A stretch of DNA of 64,000 bases, taken from assembly GCA_950097015.1 (NCBI GenBank), contig CATNEN010000005.1, positions 6,057,418 to 6,121,417 on the forward strand, given 5' to 3'. The notes beneath the pieces are model-generated. The model had not been told where the DNA came from, did not search any database, and saw only the letters and a program-made list of their open reading frames with translations. How positions within the stretch are numbered: position 1 is the stretch's first letter; each line of letters starts with the position of its first letter. This DNA is from Macrostomum hystrix (taxonomy: Eukaryota; Animalia; Platyhelminthes). Shown here one piece after another: positions 1 to 64,000 of the stretch. Position numbers and translations under genes: made by a program.

Positions 1-1451
1 GAACTGAGAGGGATGAGAGTGAGGAACTGAGAGGGATGAGAGTGAGGAACTCAGAGGGATGAGAGTGAGGAACTGAGAAGGATGAGAGTGAGGAACTGAG
101 AGGGATGAGAGTGAGGAACAGAGAGGGATGAGAGTGAGGAACTGAGAGGGATGAGAGTGAGCAACTGAGAGGATGAGAGTGAGGAACTGAGAGGGATGAG
201 AGTGAGCAACTGAGAGGGATGAGAGTGAGGAACTGAGAGGGATGAGAGTGAGGAACTGAGAAGGATGAGAGTGAGGAACTGAGAAGGATGAGAGTGAGGA
301 ACTGAGAGGGATGAGAGTGAGGAACTGAGAGGGATGAGAGTGAGGAACTCAGAGGGATGAGAGTGAGGAACTGAGAGGGATGAGAGTGAGGAACTGAGAG
401 GGATGAGAGTGAGGAACTGAGAGGGATGAGAGTGAGGAACTGAGAGGGATGAGAGTGAGGAACTGAGAGGGATGAGAGTGAGGAACTGAGAGGGATGAGA
501 GTGAGGAACTGAGAGGGATGAGAGTGAGGAACTGAGAGGGATGAGAGTGAGGAACTGAGAGGGATGAGAGTGAGGAACTGAGAGGGATGAGAGTGAGGAA
601 CTGAGAAGGATGAGAGTGAGGAACTGAGAGGGATGAGAGTGAGGAACTGAGAGGGATGAGAGTGAGGAACTGAGAGGGATGAGAGTGAGGAACTGAGAGG
701 GATGAGAGTGAGCAACTGAGAGGATGAGAGTGAGGAACTGAGAGGGATGAGAGTGAGGAACTGAGAGGGATGAGAGTGAGGAACTGAGAGGGATGAGAGT
801 GAGGTACACGGAGGGGATGAGAGTGAGGTACACAGAGGGGATGAGAGTGAGGTACACAGAGGGGATGAGAGTGAGGTACACAGAGGGGATGAGAGTGAGG
901 TACACAGAGGGGATGAGAGTGAGGTACACAGAGGGGATGAGAGTGAGGAACTGAGATGGATTAGAGTGAGGAACTGAGAGGGATGAGAGTGAGGAACCGA
1001 GAGGACATTGGAGTGAGGAACAGAGAGGGATGAGAGTGAGGAACTGAGAGGGATGAGAGTGAGGAACTGAGAGGGATGAGAGTGAGGAACTGAGAGGGAT
1101 GAGAGTGAGGAACTGAGAGGGATGAGAGTGAGGTACACGGAGGGGATGAGAGTGAGGTACACAGAGGGGATGAGAGTGAGGTACACAGAGGGGATGAGAG
1201 TGAGGAACTGAGAGTGATGAGAGTGAGGAACTGAGAGGGATGAGAGTGAGGAACTGAGAGGGATGAGAGTGAGGTACACAGAGGGGATGAGAGTGAGGTA
1301 CACAGAGGGGATGAGAGTGAGGTACACAGAGGGGATGAGAGTGAGGTACACAGAGGGGATGAGAGTGAGGAACTGAGATGGATTAGAGTGAGGAACTGAG
1401 AGGGATGAGAGTGAGGAACCGAGAGGACATTGGAGTGAGGAACAGAGAGGG
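1..1451. repeat. Purine-rich 23/24-bp minisatellite (GAACTGAGAGGGATGAGAGTGAG; variant GTACACAGAGGGGATGAGAGTGAG), about 60 copies, truncated by the window start
   Basis: Direct tandem periodicity. A marker block (CTGAGATGGATTAGAGTG...GAACCGAGAGGACATTGGAG) occurs at about 951-1030 and again at 1371-1451. Confidence 0.98.
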
Positions 1452-1581
1452 TGATGTGAGGTGGAGATGTGGGACTTGGGAACAGGGTTAAAACTTTAGC
1501 AAATTTTCAAGATTAGATATTTCATTTCTAATATTAGCTATTTCATTATTCTACTATTATTTATTTTATATATTATTAGCT

Positions 1582-1595
1582 GTTGCTATGGTAAA
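1582..1595 (+). promoter_or_regulatory. X-box-like (RFX) motif GTTGCTATGGTAAA, about 550 bp upstream of the TRP start codon
   Basis: 13/14 match to the X-box form GTTGCTATGGTAAC, in AT-rich upstream sequence. Motif match only. Confidence 0.35.
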
Positions 1596-2057
1596 ATTAT
1601 TTAACGAAAAATACATTACTTGTGCACCCAGCAATACGGTGTCAGGCAATAATTGTACCTGACAATTATTTACTAAAAAACTGCACCAATTTTGGATCTC
1701 AATGTTATATTCTAATTTACCATTAAACTCAATAAAAGGTTGATGAGCACAGGCTGGATAGAGGAATGTGGATCCAGAATAGGGAGATAGGGAGAATGCA
1801 GAATGGGAAGACAGGAACGGAAGGAGGATGTCTGGGAGATTCAATAGCGGGATTAAGAAGGTGATAAGCGGTACACGCATGAATGTGTTCAAATTTTTAA
1901 TGTCTTGTAATTTCAAAACATTTTCATTAATTGCCTTTTTTAATTAACAGCAAGTGCAGCAGCATTTCAAGTACACGAATAAGAAATTTATTGTTTCTAA
2001 CGTGCCTCACTTGTCACTATTGACCTGACACGGCCAAAATAAGTCTGTGTCTTCAGT

Positions 2058-2081
2058 TTTCTAACGTTCTTCTTTTTTCAG
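2058..2081 (+). promoter_or_regulatory. 3' splice (or SL trans-splice) acceptor in the 5' UTR of the TRP gene
   Basis: CTAAC branch-point-like motif, pyrimidine tract and CAG (TTCTAACGTTCTTCTTTTTTCAG ending at 2081). An in-frame TAG at 2115-2117 precedes the ATG at 2136. Confidence 0.6.
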
Positions 2082-2135
2082 CCAAAAAAGTCTTCTGAGA
2101 AAAATTTCACGGACTAGGAAGAGAAGCAAGGGTTC

Positions 2136-5100
2136 ATGGACACCAATGCTAGCGTCCGTGGACCGGAAGATGCCGGATCAGAGGACCGGGAACTCGAGGA
2201 TGCAGAATCGCCGGTCTCTACGTGGGAAGACAGTGCAGAATCAATGAGTCAGAGAAGTGAGTCGGACTCAACTTTCTCTCTGCTGTGCGAAGAAAACTTC
2301 TTAATGTACCAAGAGCCAGAGTTGCTAGTTTTCTTCTGGGACATCAAGCACGGAGGTGTTGAAAATAGTCTGCGCAATGACCTTCTTCGAGCCATAGACA
2401 GCAGCGACTCTGAGGAGCTGAGCAGAATATCAGACAGAATCAGAAAAGGACTTCAAGACGATGATGATGCAGAAGTGAAAGTGCTGCTGCTTATGTCAGC
2501 CGCCGAGCCAGAGCTGGAACTGCTGCAGTTCTTGACTGAAAGACACGCCGACTCATGCCTGCAGGCGCGGGGTTTATCAGCTAACAACATGCTGCACTTT
2601 GTGTGCGGATGCAACAACTCAGATTCAGCAACTGCAGCCTTGGAGCTGATCTATAACAGAGTGGGCAAACAGCTGGTCAAGGAGGTCAACAACTCAAAGC
2701 AGCTGCCTGTACACATCGCAGCTAAAAACAGCAAGAATCCTGCAGTGTTTCTCTGGCTCATTTCCACCGTCGAGGACAAGAATCTGTTTTTCGTTCAAGA
2801 CGACGACGGCTACAGTGCTGTTAGCCTCGCATTTGAGAAGCAGAATTTGGACACACTCAAACAAGTGACTGAGAAGCTTGGTCTGGCGGAGTGCCTGGCG
2901 GCAAAAACTGCCAAAAATGAAAATATTTGCCTTCTAGCCGCATTCAATACAGCCAATCCTGCAGTGTTTCTCTGGCTCATTTCCACCGTCGAGGATAAAA
3001 ATATGTTTTTCGGTCACGATGATGACGGCTACAGTGCTGTTAGCATCGCATTTGAGAAGCTGAACTTGGACACACTCAAACAAGTGACTGAGAAGCTTGG
3101 TCTGGCGGAGTGCCTGGCGGCAAAAACTGCCAAAAATCAAAATATTTGCCTTCGAGCCGCATTCAATACAGCCAATCCTGCAGTGTTTCTCTGGCTCATT
3201 TCCATCGTCCAGGACAAGAATCTGTTTTTCATTCAAGACGATGACGGCTACAGTGCTGTTAGCATAGCATTTGATCAGCTGAACTTGGACACACTCAAAC
3301 AAGCGACTGAGAAGCTTGGTCTGGCGGAGTGCCTGGCGGCAAAAACTGCCAAAAATGAAAATATTTGCCTTCCAGCCGCAGCGAATTCAGCCAATCCTGC
3401 AGTGTTTCTCTGGCTCATTTCCACCGTCGAGGATAAGAATCAGTTTTTCGTTCAAGACGATGACGGCTACAGTGCTGTTAGCATAGCATTTGATCAGCTG
3501 AACTTGGACACACTCAAACAAGCGACTGAGAAGCTTGGTCTGGCGGAGTGCCTGGCGGCAAAAACTGCCAAAAATCAAAATATTTGCAAAAGAGCCGCAT
3601 TCAATTCAGACAATCCTTCAGTGTTTCTCTGGCTCATTTCCACCGTCGAGGACAAGAATCTGTTTTTCGTTCAAGACGATGACGGCTACAGTGCTGTTAG
3701 CACTGCATTTTTTAAGCAGAATTTGTACACTCTCAAACAAGTGACTGAGAAGCTTGGTCTGGCGGAGTGCCTGGCGGCAAAAACTGCCAAAAATGAAAAT
3801 ATTTGCCTTCGAGCCGCAGCGAATTCAGCCAATCCTGCAGTGTTTCTCTGGCTCATTTCCACCGTCGAGGACAAGAAACTGTTTTTCGTTCAAGACGATG
3901 ACGGCGACAGTGCTGTTAGCATAGCGTTTCTATATCAGAACTTGGAAACTCTCAAACAAGTGACTGAGAAGCTTGGTCTGGCGGAGTGCCTGGCGGCAAA
4001 AACTGCCAAAAATCAAAATATTTGCCTTCCAGCCGCAGCGAATTCAGCCAATCCTGCAGTGTTTCTCTGGCTCATTTCCACCGTCGAGGATAAGAATCAG
4101 TTTTTCGTTCAAGACGATGACGGCTACAGTGCTGTTAGCATAGCATTTGATCAGCTGAACTTGGACACACTCAAACAAGCGACTGAGAAGCTTGGTCTGG
4201 CGGAGTGCCTGGCGGCAAAAACTGCCAAAAATCAAAATATTTGCAAAAGAGCCGCATTCAATTCAGACAATCCTTCAGTGTTTCTCTGGCTCATTTCCAC
4301 CGTCGAGGACAAGAATCTGTTTTTCGTTCAAGACGATGACGGCTACAGTGCTGTTAGCACTGCATTTTTTAAGCAGAATTTGTACACTCTCAAACAAGTG
4401 ACTGAGAAGCTTGGTCTGGCGGAGTGCCTGGCGGCAAAAACTGCCAAAAATGAAAATATTTGCCTTCGAGCCGCAGCGAATTCAGCCAATCCTGCAGTGT
4501 TTCTCTGGCTCATTTCCACCGTCGAGGACAAGAAACTGTTTTTCGTTCAAGACGATGACGGCGACAGTGCTGTTAGCATAGCATTTGATCAGCTGAACTT
4601 GGACACACTCAAACAAGCGACTGAGAAGCTTGGTCTGGCGGAGTGCCTGGCGGCAAAAACTGCCAAAAATGAAAATATTTGCCTTCGAGCCGCATTCAAT
4701 TCAGACAATCCTTCAGTGTTTCTCTGGCTCATTTCCACCGTCGAGGACAAGAATCTGTTTTTCGTTCAAGACGATGACGGCTACAGTGCTGTTAGCACCG
4801 CATTTTATAAGCAGAACTTGGACACACTCAAACAAGCGACTGAGAAGCTTGGTCTGGCGGAGTGCCTGGCGGCAAAAACTGCCAAAAATCAAAATATTTG
4901 CCTTCGAGCCGCAGCGAATTCAGCCAATCCTGCAGTGTTTCTCTGGCTCATTTCCATCGTCGAGGACAACAATCTGTTTTTCGGTCACGATGATGACGGC
5001 TACAGTGCTGTTAGCATAGCGTTTCGATATCAGAACTTGGACACACTCAAACAAGTGACTGAGAAGCTTGGTCTGGCGGAGTGCCTGGCGGCAAAAACTG

Positions 5101-8100
5101 CCAAAAATGAAAATATTTGTCTTGTAGCCGCATTCAATACAGACAATCCTGCAGTGTTTCTCTGGCTCATTTCTATCGTCGAGGACAACAATCTGTTTTT
5201 CGGTCACGATGATGACGGCTACAGTGCTGTTAGCACTGCATTTTTTAAGCAGAACTTGGACACTCTCAAACAAGTGACTGAGAAGCTTGGTCTGGCGGAG
5301 TGCCTGGCGGCAAAAACTGCCAAAAATCAAAATATTTGCCTTCCAGCCGCAGCGAATTCAGCCAATCCTGCAGTGTTTCTCTGGCTCATTTCCACCGTCG
5401 AGGATAAGAATCAGTTTTTCGTTCAAGACGATGACGGCGAAAGTGCTGTTAGCTCGGCATTTTGGGAGCTGACCTTTCTCACACTCAAACAAGTGACTGA
5501 GAAGCTTGGTCTGGCGGAGTGCCTGGCGGCAGAAAATGCCAAAGGTCAATGTAGTTTGCATGCAGCGGCCTGGAACAGAGAGAATCCAGCCTTATTTCGA
5601 TGGCTCATTTCCATCGTCGAGGACAAGAAACTCTTCTTTGCAAAGGCACCAGGTGATTTCGGAAGCAATGCCGTCAGTTATGCCTTTTATCGTCAAGGGT
5701 TGGTCACAGTGAAGCTTTTGACAGACCGTTTTGGACTCAGCGAGTGTTTGAGCTGCATTGACAATCTAAATCGGGATTTGTTTTATCATTCCATTCTGAA
5801 CAGCGCGAACCCGGGAGTATTTCCCTGGCTTCTCGAGCAGGTCTCCCAGCAATGTCCAGACAAGAAGTCCAGAATTTTCGAGTTGGATTCCAACGGCAAC
5901 ACTCTGCTTCATGCACTGTTTAGGAAGGTTGATTTGTTCGGCGATGTTGATGCGCTTGCAGTGCTGATCGGCCGCATAAACTTTCTTTTTGAAAATGAAG
6001 TTGATCCAAGAAAAGAAAACAAATTCAGACTCAACTGTCTGCTTGCCGCTGAATCCAGTGCTGACAATCTCAATCGTCTTTTGCGAGCTCTTCAAAGATC
6101 AGCGCATTTGGATATCTTCAGAAATCTGCAAAGAAACTCGGAGGGCCTTCATGCAGCTCATGTCTTCTGCACTCGCTACGAGCTCCGAGTTATCGAGAAC
6201 GATTTGAGCAAGCTGTGTGGTCTCAGTCCTGACGAGCTCCTTGCAGTCCGAGTTTCTGACGGACCGCTGAAGGATGCAACTTGTCTGCACTTTGCCTGCG
6301 AATCCGGTCACAAGTTGAACATCGAATACCTTCTAAAGAAAGGACGGAAGCTGGAAGATGAGACAGACGCCGGGCAGACGAGTGTCGACTTTGCCTGCAA
6401 CAAGGCGAAGCTCGAGAATGTTTTGGATGTTGCAGAGAAGTCAGTTGGTCTCGGAAAACTGCTCAAGCTGGTTGATCCAACGAAGCGAGCTCTGAACCTT
6501 CCGGACGTTCAGAGCGCCCGAGGTCACCTGACTCGATTCAACGACTCATCGCTGAAGGCCAGCATTGAGGATGATAAATCCAGACGACAGACGAGAGGCA
6601 AGGAAGCCGGTGGGATGAAAAACGAGAGTCTGCAGGCCGGACACGGAGCTGACAGCATTTCAAAGTCCGAGGATTCGCCAGAAGTGAAAATGCTGTTCAG
6701 AGCATTCGAGCTCGACTCAAGTGAGATGCTCCGCAGCTTGATCAGTTTGGGCTTCGCCATCGATGAGATCGATGACCAGTTCTCCAGGCATGTCTTAAAG
6801 CAAATTGGCAATGGGCGGGAAAGCAGTAAGTCTCCTACAATAGCCAAGCTTCAAAAGTACTTCTCCTCAGAAGAAAGAGATTCTGAAGCTCTCATGCTGA
6901 TGGAGTACGCAGTGCTGCTCGAGAAGCCGAAGCTGCTCAATGACCTGATGCTTCTGCCACAGTTTGACATCATCCCACAGACTTTGAGGCTGCTGGTTTA
7001 TCTCAAGCCCAGAGTGAAGTCGAGCAATGTTGAGAATCTGAAAAAAGTGCAAGCTCTAGCCTTGAACATTGTCGTCAATGTTCTGGAGCACCTCTACGTG
7101 AATGCTGATGAAGAAGAGCGGAATCTTGTTTTCGACTACCTGAGTGGCTCATTTATGGTGTCAGACGGGCATCCTCAGGTTCGAGGTCCGAGGTTCCCGC
7201 CACCATTGGATTATCTTACCAGACCAATTTCAAACGATAAAACTGATCACGAAAAAGTGAGCAAAGATGCGAAGACACCAAAAAAGCCATCAGAAAAGAA
7301 GTCTGCAGCTGCAGTGATGTCAGTGATGGATCTGGTGCAGACCCTGGACTGTGACGATGTGTTTGCCACTGACTGCATCAGCCAGTTGGTGGATCAGCAG
7401 TGGAACAAGGCTCCACCGTTGCCCTGGAGCAGTCCTGCACGCTGCTGCTCATGCAACATACCGCAAAAGGTGACAATTAAACAGCGGTTCTTCATCCACT
7501 CTGCTTTTTTCCTGGTCTTTCTGCTCTACTTTGCATGGTACGTGACGGATTTCAGTCGGACAAAGCAGTCTCCGATTCTAGACGTCGTCCTGTTGGCCTA
7601 CGCGCTGTCCTTCACTCTGCAGGAAGTCAACGACTTGCTGAACAAGCTGTCTATGAAGGACATACGAATTTTCAGAATGCACATGAGATGTCCTCGCTAC
7701 TTCACCGACTTCTTCAACTACTTTGACATGCTCGGCCTGCTGCTGATGTGGGCGGGGCTGGTCCTGAAGCTGCTTGGCCGGCTGAGCGACCCCAGCCTCA
7801 TGCGCAGCTCTCAGGTCGTCCTCAGCGTCTCGTTCCTGTTCCTGGGATTCCGCTCCGTGGCCCTGCTCAGCTACTTCAAGGTCACTGGGCCGAACATCAA
7901 TATGCTGAAGAGCTTGCTGTTCAAAGACCTGCTGCCATTCTTGATCATCATGCTGGTTCTGATCTTCTCATTTGGCATTTTCTTCTTCAACCTGCTGTTC
8001 CCGGCCTTCTCAGACCTGACAGACGTCCTGGCTCTCGTGAAGATTTTCACAACGCCCCTGGCGCTGGCCTTAAGCATCTTTGAGCTCTCGCTGTTCGAGT

Positions 8101-8450
8101 CGTGCAACTCCAGCAGTCTCGCGACCGGACAGACCTGTGCGGACAGTGGAGGCAACCAGGTGTACAGCCTATTCCTGATGTTCGTGTACGTCTTGCTGGT
8201 AAACATTGTGATGTTCAACCTGCTGATCGCACTGTTCAACCGCACCGTGACAGCGATGGCCAGCAGGGCGGAGGTTCTGTGGCGCAAGAATCTGTTCGAG
8301 CTGCTGGAGGAGTTCGCAGAGGTCAGTCCGGTTCCGCCGCCGCTGTCGTTCCCGCTCTACGCCTGGAAACTGCTGCGGAGGTGCCGCCCTTCGCACTGCC
8401 GACCCTGCGCTGGCAAAGTCGGTCCTTCTGACGGCTCTGAGAGAAGCAAG
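2136..8450 (+). CDS. Exon 1 (2105 codons) of an ankyrin-repeat-containing TRP cation channel with a TRPM-like membrane core
   Basis: 6.3-kb stop-free ORF. Ankyrin motifs (LPVHIAAKN, GNTLLHALF, ATCLHFACESGH, GQTSVDFAC). Pre-S1 DVFATDCISQLVDQQW, six hydrophobic segments, S6 LLVNIVMFNLLIALFN, TRP-box-like LWRKNLFELLEEF and PVPPPLS. Strong donor AAG|GTAAGA at 8450/8451. Confidence 0.93.
2739..5585 (+). repeat. Coding tandem repeat: 13 x 219 bp (73 aa = two ankyrin repeats), followed by a degenerate 14th unit
   Basis: CCT(G/T)CAGTGTTTCTCTGG recurs at 2739, 2958, 3177 ... 5367 with an exact 219-bp period. A degenerate copy starts at 5586. Confidence 0.98.
7480..8360 (+). other. TRP channel S1-S6, pore and TRP domain coding region
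   Basis: S1 RFFIHSAFFLVFLLYFAWYV, S2-S3 YFTDFFNYFDML, S4-S5 FRSVALLSYFKVTGPNINMLKSLLFKDLLPFL, S6 and TRP helix. The layout matches established TRPM-type motifs (GP..I...M.KD; NLLIAMFN; WKFQR..LI.EY..RP.LPPP). Confidence 0.9.
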
Positions 8451-8855
8451 GTAAGAGGCCTGGTGGACTGAGGGACTGACTCTGTTACTCACAGATGATA
8501 AATGGTCTGAATATATAGCCCTTAGATTCATTCAGACAATGACCGAATCCAATTTTCAATTGCAAGAACTGATTGTGTGTACATGAATGCAAATGGCTTT
8601 GTAGCAAAGACATGCTCAGATTATAGTAAGCTGGGGCTGGTCATGAAACTCTTGAGGACTGATTAACAGTAGAAGCAAGGTGAGAGGCCTGGTGAGCGCA
8701 GGTGAACTGAGGGGCTGACTATGTTTACTCATATAGGCACTAGATTCAGTCAGACGATGACCGAATCCAATTTGAATGGAAATAACTGGTTGTGTGCACA
8801 TGATTGCAAATAAGCTCATGTTTCAAGGCGCTCTTCCTCACGGCTTCCGTTCCAG
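8451..8855 (+). other. Phase-0 GT-AG intron (405 bp) containing a degenerate duplicate of its own 5' end
   Basis: Begins GTAAGA and ends CTCTTCCTCACGGCTTCCGTTCCAG. Splicing preserves the reading frame into a coiled-coil exon. Confidence 0.8.
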
Positions 8856-9140
8856 CCGTGGTGGACGAACCGGAGCGACTTCAGCGGCTACCCCGAAGAC
8901 TTCAAGCGCTTCCTGATCTTCCAGGCCGAGCAGCTCCGGCAGCAGCGGCCACGGCTGCAGCGGGCGGTCGAGCGGCACAAGGGGGACGTCGATGTGCTGA
9001 AGGCGCACGTGGAGAACCAGGTCAAGGACCTGCGGGAGGAACTGCGGAATGAGATGAAAGAAAACTTCGAGAACCTGCAGCAGCAAATGTCGCAGGTGAT
9101 GAGCATTCTGCAGCAACTGCAGCAGCAGCGTCAGCAGTGA
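8856..9140 (+). CDS. Exon 2 (94 aa + stop): C-terminal coiled coil of the TRP channel (PWWTNRSDFSGYPEDFKRFLIFQAEQLR...LREELRNEMKENFENLQQQMSQVMSILQQLQQQRQQ*)
   Basis: 285 nt, open in frame from the acceptor to TGA at 9138-9140. GC3-rich like the membrane-domain codons. Heptad-like E/Q/L pattern expected for a TRPM-type tetramerisation coil. Missing from the ORF track in this frame because it has no leading ATG. Confidence 0.82.
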   Translation, partial: PWWTNRSDFSGYPEDFKRFLIFQAEQLRQQRPRLQRAVERHKGDVDVLKAHVENQVKDLREELRNEMKENFENLQQQMSQVMSILQQLQQQRQQ

Positions 9141-9835
9141 CCATGCGACTTCAGCATGGTTTTCTCTTTACAAAGCATCCTTGACTGCTTTCAGTCCTCC
9201 AAATCAATGCAGCGCGCCTTAAACAGGCAATTCTTCATTTGCTGGGCTCTTGTTTATCGCCTTAGATCTGTTTAAGAACTATTTCACCAACAGAAGATTT
9301 TCAATATGCAACTTTTAATTCATCGAGATTTCGCTACCACTGTTTTAACTGACAATTAATTACAATTACCATCATACTTAATTTAACTGAATTTAATTTA
9401 AAATAGAAGTTCTTGGAAGATAACTACTTGTACGAGCCGTATATCAAAAAACTATATTTGCTTGCTTTTTACTCGATTTGTTCGGTATTTTAAACTATTC
9501 CATTTTTCGAACTTTGTTGAGGTACCTCTGTGCGTTGAATTTATAATTCAGAAACTGCCTTCAACATTGACAATGCTTTTGTGCCATCACGCTTCACTTT
9601 CTACAATTTTCTAGAGTCTTGAAATGCTTGCTGAATTTCTTGTGCTCACTGGCACCTCAGTGTGCTCAAGCCCCACTCTGAGCTCGTGTCCGCTTTTACT
9701 TGAGTACTTAACAAGCTTTCGTATATTTTCTGGTACTTTTTGGTGATGACAAAGAAACATTTCCTTGCTGATGAAATTTACAGCTTCTCAAACTCGGGCA
9801 GATTGAGCACTGATTGACAGTTTGATCGAGTAATG

Positions 9836-10848
9836 AGTCTAGAATCCCCTGTGCAAAGCAGTCTAGAATCCCCTGTACAAAGCAGTCTAGAATCCCCTGT
9901 GCAAAGCAGTCTAGAATCCCTTGTGCAAAGCAGTCTAGAATCCGCTGTGTGAGCAGTCTAGAATCCCTTGTGCAAAGCAGTCTAGAATCCCCTGTGCAAA
10001 GCAGTCTAGAATCCCTTGTGCAAAGCAGTCTAGAATCCCCTGGGTGAGCAGTCTAGAATCCCCTGTGCAAAGCAGTCTAGAATCCGCTGTGTGAACAGTC
10101 TAGAATCCCTTGTGCAAAGCAGTCTAGAATCCCCTGTGCAAAGCAGTCTAGAATCCCTTGTGCAAAGCAGTCTAGAATCCCCTGGGTGAGCAGTCTAGAA
10201 TCCCCTGTGCAAAGCAGTCTAGAATCCCTTGTGCAAAGCAGTCTAGAATCCCTTGTGCAAAGCAGTCTAGAATCCCCTGTGCAAAGCAGTCTAGAATCCC
10301 CTGTGCAAAGCAGTCTAGAATCCCCTGTGCAAAGCAGTCTAGAATCCCTTGTGCAAAGCAGTCTAGAATCCCTTGTGCAAAGCAGTCTAGAATCCCCTGT
10401 GCAAAGCAGTCTAGAATCCCCTGTGCAAAGCAGTCTAGAATCCCCTGTGCAAAGCAGTCTAGAATCCCCTGGGTGAGCAGTCTAGAATCCCCTGTGCAAA
10501 GCAGTCTAGAATCCCTTGTGCAAAGCAGTCTAGAATCCCTTGTGCAAAGCAGTCTAGAATCCGCTGTGTGAGCAGTCTAGAATCCCCTGTGCAAAGCAGT
10601 CTAGAATCCCCTGTGCAAAGCAGTCTAGAATCCCCTGTGCAAAGCAGTCTAGAATCCCCTGGGTGAGCAGTCTAGAATCCCCTGTGCAAAGCAGTCTAGA
10701 ATCCCTTGTGCAAAGCAGTCTAGAATCCCCTGTGCAAAGCAGTCTAGAATCCCCTGTGCAAAGCAGTCTAGAATCCCCTGTGCAAAGCAGTCTAGAATCC
10801 CCTGTCCAAAGCAGTCTAGAATCCCCTGTGGAAAGCAGTCCAGAATCC
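9836..10848. repeat. 24-bp minisatellite AGTCTAGAATCCCCTGTGCAAAGC (with 23-bp variants), about 42 copies
   Basis: Direct tandem periodicity. An XbaI site (TCTAGA) is present in almost every unit. Confidence 0.98.
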
Positions 10849-11060
10849 ATAAATTCAGTTTTTAGAAATTTATTAAGTATTTTTCGCTTTTAAAATTTTC
10901 AAATAGTCAAAAACAAGCACTTTCCTTTAGATACAGACCTTTGACTTGGTTTTGTTTTTTTTAATTTATTTCGGTTGTTATTTTCTTAACTGCTCCTATT
11001 GTGCACACCTTTTTAAGAACTAACAAGATTACATGCTTATCGTTTAATCTATCTTTACTT

Positions 11061-11829
11061 ACATGTTTATCTTGTGTTTACAGACCCAGCTCACATGTTT
11101 ATCTTGTGTTTACAGACCTAGCTCACATGTTTATCTTGTGTTTACAGCCCTAGCTCACATTTTTATCTTGTGTTTACAGCCCAGCTCACATGTTTATCTT
11201 GTGTTTACAGCCCTAGCTCACATGTTTATCTTGTGTTTCCAGCCCCAGCTCACATGTTTATCTTGTGTTTACAGCCCTAGCTCACATGTTTATCTTGTGT
11301 TTACAGCCCTAGCTCACATGTTTATCTTGTGTTTACAGCCCTAGCTCACATGTTTATCTTGTGTTTACAGCCCTAGCTCACATGGTTATCTTGTGTTTAC
11401 AGCCCTAGCTCACATGTTTATCTTGTGTTTACAGCCCCAGCTCACATGTTTATCTTGTGTTTACAGCCCTAGCTCACATGTTTATCTTGTGTTTACAGCC
11501 CTAGCTCACATGTTTATCTTGTGTTTACAGCCCTAGCTCACATGTTTATCTTGTGTTTACAGCCCTAGCTCACATGTTTATCTTGTGTTTACAGCTCTAG
11601 CTCACATGTTTATCTTGTGTTTACAGCCCCAGCTCACATGTTTATCTTGTGTTTACAGCCCTAGCTCACTTGTTTATCTTGTGTTTAAAGCCCTAGCTCA
11701 CTTGTTTATCTTGTGCTTACAGCCCTAGCTCACATGTTTATCTTGTGTTTACAGCCCTAGCTCACATGTTTATCTTGTGTTTACAGCCCCAGCTCACATG
11801 GTTATCTTGTGTTTACGGCCCTAGCTCAC
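11061..11829. repeat. 32-bp minisatellite ACATGTTTATCTTGTGTTTACAGCCCTAGCTC, about 24 copies
   Basis: Direct tandem periodicity. Confidence 0.98.
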
Positions 11830-12229
11830 TCATTTCTAACACTAAATTGTTTTACAACAGTGTTCGGGTGTCTAATGGCATGAATGCTGCTTCACAATGG
11901 TCGAGTGTACAGTTTTCGAGTTGTATTTGAGCAGTTTTAGTCATGAATTGATCAAAATATTCAAAATTATCTTGACTGAATCTGATCTGACACATGAGTG
12001 AAGCAGCAGCTGTCATCCAATGAACCGAGTCCTGTTTCAAATCCCATGACTATTTTCTCCCGAGAAATGAATTATCCCAGACTAAAAGCTGATTGACAGG
12101 AGCAATCGATGTTTATCCCAGCCATTTGCTCAAAATCAAAATAAATTATTTTGTTATAAAAGTCTCAGACTCGAACTCTGAGAACTATTGACACCTTCTG
12201 ATTAGAAACCTAATGTCTCTGGCTTGCCT

Positions 12230-12692
12230 GATGATTCACTCACTCAGTTGGCACAATGTCACAGGTGTGGCTCTTGGACTTGGCTGATGATTCACTCACT
12301 CAGTTGGCACAATGTCACAGGTGTGGCTCTTGGACTTGGCTGATGATTCACTCACTCAGTTGGCACAATGTCACAGGTGTGGCTCTTGGACTTGGCTGAT
12401 GATTCACTCACTCAGTTGGCACAATGTCACAGGTGTGGCTCTTGGACTTGCCTGATGATTCACTCACTCAGTTGGCACAATGTCACAGGTGTGGCTCTTG
12501 GACTTGGCTGATGATTCACTCACTCAGTTGGCACAATGTCACAGGTGTGGCTCTTGGACTTGGCTGATGATTCACTCACTCAGTTGGCACAATGTCACAG
12601 GTGTGGCTCTTGGACTTGGCTGATGATTCACTCACTCAGTTGGCACAATGTCACAGGTGTGGCTCTTGGACTTGGCTGATGATTCACTCACT
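12230..12692. repeat. 56-bp minisatellite GATGATTCACTCACTCAGTTGGCACAATGTCACAGGTGTGGCTCTTGGACTTGGCT, 8 full copies plus a partial
   Basis: Units start at 12230, 12286, 12342 ... 12678 and are almost invariant. Confidence 0.98.
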
Positions 12693-12710
12693 AAGTGTTT
12701 GAGGTCTTGT

Positions 12711-13021
12711 GCTGGAGTCGCAGCAGGATGTTAGCTGGAATCGCAGCAGGATGTTAGCTGGAATCGCAGCAGAATGTTAGCTGGAATCGCAGCAGGATCG
12801 AAGCTGGAATCGCAGCAGGATCGAAGCTGGAATCGCAACAGGATCGAAGCTGGAATCGCAGCAGGATCGAAGCTGGAATCGCAGCATGATCGAAGCTGGA
12901 ATTGCAGCAGGATTGTTCCTGGAATCGCAGCGGGGTTGTACCTGGAATCGCAGCAGCATTGTAGCTGAAATCGCAGCAGCATTGTAGCTGGAATCGCATC
13001 AGGATGGGAGCTGGAATCGCA
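12711..13021. repeat. 23-bp minisatellite GCTGGAATCGCAGCAGGAT(GTTA/CGAA), about 13 copies
   Basis: Direct tandem periodicity with variants clustered along the array. Confidence 0.95.
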
Positions 13022-15169
13022 TTACAAAAACTAATTTTGTCACAGAGGTCCTGAGTGAAACAGCGATGAAGCTTCGAAGTTCAAGCTGGTTGCAAAATAT
13101 TTCATTTATTCTACTCGGAGTAGTTTCGTAAGCCGAGTTACTTGAGCTTTTGAGCTAAACAAGAGGTCTGAAGTTCGAATCCAAAGCTTTTACCACAATC
13201 CTTCACATCTTGTTCTCTTTACTACTTCTAGTATTTCTGAGAGAGTAAAGCCCTGTTCATTGCCAATTGCGTGTGTGGTGACAGTGGATCCTTGGGTCAG
13301 TCAAAAGCTAGAGAATGAGTGTGAGAGATACAATTCAGACTACTGACAACAATAGAAAAGCAAGGACTTGGCTGCAAAACTCTCACATAACACTAAAAAA
13401 TATCGCCATAGAAAATGACAAGCTTAAAAGAGACTTCTGTGCACACTGAGAGTGGTGGGAGAGGACTGCGTGTGGCTATGGCTGACTGACGAAGGCAAAC
13501 AAGCCAGAAACCGGTCTCGGTCTGCCAGCGCGAGGTTCGTTCCCCACTTTTAGTGTGTTACAGGCCGAATGCTAGCCGAAAGCGGTATCTACATTTCGAA
13601 GCGATGCCACCGCAATGCCGAATTGCAAGCCTGTATGCATTGGCACTGGATGCTGACCAAATAAGAACACAATGAAAGGACAGAACAGAATAAAACAGGA
13701 GGCACTTATCATTGAGCAGACATCAGACAAAAACGAGCCCGAGAATAAACTGCTCAATAGTAAATTTATTAGCAGCAGAGCTCGAAATTATTTTATTTAC
13801 AAATGACTAATTAGTCGATAACAATAGCGAGTATTCTAAGATTTTGAAAAATAAACTAGCTATATGTTTAACTGCGAAGCATAAGGAAATTATAGAAAAC
13901 AGAGTGAATAACATTTGCCTAATAAAAATATTAATCGACAAGTTTGAGGAATCGCCATGCACCTTTGGGAGGGCAACTGCTTTTCCATCTGGTATACCAG
14001 AGACGATTTGGCGGCAAGTAGTGTAAGTGCCTTATGTCTAGCTGGCGCGACTCACACGGATATTCATGAAGGTTGCAACGAAGAATATTAATTGTTCGTT
14101 ATACCGCCATGACAATCAACAGAATTTACCCCTTCACGGCCTTCAGTTGCACCAATATAATGCGACTCAGGACGGTAATGACTTCTGAATCCTGTAGAAA
14201 ACCGGCAAATCTTAGTGATAATCCCCTCCACTGGAACATGTTTCCACTTGACACTCCTGCAGTAGGTTCAGACAACACCAGGATTTTCTTCAGCCAAAGC
14301 TAATTGCAAAATTACTGCAGTGACAGGTTTACTGTCTTATTTAGCAGTAATTGCCAGCCGAAATGACTGACTAGCAAGACCGCCAATTCCATGATGTATA
14401 AACTAGTTCATTAATAGAAAACTGGCTGAACTTTGACTTTTTGTCTTCAGGAAAGTAGAGTAGAGCACACTGCCTATTTTCAAATGCTAACTTCGAAAAG
14501 GATTGTAGAACAAGTAGCTGAAATGAATAAAATATAAATGAGTGATAGCATACAGATAATTTGTTAGCTAAGCAATTGTTTTACCTAGCAAAAGTGGCTC
14601 TAATGCTATAGTAGAATGCCTGCCGTAACGGCCACCGTAACGCTGCAACGGATAGAAGAGACGCTGATTGCGGGCCGACTACGCAATGGCTACAGAATAG
14701 AATAGAATGCGACATTATCAGTCGAGCCGCCTGCTATCCGCTTACTCATTTCCCATTGGGCAGCCGTTGATTAGCGCTAAATGCCCATTTGCACAGCAAA
14801 AACAAAATTAAAAAGCTCGTATCTCGTGTCAGTACGCAACGATTATTGCAAAAATGTTTATACAAAGATAAATCAGTTCATTTGGAAGGGCCGAGCATAT
14901 TTAATCTACAGAAAAGCAAAACAGTTGCTGCTTCCGAGCCTAGCTCTCGCAGCTGTCTTTGTACCTCACTATACGAGTATGCCAACTGCAACAATAAGCC
15001 ACAATGAGCATAAGACTCAGAGACTAAAACTGTTTGCAGCCATAAAAATGGAGGCTGTCGAGGCTTTGAAATCTTTCGCCCAAGAAAAACTTTAGTCATA
15101 AAGGAAAGCCGAATCGAGCACAGACTCTTAATTGAGGCTCGAGTAGTGCTCTAGCTGCTCAGCCGTGTT

Positions 15170-15741
15170 CTCGAACTCAACTCGGGGTTTGGTGGGTCCT
15201 TTGTGTAGCCGCACAGATTCTCTCTTGTGTTGAGGCACAATTTGAGTACAGGACTCATTCTTTTAAATGCTGAGCAGCCAAGAATGTATTTTACCTGTCA
15301 TTGAAACTGATGCAAATGGAGGCTGCGAATGGGGGATGGTCATTTTGTCTCCTACTCAAACTCAACTCAACTAGTAAGTCTACTCAGTGCAGCCATGCAG
15401 AAATATTTCTATATGAGCTCAGAAAGCATTGCGATAGAGGAGCCCTAAAAACTGATGCACACAGTCGCAATGCAGTGTGGCCTGCGATGCCCATCCTTCT
15501 GTTGCTAGGCAACAATAAACAAACTGGCGCCAATTTAAGAGCCGGAGTGGAGCATCGTCTTCGCTCTTCATTTGCGACGGCAGCTTTCAAGCAGCCGACT
15601 GACCGACATCCACCGACCGAGTCTCTCCGTTTCTAGGCGACTCTCTCCGTTGCTAGGCGACTCTCTCCGTTGCTAGGCGACTCTCTCCGTTGCTAGGCGA
15701 GACTCTCCGGATCTCCCATTGCTGCTGGAGTGCAGGTGAGG
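15170..15741 (+). promoter_or_regulatory. Non-coding module copy 1: X-box GTTGCTAGGCAAC (15501-15513), forkhead-type AATAAACAAA (15514-15523), 20-bp X-box repeats (15621-15710), splice donor CAG|GTGAG (15736)
   Basis: Blocks homologous to 18140-18700. Perfect 13-bp X-box. Function is inferred. Confidence 0.6.
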
Positions 15742-15882
15742 GGGTTAATTGCTGAACTAGTTTCCATAAACTACAAAACAGTGCTTTACTCTCTTAATGC
15801 TGTTATTTCTAAACAACAGTAGGTATATTAGTCGTTTGTTAAACTATGCTTTAGATGGATTTCAGAAATACAATCCTGACAG

Positions 15883-17872
15883 ATAAAATGAGAGACACAA
15901 TGATATGAAATGAGAGACACAATGACATGACATGAGAGACACAATGACATGAAATGAGAGACACAATGACATGAAATGAGAGACACAATGACATGAAATG
16001 AAAGACACAATGACATGAAATGAGAGACACAATGCCATGAAATGAGAGACACAATGACATGAAATGAGAGACACAATGACATGAAATGAGAGACACAATG
16101 ACATGAAATGAGAGACACAATGACATGAAATGAGAGACACAATGACATGAAATGAGAGACACAATGACATGAAATGAGAGACACAATGATATGAAATGAG
16201 AGACACAATGACATGAAATGAGAGACACAATGATATGAAATGAGAGACACAATGACATGAAATGAGAGACACAATGACATGAAATGAGAGACACAATGAC
16301 ATGAAATGAGAGACACAATGACATGAAATGAGACACACAATGACATGAAATGAGAGACACAATGACATGAAATGAGAGACACAATGACATGAAATGAGAC
16401 ACACAATGACATGAAATGAGAGACACAATGACATGAAATGAGAGACACAATGACATGAAATGAGAGACACAATGACATGAAATGAGAGACACAATGACAT
16501 GAAATGAGAGACACAATGATATGAAATGAGAGACACAATGACATGAAATGAGAGACAGAATGATATGATATGAGAGACACAATGATATGAAATGAGAGAC
16601 ACAATGACATGAAATGAGAGACACAATGACATGAAATGAGAGACACAATGACATGAAATGAGAGACACAATGACATGAAATGAGAGACACAATGACATGA
16701 AATGAGAGACACAATGACATGAAATGAGAGACACAATGACATGAAATGAGAGACACAATGACATGAAATGAGAGACACAATGACATGAAATGAGAGACAC
16801 AATGACATGAAATGAGAGACAGAATGATATGAAATGAGAGACAGAATGATATGAAATGAGAGACACAATGACATGAAATGAGAGACACAATGACATGAAA
16901 TGAGAGACACAATGACATGATATGAGAGACACAATGACATGAAATGAGAGACACAATGACATGAAATGAGAGACACAATGACATGAAATGAGAGACACAA
17001 TGACATGAAATGAGAGACACAATGACATGAAATGAGAGACACAATGACATGAAATGAGAGACACAATGACATGAAATGAGAGACAGAATGAAATGATATG
17101 AGAGACACAATGATATGAAATGAGAGACACAATGACATGAAATGAGAGACACAATGACATGAAATGAGAGACACAATGACATGAAATGAGAGACACAATG
17201 ATATGAAATGAGAGACACAATGACATGAAATGAGAGACACAATGATATGAAATGAGAGACACAATGACATGAAATGAGAGACACAATGACATGAAATGAG
17301 AGACACAATGACATGAAATGAGAGACACAATGACATGAAATGAGACACACAATGACATGAAATGAGAGACACAATGACATGAAATGAGACACACAATGAC
17401 ATGAAATGAGAGACAGAATGATATGATATGAGAGACACAATGATATGAAATGAGAGACACAATGACATGAAATGAGAGACACAATGACATGAAATGAGAG
17501 ACACAATGACATGAAATGAGAGACACAATAACATGAAATGAGAGACAGAATGATATGATATGAGAGACACAATGATATGAAATGAGAGACACAATGACAT
17601 GAAATGAGAGACACAATGACATGAAATGAGAGACACAATGACATTAAATGAGAGACACAATGACATGAAATGAGAGACACAATGACATGAAATGAGAGAC
17701 ACAATGACATGAAATGAGAGACACAATGACATGAAATGAGAGACACAATGACATGAAATGAGAGACACAATGACATGAAATGAGAGACACAATGACATGA
17801 AATGAGAGACAGAATGATATGAAATGAGAGACAGAATGATATGAAATGAGAGACACAATGACATGAAATGAG
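15883..17872. repeat. 22-bp minisatellite ATGAAATGAGAGACACAATGAC, about 90 copies
   Basis: Direct tandem periodicity. Explains the 586-694 aa minus-strand pseudo-ORFs in all three frames. Confidence 0.99.
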
Positions 17873-18139
17873 GCCCAATTTAGTCTCCAAAGTTGGCACC
17901 TGAGCTAATTTTCCAATATTTCTTCGCGAATACATTAAAAGTCCATCTTCAAGACCTCACAGAAAGTCTAATCTTAGTATTTTAGAAAATTATTCTTCAA
18001 GCAATGGCCCTCTCACCCAAATACACCCAAAGCAATTCGCACAGAACAATGGACAGCAACAATGAACCCACAGCCGAAACTGTTTTGCAGCAATAAAATA
18101 TTCAATGGCGAGTTTGAGCAGGCTAACTCATGCTTTGTC

Positions 18140-18698
18140 TTCGTCTCAAACTCAACTCGAGTCTTCTCTGTGCAGATTGAAGCAAGCCCCTCAACCTGTG
18201 TGCTCAAAGTGAGCAGTGTTTAATCTCTCATGTGGCATTGAAACTGTAGCGAATGGAAGCTGAGAATGGGTTGGACAAAGTACTTTTGTCACCGACTCAA
18301 ACCCAACTCAAATGCTTTAGTAGGCCATGCAGACCTGTCTCCGTATGGACTCAGTGTTCATGTACTTTAATCAGCTCATAGGATGTTTGAGTAGCACAAA
18401 CTGGAGCACACAGTCGCAATGCAGTGTAGAATGTATGCTCAGCCCATGCTTCTGTTGCTAGGCAACAAATAAACAAATTCGCACCGATTCAAAGTTACTG
18501 TCGAGTATCCGTTTTCTCTTCATTCACAGCCAACTGAATCATTTTTTAAACTGCTGAAGCCTCTGAGTCTGTCTGTTGCTAGGCGAGTCTCTCCGTTGCT
18601 AGGTGAGTCTGTCCGTTGCTAGGCGAGTCTCTCCGTTGCTAGGTGAGTCTCTCCAGATCGCCCATTGCTGGCAGTGTCCAGAGGACTCAAAGGTAAAG
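18140..18698 (+). promoter_or_regulatory. Non-coding module copy 2: X-box (18454-18466), AAATAAACAAA (18467-18477), acceptor-like TTTTCTCTTCATTCACAG, 20-bp X-box-like repeats (about 18566-18655), donor AAG|GTAAAG (18693)
   Basis: Shares with copy 1 the blocks CATTGAAACTG, CACACAGTCGCAATGCAGTGT, CTTCTGTTGCTAGGCAAC, AATAAACAAA, CTCTTCATT and CCATTGCTG. Confidence 0.6.
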
Positions 18699-19317
18699 TA
18701 AATTTAACTTTTTAGTTCAACAGCTTCCGACTTTTGTACGCACATCCAAGATCTTTAATCATAGTTTAAAGTCTGCATACTTTAAGTTACTTGTAGCGTC
18801 TTTTCCATTTGCAATAGCTACTTCACCAACTGTTACAGTATTTAGGACAAAATATGTATTTATATGGGCTGGCCTGGCGGTGCAATCAGAGTGGAAAAAG
18901 TTGTCTTTTACAATTCCGTTTTCTGGAAGCTATTTGCTACTTTCTACTGTAAGTAGTGCTGATTAGGCATACCTTTTTAGACTACTATATCTTAGGCTAT
19001 TATATTATTATAATAGGCTATCTTAGGATAAAACGCACTGTTATTTCCGATACTCACTACTGTAAACAGTGTGCAACAACAACTAACCATGAAGATTGCG
19101 GTGAAAAAGAGATATAAGTGGAAAAATATTTAAAAGAAAAGAAAAAATAGGACAAAATTGCGAGTGTAAATGAATGCTAAAGAGAAGGGAAGAGAGAGGA
19201 GGAGAGAAGAAGAAGGAGTATCGAATAGTCAAGCATCATATTATATTTCATTTCTAGGCTGATAGAAGATAGGAGCTAACGGAGATAGATGGGTAGGAGA
19301 CAGAAGAAATTGTTTCA

Positions 19318-19620
19318 ATCCGGATCATTTATCAATGGGAATAATTCCTCAATAGGGATAATTTGTCAGAGGAAAGTTTGATAAAATATGATCATTTGTC
19401 AGTGGGAAATCTAACGTCATGGGACAATTTTATCGCGGGAAAAATAGAAAATTGTGTCAATTTTGTCAAAATTGTGGCAAAACGAGAAAGTGAAATTTAT
19501 TCTACATTGATAATTTTACAATTTTACGTGCAATAATTTGACAAAGAAATATCTTAGTCGAAGAAGATAATTTGCCCAGTAAGGATAATTTAAACCAAGG
19601 GCTTTAGACAAATGGGACAC
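19318..19620. repeat. Highly degenerate GGGATAATTT-motif cluster
   Basis: Scattered GGATCATTT, GGGATAATTT, GGGACAATTT and GGATAATTT motifs related to the 22208-23062 array. Confidence 0.4.
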
Positions 19621-19800
19621 TTTCTCAAATGAGGATATATCGATTAAGGGACCTTTTGCCACGGAAAACAGATAAGTATGTACAAAGAGACAGAGAATGT
19701 AAAATCAGGAACGATATACCACATTTAAATTTGACACACCAATTTTAAACTATTTGACTGGGCGAATAAATTAATGAAAGAAGTAAAACCCAGCTGTTTT

Positions 19801-21413
19801 ACTTGCTGTAGTACTGTAGTGATATTGTACTTGCAGTAGTACTGTAGTGATATTGTACTTGCAGTAGTACTGTAGTGATATTATACTTGCAGTAGTACTG
19901 TAGTGATATCATACTTGCAGCTGTAGTGATATCATACTTGCAGTAGTACTGTAGTGATATCATACTTGCAGTAGTACTGTAGTGATATCATACTTGCAGT
20001 AGTACTGTAGTGATATTGTACTTGCAGTAGTACTGTAGTGATATTATACTTGCAGTAGTACTGTAGTGATATTGTACTTGCAGTAGTACTGTAGTGATAT
20101 CATACTTGCAGTAGTACTGTAGTGATATTATACTTGCAGTAGTACTGTAGTGAAATCATACTTGCAGTAGTACTGTAGTGATATTATACTTGCAGTAGTA
20201 CTGTAGTGATATCATACTTGCAGTAGTACTGTAGTGATACTATACTTGCAGTAGTACTGTAGTGATATTATACTTGCAGTAGTACTGTAGTGAAATCATA
20301 CTTGCAGTAGTACTGTAGTGATATTATACTTGCAGTAGTACTGTAGTGATATTATACTTGCAGTAGTACTGTAGTGATATTATCCTTGGAGTAGTACTGT
20401 AGTGATATAATACTTGCAGTAGTACTGTAGTGATATTGTGCTTGCAGTAGTACTGTAGTGATATAATACTTGCAGTAGTACTGTAGTGATATTGTGCTTG
20501 CAGTAGTACTGTAGTGATATCATACTTGCAGTAGTACTGTAGTGATATTATACTTGCAGTAGTACTGTAGTGATATCATACTTGCAGTAGTACTGTAGTG
20601 ATACTATACTTGCAGTAGTACTGTAGTGATATTATACTTGCAGTAGTACTGTAGTGAAATCATACTTGCAGTAGTACTGTAGTGATATTATACTTGCAGT
20701 AGTACTGTAGTGATATTATACTTGCAGTAGTACTGTAGTGATATTATCCTTGGAGTAGTACTGTAGTGATATAATACTTGCAGTAGTACTGTAGTGATAT
20801 TGTGCTTGCAGTAGTACTGTAGTGATATAATACTTGCAGTAGTACTGTAGTGATATTGTACTTGCAGTAGTACTGTAGTGATATCATACTTGCAGTAGTA
20901 CTGTAGTGATATTATACTTGCAGTAGTACTGTAGTGATATTATACTTGCAGTAGTACTGTAGTGATATTATACTTGCAGTAGTACTGTAGTGATATTATA
21001 CTTGCAGTAGTACTGTAGTGATATTATACTTGCAGTAGTACTGTAGTGATATTGTACTTGCAGTAGTACTGTAGTGATATTATACTTGCAGTAGTACTGT
21101 AGTGATATCATACTTGCAGTAGTACTGTAGTGATATTATACTTGCAGTAGTACTGTAGTGATATTGTACTTGCAGTAGTACTGTAGTGATATTATACTTG
21201 CAGTAGTACTGTAGTGATATTGTACTTGCAGTAGTACTGTAGTGATATTATACTTGCAGTAGTACTGTAGTGATATTGTACTTGCAGTAGTACTGTAGTG
21301 ATATTATACTTGCAGTAGTACTGTAGTGATATTGTACTTGCAGTAGTACTGTAGTGATATTGTACTTGCAGTAGTACTGTAGTGATATTGTACTTGCAGT
21401 AGTATTGAGTGAT
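19801..21413. repeat. 28-bp quasi-palindromic minisatellite GTAGTACTGTAGTGATATTATACTTGCA, about 57 copies, with an internal 364-bp (13-unit) duplication
   Basis: Direct periodicity. The rare variants GATACTATAC and TTATCCTTGGAG each recur 364 bp apart. Confidence 0.98.
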
Positions 21414-21525
21414 AATTTGCTTGCAGCATTGCTGCAGTATGAAGGGATTATTTGAGGCAAAAAGAGAGAAAGAATATGTTGGCGTTTAATTAGACTATTT
21501 TTTAACATCATATTTTCTTATTCAG

Positions 21526-21693
21526 TTTCGGCAGCCTTCTAACTGCTCTCGCACTGACAGCCTCTGAGTCTCAGCGTTGCTAGGCGAGTCTCCCCCCGTT
21601 GCCCGGCGAGTGTCTCCGTTGCTAGGCGAGTCTCAGCAAGTCGCTCACCGCTGCTGTTGCAGCTGCGGCTGCATCGCGGACTCATCGGTGAGT
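21526..21693 (+). promoter_or_regulatory. Non-coding module copy 3 (5'-truncated): GTTGCTAGGCGAG repeats and donor TCG|GTGAGT (21688)
   Basis: CAGCCTCTGAGTCT...CGTTGCTAGGCGAGTCT...GGACTCA is homologous to 18555-18692. Preceded by an acceptor-like TTTTCTTATTCAG. Stop codons in all three + frames. Confidence 0.5.
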
Positions 21694-22207
21694 GTTGTTG
21701 GCATTGTAGTTTGCAATTGACTGGAAAAGTACAATTTGCATACTGGCGTTTGCTGACTCTGACCATAGACACCAATAGGAAATAAAGTGCGAATTTACTG
21801 ATTGGACGGGTTTGAAGCTTTTTGCTGAAATGGTAGATTTACGCACTAGGAAGCCTAGCATAAGTGCATTGATTTATGACCAAGTGTGTGTGCGCAAGAC
21901 CAGCTCCTTCGGCCCATAGACAATACCCGTCTGGGATTTACTGCATAGTAGCTCAGAAGAGGGATGGCACGGAGATCAAGTGGGGCATCATTTACCGCAC
22001 AGTTGCGGAATTTACTGCACACTTCAATCTATTTCTTTGATGGCCTTTGGGCCATAAACTATACACGAGCTTGAGACGTTTACGCACACTTGGTTACATG
22101 TCAATGGGCTGGTGGAATTTCGCTGGCGAGCTTTGTTTACAGTTTAGGCGGAAATTCTTCGTTTGGTTGTACAGTTGCCGACTGGGGCGAATATTTTGAG
22201 AACTGAA

Positions 22208-23062
22208 GGGATAATTTGCGGATTTAGGGGATAATTCGCGGATATCGGGGATAATTCACAGATTTAGGGGATAATTCGTGTATTTAGGGGATAATTCGCA
22301 GATTTAGGGGATACTTCGCGGGGATAATTAGGGGATAATTTAGGGGATAATTCACGGATTTAGGGGATAATTCGCGGATTTAGAAGATAACTCGCGGATT
22401 TAGAGGATAATTCGCGGATTTAGAGGATAATTCGCGGATTTAGAGGATAATTCGCGGATTTCGGGGATAATTCACAGATTTAGGGGATAATTCGCGGGTA
22501 TAATTAGGGGATAATTTAGGGGATAATTTGCGGATTTCGGTGATAATTCGCGGGTTTAGGGGATAATTCGTGTATTTACGAGTAGGGGATAATTCGCAGA
22601 TTTAGGGGATACTTCGCGGGGATAATTAGGGGATAATTTAGGGAATAATTCGCGGATTTAGAAAATAACTCGCGGATTTAGGGGATAATTCGCGGATTTA
22701 GAGGATAATTCGCGGAAATCGGGGATAATTCGCGGATTTAGGGGACAACTCGTGGATTTAGGGGATAATTCGCGGATTTAGAAGATAACTCGCGGATTTA
22801 GGGGATAATTCACGGATTTGGAGAATAATTCGCGGAAATCGGGGATAATTCGCGGATTTAAAGCACAATTCGCGGAAATCGGGGATAATTCACGGGTTTA
22901 GGGGATAACTCGCGGATTTAGGGGATAATTCGCGGATTTAGAAGATAACTCGCGGATTTAGAGGATAATTCGCGGAAATCGGGGATAATTCGTGGATTTA
23001 CTGGATTATTCGCGGATTTAGAGGATAATTCGCGGTTTTAATGGATAATTTGTGGATTTACT
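22208..23062. repeat. Degenerate 20-bp minisatellite GGATTTAGGGGATAATTCGC, about 40 copies
   Basis: Direct imperfect periodicity. Confidence 0.93.
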
Positions 23063-23740
23063 GTTGAAATATTTTATTTTCGCCTCCGTTCTATCGATAT
23101 CTAGCTTAATTAATGTTCTTGTTATCTTCAATTAATATCTCTAGCAGAGAGGCCAGTTACAAGCGGCTATTTCTAAGACTTAAGGAGGCGTGGGAAATCG
23201 ACTATCTTTTCCTGATATTGCACTCACTTGGATGTTATGTTCTCAATCGAATTATATTTAGATGATCTTAAAGCAAACAATCACAAATATGAAAACTCAC
23301 TATAAAATTACTGAGAGAAAGTGATCCCCAAACACAAGCGTTTAATGCTTACTCACGAATCCTTTAGTAAGCTTACAACTGGCGGAAATATGTTTTCACA
23401 ATAAATAGTGGATTAGGAGTTTCAGGAATTCTAATCTCAATGAAAATATTTTTATTCTTGACTAAGGTTTAGACGGAGGTTTAGAGCTGGCCAGGGATAG
23501 CAATGGCCGATGGCGGCCTAATTAGATCGGATTAGAGGGTCGGGCGAACTCTTTCTCTCAGTGCCAGAGTTTTATATAATCCGGCCAAAACGGCCGCCAT
23601 TTGACAGCAGCCTCCAAGCGAATCCTAGAGCTCCTGCAAACGCATCCTCGCACAGGAGGAAAAGCTGAATATTCTCTGGTCTTTGCAAGCGCGCACAGAT
23701 GTAAAAATCGCATAGATTAAATTGTAACACTTCACTGTAT

Positions 23741-23968
23741 AATTCGTGGAATTACGGGATAATCTCTTAATTTGAGGACTTAGAGGATAATTCGCGGATT
23801 TAGTGGATAATTCGTGGAATTACTGTATAATTCGTGGATTGACAGGATAATCTCTAAATTTGCGGATTTAGAGGATAATTCGCGGATTTAGGGGATAATT
23901 CGTGGAATTACTGTATAATTCGTGGATTTACGGGATAATCTCTTAATTTGCGAATTTAGAGGATTAAT
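23741..23968. repeat. Second cluster of the GGATAATTCG 20-bp family
   Basis: Same motif as 22208-23062. An internal block of about 120 bp (ATTACTGTATAATTCGTGGA...GGGATAATCTC) is repeated. Confidence 0.8.
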
Positions 23969-24014
23969 TTGCCTATGGGTTGATAAGAGCAACATTTTTT
24001 CTGTTTCAGAAAAA

Positions 24015-27000
24015 GAAACAGAGAGGGGATTAGGAAGAGAAACAGGGAGGGGATTAGGAGAGGAACAGAGGGGATTAGGAGAGGAACAGAGAGGGGATTA
24101 GGAGAGGAAAAGAGAGTGGATTAGGAGAGGAACAGAGAGAGGATTAGGAGAGGAACAGAGAGGGGATTAGGAGAGGAACAGAGTGGGGTGATTAGGAGAG
24201 GAACAGAGAGGGGATAAGGGTGAGGAACTGAGAGGGGATCAGGGTGAGGAACTGAGAGGGAATCAGGGAGAGGAACAGAGAGGAAATCAGAGAGAGGAAC
24301 TGAGAGGGGATTAGGGAGAGGAACAGAGGGGATCAGAGAGAGGAACAGAGGGGATTAGGGAGAGAAACAGAGGGGGGATTAGGAAGAGGAACAGAGAGGG
24401 GATTAGGGTGAGGAAAAAAGGGGATCAGGGAGAGGAACTGAGAGGGGATTAGGGTGAGGAACTGAGAGGGGATTAGGGTTAGGAACTGAGAGGGAATCAG
24501 GGTGAGGAACAGAGAGGGGATCAGGGAGAGGAACAGAGTGGGGATCAGGGTCAGGAACTGAGAGGGGATCATGGAGAGGAACTGAGAGGGGATCAGGGAG
24601 AGGAACTGAGAGGGGATCAGGGAGAGGAACTGAGAGGGGATCAGAGGGAGGAACTGAGAGGGGATCAGGGAGAGGAACTGAGAGGGAATCAGAAAGAGGA
24701 ACTGAGAGGGAATTGGGGTCAGGAACTGAGAGGGGATCAGGGAGAGGAACAGAGAGGGGATTAGGAGAGGAACAGAGAGGGGATTAGGAGAGGAAAAGAG
24801 AGTGGATTAGGAGAGGAACAGAGAGAGGATTAGGAGAGGAACAGAGAGGGGATTAGGAGAGGAACAGAGTGGGGTGATTAGGAGAGGAACAGAGAGGGGA
24901 TAAGGGTGAGGAACTGAGAGGGGATCAGGGTGAGGAACTGAGAGGGAATCAGGGAGAGGAACAGAGAGGAAATCAGAGAGAGGAACTGAGAGGGGATTAG
25001 GGAGAGGAACAGAGGGGATCAGAGAGAGGAACTGAGGGGATTAGGGAGAGGAACAGAGGGGGGATTAGGAAGAGGAACAGAGAGGGGATAGGGTGAGGAA
25101 AAAAGGGGATCAGGGAGAGGAACTGAGAGGGGATTAGGGTGAGGAACTGAGAGGGGATTAGGGTTAGGAACTGAGAGGGAATCAGGGTGAGGAACAGAGA
25201 GGGGATCAGGGAGAGGAACAGAGTGGGGATCAGGGTCAGGAACTGAGAGGGGATCATGGAGAGGAACTGAGAGGGGATCAGGGAGAGGAACTGAGAGGGG
25301 ATCAGGGAGAGGAACTGAGAGGGGATCAGAGGGAGGAACTGAGAGGGGATCAGGGAGAGGAACTGAGAGGGAATCAGAAAGAGGAACTGAGAGGGAATTG
25401 GGGTCAGGAACTGAGAGGGGATCAGGGAGAGGAACAGAGAGGGGATTAGGAGAGGAACAGAGAGGGGATTAGGAGAGGAAAAGAGAGTGGATTAGGAGAG
25501 GAACAGAGAGAGGATTAGGAGAGGAACAGAGAGGGGATTAGGAGAGGAACAGAGTGGGGTGATTAGGAGAGGAACAGAGAGGGGATAAGGGTGAGGAACT
25601 GAGAGGGGATCAGGGTGAGGAACTGAGAGGGAATCAGGGAGAGGAACAGAGAGGAAATCAGAGAGAGGATCTGAGAGGGGATTAGGGAGAGGAACAGAGG
25701 GGATCAGAGAGAGGAACAGAGGGGATTAGGGAGAGGAACAGAGGGGGGATTAGGAAGAGGAACAGAGAGGGGATTAGGGTGAGGAAAAAAGGGGATCAGG
25801 GAGAGGAACTGAGAGGGGATTAGGGTGAGGAACTGAGAGGGGATTAGGGTTAGGAACTGAGAGGGAATCAGGGTGAGGAACAGAGAGGGGATCAGGGAGA
25901 GGAACAGAGTGGGGATCAGGGTCAGGAACTGAGAGGGGATCATGGAGAGGAACTGAGAGGGGATCAGGGAGAGGAACTGAGAGGGGATCAGGGAGAGGAA
26001 CTGAGAGGGGATCAGAGGGAGGAACTGAGAGGGGATCAGGGAGAGGAACTGAGAGGGAATCAGAAAGAGGAACTGAGAGGGAATTGGGGTCAGGAACTGA
26101 GAGGGGATCAGGGAGAGGAACAGAGAGGGGATTAGGAGAGGAAAGGAGTGGGGATTAGGAGAGGAACAGAGGGGATCAGAGAGAGGAACAGAGAGGGGAT
26201 TAGGAAGAGAAACAGAGAGTGGATTAGGAAGAGGAACAGAGGGGATCAGGGAGAGGAACAGAGAGGGGATTAGGAGAGGAACAAAGAGGGGATTAGGAGA
26301 GGAACATAGAGGGGATTAGGAGAGAAACAGAGAGGGGATTGGGAGAGGAACAGAGAGGGGATTAGGAGAGGAACAGAGGGGGATTAGGAGAGGAACAGAG
26401 GGGATTAGGAGAGGAACAGAGAGGGGATTAGGAGAGGAACAGAGAGGGGATTAGGAGAGGAACAGAGAGGGGATTAGGAGAGGAACAGAGTGGGGTGATT
26501 AGGATGAGGAACAGAGAGTGGATTAGAGTGAGGAACAGAGGGGATCAGGATGAGGAAAAGAGGGGATCAGAGAGAGGAACTGAGAGGGGATTAGGGAGAG
26601 GAACAGAGGGGATCAGAGAGAGGAACATAGGGGATTAGGGAGAGGAACAGAGGGGGGATTAGGAAGAGGAACAGAGAGGGGATGAGGGTGAGGAACAGAG
26701 GGGATTAGGAGAGGAACCGAGGGGATTAGGAGAGGAACAGAGAGGGGATTAGGAGAGGAACTGAGAGGGGATTAGGAGAGGAACAGAGAGGGGATTAGGA
26801 AAGGAACAGAGTGGGGTGATTAGGATGAGGAACAGAGAGTGGATTAGAGTGAGGAACAGAGGGGATCAGGGTGAGGAACAGAGGGGATCAGAGAGAGGAA
26901 CTGAGAGGGGATTAGGGAGAGGAACAGAGGGGGGATTAGGAAGAGGAACAGAGAGGGGATTAGGGTGAGGAACAGAGGGGATCAGGGAGAGGAACTGAGA

Positions 27001-30000
27001 GGGGATAAGGGTGAGGAACTGAGAGGGGATTAGGGTGAGGAACTGAGAGGGAATCAGGGTGAGGAACAGAGAGGGGATTAGGAGAGGAACAGAGAGTGGA
27101 TTAGAGTGAGGAACAGAGAGGATCAGGGTGAGGAACAGAGGGGATTAGGGTGAGGAACAGAGGGGATCAGAGAGAGGAACTGAGAGGGGATTAGGGAGAG
27201 GAACAGAGAGTGGAGTAGAGTGAGGAACAGAGAGGGGATCATGGAGAGGAACTGAGAGGGGATCAGGGAGAGGAACAGAGAGGGGATCAGGGAGAGGAAC
27301 TCAGACGGGATCAGGGAGAGGAACTGAGAGGGGATCATGGAGAGGAACTGAGAGGGGATTAGGGAGAGGAACTGAGAGGGGATCAGGGAGAGGAACTGAG
27401 AGGCGATTAGGAAGAGGAACAGAGGGGATCAGAGAGAGGAACAGAGAGGGGATTAGGAAGAGAAACAGAGAGGGGATTAGGAAGAGGAACACAGGGCATT
27501 AGGGAGAGGAACAGAGAGTGGATTAGGAAGAGGAACAGAGGGGATCAGGGAGAGGAACAGAGAGGGGACTAGGAGAGGAACAGAGTGGGGATTAGGAGAG
27601 GAACAGAGAGGGGATTAGAAGAGGAACATAGAGGGGATTAGGAGGGGAACAGAGAGGGGATTAGGAGAGGAACAGAGTGGGGATTAGGAGAGGAACAGAG
27701 TGGGGTGATTAGAATGAGGAACAGAGAGGGGATTAGGGTGAGGAACAGAGGGGATCAGGAAGAGGAACTGAGAGGGGATTAGGTGAGGAACTGAGAGGGG
27801 ATTAGGAAGACGAACACAGGGGATTAAGGAGAGGAACAGAGAGTGGATTAGGAAGAGGAACAGAGGGGATCAGGGAGAGGAACAGAGAGGGGATTAGGAG
27901 AGGAACAAAGAGGGGATTAGGAGAGGAACATAGAGGGGATTAGGAGAGAAACAGAGAGGGGATTGGGAGAGGAACAGAGAGGGGATTAGAGTGAGGAACA
28001 GAGGGGATCAGGATGAGGAAAAGAGGGGATCAGAGAGAGGAACTGAGAGGGGATTAGGGAGAGGATCAGAAGGGATCAGAGAGAGGAACATAGGGGATTA
28101 GGGAGAGGAACAGAGGGGGGATTAGGAAGAGGAACAGAGAGGGGATGAGGGTGAGGAACAGAGGGGATTAGGAGAGGAACCGAGGGGATTAGGAGAGGAA
28201 CAGAGAGGGGATTAGGAGAGGAACTGAGAGGGGATTAGGAGAGGAACAGAGAGGGGATTAGGAAAGGAACAGAGTGGGGTGATTAGGATGAGGAACAGAG
28301 AGTGGATTAGAGTGAGGAACAGAGGGGGGATTCGGAAGAGGAACAGAGAGGGGATTAGGGTGAGGAACAGAGGGGATCAGGGAGAGGAACTGAGAGGGGA
28401 TAAGGGTGAGGAACTGAGAGGGGATTAGGGTGAGGAACTGAGAGGGAATCAGGGTGAGGAACAGAGAGGGGATTAGGAGAGGAACAGAGAGTGGATTAGA
28501 GTGAGGAACAGAGAGGATCAGGGTGAGGAACAGAGGGGATTAGGGTGAGGAACAGAGGGGATCAGAGAGAGGAACTGAGAGGGGATTAGGGAGAGGAACA
28601 GAGAGTCGATTAGAGTGAGGAACAGAGAGGGGATCATGGAGAGGAACTGAGAGGGGATCAGGGAGAGGAACAGAGAGGGGATCAGGGAGAGGAACTCAGA
28701 CGGGATCAGGGAGAGGAACTGAGAGGGGATCATGGAGAGGAACTGAGAGGGGATTAGGGAGAGGAACTGAGAGGGGATCAGGGAGAGGAACTGAGAGGGG
28801 ATCAGCGAGAGGAACTGAGAGGCGATTAGGAAGAGGAACAGAGGGGATCAGAGAGAGGAACAGAGAGGGGATTAGGAAGAGAAACAGAGAGGGGATTAGG
28901 AAGAGGAACACAGGGGATTAGGGAGAGGAACAGAGAGTGGATTAGGAAGAGGAACAGAGGGGATCAGGGAGAGGAACAGAGAGGGGATAAGGGTGAGGAA
29001 CTGAGAGGGGATTAGGGTGAGGAACTGAGAGGGAATCAGGGTCAGGAACTGAGAGGGGATCAGGGTCAGGAACTGAGAGGGGATCATGGAGAGGAACAGA
29101 GGGGGGATTAGGAAGAGGAACAGAGAGGGGATTAGGGTGAGGAAAAAAGGGGATCACGGAGAGGAACTGAGAGGGGATTAGGGTGAGGAACTGAGAGGGG
29201 ATTAGGGTTAGGAACTGAGAGGGAATCAGGGTGAGGAACAGAGAGGGGATCAGGGAGAGGAACAGAGTGGGGATCAGGGTCAGGAACTGAGAGGGGATCA
29301 TGGAGAGGAACTGAGAGGGGATCAGGGAGAGGAACTGAGAGGGGATCAGGGAGAGGAACTGAGAGGGGATCAGAGGGAGGAACTGAGAGGGGATCAGGGA
29401 GAGGAACTGAGAGGGAATCAGAAAGAGGAACTGAGAGGGAATTGGGGTCAGGAACTGAGAGGGGATCAGGGAGAGGAACAGAGAGGGGATTAGGAGAGGA
29501 AAGGAGTGGGGATTAGGAGAGGAACAGAGGGGATCAGAGAGAGGAACAGAGAGGGGATTAGGAAGAGAAACAGAGAGGGGATTAGGAAGACGAACACAGG
29601 GGATTAAGGAGAGGAACAGAGAGTGGATTAGGAAGAGGAACAGAGGGGATCAGGGAGAGGAACAGAGAGGCGATTAGGAGAGGAACAAAGAGGGGATTAG
29701 GAGAGGAACATAGAGGGGATTAGGAGAGAAACAGAGAGGGGATTGGGAGAGGAACAGAGAGGGGATTAGGAGAGGAACAGAGGGGGATTAGGAGAGGAAC
29801 AGAGGGGATTAGGAGAGGAACAGAGAGGGGATTAGGAGAGGAACAGAGAGGGGATTAGGAGAGGAACAGAGAGGGGATTAGGAGAGGAACAGAGTGGGGT
29901 GATTAGGATGAGGAACAGAGAGTGGATTAGAGTGAGGAACAGAGGGGATCAGGATGAGGAAAAGAGGGGATCAGAGAGAGGAACTGAGAGGGGATTAGGG

Positions 30001-33000
30001 AGAGGAACAGAAGGGATCAGAGAGAGGAACATAGGGGATTAGGGAGAGGAACAGAGGGGGGATTAGGAAGAGGAACAGAGAGGGGATGAGGGTGAGGAAC
30101 AGAGGGGATTAGGAGAGGAACCGAGGGGATTAGGAGAGGAACAGAGAGGGGATTAGGAGAGGAACTGAGAGGGGATTAGGAGAGGAACAGAGAGGGGATT
30201 AGGAAAGGAACAGAGTGGGGTGATTAGGATGAGGAACAGAGAGTGGATTAGAGTGAGGAACAGAGGGGATCAGGGTGAGGAACAGAGGGGATCAGAGAGA
30301 GGAACTGAGAGGGGATTAGGGAGAGGAACAGAGGGGGGATTAGGAAGAGGAACAGAGAGGGGATTAGGGTGAGGAACAGAGGGGATCAGGGAGAGGAACT
30401 GAGAGGGGATAAGGGTGAGGAACTGAGAGGGGATTAGGGTGAGGAACTAAGAGGGAATCAGGGTGAGGAACAGAGAGGGGATTAGGAGAGGAACAGAGAG
30501 TGGATTAGAGTGAGGAACAGAGAGGATCAGGGTGAGGAACAGAGGGGATTAGGGTGAGGAACAGAGGGGATCAGAGAGAGGAACTGAGAGGGGATTAGGG
30601 AGAGGAACAGAGAGTGGATTAGAGTGAGGAACAGAGAGGGGATCATGGAGAGGAACTGAGAGGGGATCAGGGAGAGGAACAGAGAGGGGATCAGGGAGAG
30701 GAACTCAGACGGGATCAGGGAGAGGAACTGAGAGGGGATCATGGAGAGGAACTGAGAGGGGATTAGGGAGAGGAACTGAGAGGGGATCAGGGAGAGGAAC
30801 TGAGAGGGGATCAGCGAGAGGAACTGAGAGGCGATTAGGAAGAGGAACAGAGGGGATCAGAGAGAGGAACAGAGAGGGGATTAGGAAGAGAAACAGAGAG
30901 GGGATTAGGAAGAGGAACACAGGGGATTAGGGAGAGGAACAGAGAGTGGATAAGGAAGAGGAACAGAGGGGATCAGGGAGAGGAACAGAGAGGGGACTAG
31001 GAGAGGAACAGAGTGGGGATTAGGAGAGGAACAGAGAGGGGATTAGAAGAGGAACATAGAGGGGATTAGGAGGGGAACAGAGAGGGGATTAGGAGAGGAA
31101 CAGAGTGGGGATTAGGAGAGGAACAGAGTGGGGTGATTAGAATGAGGAACAGAGAGGGGATTAGGGTGAGGAACAGAGGGGATCAGGAAGAGGAACTGAG
31201 AGGGGATTAGGGTGAGGAACTGAGAGGGGATTAGGAAGACGAACACAGGGGATTAAGGAGAGGAACAGAGAGTGGATTAGGAAGAGGAACAGAGGGGATC
31301 AGGGAGAGGAACAGAGAGGGGATTAGGAGAGGAACAAAGAGGGGATTAGGAGAGGAACATAGAGGGGATTAGGAGAGAAACAGAGAGGGGATTGGGAGAG
31401 GAACAGAGAGGGGATTAGAGTGAGGAACAGAGGGGATCAGGATGAGGAAAAGAGGGGATCAGAGAGAGGAACTGAGAGGGGATTAGGGAGAGGATCAGAA
31501 GGGATCAGAGAGAGGAACATAGGGGATTAGGGAGAGGAACAGAGGGGGGATTAGGAAGAGGAACAGAGAGGGGATGAGGGTGAGGAACAGAGGGGATTAG
31601 GAGAGGAACCGAGGGGATTAGGAGAGGAACAGAGAGGGGATTAGGAGAGGAACTGAGAGGGGATTAGGAGAGGAACAGAGAGGGGATTAGGAAAGGAACA
31701 GAGTGGGGTGATTAGGATGAGGAACAGAGAGTGGATTAGAGTGAGGAACAGAGGGGGGATTAGGAAGAGGAACAGAGAGGGGATTAGGGTGAGGAACAGA
31801 GGGGATCAGGGAGAGGAACTGAGAGGGGATAAGGGTGAGGAACTGAGAGGGGATTAGGGTGAGGAACTGAGAGGGAATCAGGGTGAGGAACAGAGAGGGG
31901 ATTAGGAGAGGAACAGAGAGTGGATTAGAGTGAGGAACAGAGAGGATCAGGGTGAGGAACAGAGGGGATTAGGGTGAGGAACAGAGGGGATCAGAGAGAG
32001 GAACTGAGAGGGGATTAGGGAGAGGAACAGAGAGTCGATTAGAGTGAGGAACAGAGAGGGGATCATGGAGAGGAACTGAGAGGGGATCAGGGAGAGGAAC
32101 AGAGAGGGGATCAGGGAGAGGAACTCAGACGGGATCAGGGAGAGGAACTGAGAGGGGATCATGGAGAGGAACTGAGAGGGGATTAGGGAGAGGAACTGAG
32201 AGGGGATCAGGGAGAGGAACTGAGAGGGGATCAGCGAGAGGAACTGAGAGGCGATTAGGAAGAGGAACAGAGGGGATCAGAGAGAGGAACAGAGAGGGGA
32301 TTAGGAAGAGAAACAGAGAGGGGATTAGGAAGAGGAACACAGGGGATTAGGGAGAGGAACAGAGAGTGGATTAGGAAGAGGAACAGAGGGGATCAGGGAG
32401 AGGAACAGAGAGGGGATAAGGGTGAGGAACTGAGAGGGGATTAGGGTGAGGAACTGAGAGGGAATCAGGGTCAGGAACTGAGAGGGGATCAGGGTCAGGA
32501 ACTGAGAGGGGATCATGGAGAGGAACAGAGGGGGGATTAGGAAGAGGAACAGAGAGGGGATTAGGGTGAGGAAAAAAGGGGATCACGGAGAGGAACTGAG
32601 AGGGGATTAGGGTGAGGAACTGAGAGGGGATTAGGGTTAGGAACTGAGAGGGAATCAGGGTGAGGAACAGAGAGGGGATCAGGGAGAGGAACAGAGTGGG
32701 GATCAGGGTCAGGAACTGAGAGGGGATCATGGAGAGGAACTGAGAGGGGATCAGGGAGAGGAACTGAGAGGGGATCAGGGAGAGGAACTGAGAGGGGATC
32801 AGAGGGAGGAACTGAGAGGGGATCAGGGAGAGGAACTGAGAGGGAATCAGAAAGAGGAACTGAGAGGGAATTGGGGTCAGGAACTGAGAGGGGATCAGGG
32901 AGAGGAACAGAGAGGGGATTAGGAGAGGAAAGGAGTGGGGATTAGGAGAGGAACAGAGGGGATCAGAGAGAGGAACAGAGAGGGGATTAGGAAGAGAAAC

Positions 33001-36000
33001 AGAGAGGGGATTAGGAAGACGAACACAGGGGATTAAGGAGAGGAACAGAGAGTGGATTAGGAAGAGGAACAGAGGGGATCAGGGAGAGGAACAGAGAGGC
33101 GATTAGGAGAGGAACAAAGAGGGGATTAGGAGAGGAACATAGAGGGGATTAGGAGAGAAACAGAGAGGGGATTGGGAGAGGAACAGAGAGGGGATTAGGA
33201 GAGGAACAGAGGGGGATTAGGAGAGGAACAGAGGGGATTAGGAGAGGAACAGAGAGGGGATTAGGAGAGGAACAGAGAGGGGATTAGGAGAGGAACAGAG
33301 AGGGGATTAGGAGAGGAACAGAGTGGGGTGATTAGGATGAGGAACAGAGAGTGGATTAGAGTGAGGAACAGAGGGGATCAGGATGAGGAAAAGAGGGGAT
33401 CAGAGAGAGGAACTGAGAGGGGATTAGGGAGAGGAACAGAAGGGATCAGAGAGAGGAACATAGGGGATTAGGGAGAGGAACAGAGGGGGGATTAGGAAGA
33501 GGAACAGAGAGGGGATGAGGGTGAGGAACAGAGGGGATTAGGAGAGGAACCGAGGGGATTAGGAGAGGAACAGAGAGGGGATTAGGAGAGGAACTGAGAG
33601 GGGATTAGGAGAGGAACAGAGAGGGGATTAGGAAAGGAACAGAGTGGGGTGATTAGGATGAGGAACAGAGAGTGGATTAGAGTGAGGAACAGAGGGGATC
33701 AGGGTGAGGAACAGAGGGGATCAGAGAGAGGAACTGAGAGGGGATTAGGGAGAGGAACAGAGGGGGGATTAGGAAGAGGAACAGAGAGGGGATTAGGGTG
33801 AGGAACAGAGGGGATCAGGGAGAGGAGCTGAGAGGGGATAAGGGTGAGGAACTGAGAGGGGATTAGGGTGAGGAACTAAGAGGGAATCAGGGTGAGGAAC
33901 AGAGAGGGGATTAGGAGAGGAACAGAGAGTGGATTAGAGTGAGGAACAGAGAGGATCAGGGTGAGGAACAGAGGGGATTAGGGTGAGGAACAGAGGGGAT
34001 CAGAGAGAGGAACTGAGAGGGGATTAGGGAGAGGAACAGAGAGTGGATTAGAGTGAGGAACAGAGAGGGGATCATGGAGAGGAACTGAGAGGGGATCAGG
34101 GAGAGGAACAGAGAGGGGATCAGGGAGAGGAACTCAGACGGGATCAGGGAGAGGAACTGAGAGGGGATCATGGAGAGGAACTGAGAGGGGATTAGGGAGA
34201 GGAACTGAGAGGGGATCAGGGAGAGGAACTGAGAGGGGATCAGCGAGAGGAACTGAGAGGCGATTAGGAAGAGGAACAGAGGGGATCAGAGAGAGGAACA
34301 GAGAGGGGATTAGGAAGAGAAACAGAGAGGGGATTAGGAAGAGGAACACAGGGGATTAGGGAGAGGAACAGAGAGTGGATTAGGAAGAGGAACAGAGGGG
34401 ATCAGGGAGAGGAACAGAGAGGGGACTAGGAGAGGAACAGAGTGGGGATTAGGAGAGGAACAGAGAGGGGATTAGAAGAGGAACATAGAGGGGATTAGGA
34501 AGGGAACAGAGAGGGGATTAGGAGAGGAACAGAGTGGGGATTAGGAGAGGAACAGAGTGGGGTGATTAGAATGAGGAACAGAGAGGGGATTAGGGTGAGG
34601 AACAGAGGGGATCAAGAAGAGGAACTGAGAGGGGATTAGGGTGAGGAACTGAGAGGGGATTAGGGTGAGGAACAGAGAGGGAATCGGAGAGAGGAACTGA
34701 GATGGAATTGGGGTCAGGAACTGAGAGGGGATCAGGGAGAGGAACAGAGAGAAGATCAGGGAGAGGAACAGAGAGGGGATCAGGGAGAGGAACTGAGAGG
34801 GAATCAGAGAGAGGAACTAAGAGGGAATTGGGGTCAGGAACTGAGAGGGGATCAGGGAGAGGAACAGAGAGGGGATTAGGAGAGGAACAGAGAGGGGATT
34901 AGGAGAGGAACAGAGTGGGGTGATTAGTATGAGTAACAGAGAGTGGATTAGAGTGAGGAACAGAGGGGATCAGGGTGAGGAACAGAGGGGATTAGGGTGA
35001 TGAACAGAGGGGATCAGAGAGAGGAACAGAGGGGATTAGGGAGAGGAACAGAGGGGGGATTAGGAAGAGGAACAGAGAGGGGATTAGGGCGAGGAACAGA
35101 GGGGATCAGGGAGAGGAACTGAGAGGGCATCAGAGAGAGGAACTGAGAGGGAATTGGGGTCAGGAACTGAGAGGGGATCAGGGAGAGGAACAGAGAGGGG
35201 ATCAGGGAGAGGAACTCAGAGGGGATCAGCGAGATGAACTGAGAGGGGATCATGGAGAGGAACTGAGAGGGGATCAAGGAAAGGAACTGAGAGGGGATCA
35301 GGGAGAGGAACTGAGAGGGGATCAGCGAGAGGAACTGAGAGGCGATTAGGAGGAGGAACAGAGGGGATCAGAGAGAGGAACAGAGAGGGGATTAGGAAGA
35401 GAAACAGAGAGGGGACTAGGAAGAGGAACACAGGGGATTAGGGAGAGGAACAGAGAGCGGATTAGGAAGAGGAACAGAGGGGATCAGGGAGAGGAAAAGC
35501 GAGGGGATTAGGAGAGGAACGGAGTGGGGATTAGGAGAGGAACAGAGAGGGGATTCGGAGAGGAACATAGAGGGGATTAGGAGGGGAACAGAGATGGGGA
35601 TTAGGAGAGGAACAGAGTGGGGATTAGGAGAGGAACAGAGTGGGGTGATTAGAATGAGGAACAGAGAGGGGATTTGGGAGAGGAACTGAGAGGGGATTTG
35701 GGAGAGGAACAGAGGGGATCAGAGAGAGAAACAGAGGGGATCAGAGAGAGGAACAGAGGGAATTAGGGAGAGGAACAGAGAGGGGATTAGGGTGAGGAAC
35801 AGAGAGGGGATTAGGGTGAGGAACTGAGATGGAATTGGGGTCAGGAACTGGGAGGGGATCAGGGATAGGAACAGAGAGGGGATCAGGGTCAGGAACTGAG
35901 AGGGGATCAGGGTCAGGAACTGAGAGGGGATCATGGAGAGGAACAGAGGGGGGATTAGGAAGAGGAACAGAGAGGGGATTAGGGTGAGGAAAAAAGGGGA

Positions 36001-39000
36001 TCACGGAGAGGAACTGAGAGGGGATTAGGGTGAGGAACTGAGAGGGGATTAGGGTTAGGAACTGAGAGGGAATCAGGGTGAGGAACAGAGAGGGGATCAG
36101 GGAGAGGAACAGAGTGGGGATCAGGGTCAGGAACTGAGAGGGGATCATGGAGAGGAACTGAGAGGGGATCAGGGAGAGGAACTGAGAGGGGATCAGGGAG
36201 AGGAACTGAGAGGGGATCAGAGGGAGGAACTGAGAGGGGATCAGGGAGAGGAACTGAGAGGGAATCAGAAAGAGGAACTGAGAGGGAATTGGGGTCAGGA
36301 ACTGAGAGGGGATCAGGGAGAGGAACAGAGAGGGGATTAGGAGAGGAAAGGAGTGGGGATTAGGAGAGGAACAGAGGGGATCAGAGAGAGGAACAGAGAG
36401 GGGATTAGGAAGAGAAACAGAGAGGGGATTAGGAAGACGAACACAGGGGATTAAGGAGAGGAACAGAGAGTGGATTAGGAAGAGGAACAGAGGGGATCAG
36501 GGAGAGGAACAGAGAGGGGATTAGGAGAGGAACAAAGAGGGGATTAGGAGAGGAACATAGAGGGGATTAGGAGAGAAACAGAGAGGGGATTGGGAGAGGA
36601 ACAGAGAGGGGATTAGGAGAGGAACAGAGGGGGATTAGGAGAGGAACAGAGGGGATTAGGAGAGGAACAGAGAGGGGATTAGGAGAGGAACAGAGAGGGG
36701 ATTAGGAGAGCAACAGAGAGGGGATTAGGAGAGGAACAGAGTGGGGTGATTAGGATGAGGAACAGAGAGTGGATTAGAGTGAGGAACAGAGGGGATCAGG
36801 ATGAGGAAAAGAGGGGATCAGAGAGAGGAACTGAGAGGGGATTAGGGTCAGGAACTGAGAGGGGATCAGGGAGAGGAACTGAGAGGGGATCAGGGGGAGG
36901 AACTGAGAGGGGATCAGGGAGAGAAACTAAAAGGGGATCAGGCAGAGGAACTGAGAGGGGATCAGGGGGAGGAACTGGGAGTGGATCAGGGAGAGAAACT
37001 GAGAGGGGATCAGGCAGAGGAACTGAGAGGGGATCAGGGAGAGGAACTGAGAGGGGATCAGGGAGAGAAACAGAGAGGGGAGTAGGAGAGGAACAGAGTG
37101 GGGATTAGGAGAGGAACAGAGAGGGGATTAGGAGAGGAACATAGAGGGGATTAGGAGGGGAACAGAGAGGGGATTAGGAGAGGAACAGAGTGGGGATTAG
37201 GAGAGGAACAGAGGGGATCAGGGAGAGGAACTGAGAGGGGATTAGGGTGAGGAACTGAGAGGGGATTAGGGTGAGGAACAGAGAGGGGATTAGGGAGAGG
37301 AACTGAGAGGGGATTAGGGAGAGGAAGAGAGGGGATCAGAGAGAGATACAGAGGGGATTAGGGAGAGGAACTGAGAGGGGATTAGGGAGAGGAACTGAGA
37401 GGGGATTAGGGTGAGGAACAGAGAGGGAATCGGAGAGAGGAACTGAGATGGAATTGGGGTCAGGAACTGAGAGGGGATCAGGGAGAGGAACAGAGAGGGG
37501 ATCAGTAAGAGGAACAGAGTGGGGATCAGGGTCAGGAACTGAGAGGGGATCAGGGAGAGGAACCGAGAGGGGATCAGGGGGAGGAACTGAGAGTGGATCA
37601 GGGAGAGAAACTGAGAGGGGATCAGGCAGAGGAACTGAGAGGGGATCAGGGAGAGGAACTGAGAGGGAATTGGGGTCAGGAACTGAGAGGGGATCAGGGA
37701 GAGGAATAGAGAGGGGATCAGGGAGAGGAACTGAGAGGGGATTAGGGTGAGGAACTGAGAGGGGATTAGGGTGAGGAACAGAGAGGGGATTAAGGAGAGG
37801 AACTGAGAGGGGATTAGGGAGAGGAAGAGAGGGGATCAGAGAGAGATACAGAGGGGATTAGGGAGAGGAACTGAGAGGGGATTAGGGAGAGGAACTGAGA
37901 GGGGATTAGGGTGAGGAACAGAGAGGGAATCGGAGAGAGGAACTGAGATGGAATTGGGGTCAGGAACTGAGAGGGGATCAGGGAGAGGAACAGAGAGGGG
38001 ATCAGTAAGAGGAACAGAGTGGGGATCAGGGTCAGGAACTGAGAGGGGATCAGGGAGAGGAACCGAGAGGGGATCAGGGGGAGGAACTGAGAGTGGATCA
38101 GGGAGAGAAACTGAGAGGGGATCAGGCAGAGGAACTGAGAGGGGATCAGGGAGAGGAACTGAGAGGGAATTGGGGTCAGGAACTGAGAGGGGATCAGGGA
38201 GAGGAATAGAGAGGGGATCAGGGAGAGGAACAGAGTGGGGATCAGGGTCAGGAACTGAGAGGGGATCATGGAGAGGAGCTGAGAGGGGATCAGGGGGAGG
38301 AACTGGGAGTGGATCAGGGAGAGAAACTGAGAGGGGATCAGGCAGAGGAACTGAGAGGGGATCAGGGAGAGGAACTGAGAGGGGATCAGGGAGAGAAACA
38401 GAGAGGGGAGTAGGAGAGGAACAGAGTGGGGATTAGGAGAGGAACAGAGAGGGGATTAGGAGAGGAACATAGAGGGGATTAGGAGGGGAACAGAGAGGGG
38501 ATTAGGAGAGGAACAGAGTGGGGATTAGGAGAGGAACAGAGTGGGGTGATTAGAAAGAGGAACAGAGAGGGGATTAGGGAGAGGAACTGAGAGGGGATTA
38601 GGGAGAGGAACAGAGAGGGGATTAGGGTCAGGAACTGAGAGGGGATCAGGGAGAGGAACTGAGAGGGGATCAGGGGGAGGAACTGAGAGGGGATCAGGGA
38701 GAGAAACTGAGAGGGGATCAGGCAGAGGAACTGAGAGGGGATCAGGGAGAGGAACTGAGAGGGGATCAGGGTGAGGAACTGAGAGGGGATCAGGGAGAGG
38801 AACTGAGAGGGGATTAGGAGAGGAACTGAGAGGGAATTAGGGTCAGGAACTGAGAGGGGATCAGGGAGAGGAACAGAGAGGGGATCAGGGAGAGGAACAG
38901 AGTGGGGATCAGGGTCAGGAACTGAGAGGGGATCATGGAGAGGAACTGAGAGGGGATCAGGGAGAGGAACTGAGAGGGGATCAGGGAGAGGAACTGAGAG

Positions 39001-42000
39001 GGGATCAGGGAGAGGAACTGAGATTGGATCAGGGAGAGGAACTGAGAGGGGATCAGGGAGAGGAACTGAGAGGGGATTAGGAGAGGAACTGAGAGGGAAT
39101 TGGGGTCAGGAACTGAGAGGGGATCAGGGAGAGGAACAGAGAGGGGATTAGGAGAGGAACATAGAGGGGATTAGGAGAGGAACAGAGAGGGGATTAGGAG
39201 AGGAACAGAGTGGGGATTAGGAGAGGAACAGAGTGGGGTGATTAGAATGAGGAACAGAGAGGGGATTAGGGAGAGGAACTGAGAGGGGATTAGGGAGAGG
39301 AACAGAGGGGATCAGAGAGAGGAACAGAGGGGATAAGGGAGAGGAACAGAGGGGGGATTAGGAAGAGGAACAGAGTGGGGATTAGGGTGAGGAACAGAGG
39401 GGATCAGGGAGAGGAACTGAGAGAAGATTAGGGTGAGGAACTGAGAGGGGATTAGGGTGAGGAACAGAGAGGGAATCGGAGAGAGGAACTGAGATGGAAT
39501 TGGGGTCAGGAACTGAGAGGGGATCAGGGAGAGGAACACAGAGGGGATCAGTGAGAGGAACAGAGTGGGGATCAGGGTCAGGAACTGAGAGGGGATCAGG
39601 GAGAGGAACTGAGAGGGGATCAGGGGGAGGAACTGAGAGGGGATCAGGGAGAGAAACTGAGAGGGGATCAGGCAGAGGAACTGAGAGGGGATCAGGGAGA
39701 GGAACTGAGAGGGAATTGGGGTCAGGAACTGAGAGGGGATCAGGGAGAGGAACAGAGAGGGGATCAGGGAGAGGAACAGAGTGGGGATCAGGGTCAGGAA
39801 CTGAGAGGGGATCATGGAGAGGAACTGAGAGGGGATCAGGGGGAGGAACTGGGAGTGGATCAGGGAGAGAAACTGAGAGGGGATCAGGGAGAGGAACTGA
39901 GAGGGGATCAGGGAGAGGAACTGAGAGGGGATCAGGGAGAGAAACAGAGAGGGGAGTAGGAGAGGAACAGTGTGGGGATTAGGAGAGGAACAGAGAGGGG
40001 ATTAGGAGAGGAACATAGAGGGGATTAGGAGGGGAACAGAGAGGGGATTAGGAGAGGAACAGAGTGGGAATTAGGAGAGGAACAGAGTGGGGTGATTAGA
40101 AAGAGGAACAGAGAGGGGATTAGGGAGAGGAACTGAGAGGGGATTAGGGAGAGGAACTGAGAGGGGATTAGGGTCAGGAACTGAGAGGGGATCAGGGAGA
40201 GGAACTGAGAGGGGATCAGGGGGAGGAACTGAGAGGGGATCAGGGAGAGAAACTGAGAGGGGATCAGGCAGAGGAACTGAGAGGGGATCAGGGAGAGGAA
40301 CTGAGAGGGGATCAGGGTAAGGAACTGAGAGGGGATCAGGGAGAGGAACTGAGAGGGGATTAGGAGAGGAACTGAGAGGGAATTAGGGTCAGGAACTGAG
40401 AGGGGATCAGGGAGAGGAACCGAGAGGGGATCAGGGAGAGGAACAGAGTGGGGATCAGTGTCAGGAACTGAGAGGGGATCATGGAGAGGAACGGAGAGGG
40501 GATCAGGGAGAGGAACTGAGAGGGGATCAGGGAGAGGAACTGAGAGGGGATCAGGGAGAGTAACTGAGAGGGGATCAGGGAGAGGAACTGAGAGGGGATC
40601 AGGGAGAGGAACTGAGAGGGGATTAGGAGAGGAACTGAGAGGGAATTGGGGTCAGGAACTGAGAGGGGATCAGGGAGAGGAACAGAGAGGGGATCAGGGA
40701 GAGGAACAGAGTGGGGATCAGGGTCAGGAACTGAGAGGGAATCATGGAGAGGAACTGAGAGGGGATCAGGGAGAGGTACTGAGAGTGGATCAGGGAGAGG
40801 AACTGAGAGGGGATCAGGGAGAGGAACTGAGAGGGAATCAGAGAGAGGAACTGAGAGGGAATTGGGGTCAGAAACTGAGAGGGGATCAGGGAGAGGAACT
40901 GAGAGGCGATTAGGGAGAGGAACTGAGAGGGGATCAGGGAGAGGAACTGAGAGGGGATCAGGGAGAGGAACTGAGAGGGGATCAGGGAGAGGAACTGAGA
41001 GTGGATCAGGGAGAGGAACTGAGAGGGGATCTGGGAGAGGAACTGAGAGGGGATCAGGGGGAGGAACTATGAAAGGATCAGGGAGAGGAACTGAGAGGGG
41101 ATCAGGGAGAGGAACTGAGAGTGGATCAGGGAGAGGAACTGAGAGGGGATCAGGGAGAGGAACTGAGAGGGGATCAGGGAGAGGAACTGAGAGGGGATCA
41201 CGTAGAGGAACTGAGAGGCGATTAGGAAGAGGAACAGAGGGGATCAGGGAGAGGAACAAAGAGGGGATCAGGGAGAGGAACTGAGAGGGGATCAGGGAGA
41301 GGAACTGAGAGGGGATCATGGAGAGGAACTGAGAGGGGATTAGGGTCAGGAACTGAGAGGGGATCAGGGAGAGGAACTGAGAGGGGATCAGGGGGAGGAA
41401 CTGAGAGGGGATCAGGGAGAGAAACTGAGAGGGGATCAGGCAGAGGAACTGAGAGGGGATCAGGGAGAGGAACTGAGAGGGGATCAGGGAGAGGAACTGA
41501 GAGGGGATCAGGGAGAGAAACAGAGAGGGGAGTAGGAGAGGAACAGTGTGGGGATTAGGAGAGGAACAGAGAGGGGATTAGGAGAGGAACATAGAGGGGA
41601 TTAGGAGGGGAACAGAGAGGGGATTAGGAGAGGAACAGAGTGGGAATTAGGAGAGGAACAGAGTGGGGTGATTAGAAAGAGGAACAGAGAGGGGATTAGG
41701 GAGAGGAACTGAGAGGGGATTAGGGAGAGGAACTGAGAGGGGATTAGGGTCAGGAACTGAGAGGGAATCAGGGAGAGGAACTGAGAGGGGATCAGGGGGA
41801 GGAACTGAGAGGGGATCAGGGAGAGAAACTGAGAGGGGATCAGGCAGAGGAACTGAGAGGGGATCAGGGAGAGGAACTGAGAGGGGATCAGGGTAAGGAA
41901 CTGAGAGGGGATCAGGGAGAGGAACTGAGAGGGGATTAGGAGAGGAACTGAGAGGGAATTAGGGTCAGGAACTGAGAGGGGATCAGGGAGAGGAACAGAG

Positions 42001-45000
42001 AGGGGATCAGGGAGAGGAACAGAGTGGGGATCAGGGTCAGGAACTGAGAGGGGATCATGGAGAGGAACTGAGAGGGGATCAGGGAGAGGAACTGAGAGGG
42101 GATCGGGGAGAGGAACTGAGAGGGGATCAGGGAGAGGAACTGAGAGGGGATCAGGGAGAGGAACTGAGAGGGGATCAGGGAGAGGAACTGAGAGGGGATT
42201 AGGAGAGGAACTGAGAGGGAATTGGGGTCAGGAACTGAGAGGGGATCAGGGAGAGGAACAGAGAGGGGATCAGGGAGAGGAACAGAGTGGGGATCAGGGT
42301 CAGGAACTGAGAGGGAATCATGGAGAGGAACTGAGAGGGGATCAGGGAGAGGTACTGAGAGTGGATCAGGGAGAGGAACTGAGAGGGGATCAGGGAGAGG
42401 AACTGAGAGGGAATCAGAGAGAGGAACTGAGAGGGAATTGGGGTCAGAAACTGAGAGGGGAACAGGGAGAGGAACTGAGAGGGGATTAGGGAGAGGAACT
42501 GAGAGGGGATCAGGGAGAGGAACTGAGAGTGGATCAGGGAGAGGAACTGAGAGGGGATCTGGGAGAGGAACTGAGAGGGGATCAGGGGGAGGAACTATGA
42601 AAGGATCAGGGAGAGGAACTGAGAGGGGATCAGGGAGAGGAACTGAGAGTGGATCAGGGAGAGGAACTGAGAGGGGATCAGGGAGAGGAACTGAGAGGGG
42701 ATCAGGGAGAGGAACTGAGAGGGGATCACGGAGAGGAACTGAGAGGGGATTAGGAAGAGGAACAGAGGGGATCAGGGAGAGGAACAAAGAGGGGATCAGG
42801 GAGAGGAACTGAGAGGGGATCAGGGAGAGGAACTGAGAGGGGATCATGGAGAGGAACTGAGAGGGGATTAGGGTCAGGAACTGAGAGGGGATCAGGGAGA
42901 GGAACTGAGAGGGGATCAGGGGGAGGAACTGAGAGGGGATCAGGGAGAGAAACTGAGAGGGGATCAGGCAGAGGAACTGAGAGGGGATCAGGGAGAGGAA
43001 CTGAGAGGGGATCAGGGTGAGGAACTGAGAGGGGATCAGGGAGAGGAACTGAGAGGGGATTAGGAGAGGAACTGAGAGGGAATTAGGGTCAGGAACTGAG
43101 AGGGGATCAGGGAGAGGAACAGAGAGGGGATCAGGGAGAGGAACAGAGTGGGGATCAGGGTCAGGAACTGAGAGGGGATCAGGGAGAGGAACTGAGAGGG
43201 GATCAGGGAGAGGAACTGAGAGGGGATCAGGGAGAGAAACTGAGAGGGGATCAGGGAGAGGAACTGAGAGGGGATCAGGGAGAGGAACTGAGAGGGGATT
43301 AGGAAGAGGAACAGAGGGGATCAGGGAGAGGAACAAAGAGGGGCTCAGGGAGAGGAACTGAGAGGGGATCAGGGAGAGGAACTGAGAGGGGATCATGGAG
43401 AGGAACTGAGAGGGGATCAGGGAGAGGAACTGAGAGGCGATAAGGAAGAGGAACAGAGGGGATCAGAGAGAGGAACAGAGAGGGGATTAGGAAGAGAAAC
43501 AGAGAGGGTATTAGGAAGAGGAACACAGGGGATTAGGGAGAGGAACAGAGAGTGGATTAGGAGAGGAACAGAGTGGGGATTAGGAGAGGAACAGAGAGGG
43601 ATTAGGAGAGGAACATAGAGGGGATTAGGAGGGGAACAGAGTGGGGTGATTAGAATGAGGAACAGAGAGGGGATTAGGGAGAGGAACTGAGAGGGGATTA
43701 GGGAGAGGAACAGAGGGGATCCGAGAGAGATACAGAGGGGATTAGGGAGAGGAACTGAGAGGGGATTAGGGAGAGGAACTGAGAGGGGATTAGGGTCAGG
43801 AACTGAGAGGGAATCAGGGAGAGGAACGGAGAGGGGATCAGGGGGAGGAACTGAGAGGGGATCAGGGAGAGAAACTGAGAGGGGATCAGGCAGAGGAACT
43901 GAGAGGGGATCAGGGAGAGGAACTGAGAGGGGATCAGGGTAAGGAACTGAGAGGGGATCAGGGAGAGGAACTGAGAGGGGATTAGGAGAGGAACTGAGAG
44001 GGAATTAGGGTCAGGAACTGAGAGGGGATCAGGGAGAGGAACAGAGAGGGGATCAGGGAGAGGAACAGAGTGGGGATCAGGGTCAGGAACTGAGAGGGGA
44101 TCATGGAGAGGAACTGAGAGGGGATCAGGGAGAGGAACTGAGAGGGGATCAGGGAGAGGAACTGAGAGGGGATCAGGGAGAGGAACTGAGAGGGGATCAG
44201 GGAGAGGAACTGAGAGGGGATCAGGGAGAGGAACTGAGAGGGGATTAGGAGAGGAACTGAGAGGGAATTGGGGTCAGGAACTGAGAGGGGATCAGGGAGA
44301 GGAACAGAGAGGGGATCAGGGAGAGGAACAGAGTGGGGATCAGGGTCAGGAACTGAGAGGGAATCATGGAGAGGAACTGAGAGGGGATCAGGGAGAGGTA
44401 CTGAGAGTGGATCAGGGAGAGGAACTGAGAGGGGATCAGGGAGAGGAACTGAGAGGGAATCAGAGAGAGGAACTGAGAGGGAATTGGGGTCAGAAACTGA
44501 GAGGGGATCAGGGAGAGGAACTGAGAGGGGATTAGGGAGAGGAACTGAGAGGGGATCAGGGAGAGGAACTGAGAGTGGATCAGGGAGAGGAACTGAGAGG
44601 GGATCTGGGAGAGGAACTGAGAGGGGATCAGGGGGAGGAACTATGAAAGGATCAGGGAGAGGAACTGAGAGGGGATCAGGGAGAGGAACTGAGAGTGGAT
44701 CAGGGAGAGGAACTGAGAGGGGATCAGGGAGAGGAACTGAGAGGGGATCAGGGAGAGGAACTGAGAGGGGATCACGGAGAGGAACTGAGAGGGGATTAGG
44801 AAGAGGAACAGAGGGGATCAGGGAGAGGAACAAAGAGGGGATCAGGGAGAGGAACTGAGAGGGGATCAGGGAGAGGAACTGAGAGGGGATCATGGAGAGG
44901 AACTGAGAGGGGATTAGGGTCAGGAACTGAGAGGGGATCAGGGAGAGGAACTGAGAGGGGATCAGGGGGAGGAACTGAGAGGGGATCAGGGAGAGAAACT

Positions 45001-48000
45001 GAGAGGGGATCAGGCAGAGGAACTGAGAGGGGATCAGGGAGAGGAACTGAGAGGGGATCAGGGTGAGGAACTGAGAGGGGATCAGGGAGAGGAACTGAGA
45101 GGGGATTAGGAGAGGAACTGAGAGGGAATTAGGGTCAGGAACTGAGAGGGGATCAGGGAGAGGAACAGAGAGGGGATCAGGGAGAGGAACAGAGTGGGGA
45201 TCAGGGTCAGGAACTGAGAGGGAATCATGGAGAGGAACTGAGAGGGGATCAGGGAGAGGAACTGAGAGGGGATCAGGGAGAGGAACTGAGAGGGGATCAG
45301 GGAGAGGAACTGAGAGTGGATCAGGGAGAGGAACTGAGAGGGGATCTGGGAGAGGAACTGAGAGGGGATCAGGGGGAGGAACTATGAGGGGATCAGGGAG
45401 AGGAACTGAGAGGGGATCAGGGAGAGGAACTGAGAGGGGATCAGGGAGAGGAACTGAGAGGGGATCAGGGAGAGAAACTGAGAGGGGATCAGGGAGAGGA
45501 ACTGAGAGGGGATCAGGGAGAGGAACTGAGAGGGGATTAGGAAGAGGAACAGAGGGGATCAGGGAGAGGAACAAAGAGGGGCTCAGGGAGAGGAACTGAG
45601 AGGGGATCAGGGAGAGGAACTGAGAGGGGATCATGGAGAGGAACTGAGAGGGGATCAGGGAGAGGAACTGAGAGGCGATAAGGAAGAGGAACAGAGGGGA
45701 TCAGAGAGAGGAACAGAGAGGGGATTAGGAAGAGAAACAGAGAGGGTATTAGGAAGAGGAACACAGGGGATTAGGGAGAGGAACAGAGAGTGGATTAGGA
45801 GAGGAACAGAGTGGGGATTAGGAGAGGAACAGAGAGGGATTAGGAGAGGAACATAGAGGGGATTAGGAGGGGAACAGAGTGGGGTGATTAGAATGAGGAA
45901 CAGAGAGGGCATTAGGGAGAGGAACTGAGAGGGGATTCGGGAGAGGAACAGAGGGGATCCGAGAGAGATACAGAGGGGATTAGGGAGAGGAACAGAGGGG
46001 GGATTAGGAAGAGGAACAGAGAGGGGATTAGGGTGAGGAACTGAGGGGATCAGGGAGAGGAACTGAGAGGGGATTAGGGTGAGGAACTGAGAGCGGATTA
46101 GCTTGAGGAACAGAGAGGGAATCGGAGAGAGGAACTGAAATGGAATTGGGGTCAGGAACTGAGAGGGGATCAGGGTGAGAAACAGAGAGGGGAACAGGGT
46201 CAGGAACTGAGAGGGGATCAGGGAGAGGAACTGAGAGGGGATCAGGGAGAGGAACTGAGAGGGGATCAGGGAGAGGAACTGAGAGGGGATTAGGAAGAGG
46301 AACAGAGGGGATCAGGGAGAGGAACAAAGAGGGGATCAGGGAGAGGAACTGAGAGGGGATCAGGGAGAGGAACTGAGAGGGGATCATGGAGAGGAACTGA
46401 GAGGGGATCAGGGAGAGGAACTGAGAGGCGATTAGGAAGAGGAACAGAGGGGATCAGAGAGAGGAACAGAGAGGGGATTAGGAAGAGAAGCAGAGAGGGG
46501 ATTAGGAAGAGGAACACAGGGGATTAGGGAGAGGAACAGAGAGTGGATTAGGAATAGGAACAGAGGGGATCAGGGAGAGGAACAGAGAGGGGATTAGGAG
46601 AGGAACAGAGTGGGGATTAGGAGAGGAACAGAGAGGGATTAGGAGAGGAACATAGAGGGGATTAGGAGGGGAACAGAGAGGGGATTAGGGAGAGGAACTG
46701 AGAGGGGATTAGGGATAGGAACAGAGGGGATCAGAGAGAGATACAGAGGGGATTAGGGAGAGGAACTGAGAGGGGATTAGGGTGAGGAACAGAGAGGGAA
46801 TCGGAGAGAGGAACTGAGATGGAATTGGGGTCAGGAACAGAGAGGGGATCAGTGAGAGGAACAGAGTGGGGATCAGGGTCAGGAACTGAGAGGGGATCAG
46901 GGAGAGGAACTGAGAGGGGATCAGGGGGAGGAACTGAGAGGGGATCAGGGAGAGAAACTGAGAGGGGATCAGGGAGAGGAACTGAGAGGGAATTGGGGGT
47001 CAGGAACTGAGAGGGGATCAGGGAGAGGAACTGAGAGGGGATCAGGGAGAGGAACTGAGAGGTGATCAGGGAGAGGAACAGAGAGGGGATCAGGGAGAGG
47101 AACAGAGTGGGGATCAGGGTCAGGAACTGAGAGGGGATCATGGAGAGGAACTGAGAGGGGATCAGGGGGAGGAACTGGGAGTGGATTAGGGAGAGAAACT
47201 GAGAGGGGATCAGGCAGAGGAACTGAGAGTGGATCAGGGAGAGGAACTGAGAGGGGATCAGGGAGAGAAACAGAGAGGGGAGTAGGAGAGGAACAGAGTG
47301 GGGATTAGGAGAGGAAAAGAGAGGGGATTAGGAGAGGAACATAGAGGGGATTAGGAGGGGAACAGAGAGGGGATTAGGAGAGGAACAGAGTGGGGATTAG
47401 GAGAGGAACAGAGTGGGGTGATTAGAATGAGGAACAGAGAGGGGATTAGGGAGAGGAAACTGAGAGGGGATTAGGGTGAGGAACAGAGAGGGGATTAGGG
47501 TCAGGAACTGAGAGGGGATCAGGGAGAGGAACTGAGAGGGGATCAGGGAGAGAAACTGAGAGGGGATCAGGCAGAGGAACTGAGAGGGGATCAGGGAGAG
47601 GAACTGAGAGGGGATCAGGGTGAGGAACTGAGAGGGGATCAGGGAGAGGAACTGAGAGGGGATTAGGAGAGGAACTGAGAGGGAATTAGGGTCAGGAACT
47701 GAGAGGGGATCAGGGAGAGGAACAGAGAGGGGATCAGGGAGAGGAACAGAGTGGGGATCAGGGTCAGGAACTGAGAGGGGATCATGGAGAGGAACTGAGA
47801 GGGGATCAGGGAGAGGAACTGAGAGGGGATCAGGGAGAGGAACTGAGAGGGGATCAGGGAGAGGAACTGAGAGGGGATCAGGGAGAGGAACTGAGTGGGG
47901 ATCAGGGTCAGGAACTGAGAGGGAATCATGGAGAGGAACTGAGAGGGGATCAGGGAGAGGTACTGAGAGGGGATCAGGGAGAGGAACTGAGAGTGGATCA

Positions 48001-51000
48001 GGGAGAGAAACTGAGAGGGGATCTGGGAGAGGAACTGAGAGGGGATCAGGGGGAGGAACTATGAGGGGATCAGGGAGAGGAACTGAGAGGGGATCAGGGA
48101 GAGGAAACTGAGAGGGGATCAGGGAGAGGAACTGAGAGGGGATCAGGGAGAGAAACTGAGAGGGGATCAGGGAGAGGAACTGAGAGGGGATCAGGGAGAG
48201 GAACTGAGAGGGGATTAGGAAGAGGAACAGAGGGGATCAGGGAGAGGAACAAAGAGGGGATCAGGGAGAGGAACTGAGAGGGGATCAGGGAGAGGAACTG
48301 AGAGGGGATCATGGAGAGGAACTGAGAGGGGATCAGGGAGAGGAACTAAGAGGCGATAAGGAAGAGGAACAGAGGGGATCAGAGAGAGGAACAGAGAGGG
48401 GATTAGGAAGAGAAACAGAGAGGGGATTAGGAAGAGGAACACAGGGGATTAGGGAGAGGAACAGAAAGTGGATTAGGAGAGGAACAGAGTGGGATTAGGA
48501 GAGGAACAGAGAGGGATTAGGAGAGGAACATAGAGGGGATTAGGAGGGGAACAGAGTGGGGTGATTAGAATGAGGAACAGAGAGGGGATTAGGGAGAGGA
48601 ACTGAGAGGGGATTAGGGAGAGGAACAGAGGGGATCCGAGAGAGATACAGAGGGGATTAGGGAGAGGAACAGAGGGGGGATTAGGAAGAGGAACAGAGAG
48701 GGGATTAGGGTGAGGAACTGAGTGGATCAGGGAGAGGAACTGAGAGGGGATTAGGGTGAGGAACTGAGAGCGGATTAGGTTGAGGAACAGAGAGGGAATC
48801 GGAGAGAGGAACTGAAATGGAATTGGGGTCAGGAACTGAGAGGGGATCAGGGTGAGAAACAGAGAGGGGATCAGGGTCAGGAACTGAGAGGGGATCAGGG
48901 AGAGGAACTGAGAGGGGATCAGGGAGAGGAACTGAGAGGGGATCAGGGAGAGGAACTGAGAGGGGATTAGGAAGAGGAACAGAGGGGATCAGGGAGAGGA
49001 ACAAAGAGGGGATCAGGAGAGGAGCTGAGAGGGGATCAGGGAGAGGAACTGAGAGGGGATCATGGAGAGGAACTGAGAGGCGATTAGGAAGAGGAACAGA
49101 GGGGATCATAGAGAGGAACAGAGAGGGGATTAGGAAGAGGAACACAGGGGATTAGGGAGAGGAACAGAGAGTGGATTAGGAATAGGAACAGAGGGGATCA
49201 GGGAGAGGAACAGAGAGGGGATTAGGAGAGGAACAGAGTGGGGATTAGGAGAGGAACTGAGAGGGATTAGGCGAGGAACATAGAGGGGATTCGGAGGGGA
49301 ACAGAGAGGGGATTAGGGAGAGGAACTGAGAGGGGATTAGGGAGAGGAACAGAGGGGATCAGAGAGAGATACAGAGGGGATTAGGGAGAGGAACTGAGAG
49401 GGGATTAGGGTGAGGAACAGAGGGGAATCGGAGAGCGGAACTGAGATGGAATTGGGGTCAGGAACTGAGAGGGGATCAGGGAGAGGAACAGAGAGGGGAT
49501 CAGTGAGAGGAACAGAGTGGGGATCAGGGTCAGGAACTGAGAGGGGATCAGGGAGAGGAACTGAGAGGTGATCAGGGGGAGGAACTGAGAGGGGATCAGG
49601 GAGAGAAACTGAGAGGGGATCAGGGAGAGGAACTGAGAGGGAATTGGGGTCAGGAACTGAGAGGGGATCAGGGAGAGGAACTGAGAGGGGATCAGGGAGA
49701 GGAACTGAGAGGGGATCAGGGAGAGGAACTGAGAGGGGATCAGGGAGAGGAACAGAGAGGGGATCAGGGAGAGGAACAGAGTGGGGAACAGGGTCAGGAA
49801 CTGAGAGGGGATCATGGAGAGGAACTGAGAGGGGATCAGGGGGAGGAACTGGGAGTGGATTAGGGAGAGAAACTGAGAGGGGATCAGGCAGAGGAACTAA
49901 GAGTGGATCAGGGAGAGGAACTGAGAGGGGATCAGGGAGAGAAACAGAGAGGGGAGTAGGAGAGGAACAGAGTGGGGATTAGGAGAGGAACAGAGAGGGG
50001 ATTAGGAGAGGAACATAGAGGGGATTAGGAGGGGAACAGAGAGGGGATTAGGAGAGGAACAGAGTGGGGATTAGGAGAGGAACAGAGTGGGGTGATTAGA
50101 ATGAGGAACAGAGAGGGGATTAGGGAGAGGAACTGAGAGGGGATTAGGGAGAGGAACAGAGAGGGGATTAGGGTCAGGAACTGAGAGGGGATCAGGGAGA
50201 GGAAGTGAGAGGGGATCAGGGGGAGGAACTGAGAGGGGATCAGGGAGAGAAACTGAGAGGGGATCAGGCAGAGGAACTGAGAGGGGATCAGGGAGAGGAA
50301 CTGAGAGGGGATCAGGGTGAGGAACTGAGAGGGGATCAGGGAGAGGAACTGAGAGGGGATTAGGAGAGGAACTGAGAGGGAATTAGGGTCAGGAACTGAG
50401 AGGGGATCAGGGAGAGGAACAGAGAGGGGATCAGGGAGAGGAACAGAGTGGGGATCAGGGTCAGGAACTGAGAGGGGATCATGGAGAGGAACTGAGAGGG
50501 GATCAGGGAGAGGAACTGAGAGGGGATCAGGGAGAGGAACTGAGAGGGGATCAGGGAGAGGAACTGAGAGGGGATCAGGGAGAGATACAGAGGGGATTAG
50601 GGAGAGGAACAGAGGGGGGATTAGGAAGAGGAACAGAGAGGGGATTAGGGTGAGGAAACTGAGTGGATCAGGGAGAGGAACTGAGAGGGGATTAGGGTGA
50701 GGAACTGAGAGCGGATTAGGTTGAGGAACAGAGAGGGAATCGGAGAGAGGAACTGAAATGGAATTGGGGTCAGGAACTGAGAGGGGATCAGGGTGAGAAA
50801 CAGAGAGGGGATCAGGGTCAGGAACTGAGAGGGGATCAGGGAGAGGAACTGAGAGGGGATCAGGGAGAGGAACTGAGAGGGGATCAGGAGAGGAACTGAG
50901 AGGGGATTAGGAAGAGGAACAGAGGGGATCAGGGAGAGGAACAAAGAGGGGATCAGGGAGAGGAGCTGAGAGGGGATCAGGGGAGAGGAACTGAGAGGGG

Positions 51001-54000
51001 ATCATGGAGAGGAACTGAGAGGCGATTAGGAAGAGGAACAGAGGGGATCATAGAGAGGAACAGAGAGGGGATTAGGAAGAGGAACACAGGGGATTAGGGA
51101 GAGGAACAGAGAGTGGATTAGGAATAGGAACAGAGGGGATCAGGGAGAGGAACAGAGAGGGGATTAGGAGAGGAACAGAGTGGGGATTAGGAGAGGAACT
51201 GAGAGGGATTAGGCGAGGAACATAGAGGGGATTCGGAGGGGAACAGAGAGGGGATTAGGGAGAGGAACTGAGAGGGGATTAGGGAGAGGAACAGAGGGGA
51301 TCAGAGAGAGATACAGAGGGGATTAGGGAGAGGAACTGAGAGGGGATTAGGGTGAGGAACAGAGGGGGAATCGGAGAGCGGAACTGAGATGGAATTGGGG
51401 TCAGGAACTGAGAGGGGATCAGGGAGAGGAACAGAGAGGGGATCAGTGAGAGGAACAGAGTGGGGATCAGGGTCAGGAACTGAGAGGGGATCAGGGAGAG
51501 GAACTGAGAGGTGATCAGGGGGAGGAACTGAGAGGGGATCAGGGAGAGAAACTGAGAGGGGATCAGGGAGAGGAACTGAGAGGGAATTGGGGTCAGGAAC
51601 TGAGAGGGGATCAGGGAGAGGAACTGAGAGGGGATCAGGGAGAGGAACTGAGAGGGGATCAGGGAGAGGAACTGAGAGGGGATCAGGGAGAGGAAACAGA
51701 GAGGGGATCAGGGAGAGGAACAGAGTGGGGAACAGGGTCAGGAACTGAGAGGGGATCATGGAGAGGAACTGAGAGGGGATCAGGGGGAGGAACTGGGAGT
51801 GGATTAGGGAGAGAAACTGAGAGGGGATCAGGCAGAGGAACTAAGAGTGGATCAGGGAGAGGAACTGAGAGGGGATCAGGGAGAGAAACAGAGAGGGGAG
51901 TAGGAGAGGAACAGAGTGGGGATTAGGAGAGGAACAGAGAGGGGATTAGGAGAGGAACATAGAGGGGATTAGGAGGGGAACAGAGAGGGGATTAGGAGAG
52001 GAACAGAGTGGGGATTAGGAGAGGAACAGAGTGGGGTGATTAGAATGAGGAACAGAGAGGGGATTAGGGAGAGGAACTGAGAGGGGATTAGGGAGAGGAA
52101 CAGAGAGGGGATTAGGGTCAGGAACTGAGAGGGGATCAGGGAGAGGAAGTGAGAGGGGATCAGGGGAGGAACTGAGAGGGGATCAGGGAGAGAAACTGAG
52201 AGGGGATCAGGCAGAGGAACTGAGAGGGGATCAGGGAGAGGAACTGAGAGGGGATCAGGGTGAGGAACTGAGAGGGGATCAGGGAGAGGAACTGAGAGGG
52301 ATTAGGAGAGGAACTGAGAGGGAATTAGGGTCAGGAACTGAGAGGGGATCAGGAGAGGAACAGAGAGGGGATCAGGGAGAGGAACAGAGTGGGGATCAGG
52401 GTCAGGAACTGAGAGGGGATCATGGAGAGGAACTGAGAGGGATCAGGGAGAGGAACTGAGAGGGGATCAGGGAGAGGAACTGAGAGGGGATCAGGGAGAG
52501 GAACTGAGAGGGGATCAGGGAGAGGAACTGAGAGGGGATTAGGAGAGGAAACTGAGAGGGAATTGGGGTCAGGAACTGAGAGGGGATCAGGGAGAGGAAC
52601 AGAGAGGGGATCAGGGAGAGGAAACAGAGTGGGGATCAGGGAGAGGAACTGAGAGTGGATCAGGGAGAGGAACTGAGAGGGGATCAGGGAGAGGAACTGA
52701 GAGGGAATCACAGAGAGGAACTGAGAGGGAATTGGGGTCAGTAACTGAGAGGGGATCAGGGAGAGGAACTGAGAGGGGATTAGGGAGAGGAACTGAGAGG
52801 GGATCAGGGAGAGGAACTGAGAGGGGATCAGGGAGAGGAACTGAGAGGGGATCAGGGAGAGGAACTGAGAGTGGATCAGGTAGAGGAACTGAGAGGGGAT
52901 CAGGGAGAGGAACTGAGAGGGGATCAGGGGGAGGAACTATGAGGGGATCAGGGAGAGGAACTGAGAGGGGATCAGGGAGAGGAACTGAGAGTGGATCAGG
53001 GAGAGGAACTGAGAGGGGATCAGGGAGAGGAACTGAGAGGGGATCAGGGAGAGGAACTGAGAGGGGATCAGGGAGAGGAACTGAGAGGGGATTAGGAAGA
53101 GGAACAGAGGGGATTCAGGGAGAGGAACAAAGAGGGGATCAGGGAGAGGAACTGAGAGGGGATCAGGGAGAGGAACTGAGAGGGGATCATGGAGAGGAAC
53201 TGAGAGGGGATCAGGGAGAGGAACTGAGAGGCGATTAGGAAGAGGAACAGAGGGGATCAGAGAGAGGAACAGAGAGGGGATTAGGAAGAGAAACAGAGAG
53301 GGGATTAGGAAGAGGAACACAGGGGATTTGGAGAGGAACAGAGAGTGGATTAGGAATAGGAACAGAGGGGATCAGGGAGAGGAACAGAGAGTGGATTAGG
53401 AGAGGAACAGAGTGGGGATTAGGAGAGGAACAGAGAGGGATTAGGAGAGGAACATAGAGGGGATTAGGAGGGGAACAGAGTGGGGTGATTAGAGTGAGGA
53501 ACAGAGAGGGGATTAGGGAGAGGAACTGAGAGGGGATTAGGGAGAGGAACAGAGGGGATCAGAGAGAGATACAGAGGGGATTAGGGAGAGGAACAGAGGG
53601 GGGATTAGGAAGAGGAACAGAGAGGGGATTAGGGTGAGGAACTGAGGGGATCAGGGAGAGGAACTGAGAGGGGATTAGGGTGAGGAACTGAGAGGGGATT
53701 AGGGTGAGGAACAGAGAGGGAATCGGAGAGAGGGAACTGAAATGGAATTGGGGTCAGGAACTGAGAGGGGATCAGGGAGAGGAACAGAGAGGGGATCAGG
53801 GTCAGGAACTGAGAGGGGATCAGGGAGAGGAACTGAGAGGGGATCAGGGGAAGGAACTGAGAGGGGATCAGGGAGAGAAACTGAGAGGGAATCAGGCAGA
53901 CGAACTGAGAGGGGATCAGGGAGAGGAACTGAGAGGGGATCAGGGGGAGGAACTGAGAGGGGATCAGGGAGAGAAACTGAGAGGGGATCAGGCAGAGGAA

Positions 54001-57000
54001 CTGAGAGGGGATCAGGGAGAGGATCTGAGAGGGGATCAGGAAGAGGAACAAAGAGGCGATTAGGAGAGGAACAGAGTGGGGATTAGGAGAGGAACAGAGA
54101 GGGGATTAGGAAAGGAACATAGAGGGGATTAGGAGGGGAACAGAGAGGGGATTAGGAGAGGAACAGAGTGGGGATTTAGGAGAGGAACAGAGTGGGGATT
54201 AGGGAGAGGAACTGAGTGGGGATTAGGGAGAGGAACAGAGGGGATTAGAGAGAGGAACAGAGGGGATTAGGGAGAGGAACAGAGGGGGGGATTAGGAAGA
54301 GGAACAGAGAGGGGATTAGGGTGAGGAACAGAGGGGATCAGGGAGAGGAACTGAGAGGGGATTAGGGTGAGGAAATAAGAGGGGATTAGGTGAGTAACAG
54401 AGAGGGAATCGGAGAGAGGAACTGAGATGGAATTGGGGTCAGGAACTGAGAGGGGATCAGGGAGAGGAACAGAGAGGGGATCAGGAAGAGGAACAGATTG
54501 GGGAGCAGGGTCAGGAACTGAGAGGGGATCAGGGAGAGGAACTGAGAGGGGATCAGGGGGAGGAACTGAGAGGGGATCAGGGAGAGAAACTGAGAGGGGA
54601 TCAGGCAGAGGAACTTCGAGGGGATCAGGGAGAGGAACTGAGAGGCGATTAGGAAGAGGAACAGAGGGGATCAGAGAGAGGAACAGAGAGGGGATTAGGA
54701 AGAGAAACAGAGAGGGGATTAGGAAGAGGAACACAGGGGATTTGGAGAGGAACAGAGAGTGGATTAGGAATAGGAACAGAGGGGATCAGGGAGAGGAAAC
54801 AGAGAGGGGATTAGGAGAGGAACAGAGTGGGGATTAGGAGAGGAACAGAGAGGGATTAGGAGAGGAACATAGAGGGGATTAGGAGGGGAACAGAGTGGGG
54901 TGATTAGAGTGAGGAACAGAGGAGGGGATTAGGGAGAGGAACTGAGAGGGGATTAGGGAGAGGAACAGAGGGGATCAGAGAGAAATACAGAGGGGATTAG
55001 GGAGAGGAACAGAGGGGGGATTAGGAAGAGGAACAGAGAGGGGATTAGGGTGAGGAACTGAGGGGATCAGGGAGAGGAACTGAGAGGGGATTAGGGTGAG
55101 GAAACTGAGAGGGGATTAGGGTGAGGAACAGAGAGGGAATCGGAGAGAGGAACTGAAATGGAATTGGGGTCAGGAACTGAGAGGGGATCAGGGAGAGGAA
55201 CAGAGAGGGGATCAGGGTCAGGAACTGAGAGGGGATCAGGGAGAGGAACTGAGAGGGGATCAGGGGAAGGAACTGAGAGGGGATCAGGGAGAGAAACTGA
55301 GAGGGAATCAGGCAGACGAACTGAGAGGGGATCAGGGAGAGGAACTGAGAGGGGATCAGGGGGAGGAACTGAGAGGGGATCAGGGAGAGAAACTGAGAGG
55401 GAATCAGGCAGAGGAACTGAGAGGGGATCAGGGAGAGGATCTGAGAGGGGATCAGGAAGAGGAACAAAGAGGCGATTAGGAGAGGAACAGAGTGGGGATT
55501 AGGAGAGGAACAGAGAGGGGATTAGGAAGGAACATAGAGGGGATTAGGAGGGGAACAGAGACGGGATTAGGAGAGGAACAGAGTGGGGATTAGGAGAGGA
55601 ACAGAGTGGGGATTAGGGAGAGGAACTGAGTGGGGATTAGGGAGAGGAACAGAGGGGGATTAGAGAGAGGAACAGAGGGGATTAGGGAGAGGAACAGAGG
55701 GGGGATTAGGAAGAGGAACAGAGAGGGATTAGGGTGAGGAACAGAGGGGATCAGGGAGAGGAACCTGAGAGGGGATTAGGGTGAGGAAATGAGAGGGGAT
55801 TAGGGTGAGTAACAGAGAGGGAATCGGAGAGAGGAACTGAGATGGAATTGGGGTCAGGAACTGAGAGGGGATCAGGGAGAGGAACAGAGAGGGGATCAGG
55901 AAGAGGAACAGATTGGGGAGCAGGGTCAGGAACTGAGAGGGGATCAGGGAGAGGAACTGAGAGGGGATCAGGGGGAGGAACTGAGAGGGGATCAGGGAGA
56001 GAAACTGAGAGGGGATCAGGCAGAGGAACTTCGAGGGGATCAGGGAGAGGAACTGAGAGGGGATCAGGGTGAGGAACTGAGAGGGGATTAGGAGAGGAAC
56101 TGAGAGGGAATTAGGGTCAGGAACTGAGAGGGGATCAGGGTAGAGGAACAGAGAGGGGATCAGGGAGAGGAACAGAGTGGGGATCAGGGTCAGGAACTGA
56201 GAGGGGATTCATGGAGAGGAACTGAGAGGGAATCAGAGAGAGGAACTGAGAGGGAATTGGGGTCAGTAACTGAGAGGGGGATCAGGGAGAGGAACTGAGA
56301 GGTGGATTAGGGAGAGGAACTGAGAGGGGATCAGGGAGAGGAACTGAGAAGGGGATCAGGGAGAGGAACTGAGAGGGGATCAGGGGAGAGGAACTGAGAG
56401 TGGATCAGGGAGAGGAACTGAGAGGGGATCAGGGAGAGGAACTGAGAGGGGATCAGGGGGAGGAACTATGAGGGGATCAGGGAGAGGGAACTGAGAGGGG
56501 ATCAGGGAGAGGAACTGAGAGTGGATCAGGGAGAGGAACTGAGAGGGGATCAGGGAGAGGAACTGAGAGGGGATCAGGGAGAGGAACTGAGAGGGAATTA
56601 GGAAGAGGAACAGAGGGGATCAGGGAGAGGAACAAAGAGGGGATCAGGTAGAGGAACTGAGAGGGAATTAGGAAGAGGAACAGATGGGATCAGGGAGAGG
56701 AACAAAGAGGGGATCAGGGAGAGGAACTGAGAGGGGATCAGGGAGAGGAACTGAGAGGTGATCATGGAGAGGAACTGAGAGGGCGATTAGGAAGAGGAAC
56801 AGAGGGGATCAGAGAGAGGAACAGAGAGGGGATTAGGAAGAGAAACAGAGAGGGGATTAGGAAGAGGAACACAGGGGATGAGGGAGAGGAACAGAGAGTG
56901 GATTAGGAATAGGAACAGAGGGGATCAGGGAGAGGAACAGAGAGGGGATTAGGAGAGAAACAGAGTGGGGGATTAGGAGAGGAACAGAGAGGGATTAGGA

Positions 57001-60000
57001 GAGGAACATAGAGGGGATTAGGAGGGGAACAGAGTGGGTGATTAGAATGAGGAACAGAGAGGGGATTAGGGAGAGGAACTGAGAGGGGATCAGGAGAGGA
57101 ACAGAGAGGGGGATCAGGGAGAGGAACAGAGTGGGGATCAGGGTCAGGAACTGAGAGGGGATCAGGGAGAGGAACTGAGAGGGGGATCAGGGGGAGGAAC
57201 TGAGAGGGGGATCAGGCAGAGGAACTGAGAGGGGATCAGGGAGTGGAACTGAGAGGGGATCAGGGTGAGGAACTGAGAGGGGATCAGGGAGAGGACTGAG
57301 AGGGGATTAGGAGAGGAACTGAGAGGGAATTGGGGTCAGGAACTGAGAGGGATCAGGGAGAGGAACAGAGAGGGGATCAGGGAGAGGAACTAAGAGGGGA
57401 TCAGCGAGAGGAATTGAGAGGGGATCAGGGAGAGAAACAGAGAGGGGATTAGGAGAGGAACAGAGTGGGGGATTAGGAGAGGAACATAGAGGGGATTAGG
57501 AGGGCAACAGAGAGGGGATTTGGAGAGGAACAGAGTGGGGATTAGGAGAGGAACAGAGTGGGGGTGATTAGAATGAGGAACAGAGAGGGGATCATGGAGA
57601 GGAACTGAGAGGGGATCAGGGAGAGGAACTGAGAGGCGATAAGGAAGAGGAACAGAGGGGATCAGAGAGTGGAACAGAGAGGGGATTAGGAAGAGAAACG
57701 GAGAGGGGATTAGGAAGAGGAACACAGGGGGATTAGGGAGAGGAACAGAGAGTGGATTAGGAGAGGAACAGAGTGGGGATTAGGAGAGGAACAGAGAGGG
57801 ATTAGGAGAGGAACATAGAGGGGATTAGGAGGGGAACAGAGTGGGGTGATTAGAATGAGGAACAGAGAGGGGTATTAGGGAGAGGAACTGAGAGGGGATA
57901 AGGGAGAGGAACAGAGGGGATCAGAGAGAGGATACAGAGGGGATTAGGGAGAGGAACAGAGGGGGGATTAGGAAGAGGAACAGAGAGGGGATTAGGGTGA
58001 GGAACTGAGGGGATCAGGGAGAGGAACTGAGAGGGGGATTAGGGTGAGGAACTGAGAGCGGATTAGGTTGTAGGAACAGAGAGGGAAATCGGAGAGAGGA
58101 ACTGAAATGGAATTTGGGGTCAGGAACTGAGAGGGGGATCAGGGTGAGGGAACAGAGAGGGGATCAGGGTCAGGAACTGAGAGGGGATCAGGGAGAGGAA
58201 CTGAGAGGGGATCAGGGAGAGGAACTGAGAGTGGATCAGGGAGAGGAACTGAGAGGGGATCAGGGAGAGGAACTGAGAGGGGATCAGGGAGAGGAACTGA
58301 GAGGGGATCAGGGAGAGGAACTGGAGAGGGAATTAGGAAGAGGAACAGAGGGGATCAGGGAGAGGAACAAAGAGGGGATCAGGGAGAGGAACTGCGAGGG
58401 GATCAGGTGAGAGGAACTGAGAGGTGATCATGGAGAGGAAACTGAGAGGCGATTAGGAAGAGGAACAGAGGGGATCAGAGAGAGGAACAGAGAGGGGATT
58501 AGGAAGAGAAACCAGAGAGGGGATTAGGAAGAGGAACACAGGGATGAGGGAGAGGAACAGAGAGGTGGATTAGGAATAGGAACAGAGGGGATCAGGGAGA
58601 GGAACAGAGAGGGGATTAGGAGAGGAACAGAGTGGGGATTAGGAGAGGAACAGAGAGGGATTAGGAGAGGAACATAGAGGGGGATTTGGAGGGGAACAGA
58701 GTGTGGGTGATTAGAATGAGGAACAGAGAGGCGATTAGGGAGAGGAACTGAGAGGGGATTAGGGAGAGGGAACAGAGGAGCGATTCAGAGAGAGATACAG
58801 AAAGGATTAGGGGAGAGGAAATGAGAGGGGATTAGGGGTGAGAACAGAGAGGGAATCGGAGAGAGGGAACTGAGATGGAATTGGGGTCAGAACTGAGAGG
58901 GGATCAGGGAGAGGAACAGAGAGGGATCAGTGAGAGGAACAGAGTGGGGATCAGGGTCAGGAACTGAGAGGTGGATCAGGAGAGGAACTGAGAGGGGATC
59001 AGGGGGAGGACCTGAGAGGGGGATTAGGGTGAGGAACAGAGAGGGAATCGGAGAGAGGAACTAAGATGGAATTGGGGGTCAGGAACTGAGAGGGGATCAG
59101 GGAGAGGAACAGAGAGGGGATCAGTGAGAGGAACAAGAGTGGGGATCAGGGTCAGGAACTGAGAGGGGATCAGGGAGAGGAACTGAGAGGGGATCAGGGG
59201 GAGGAACTGAGAGGGGATCAGGGGAGAGAAACTGAGAGGGGATCAGGGAGAGGAACTGAGAGGGAATTGGGGTCAGGAACTGAGGAGGGATCAGGGAGAG
59301 GAACAGAGAGGGGATCAGGGAGAGGAACAGAGTGGGGATCAGGGTCAGGAACTTACAGGGGATCATGGAGAGGAACTGAGAGGGGATCAGGGGGAGGAAC
59401 TGGGAGTGGATCAGGGAGAGAAACTGAGAGGGGATCAGGCAGAGGAACTGAGAGTGGGATCAGGGAGAGGAACTGAGAGGGGATCAGGGAGAGAAACAGA
59501 GAGGGGAGTAGGAGAGGAACAGAGTGGGGATTAGGAGAGGAACAGAGAGGGGATTAGGAGAGGAACATAGAGGGGATTAGGAGGGGCACAGAGAGGGGAT
59601 TAGGAGAGGAACAGAGTGGGGATTAGGAGAAGAACAGAGTGGGGTGATTTGAATGAGGAACAGAGAGGGGATTAGGGAGGAGGAACTGAGAGGGGATTAG
59701 GGAAGAGGAACAGAGAGGGGATTAGGGTCAGGAACTGAGAGGGGATCAGGGAGAGGAACTGAGAGGGGATCAGGGGGAGGAACTGAGAGGGGATCAGGGA
59801 GAGAAACCTGAGAGGGGATCAGGCAGAGGAACTGAGAGGGGATCAGGGAGAGGAACTGAGAGGGGATCAGGGTGAGGAACTGAGAGGGGATCAGGGAGAG
59901 GAACTGAGAGGGGATTAGGAAGAGGAACTGAGAGGGAATTAGGTTAAGGAACTGAGAGGGGATCAAGGGAGAGGAACAGTGAGGGGATCAGGGAGAGGAA

Positions 60001-63000
60001 CAGAGTGGGGATCAGGGTCAGGAAACTGAGAGGGGATCATGGAGAGGAACTGAGAGGGGGATCATGGAGAGGAACTGAGAGGGGATCAGGGAGAGGAACT
60101 GAGAGGGGATCAGGGAGAGGAACTTAGAGGGGATCCAGGGAGAGGAACTGAGAGGGAATTGGGGTCAGGAACTGAGAGGGGACCAGGGAGAGGAACAGAG
60201 AGGGGATCAGGGAGAGGAACAGAGTGGGGATCAGGGTCAGGAACTGAGAGGGAATCATGAAGAGAACTGAGAGGGGATCAGGGAGAGGTACTGAGAGTGG
60301 ATCAGGGAGAGGAACTGAGAGGGGATCAGGGAGAGGAACTGAGAGGGAATCAGAGAGAGGAACTGAGAGGGAATTGGGGTCAGTAACTGAGAGGGGATCA
60401 GGGAGAGGAACTGAGAGGGGATTAGGGACAGGAACTGAGAGGGGATTCAGGGAGAGGAACTGAGAGGGGATCAGGGAAGAGGAACTGAGAGGGGATCAGG
60501 GAGAGGAACTGAGAGTGGATCAGGTAGAGGAACTGAGAGGGGATCAGGGAGAGGAACTGAGAGGTGAATAAGGGGGAGAACTATGAGGGGGATCAGGGAG
60601 AGGAACTGAGAGGGGATCAGGGAGAGGAAACTGAGAGTGGATCAGGGAGAGGACCTGAGAGGGGATCAGGGAGAGGAACTGAGAGGGGATTAGGAAGAGG
60701 AACAGAGGGGATCAGGAGAGGAACAAAGAGGGGATCAGGGAGAGGAACTGAGAGGGGATCAGGGAGAGGAACTGAGAGGGGATCATGGAGAGGAACTGAG
60801 AGGGGATCAGGGAGAGGAACTGAGAGGGATTAGGAAGAGGAACAGAGGGGATCAGGGAGAGGAACAGAGAGGGGATTAGGAGAGAACAGAGAGGGGATTC
60901 TAAGAGGAACAGAGAGGGATTAGGAGAGGAACAGAGAGGGGATTAGGAATAGGAACAGAGGGGATCAGAGAGAGGAACAGAGGGGATTAGGGAGAGGAAC
61001 TGAGGGGGATTAGGGAGAGGAACAGAGAGGGGTTAGGGAGAGGAACTGAGGGGATCAGGAGAGGAACTGAGAGGGGATTAGGGTGAGGAACTGAGAGGGG
61101 ATCAGGTGAGGAAAAGAGAGGGGGGGAGAGGGGAACAGAGAGGGAATCGGAGAGAGGAACTGAAATGGAATTGGGGTCAGGAACTGAGAGGGGGATCAGG
61201 GTGAGGAACAGAGAGGGGATCAGGGTCAGGAACTGAGAGGGGATCAGGGAGAGGAACTGAGAGGGGATCAGGAGAGGAACTGAGAGTGGATCAGGAGAGG
61301 AACTGAGAGGGGATCAGGGAGAGGAACTGAGAGGGGATCAGGGAGAGAACTGAGAGGGGATCAGGGAGAGGAACTGAGAGGGAATTAGGAAGAGGAACAG
61401 AGGGGAATCAGGAGAGGAACAAAGAGGGGATCAGGGAGAGGAACTGAGAGGGATCAGGGAGAGGAACTGAGAGGTGATCATGGAGAGGAACTGAGAGGCG
61501 ATTAGGAGAGGAACAGAGGGGATCAGAGAGAGGAACAGAGAAGGGATTAGGAAGAGAAACAGAGAGGGGATTAGGAAGAGGAACACAGGGGATGAGGGAG
61601 AGGAACAGAGGGGATTAGGAAGAGGAACAGAGGGGATCAGGGAGAGGAACAGAGAGGGGATTAGGAGAGGAACAGAGTGGGGATTAGGAGAGGAACAGAG
61701 AGGGATTAGGAGAGGAACATAGAGGGGATTTGGAGGGAACAGAGTGGGGTGATTAGAATGAGGAACAGAGAGGCGATTAGGAGAGGAACTGAGGGGGATT
61801 AGGGAGAGGAACAGAGGGGACAGAGGAGATACAGAAGGATTAGGGAGAGGAACTGAGAGGGGATTAGGTGAGGAACAGAGAGGGAATCGGAGAGAGGAAC
61901 TGAGATGGATTGGGGTCCAGGAACTGAGAGGGGATCAGGGAGAGGAACTGAGAGGGATCAGGGAGAGGAACTGAGTGGGGATCAGGGTCAGGAACTGAGA
62001 GGGGATCAGGGAGAGGAACTGAGAGGGGATCAGGGAGGAACTGAGAGGGGATTAGGGTGAGGAACAGAGAGGGAATCGGAGAGAGGAACTAGATGGAATT
62101 GGGTCAGGAACTGAGAGGGGATCAGGGAGAGGAACTGAGAGGGGATCAGTGAGAGGAACAGAGGTGGGATCAGGGTCAGGAACTGAGAGGGGATCAGGGA
62201 GAGGAACTGAGAGGGGATCAGGGGAGGAACTGAGAGGGGATCAGGGAGAGAAACTGAGAGGGGATCAGGAGAGGAACTGAGAGGGATTGGGGTCAGGAAC
62301 TGAGAGGGGATCAGGGAGAGGAACAGAGAGGGGATCAGGGAGAGGAACAGAGTGGGGATCAGGGTCAGGAACTTACAGGGATCATGGAGAGGAACTGAGA
62401 GGGATCAGGGGGAGGAACTGAGAGTGGATCAGGGAGAGAAACTGAGAGGGGATCAGGCAGAGGAACTGAGAGTGGATCAGGGAGAGGAACTGAGAGGGGA
62501 TCAGGGAGAGAAACAGAGAGGGGAGTAGGAGAGAGAACAGAGTGGGGATTAGGAGAGGAACAGAGAGGGGATTAGGAGAGGAACATAGAGGGGATTAGGA
62601 GGGGAACAGAGAGGGGATTAGGAGAGGAACAGAGTGGGGGATTAGGAGAAGAACAGAGTGGGGTGATTTGAATGAGGAACAGAGAGGGGATTAGGGAGAG
62701 GAACTGAGAGGGGATTAGGGAGAGGAACAGAGGGGATTAGGGTCAGGAACTGAGAGGGGATCAGGGAGAGGAACTGAGAGGGGATCAGAGGGAGGAACTG
62801 AGAGGGATCAGGGAAGAAACTGAGAGGGGATCAGGCAGAGGAACTGAGAGGGGATCAGGGAGAGGAACTGAGAGGGGATCAGGGTGAGGAACTGAGAGGG
62901 GATCAGGGGAGGAACTGAGAGGGGATTAGGAGAGGAACTGAGAGGGAATCGGTTAAGGAACTGAGAGGGGATCAGGGAGAGGAACAGTGAGGGGATCAGG

Positions 63001-64000
63001 GAGAGGAACAGAGTGGGGATCAGGGTCAGGAACTGAGAGGGGATCATGGAGAGGAAACTGAGAGGGGATCATGGAGAGGAACTGAGAGGGGATCAGGGAG
63101 AGGAACTGAGAGGGGATCAGGGAGAGGAACTTAGAGGGGATCAGGGAGAGGAACTGAGAGGGAATTGGGGTCAGGAACTGAGAGGGGACCAGGGAGAGGA
63201 ACAGAGAGGGGATCAGGGAGAGGAACAGAGTGGGGATCAGGGTCAGGAACTGAGAGGGAATCATGGAGAGGAACTGAGAGGGGATCAGGGAGGGTACTGG
63301 AGTGGATCAGGGAGAGGAACTGAGAGGGGATCAGGGAGAGGAACTGAGAGGGAATCAGAGAGAGGAACTGAGAGGGATTGGGGTCAGTAACTGAGAGGGG
63401 ATCAGGGAGAGGAACTGAGAGGGGATTAGGGACAGGAACTGAGAGGGGATCAGGAGAGGAACTGAGAGGGGATCAGGAGAGGAACTGAGAGGGGATCAGG
63501 GAGAGGAACTGAGAGTGGATCAGGTAGGGAACTGAGAGGGGATCAGGAGAGGAACTGAGAGGGGATCAGGGGAGGAACTATGAGGGGATCAGGGAGAGGA
63601 ACTGAGAGGGGATCAGGAGAGGAACTGAGAGTGGATCAGGGAGAGGACCTGAGAGGGGATCAGGGAGAGGAACTGAGAGGGGATTAGGAAGAGGAACAGA
63701 GGGGATCAGGGAGAGGAACAAAGAGGGGATCAGGGAGAGGAACTGAGAGGGGATCAGGGAGAGGAACTGAGAGGGGATCATGGAGAGGAACTGAGAGGGG
63801 ATCAGGAGAGGAACTGAGAGGCGATTAGGAAGAGGAACAGAGGGGATCAGAGAGAGGAACAGAGAGGGGATTAGGAAGAGAAACAGAGAGGGGATTAGTA
63901 AGAGGAACACAGGGGATCAGGGAGAGGAACAGAGAGGGATTAGGAAATAGGAACAGAGGGGATCAGGGAGAGGAACAGAGAGGGGATTAGGAGAGGAACA
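24015..64000. repeat. About 40-kb purine-rich satellite of 22-24-bp units (GAACTGAGAGGGGATCAGGGAGAG, GAACAGAGAGGGGATTAGGAGAG and variants) with nested higher-order repeats; continues past the window end
   Basis: Uninterrupted periodicity. Rare marker variants recur at about 686, 3429, 500, 1.5-2.0 kb, 1943, 1416 and about 3010 bp spacings. Confidence 0.99.

What the first reader, a model, noticed from the sequence alone, without database searches (positions are those of the whole stretch)
2739..5585. Hypervariable 'code' positions in a homogenised ankyrin array fused to an ion channel: candidate variable-repeat recognition receptor
Seen: 13 units are identical over long stretches, including synonymous sites (the 37 nt GACTGAGAAGCTTGGTCTGGCGGAGTGCCTGGCGGCA in all copies), yet differ strongly at a few fixed codons. 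After SxAF the triplet reads EKQ, EKL, DQL, DQL, FKQ, LYQ, DQL, FKQ, DQL, YKQ, RYQ, FKQ, WEL; its first codon takes 7 forms encoding 7 amino acids. Other variable sites are G(Y/D/E)S, S(L/I/T/S)A, N(E/Q)N, C(L/K)(L/R/P/V)AA(F/A) and (VQ/GH/IQ)D. Known: mapped onto the consensus DxxGxTPLHLAAxxG, most of these fall on or next to the beta-turn and inner-helix x positions that form the concave binding face and are randomised in DARPins. Concerted evolution with hypervariable surface residues is the signature of fungal HET-E/NWD WD40 and ankyrin/TPR NLR sensors. Inference: a diversifying ligand or non-self sensor that gates a cation channel (immunity, allorecognition or chemosensation).
Basis: partly seen in the sequence, partly recalled or inferred. 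Interest (0 to 1): 0.92.

Follow-up and report, generated by a model that had tools for sequence, protein, structure and literature searches.

The report
Homogenised ankyrin array on flatworm TRP channel
An expressed flatworm (Macrostomum-type) ion-channel gene carries 13 near-identical 73-residue double-ankyrin units that differ mainly at a few groove-facing residues. The pattern is real and unusual for an animal channel, but the array lies inside the cell, and selection for diversity or any immune or non-self role is not shown.

Summary
Window 2736-5582 holds 13 in-frame 219-nt units (86.6% mean amino-acid identity among units 1-12). The quoted 37-mer is present in all 13, and codon 34 has 7 codons for 7 residues.

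What it is:
- Each unit is two ankyrin (ANK) repeats (AlphaFold pLDDT 95; best structural matches ankyrin-1, TRPA1 and NOMPC).
- The array is the N-terminus of a spliced, transcribed, 2199-residue TRP channel with a TRPM-like body.
- Relatives are found almost only in Macrostomum lignano.
- The most variable residues sit on the exposed face of the inner helices and the adjacent turns (ANK positions 5, 9/10, 13-15).

Qualifications:
- The 13 units fall into about five cassette classes spread by block duplication (568 nt exact at offset 657).
- Synonymous differences exist (pS 0.089) and cluster with the variable codons.
- dN/dS above 1 is not established: 0.67-0.84 overall, 1.5 at a-priori binding positions (P=0.18), and only post-hoc sets or codon 34 alone stand out.
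- The array precedes S1 with no upstream membrane segment, so it is cytoplasmic. Extracellular allorecognition or chemosensation is therefore unlikely.

Best reading: a concertedly evolving intracellular ANK binding or tether platform.

The scan noted this same stretch in an overlapping window, and ANK-plus-TRPM hybrids elsewhere in this genome.

The parts
2136..8450 (+). Coding exon 1 (2105 codons) of the channel gene, from the start ATG at 2136 to the GT splice donor after 8450
   Evidence: ORF 2136-8471. RNA-derived contigs of runs X8, X16 and X10 leave the window at 8450 and continue with exon-2 sequence. Homologue alignment breaks at 8441-8450.
2136..2735 (+). Acidic N-terminus plus helical cap and degenerate ANK-like repeats before the array; no signal peptide or membrane segment
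   Evidence: AlphaFold secondary structure of residues 131-200; hydropathy scan.
2736..5582 (+). Array of 13 x 219 nt (73 aa, two ankyrin repeats per unit). Units 1-12 average 86.6% aa identity; unit 13 is about 70% identical to the others
   Evidence: AlphaFold pLDDT 95 and pTM 0.88. Foldseek top hits are ankyrin-1, TRPA1, AnkB and NOMPC. Profile hits to TRPA1 and NOMPC ANK domains at E 3e-11 and 2e-10.
3358..3925 (+). First copy of an exact 568-nt run repeated 657 nt (3 units) downstream: a recent block duplication
   Evidence: units 4=7 and 5=8 show 0 differences.
4015..4582 (+). Second copy of the exact 568-nt run
5583..5801 (+). Degenerate 14th unit that closes the array
   Evidence: The equivalent degenerate terminal units occur in M. 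lignano P0001 and P0002.
6270..6416 (+). The only stretch Pfam recognises as canonical ankyrin repeats (residues 1379-1427)
   Evidence: Pfam Ank_2, Ank_4 and Ank.
5802..7487 (+). Further ANK-like repeats and a helical linker that aligns structurally with the TRPM cytoplasmic region before S1
   Evidence: AlphaFold model pLDDT 72. Foldseek aligns 630-900 columns to TRPM4, TRPM3 and TRPM5.
7488..8261 (+). Transmembrane channel core, S1-S6 with pore helix (residues 1785-2042), followed by a TRP-helix-like LWRKNLFELL
   Evidence: Pfam Ion_trans at 1806-2045. phmmer to TRPM2, TRPM3 and TRPM4 chains at E about 1e-15. Hydropathy scan.
8451..8855 (+). Intron (GT...AG)
   Evidence: Sequence. The spliced contigs' loose end CCGTGGTGGACG... 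matches 8856 onward.
8856..9140 (+). Coding exon 2 (94 aa plus stop): conserved PWW...YP...FL motif and a Q/E-rich helical tail
   Evidence: tblastn with the C-termini of P0001, P0002 and P0007. The spliced translation is 2199 aa with a single terminal stop.

Best explanation
The region encodes the cytoplasmic N-terminal ankyrin-repeat solenoid of an expressed TRP channel. The solenoid has 26 repeats arranged as 13 two-repeat units, plus several degenerate or canonical repeats. The channel belongs to a Macrostomum-lineage family whose linker, membrane core and C-terminus are TRPM-like.

The array grows and is homogenised by unequal crossing-over and gene conversion in blocks of one to three units. 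Some stretches (codons 1-9 and 45-61) are therefore identical even at silent sites.

A limited set of positions stays different between units. These are mainly the exposed face of the two inner helices and the turns beside them (ANK positions 5, 9/10, 13-15). They line the groove that ankyrin solenoids use to bind partners. The array is therefore most likely a modular intracellular binding or tethering platform, for a cytoskeletal or extended-peptide partner, that couples to channel gating in the way the ANK domains of NOMPC and TRPA1 do.

Shown here: the array, the ankyrin fold, the ANK register, the block duplication, clustering of units by gene, transcription and splicing, and the TRPM-like body.

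Inferred: cytoplasmic location, partner binding through the groove, and coupling to gating.

Open: whether the retained differences are selected or merely tolerated.
For: Array and residue pattern.

Ankyrin fold:
- AlphaFold pLDDT 95.
- Foldseek hits to ankyrin-1, Drosophila TRPA1, AnkB and NOMPC, E 1e-12 to 1e-10.
- Profile-to-sequence hits to TRPA1 and NOMPC ANK domains, which also fix the ANK register.

Channel body and gene model:
- phmmer to TRPM2/3/4 at about 1e-15.
- Foldseek to TRPM4/3/5 over 630-900 columns.
- Transcribed and spliced: contigs in two studies run 5931-8450 and jump to exon 2.
- No membrane segment or signal peptide upstream of residue 1785.

Homogenisation:
- A 568-nt exact duplicate at offset 657.
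- The 13 units form one group, with bootstrap/aLRT support 92/81 for all 13 and 97/89 for units 1-12.
- M. lignano arrays carry their own fixed residues.
- Codons 45-61 are invariant here but are the most variable stretch in the older P0001 array (pN 0.27). Their identity here therefore reflects recent homogenisation, not protein constraint.

Location of the variable residues:
- Buried pattern i, i+1, i+4, i+5 is invariant: A28 V29 A32 F33 and I64 C65 A68 A69.
- Positions 31/34/35 and 66/67/70 vary.

Hints that the differences are retained rather than random:
- Codons 34-36 differ by a mean 3.5 of 9 nt, against about 7% for the array as a whole.
- The F/A dimorphism at position 70 is a three-nucleotide difference and is present in both species' arrays.
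- The E/Q dimorphism at position 62 occurs in three arrays.
- Variable positions overlap those of M. lignano type-I arrays (P=0.02 and 0.008).
Against: - No coordinates were available, so groove exposure rests on the ANK register plus helix periodicity, not on computed accessibility.
- About 9 of the 21 variable positions (3, 11, 13, 15-17, 20, 39, 44) lie on outer helices or linkers.
- No partner, cell type or channel activity is known.
- The array copy number rests on one assembly. Short-read contigs cannot span it, and only about 0.3 of its 31-mers are found in the RNA contig sets.
- The older type-II array (P0001) varies at other positions, so the pattern is not a family-wide rule.
Confidence: 0.6

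Rival explanations
1. The array is a diversifying recognition module, analogous to HET-E/NWD and the ANK/TPR repeats of fungal NLRs. Positive selection acts on 'code' residues, and the array senses variable ligands or non-self and gates the channel, serving immunity, allorecognition or chemosensation.
For: - High internal conservation (86.6% aa) with hypervariable inner-helix and turn sites matches the pattern described for fungal NLR ANK repeats (PMC4986451).
- Codon 34 carries 6 residues among units 1-12. Neutral coalescent simulation gives P of 1e-4 to 1.3e-3 per codon for pi 0.15-0.25.
- The post-hoc groove set runs at 2.4 times the synonymous rate (P=0.007).
- Aromatic and charged residues alternate at exposed sites.
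- Synonymous diversity is raised next to the variable codons, as under diversity-maintaining selection.
Against: - The array is cytoplasmic, so extracellular ligands or allogeneic cells cannot reach it.
- No NACHT, NB-ARC or death-type domain is present.
- dN/dS at a-priori binding positions is not above 1 (ratio 1.53, P=0.18; within-class 0.71). The codon 34 result does not survive correction for 73 codons.
- There are only about 5 cassette classes, spread by block duplication.
- The same alternative residues recur in M. lignano arrays. This points to long retention of a small repertoire rather than open-ended diversification.
- No polymorphism data are available.
Confidence: 0.1
2. Neutral reading. 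The array is a young, length-selected ANK spring or tether (NOMPC-like). Its exposed residues are simply unconstrained, and the pattern is relaxed constraint plus patchy, incomplete homogenisation, with no selection for diversity.
For: - The whole-unit dN/dS is 0.67-0.84, and the within-class omega at groove sites is 0.7-1.0.
- Synonymous and non-synonymous variation co-localise, as expected if some segments simply coalesce deeper.
- In any ANK repeat the non-consensus x positions vary first.
- NOMPC and TRPA1 are the best sequence-profile matches.
- Unit number differs widely between paralogues, at 5, about 12 and 13.
- An X-box-like motif about 540 nt upstream hints at expression in ciliated cells (weak).
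Against: - Multi-nucleotide differences without intermediates occur at codons 34-36 and 70, next to 50-nt stretches with zero differences.
- The three-nucleotide F/A dimorphism at position 70 is shared with M. lignano, although each array is homogenised on its own.
- Six residues at one codon is improbable under neutrality at the observed silent diversity.
Confidence: 0.27
3. Artefact or dead gene: the array is an assembly expansion of a shorter repeat, or the gene is a pseudogene.
For: - Two unit pairs are identical and there is a 568-nt exact duplicate.
- Short-read contigs cannot span the array, and parts of it (3801-4000, 4201-4400) have no contig laid.
- One contig joins 2717 to 2937, skipping one unit.
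Against: - The reading frame is uninterrupted over 2199 codons.
- The gene is transcribed and correctly spliced in runs from two studies and in a related organism.
- An independent M. lignano assembly holds arrays of the same 219-nt unit in the same gene position.
- The one-unit-skipping joint has only 30 nt on its shorter side, which is expected from de Bruijn contigs in a repeat.
Confidence: 0.03

Closest known systems
NOMPC / TRPN (Drosophila, PDB 5vkq) and TRPA1 (PDB 7ykr, 6v9v): TRP channels with long N-terminal ankyrin solenoids
   Same: Both have a long cytoplasmic N-terminal ANK solenoid of about 30 repeats ahead of a six-segment TRP pore. Their ANK domains are the best sequence-profile matches of the array (E 3e-11 and 2e-10) and among the best fold matches.
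   Different: The membrane core and pre-S1 region match TRPM, not TRPN or TRPA. In NOMPC and TRPA1 every repeat is old and distinct, whereas here 26 repeats are 13 near-copies of one two-repeat unit. The repeats are about 36.5 aa long with extra short helices.
TRPM channels (TRPM2/3/4/5/8 structures)
   Same: The S1-S6 core, TRP-helix region and the helical cytoplasmic region before S1 align by sequence (E about 1e-15) and by fold over 630-900 columns. The C-terminus has a helical, coiled-coil-like tail.
   Different: No melastatin MHR1/2 (SLOG) domain was detected by Pfam; an ankyrin array stands in its place. The literature describes TRPM and its sister family TRPS as lacking conventional ankyrin arrays (PMC7306681). 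A 2026 survey of TRPM domain gains and losses mentions only divergent ANK-like elements inside MHR3/4 and no flatworm case (PMC13143021).
[quoted passage not shown]
   Same: Repeats are at least 85% identical to each other. Units are shuffled and homogenised, and variability is concentrated on inner helices and the hairpin or loop of the concave ANK face (PMC4986451; here).
   Different: There is no NOD (NACHT or NB-ARC) or effector domain; the repeats sit on an ion channel. Positive selection and repeat-number polymorphism, both shown in the fungal cases, are not shown here. The host is an animal, where only 0.8% of such repeats are highly conserved internally.
Designed ankyrin repeat proteins (DARPins)
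   Same: Identical scaffold repeats differ at chosen surface positions. ANK positions 5, 13 and 14 vary in both (register; the DARPin positions are from my own knowledge of Binz et al. 2003).
   Different: DARPin positions 2 and 3 are invariant here (unit positions 23, 24, 59, 60). Positions 9, 10, 15 and 16, and several outer-helix and linker sites, vary here but are fixed in DARPins.

Membership tests
Ankyrin repeat (ANK) solenoid | Recognition by curated sequence models of the ankyrin repeat (Pfam Ank, Ank_2-5) | tested here: not met
   No Pfam ANK model hits the 73-aa units, whether three units are scanned alone or the whole protein. Only residues 1379-1427, outside the array, are recognised.
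Ankyrin repeat (ANK) solenoid | Stacked helix-turn-helix plus hairpin or loop repeats forming a curved solenoid, with homology to solved ANK domains | tested here: met
   AlphaFold pLDDT 95 and pTM 0.88, with two helix pairs per unit. Foldseek probability is 1.00 to ankyrin-1, TRPA1, AnkB, NOMPC and DARPins. Profile hits to TRPA1, NOMPC, espin and designed ANK proteins range from E 3e-11 to 1e-5, with the GxS/T-A/P-x-x-x-A-A register conserved.
TRPM channels | TRPM-type S1-S6 core, TRP helix and pre-S1 helical region | tested here: met
   phmmer to TRPM2/3/4/5/7/8 chains at E 1e-15 to 1e-8. Foldseek to TRPM4/3/5 at E about 1e-12 over 630-900 columns (model pLDDT 72).
TRPM channels | N-terminal melastatin homology regions 1/2 (SLOG-like domain) | tested here: not met
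   No SLOG, LSDAT or melastatin Pfam family appears at E <= 1. Residues 1-1230 are the cap plus ANK repeats.
TRPN (NOMPC) | About 29 ANK repeats joined to a TRPN-type linker and pore | tested here: not met
   The ANK part resembles NOMPC. For the channel half, NOMPC ranks 21st with TM-score 0.28 and is absent from the 60 best sequence matches.
Fungal-NLR-type hypervariable repeat sensors (HET-E/NWD, ANK/TPR NLRs) | High internal repeat conservation (at least 85% identity over at least 100 aa) | tested here: met
   Units 1-12 have mean 86.6% aa identity over 876 aa. The criterion is taken from PMC4986451.
Fungal-NLR-type hypervariable repeat sensors (HET-E/NWD, ANK/TPR NLRs) | Positive diversifying selection at a few positions of the binding face | tested here: inconclusive
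   Overall omega is 0.67-0.84. The a-priori set gives 1.53 (P=0.18), the post-hoc groove set 2.39 (P=0.007) and codon 34 gives 6.5 (P=0.002 uncorrected). Simulation for codon 34 gives P of 1e-4 to 1e-3. Recombination between units invalidates tree-based site tests.
Fungal-NLR-type hypervariable repeat sensors (HET-E/NWD, ANK/TPR NLRs) | Repeat-number and residue polymorphism between individuals | not testable with these tools
   Only short de Bruijn contigs were available, and they cannot span or phase the array. The non-repeat part differs by about 0.7-0.85% between the window and the RNA contigs, so different haplotypes do exist.
Fungal-NLR-type hypervariable repeat sensors (HET-E/NWD, ANK/TPR NLRs) | NOD (NACHT or NB-ARC) module with an effector domain | tested here: not met
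   The Pfam scan shows only ANK and Ion_trans. The unit type occurs only on channel paralogues in the 5.8-billion-protein search.

The most novel reading that the evidence does not exclude
The array is an intracellular variable-recognition module. Selection keeps a set of different groove 'cassettes' while recombination shuffles and homogenises the scaffold. Different unit compositions would then give paralogous or allelic channels different intracellular ligand specificities, for example for pathogen or symbiont proteins or polymorphic self proteins, read out directly as cation flux. This would be an NLR-like logic wired to a TRP channel in an animal.
Probability: 0.1. Interest if true: 0.85.

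Novelty: new variant of a known kind. Interest (0 to 1): 0.55.

Why it matters
TRP channels with long ankyrin domains (NOMPC, TRPA1) are central models of mechano- and chemosensation, and in all described cases each repeat is ancient and distinct. This gene shows a TRP ankyrin domain being built and remodelled now, by amplification of a two-repeat unit. The differences are concentrated on the surface that ankyrin solenoids use for binding, and the domain sits on a TRPM-like body, a family described as lacking conventional ankyrin arrays.

If the retained differences are functional, these genes are a natural experiment on two questions. One is how repeat number and groove residues tune gating or tethering. 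The other is whether the evolutionary regime known from fungal NLR repeats also operates in animals.

If the differences are neutral, the locus is still a clean example of concerted evolution inside a channel gene. It is also a caution that 'conserved scaffold, variable x positions' is what any young ANK array looks like.

Tried and rejected
1. Pfam on the units returned no ANK hit, only spurious low-complexity-like matches such as DUF1292 and DUF6352. These are artefacts of summing repeats.

2. Tree-based site tests were not run. The units are recombinant mosaics and no recombination-aware package was available. I used pairwise Nei-Gojobori counts, minimum-event counts and a coalescent simulation instead.

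3. Polymorphism from public runs failed. Read laying returned only 72-190-nt contigs inside the array, half of them fitting two places. The one consistent difference is at 5026 (G>T), which turns codon 34 of unit 11 from Arg to Leu in two studies. It may be a misplaced unit-6 contig, so it was not used as evidence.

4. The DNA of P0005 is not on record.

5. Shared variable positions with the older type-II array (P0001) show no overlap beyond chance (P=0.77). The 'same code positions across the whole family' idea was therefore rejected. The overlap holds only for type-I arrays.

6. The idea of strict alternation of two unit types (E/Q at position 62, F/A at position 70) as a structural two-unit period fits units 4-12 here, but not the M. 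lignano arrays. It is left open.

7. Literature searches for a described ANK-plus-TRPM flatworm family found none in the held library.

Full report
**What is in the sequence.**
- Tandem Repeats Finder reports a 219-nt period with 12.8 copies and 91% matches at 2736-5543.
- The region lies inside one open reading frame, 2136-8471.
- Phased from 2736, the array is 13 in-frame units of 73 residues, followed by a degenerate 14th unit at 5583-5801.
This includes the thirteen triplets after S-x-A-F and the seven codons for seven residues at unit codon 34.
- The quoted 37-mer occurs exactly 13 times at 219-nt spacing, against none in shuffles.

**Corrections to the observation.**
- Units 4 and 7 are identical, and so are units 5 and 8. 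An exact 568-nt run (3358-3925 = 4015-4582) marks a recent three-unit duplication.
- The table of variable residues shows that the units are mosaics of a few cassettes.
- At codons 31-39 there are about five classes: E-K-Q/L, D-Q-L, F/Y-K-Q, L/R-Y-Q and W-E-L.
- In the second half of the array, units ending F..N-S-D are followed by units beginning N-P-S and carrying T31 and F/Y34.
- Thirteen units are therefore far fewer than thirteen independent draws.
- Silent sites are not uniformly identical. Mean pairwise pS among units 1-12 is 0.089 and pN is 0.073.
- Silent differences sit in the same segments as the amino-acid differences. pS is 0.13 in codons 10-27, 0.19 in codons 28-44 and 0.11 in codons 62-73. 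It is zero in codons 1-9 and 45-61.

**What the units are.**
- Pfam's ankyrin models do not recognise the units.
- An AlphaFold model of the cap plus five units is very confident, with pLDDT 95 and pTM 0.88. It shows two helix pairs per unit, with short extra helices in the connecting loops.
- Its best matches among solved structures are ankyrin-1, Drosophila TRPA1, ankyrin-B and NOMPC.
- A profile of the units finds the ankyrin domains of TRPA1 (E 3e-11), NOMPC (2e-10), espin, MIB1 and designed ankyrin proteins.
- A more distant paralogue, P0007, still shows near-canonical motifs such as GDTPVHLAF and GRTAVHYAA.
- Each unit is therefore two ankyrin repeats of about 36.5 residues.
- The printed HMM alignment fixes the register. 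Unit position 22 is ANK position 1, so 26, 31, 34, 35 and 36 are ANK 5, 10, 13, 14 and 15. In the second repeat, 62, 66, 67, 70, 72 and 73 are ANK 5, 9, 10, 13, 15 and 16.

**Where the variable residues sit.**
- In both inner helices the invariant residues follow the buried i, i+1, i+4, i+5 pattern: A28 V29 A32 F33 and I64 C65 A68 A69.
- The variable residues 31/34/35 and 66/67/70 fall on the opposite, exposed stripe. Residues 26 and 62 lie in the turn just before each inner helix.
- These are the highest-entropy positions.
- They overlap the positions randomised in designed ankyrin binders (5, 13, 14; from my own knowledge). They also match the inner-helix and hairpin sites reported as hypervariable in fungal NLR ankyrin repeats (PMC4986451).
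- About nine of the 21 variable positions (3, 11, 13, 15-17, 20, 39, 44) lie on outer helices or linkers. DARPin positions 2 and 3 are invariant here.
- No coordinates were returned, so exposure is inferred from register and periodicity, not measured.

**The gene.**
- Exon 1 ends at 8450 at a GT donor, the intron runs to 8855, and exon 2 (8856-9140) encodes the conserved C-terminal tail. Evidence is tblastn with homologues and the sequence itself.
- Contigs of runs from two studies of the same organism, and of a related organism, cover 5931-8450. They then continue with the first bases of exon 2. The gene is therefore transcribed and correctly spliced.
- Those contigs differ from the window at about 0.7-0.85% of positions, so they come from another haplotype or line.
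- The spliced product is 2199 residues with a single terminal stop.
- Residues 1785-2042 form the S1-S6 core. By sequence this core is closest to TRPM2/3/4 (E about 1e-15).
- A moderate-confidence model (pLDDT 72) of residues 1150-2105 aligns with TRPM4, TRPM3 and TRPM5 over 630-900 columns. NOMPC ranks only 21st.
- No melastatin SLOG domain is detected.
- The protein is thus an ankyrin array on a TRPM-like body.
- TRPM and its sister family TRPS are described as lacking conventional ankyrin arrays (PMC7306681). A 2026 survey of TRPM domain gains and losses mentions no such flatworm case (PMC13143021).

**Relatives.**
- Searches of 5.8 billion proteins (word-indexed) and 1.8 billion cluster representatives (exhaustive) find close relatives only in Macrostomum lignano, at 51-70% identity in the channel half.
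- More distant relatives occur in Opisthorchis. One is on a short metagenomic contig labelled bacterial.
- The window therefore comes from a Macrostomum-like flatworm other than the deposited M. lignano.
- Several M. lignano paralogues carry the same 73-residue unit in the same place:
  - Five homogenised units (83% mutual identity) in P0002/P0004, with the 219-nt array visible in the genome at L001 20848-22122.
  - Five units in P0005.
  - About twelve more diverged units (68% identity) in P0001.
- The type-I unit was found only on these channel proteins.
- In a tree of units, the 13 units of this gene form one group (support 92/81; units 1-12 97/89). The P0001 units form another, with support 100/99.
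- Each array therefore evolved in concert, or was amplified independently.

**Is diversity selected?**
- Over the whole unit, dN/dS is 0.84 by pairwise counts and 0.67 by minimum event counts: 35 non-synonymous against 15 synonymous events.
- The 20 codons that vary in amino acid give 2.15, but that set is chosen after the fact. The other 53 codons give 0.02.
- For positions defined in advance from designed binders (ANK 2, 3, 5, 13, 14 in both repeats), the non-synonymous rate is 1.5 times the array-wide silent rate (P=0.18). Within that class the ratio is 0.71.
- A post-hoc set covering the exposed inner helix and turn gives 2.4 times (P=0.007). Codon 34 alone gives 6.5 times (P=0.002). That would not survive correction for 73 codons.
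- A neutral coalescent simulation gives 1e-4 to 1.3e-3 per codon for six or more residues, at silent diversities of 0.15-0.25.
- Features that argue for retention of differences:
  - A mean of 3.5 of 9 nucleotides differ at codons 34-36, next to more than 50 nucleotides with none.
  - The F/A dimorphism at position 70 (TTC versus GCG here, TTC versus GCA in M. lignano) has no intermediates.
  - The E/Q dimorphism at position 62 occurs in three arrays.
  - Variable positions overlap the two M. lignano type-I arrays (P=0.02 and 0.008).
- Codons 45-61, invariant here even at silent sites, are the fastest-changing stretch in the older P0001 array (pN 0.27). Their identity here is recent homogenisation, not constraint.
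- Together this fits homogenisation that spares, or is selected not to erase, certain cassettes. It does not prove positive selection.
- The recurrence of the same few alternatives in two species suggests a small, long-kept repertoire rather than open-ended diversification.
- The type-II array varies elsewhere (overlap P=0.77).

**Topology and function.**
- There is no signal peptide or hydrophobic segment before residue 1785.
- The region before S1 aligns with the cytoplasmic part of TRPM channels. In all known TRP channels the N-terminus is cytoplasmic (established knowledge).
- The array is therefore inside the cell. It makes allorecognition or chemosensation of external ligands through the array unlikely, although an intracellular sensor is not excluded.
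- No NLR-type module is present.
- The closest working analogies are the ankyrin domains of NOMPC (tether and gating spring) and TRPA1, and the peptide-binding grooves of ankyrins.
- I therefore favour an intracellular binding or tethering platform whose unit composition is reshuffled by recombination (confidence about 0.6).

**Verdict.**
- The ankyrin, concerted-evolution and groove-mapping parts of the interpretation hold.
- The claims of diversifying selection and of a non-self sensor do not yet hold, and the external-ligand versions are contradicted by topology.
- The combination of an internally homogenised ankyrin array on a TRPM-bodied animal channel was not found described in the literature available here.
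- I rate it a new variant of known kinds, of moderate interest.

**Earlier notes of this scan.** They had flagged the same stretch in an overlapping window, the 657-nt duplication, the chimeric architecture and further ANK-plus-TRPM genes in this genome. I checked the first three directly; they agree with my results.

Noticed in passing
window 24017-63999, and 1-1451: About 40 kb of a 24-nt satellite (consensus AACTGAGAGGGGATCAGGGAGAGG, about 1690 copies) fills the second half of the window. A related 23-nt satellite lies at 1-1451. The channel gene therefore sits in a gene island bounded by the same kind of satellite.
   Followed up: no
window 9836-13021, 15886-17872, 19800-21426, 22208-23969: A string of unrelated minisatellites lies downstream of the gene, with periods of 24, 32, 56, 23, 22, 28 and 20 nt and tens of copies each.
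   Followed up: no
window 1582-1595: GTTGCTATGGTAAA is one mismatch from an RFX X-box-like pattern. It is the only match in the window (0.16 expected; 12 of 100 shuffles have at least one) and lies about 540 nt upstream of the start codon. This is a weak hint of expression in ciliated cells. A polypyrimidine-AG at about 2070-2081 suggests a splice or trans-splice acceptor before the ATG.
   Followed up: partly
window 15618-15709, 18564-18654, 21566-21635: Three short arrays of a 20-nt unit containing CCGTTGCTAGG recur about 3 kb apart. Another note of the scan reads them as RFX modules.
   Followed up: no
window 5026: In RNA contigs from two studies, every contig laid here reads T instead of G. 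This changes codon 34 of unit 11 from Arg (CGA) to Leu (CTA). It is either an allelic difference at the most variable codon or a misplaced unit-6 contig.
   Followed up: partly
window 5646-5681: Run X16 contigs have loose ends on both sides that read ...GATGATGGAGCTGCTGCTGTATCC.... This is an alternative sequence for part of the degenerate 14th unit, from an allele or a paralogue.
   Followed up: no
L001 10001-25531 (M. lignano NIVC01000211.1): The deposited gene model P0002 spans 15.5 kb and omits the first array unit. A single ORF at 20827-24885 encodes the array and channel. The public annotation of this family is probably fragmented around the repeats.
   Followed up: partly
P0014 / P0158 (5.1-kb metagenomic contig labelled Kangiellaceae bacterium): A 1537-aa relative, 40% identical over the ANK-linker region, is filed as bacterial. 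It is more likely a eukaryotic (flatworm-like) contig mis-binned in a metagenome.
   Followed up: no

What the first reader, a model, noticed from the sequence alone, without database searches (positions are those of the whole stretch)
2136..9140. Chimeric TRP architecture: about 30 or more ankyrin repeats on a TRPM-like channel core
Seen: the membrane and TRP-domain motifs (TGPNINMLKSLLFKD; NLLIALFNRT...LWRKNLFELLEEF...PVPPPLS; C-terminal coil) resemble TRPM more than TRPA, TRPC or TRPN. The N-terminus is 26 repeat-array ankyrins plus several divergent ones, with no recognisable SLOG/MHR1-3 region. Known: TRPM channels lack ankyrins, while long ankyrin arrays are typical of TRPA1 and TRPN/NOMPC (29 repeats, mechanical gating spring). 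Inference: a domain-swapped or lineage-specific TRP subfamily. A NOMPC-like tether/spring role is the alternative to a binding role.
Basis: partly seen in the sequence, partly recalled or inferred. Interest (0 to 1): 0.78.

Follow-up and report, generated by a model that had tools for sequence, protein, structure and literature searches.

The report
Flatworm TRPM-like channel with giant ankyrin array
This is an intact flatworm ion-channel gene that joins about 35 ankyrin repeats to a TRPM-type pore; the odd layout is real, but it is already published for flatworms as the TRPM_MCLZ family, so this is an extreme long-array relative and not a new kind of channel.

Summary
A two-exon gene (2136-8450 and 8856-9140) encodes about 2199 aa. 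It has no SLOG/MHR1-2 domain. It carries 29 array-type ankyrin repeats, 26 of them in thirteen near-identical 73-aa double units, plus flanking repeats. These are followed by a helical linker, S1-S6, a TRP helix and a C-terminal amphipathic helix.

The repeats are true ankyrins. An AF2 model (pLDDT 97) matches only ANK proteins. The units also align without gaps to Macrostomum lignano units that score Pfam Ank_2 at E 5e-72.

The membrane core is TRPM-type:
- The 55 best PDB sequence matches and the top 50 Foldseek matches are all TRPM.
- The clade's profile scores TRPM-like proteins at 103-124 bits and TRPN at 39 bits.

Schistosome TRPM_MCLZ, the meclonazepam target, has ankyrin repeats in place of SLOG (PMC10788528, PMC11731825, PMC12861061). 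In a TRPN-rooted tree the window's Macrostomum-specific clade joins the TRPM_MCLZ-type clade (95/88), sister to the SLOG-bearing TRPMs. An AU test does not exclude a deeper position (p 0.21).

This scan has noted the same family at least eight times elsewhere in this genome. What is new here is the array length and its homogenisation.

The parts
2136..8450 (+). Exon 1, 2105 codons, from ATG to the GTAAGA donor at 8451
   Evidence: Open frame. There is an in-frame stop 6 codons upstream of the ATG. The donor was read. The start MDT... is shared with P0005.
2136..2378 (+). Acidic, Ser/Glu/Asp-rich N-terminal tail (aa 1-81), not conserved
   Evidence: Direct reading. Homology to P0002 starts at aa 82.
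2379..2708 (+). N-flank helical, ANK-like repeats (aa 82-191), about 2-3 repeats, not individually verified
   Evidence: 39% identity to P0002 residues 42-160 (E 8e-32). Repeat-like motifs (MLHFVC, PVHIAA) by reading.
2709..5849 (+). 29 array-type ankyrin repeats (aa 192-1238), alternating 37-aa A-type and 36-aa B-type
   Evidence: Local HMMs give 15 A-type and 14 B-type repeats, E 1e-24 to 3.5e-6. The AF2 model of 4 units has pLDDT 97 and pTM 0.91. The Foldseek top 50 are all ANK proteins, best Espin1-AR at TM 0.76 and rmsd 3.3.
2736..5582 (+). Homogenised core of the array: thirteen 219-nt (73-aa) double-ANK units. Units 4 and 7 are identical, as are units 5 and 8.
   Evidence: TRF; unit table; DNA identity matrix of 81-100%.
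5850..6452 (+). C-flank divergent ANKs (aa 1239-1439), about 4-5 repeats; the only Pfam-scoring ANK lies at aa 1379-1427 (6270-6416)
   Evidence: Pfam Ank_2 E 2.4e-15, Ank_4 and Ank. The region is conserved in all paralogues.
6453..7307 (+). Helical linker domain (aa 1440-1724), in the position of TRPM MHR3/4, the TRPC LHD and the NOMPC linker
   Evidence: The AF2 model is helical. VIA alignments run from model residue about 19 into TRPM2 409.., TRPC 156.. and NOMPC 1086... hhalign to the clade-B linker gives prob 96, E 1.4e-9; the direct comparison to TRPM MHR3/4 is not significant. No PF25508 hit.
7308..8390 (+). Pre-S1, S1-S6, pore helix and TRP helix. S1 7476-7547, S2 7572-7643, S3 7710-7784, S4 7794-7868, S5 7887-7997, pore helix 8016-8069, filter LSIFE 8070-8084, S6 plus TRP helix 8157-8318, PPP motif 8328-8348.
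   Evidence: Pfam Ion_trans at aa 1806-2045. PDB phmmer: the 55 best matches are all TRPM, best E 2e-15. Helix positions come from the model.
8451..8855 (+). Intron, 405 nt, GT...AG, phase 0
   Evidence: The junction ...SK|PWW... is the same as in P0002 and P0005.
8856..9140 (+). Exon 2, 94 codons plus TGA: conserved PWW..FSGYP..FKRFL segment and a roughly 45-residue amphipathic helix with 3-4-4 hydrophobic spacing (putative coiled coil)
   Evidence: 67% identity to the P0002 tail, E 5e-42. The spacing was read from the sequence; a single-register heptad count is weak. No Pfam coil or TRPM_tetra hit.

Best explanation
The gene encodes a subunit of an ankyrin-bearing, TRPM-like cation channel. 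This is the flatworm family whose published member is TRPM_MCLZ.

Shown:
- It belongs to a strongly diverged clade seen so far almost only in Macrostomum.
- In that clade the N-terminus is built from 73-aa double-ankyrin units whose number changes quickly between paralogues.
- In this copy unequal crossing-over has produced 29 array repeats, about 35 ANKs in all.

Inferred:
- Four subunits form a TRP-type pore, as in all TRPs.
- The S1-S4 bundle keeps a TRPM/TRPC-type cation-site pattern (E in S2, then D; N and D in S3). It keeps a ligand pocket like the one that binds meclonazepam in TRPM_MCLZ.
- The TRP helix couples this bundle to the gate.
- The C-terminal helix helps assembly.
- The ANK solenoid hangs into the cytoplasm. 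It most likely acts as a partner-docking or tethering scaffold (about 55%). A NOMPC-like gating spring is less likely (about 25%).
For: Architecture and ANK identity.

TRPM-type core:
- The 55 best PDB sequence matches are all TRPM.
- The Foldseek top 50 are all TRPM, E 2e-10.
- In the exhaustive HMMER search the first hits outside the family are ANK-bearing flatworm proteins, followed by SLOG TRPMs such as lamprey TRPM2.
- The Atlas's nearest cluster is TRPM4-like, score 0.97.

Link to TRPM_MCLZ:
- The P0057 clade holds Schistosoma proteins of 1380 aa and Echinococcus and Fasciola proteins named 'TRPM7'. The published TRPM_MCLZ is 1,380 aa, was formerly called TRPM7-like, and has ANK instead of SLOG.
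- Unrooted careful tree: clades A+B against SLOG TRPMs, support 100/95.
- TRPN-rooted tree: A+B 95/88 and TRPN 100/100.
- Clade A's profile scores B at 124 bits, C at 107 and TRPN at 39.
- The clade-A linker is homologous to the clade-B linker (E 1.4e-9). The clade-B linker is homologous to TRPM MHR3/4 (E 4.6e-20).

Labile array:
- Paralogues hold from 4-5 up to 12-13 73-aa units.
- Identity within the array (0.84) exceeds identity between genes (at most 0.75).
- Identical 3-unit block copies are present.
- Variable residues fall on ANK positions x5, x13 and x14 of the B-type repeat.
Against: - The AU test does not reject a tree with the root on clade A's stem (delta lnL 3.66, p 0.21). Clade A may therefore be sister to B+C and not to B.
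- Clade A's stem is very long (2.34 changes per site).
- TRPN was the only outgroup obtained; there were no TRPC, TRPA, TRPV or labelled TRPS references.
- The window protein's filter reads LSIFE where its paralogues have FG-x-(F/V)-E and TRPMs have FG(Q/E). Its conductance could therefore be altered or lost.
- pN/pS across units is about 0.94 overall. The excess at 'variable' codons is post hoc.
- The coiled coil is not confirmed by any model or profile.
Confidence: 0.8

Rival explanations
1. Clade A is a separate, deeper TRPM-related lineage and not the sister of the TRPM_MCLZ-type clade. Its ankyrins would then be an ancestral group-1 TRP trait kept from before the TRPM/TRPS ancestor gained SLOG, or a second independent ANK-for-SLOG swap.
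For: The AU test cannot reject the root on clade A's stem (p 0.21). Clade B's monophyly is weak once TRPN is added (89/47). Clade A's linker shows no direct similarity to TRPM MHR3/4. Himmel 2020 infers that ANK was lost before the TRPM-TRPS split, so a retained-ANK lineage would have to be deep.
Against: The best tree joins A+B at 95/88 and 100/95 unrooted. Clade A's linker matches clade B's (E 1.4e-9). Clade A is seen only in Macrostomum plus one mis-binned metagenome contig, which suits a recent fast-evolving offshoot better than a pre-bilaterian relic. The long stem invites long-branch attraction to the outgroup.
Confidence: 0.15
2. The channel core derives from TRPN/NOMPC or TRPA1, the families that normally carry long ankyrin arrays, and only resembles TRPM superficially.
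For: The array has 29 or more ANKs, as in NOMPC. VIA-align gives NOMPC Z 15.5, not far below TRPM2 at 18.2.
Against: The TRPN profile scores clade A at 39 bits, against 129-137 bits for the TRPM-type profiles. TRPN is a 100/100 clade apart. No TRPN or TRPA appears among the 55 best PDB sequence matches, and the best 150 exhaustive hits that were examined were all ANK-bearing flatworm proteins, SLOG-type TRPMs or fragments. TRPA1 scores Z of at most 11.6. The ANK units are a family-specific 73-aa double repeat shared with short-array paralogues.
Confidence: 0.02
3. The locus is a decaying or non-conducting copy, or the array length is inflated by mis-assembly of a 2.8-kb tandem repeat that lies between satellite arrays.
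For: Gly is replaced by Ser in the selectivity filter. Two pairs of units are 100% identical. The gene sits between a 1.4-kb and a 40-kb satellite array. There are no read data.
Against: A 2105-codon frame runs uninterrupted through the repeat. Splice sites are canonical and exon 2 is conserved. Non-variable codons have pN/pS 0.65. M. lignano paralogues with 11-12 units exist.
Confidence: 0.1

Closest known systems
TRPM_MCLZ (Schistosoma mansoni Smp_333650) and its parasitic-flatworm orthologues, called 'TRPM-like' by Rohr et al. 2026
   Same: Both have N-terminal ankyrin repeats where TRPMs have SLOG/MHR1-2, and a TRPM-type S1-S6 and TRP helix. Both are few-exon genes (3 exons against 2 here). 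Both are flatworm-restricted so far. They are sister clades in the best tree.
   Different: TRPM_MCLZ is about 1380 aa with a handful of ANKs, and clade B as a whole keeps a Pfam-detectable MHR4 half (PF25508 in several of its M. lignano members). The window protein is about 2199 aa with about 35 ANKs in a homogenised 73-aa-unit array, has no detectable PF25508, and has an altered TRP box (WRKNLF against WLA[DE]RY / WQFERY) and an altered filter. TM identity is low: the clade-A profile scores clade B at only about 124 bits. Drug sensitivity is unknown.
Canonical TRPM channels (TRPM2, TRPM3, TRPM4, TRPM8)
   Same: They are the best sequence and fold matches for the linker plus TM plus TRP region. 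Both share the S2/S3 acidic/Asn pattern, the NLLIA S6 motif, the PPP motif after the TRP helix and a C-terminal helix.
   Different: There is no SLOG/MHR1-2. The MHR3/4 sequence signal is lost. A long ANK array is present. The TRP box is not WKFQRY.
TRPN / NOMPC
   Same: Both have a very long N-terminal ankyrin solenoid (29 repeats in NOMPC, 29 array repeats plus flanks here) joined through a helical linker to a TRP pore. The array model matches the NOMPC ANKs.
   Different: The TM domain is far from TRPN (39 bits; separate 100/100 clade). The repeat number is not conserved among paralogues, whereas NOMPC's repeat count is taken here (from memory, not checked) to be conserved. The repeats are 36-37 aa double units.
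Uncharacterised Macrostomum lignano paralogues (P0002, P0005, P0007, P0008 and others)
   Same: They share the same clade, the same 73-aa unit, the same linker, TM region and tail, and 64-65% identity over the C-terminal 632 aa.
   Different: They come from another species and are unnamed hypothetical proteins. Their arrays hold from 4-5 up to 12 units and are less homogenised. They keep the filter glycine.

Membership tests
Canonical TRPM | N-terminal SLOG / MHR1-2 (Pfam LSDAT_euk) | tested here: not met
   No Pfam hit at E<=1. An iterated local SLOG profile hits 46 TRPMs but no clade A or clade B protein. The N-terminus is occupied by ANKs.
Canonical TRPM | MHR3/4 (Pfam PF25508, TRPM2-like domain) before pre-S1 | tested here: inconclusive
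   No PF25508 hit in the window protein. hhalign of clade A against TRPM MHR3/4 is not significant, though A against B (E 1.4e-9) and B against TRPM (E 4.6e-20) link them transitively. The fold aligns to TRPM MHR3/4 but equally to the TRPC and NOMPC linkers.
Canonical TRPM | S1-TRP region closest to TRPM among TRP families | tested here: met
   Only TRPN was available as a labelled non-TRPM sequence reference.
Canonical TRPM | TRP box WKFQRY followed by a proline-rich motif | tested here: inconclusive
   The window has LWRKNLFELLEEF followed by PVPPPLS. The W and the PPP are kept; the KFQRY core is not.
ANK-bearing TRPM-like (TRPM_MCLZ-type) | Ankyrin repeats in place of SLOG on a TRPM-type core | tested here: met
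   The family description comes from PMC11731825 and PMC12861061.
ANK-bearing TRPM-like (TRPM_MCLZ-type) | TM domain forms a clade with TRPM_MCLZ orthologues, apart from SLOG TRPMs | tested here: inconclusive
   The best trees say yes (100/95 unrooted; 95/88 TRPN-rooted). The AU test does not reject clade A branching outside B+C (p 0.21). The orthologues were identified by species, length and source name, not by accession.
ANK-bearing TRPM-like (TRPM_MCLZ-type) | Activation by meclonazepam through the S1-S4 pocket | not testable with these tools
   Needs expression and a Ca2+ or patch assay. The published pocket residues were not mapped here.
TRPN / NOMPC | About 29 ankyrin repeats | tested here: met
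   29 array-type repeats plus flanks.
TRPN / NOMPC | TM domain orthologous to TRPN | tested here: not met
   TRPN forms a 100/100 clade apart. The TRPN profile scores the window at 39 bits, against 140 bits for the TRPM-type profiles.
TRPA1 | TM domain and fold closest to TRPA1 | tested here: not met
   VIA Z 10.3-11.6, against 18.2 for TRPM2. TRPA1 is absent from the PDB sequence hits shown. No TRPA sequence was available for the tree.

The most novel reading that the evidence does not exclude
The long-array members of this Macrostomum clade could be a convergent, TRPM-derived counterpart of NOMPC. In that reading the ~35-repeat ankyrin solenoid works as a tether or gating spring, its length tuned by unequal crossing-over. 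Alternatively it could be a rapidly diversifying recognition surface that gates the pore. Either would make a free-living flatworm a natural experiment on how ANK array length sets channel gating.
Probability: 0.12. Interest if true: 0.75.

Novelty: new variant of a known kind. Interest (0 to 1): 0.36.

Why it matters
TRPM_MCLZ-type channels are validated anthelmintic drug targets, yet their origin and their free-living relatives are barely described. This gene shows three things. The ANK-for-SLOG family is present in the free-living flatworm Macrostomum as well as in the parasitic trematodes and cestodes. It has radiated massively in Macrostomum. It can carry NOMPC-sized arrays made of a homogenised 73-aa double repeat. 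That bears on the published inference that ankyrins were lost before the TRPM-TRPS split. It also gives a tractable model organism for asking what the ANK domain of these channels does. It is not a new TRP superfamily architecture.

Tried and rejected
- Pfam on the whole protein did not call the array as ANK. It gave spurious repeat-driven hits instead (DUF1292, DUF7574, P11_C). These were rejected in favour of structure and homology.
- A direct hhalign of clade A's linker against TRPM MHR3/4 was not significant.
- VIA-align could not separate TRPM from TRPC or NOMPC (Z 18.2, 17.2 and 15.5), so fold similarity alone was not used to assign the family.
The TM part was searched alone instead.
- The look-up of encoding contigs could not give a taxon for P0049 (a Logan run) or P0048.
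Neither expression nor array length could be checked.
- TRPC, TRPA, TRPV and labelled TRPS reference sequences could not be obtained by reference. Only TRPN came in, through an ANK-word search.
- A single-register heptad count on exon 2 was weak.
- The spliced protein was never joined.
Full report
**Gene model**

The window holds one very long open frame, 2136-8471 (2111 aa). An in-frame stop lies six codons upstream of the ATG.

A canonical GTAAGA donor follows 8450, and a pyrimidine-rich CAG acceptor precedes 8856. Exon 2 (8856-9140, 94 codons plus TGA) is 67% identical to the C-terminal tail of Macrostomum lignano P0002 (E 5e-42). P0002 and P0005 read ...SK|PWW... across the same junction.

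The best relatives are unnamed M. lignano proteins, at 64-65% identity over the C-terminal 632 aa. The source is therefore a macrostomid flatworm other than the sequenced M. lignano. The start (MDT...) and aa 82-200 are conserved with these paralogues.

**Are the repeats ankyrins?**

TRF finds a 219-nt unit x12.8 with 91% matches at 2736-5543. The protein has thirteen near-identical 73-aa units and then two diverged ones. Pfam scores ANK only at aa 1379-1427; on the array it returns only spurious repeat-driven hits. Three results settle it:

- The units align without gaps to the 73-aa units of P0002, P0007, P0005 and P0004. P0002 scores Pfam Ank_2 in 14 stretches at E 5e-72. Where the window has NICLRAAFN and YSAVSIAF, the M. 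lignano units have RTILHAAAEN and ESAVHVAF.
- An AF2 model of four units has pLDDT 97.1 and pTM 0.91.
- The top 50 Foldseek matches to that model are all ankyrin-repeat proteins. They include Espin1-AR (TM 0.76, rmsd 3.3 Å over 287 columns), Drosophila TRPA1, NOMPC, ankyrin-1 and ankyrin-B, and DARPins.

Each unit is thus two ANKs of 37 and 36 aa. HMMs built from the two half-units count 29 array-type repeats at aa 192-1238. With about 2-3 N-flank repeats and about 4-5 C-flank repeats the total is about 35. Of the flanks, only the repeat at 1379-1427 is verified.

**No SLOG**

Pfam finds no LSDAT domain. An iterated local SLOG profile recovers 46 TRPMs among the fetched proteins but nothing in the window's clade. 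The N-terminus has no room for such a domain.

**What is the core?**

- phmmer of aa 1381-2111 against PDB sequences gives 55 TRPM chains as the best 55 matches, E 2e-15 and weaker.
- An AF2 model of aa 1440-2105 (pLDDT 63) has only TRPM structures in its Foldseek top 50, E 2e-10 over 620-680 columns.
- VIA-align across 48,161 representative chains ranks TRPM2 at Z 18.2 and TRPM4 at 17.6. TRPC1/5 (17.2) and NOMPC (15.5) are close behind, and TRPA1 scores 11.6 or less. The fold says 'group-1 TRP with a helical linker' and cannot by itself pick TRPM.
- The Atlas language-model search puts a TRPM4-like cluster first, at 0.97.

**Relatives**

An exhaustive HMMER search of 1.84 billion representatives, using a profile of aa 1440-2105 plus six paralogues (A1), found 1652 hits.

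- The first 44 or so cover the whole profile. All that could be named are M. lignano, except one 5-kb contig binned as a Kangiellaceae MAG.
- The next tier matches only the pre-S1 to TRP part. These proteins have Pfam ANK plus Ion_trans and no SLOG, and several carry the C-terminal half of PF25508 (TRPM2-like domain, that is MHR4). They come from M. lignano, Schistocephalus, Dicrocoelium and Opisthorchis.
- Only after these come the SLOG-bearing TRPMs, such as lamprey TRPM2.

**Literature**

The schistosome meclonazepam target TRPM_MCLZ (Smp_333650) is 1,380 aa and has three exons. It is described as having multiple ankyrin-like repeats and lacking MHR1/2-SLOG (PMC10788528, PMC11731825). Rohr et al. 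[quoted passage not shown]

A word search from Dicrocoelium P0057 returns Schistosoma proteins of 1375-1382 aa and Echinococcus and Fasciola proteins named 'TRPM7'. TRPM_MCLZ was previously classified as TRPM7-like. The second tier therefore contains the TRPM_MCLZ orthologues. This identification rests on species, length and source name, not on accession.

Himmel et al. [quoted passage not shown] The flatworm family is an exception to this that is already in print.

**Phylogeny of the pre-S1 to TRP-box region**

- A quick tree of 121 rows (shown) and a careful IQ-TREE (LG+C20 PMSF) of 75 rows give three blocks. These are the window clade A (100/100), the TRPM_MCLZ-type clade B (98/88), and everything that bears SLOG plus a metagenomic clade E. 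A+B lies on one side of a 100/95 branch.
- A last word search with the canonical ANKs of P0010 brought in TRPN1/NOMPC proteins. Rooted on these nine, the careful tree gives TRPN at 100/100, (A+B) at 95/88 and (C+E) at 95/84.
- The caveat is real. Clade A's stem is 2.34 changes per site, and an AU test does not reject the tree with A next to the outgroup (delta lnL 3.66, p 0.21). In other words, A could be sister to B+C.
- This does not make A a TRPN. A's profile scores B at 124 bits, C at 107, E at 103 and TRPN at 39. The TRPN profile scores the window at 39 bits, against 140-141 bits for the B and C profiles.
- The linker supports A+B. hhalign of A against B gives prob 96 and E 1.4e-9. B against TRPM MHR3/4 gives prob 99 and E 4.6e-20. 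A against TRPM directly is not significant.

**Discrete characters**

- S2 reads LQEVND where TRPMs have EE-x-RQ, and S3 reads FFNYFD where TRPMs have D-x-WN-x-x-D. The Glu, Asn and Asp that coordinate Ca2+ in TRPM, TRPC and TRPA structures are kept, and the Gln is an Asp. That these residues form the Ca2+ site is established knowledge and was not tested here.
- S6 reads NLLIALFN.
- The TRP box reads LWRKNLF where TRPMs have WKFQRY and clade B has WQFERY or WLA[DE]RY.
- A PPP motif follows the TRP helix.
- The filter reads LSIFE. Every other clade-A protein examined has FG-x-(F/V)-E, and TRPMs have FG(Q/E). The loss of the filter glycine in this copy is unexplained.

**The array is evolutionarily labile**

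- Paralogues carry from 4-5 up to 12-13 of the 73-aa units.
- Units within the window array are more alike (mean 0.84) than any unit is to a unit of another gene (maximum 0.75).
- Units 4 and 7 are identical at the DNA level, and so are units 5 and 8, which marks a recent three-unit block duplication.
- Variation concentrates at unit positions 26, 34 and 35. These are ANK positions x5, x13 and x14 of the B-type repeat, the positions randomised in DARPins. It also falls at 66, 67 and 70 in the A-type helix 1.
- pN/pS is 0.94 overall. It is 1.4 at the variable codons and 0.65 elsewhere, but those codons were chosen after seeing the data, so this is a lead and not a test.
- A labile length and a variable concave face fit a docking scaffold somewhat better than a length-tuned spring. 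Neither reading was tested.

**Verdict**

The claim of a new chimeric architecture is not supported, because the ANK-for-SLOG layout is the published TRPM_MCLZ / 'TRPM-like' flatworm family. This scan has already noted it at least eight times elsewhere in the same genome. I reached the TRPM_MCLZ link from the literature before seeing those notes.

What is particular to this locus is its clade: Macrostomum-specific, very diverged, with the MHR4 signal lost. The other particular feature is the homogenised array of 29 repeats.

Noticed in passing
window 1-1451 and 24017-63999: The gene lies between arrays of one satellite family: a 23-bp unit x62 upstream and a 24-bp unit (AACTGAGAGGGGATCAGGGAGAGG) x1693 that fills the last 40 kb. 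The arrays are strongly purine-skewed (GC skew about 0.7).
   Followed up: partly
window 9836-23969: A run of unrelated minisatellites lies downstream of the gene: 24 bp x42, 32 bp x24, 56 bp x8.5, 23 bp x13.5, 22 bp x90, 28 bp x58 and 20 bp x43. The long ORFs listed there (for example 15828-17935 on the minus strand) are repeat artefacts.
   Followed up: no
window 8070-8084 (aa 1979-1983): The selectivity-filter position reads LSIFE. All examined paralogues have FG-x-(F/V)-E and TRPMs have FG(Q/E). The conserved filter glycine is a serine in this copy only.
   Followed up: partly
window 3393-4706 (units 4-9): Units 4 and 7 are 100% identical in DNA, and so are units 5 and 8. This is a recent 657-nt three-unit block duplication inside the array. 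Variable residues sit at ANK positions x5, x13 and x14, the topic of notes s1-332670 and s1-332674.
   Followed up: partly
P0024 / P0201: A clade-A channel of 1537 aa sits on a 5.1-kb contig deposited as a 'Kangiellaceae bacterium' MAG. It is almost certainly eukaryotic (flatworm-like) DNA mis-binned into a bacterial genome.
   Followed up: no
P0076, P0097, P0099, P0107, P0114, P0124, P0130, P0144: A well-supported clade (100/99) of metagenome-only proteins has a TRPM-type TM region and an MHR4 half. Its 720-890-aa N-terminus has neither SLOG nor ANK by Pfam. This may be another N-terminal replacement in the TRPM lineage, from an unknown organism.
   Followed up: no
P0262, P0281, P0288, P0291, P0295, P0325, P0329: Proteins named 'serine/threonine-protein phosphatase 6 regulatory ankyrin repeat subunit A/B-like' by their source carry Ion_trans. 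Those included in the tree (P0262, P0288, P0295, P0329) group 100/100 with TRPN1/NOMPC, so these look like mis-named NOMPC orthologues.
   Followed up: partly
P0229: A Paragonimus westermani 'Cu+-exporting ATPase' model shares 87% identity with a short piece of the TRPM_MCLZ-type channel. It is probably a fused gene model.
   Followed up: no
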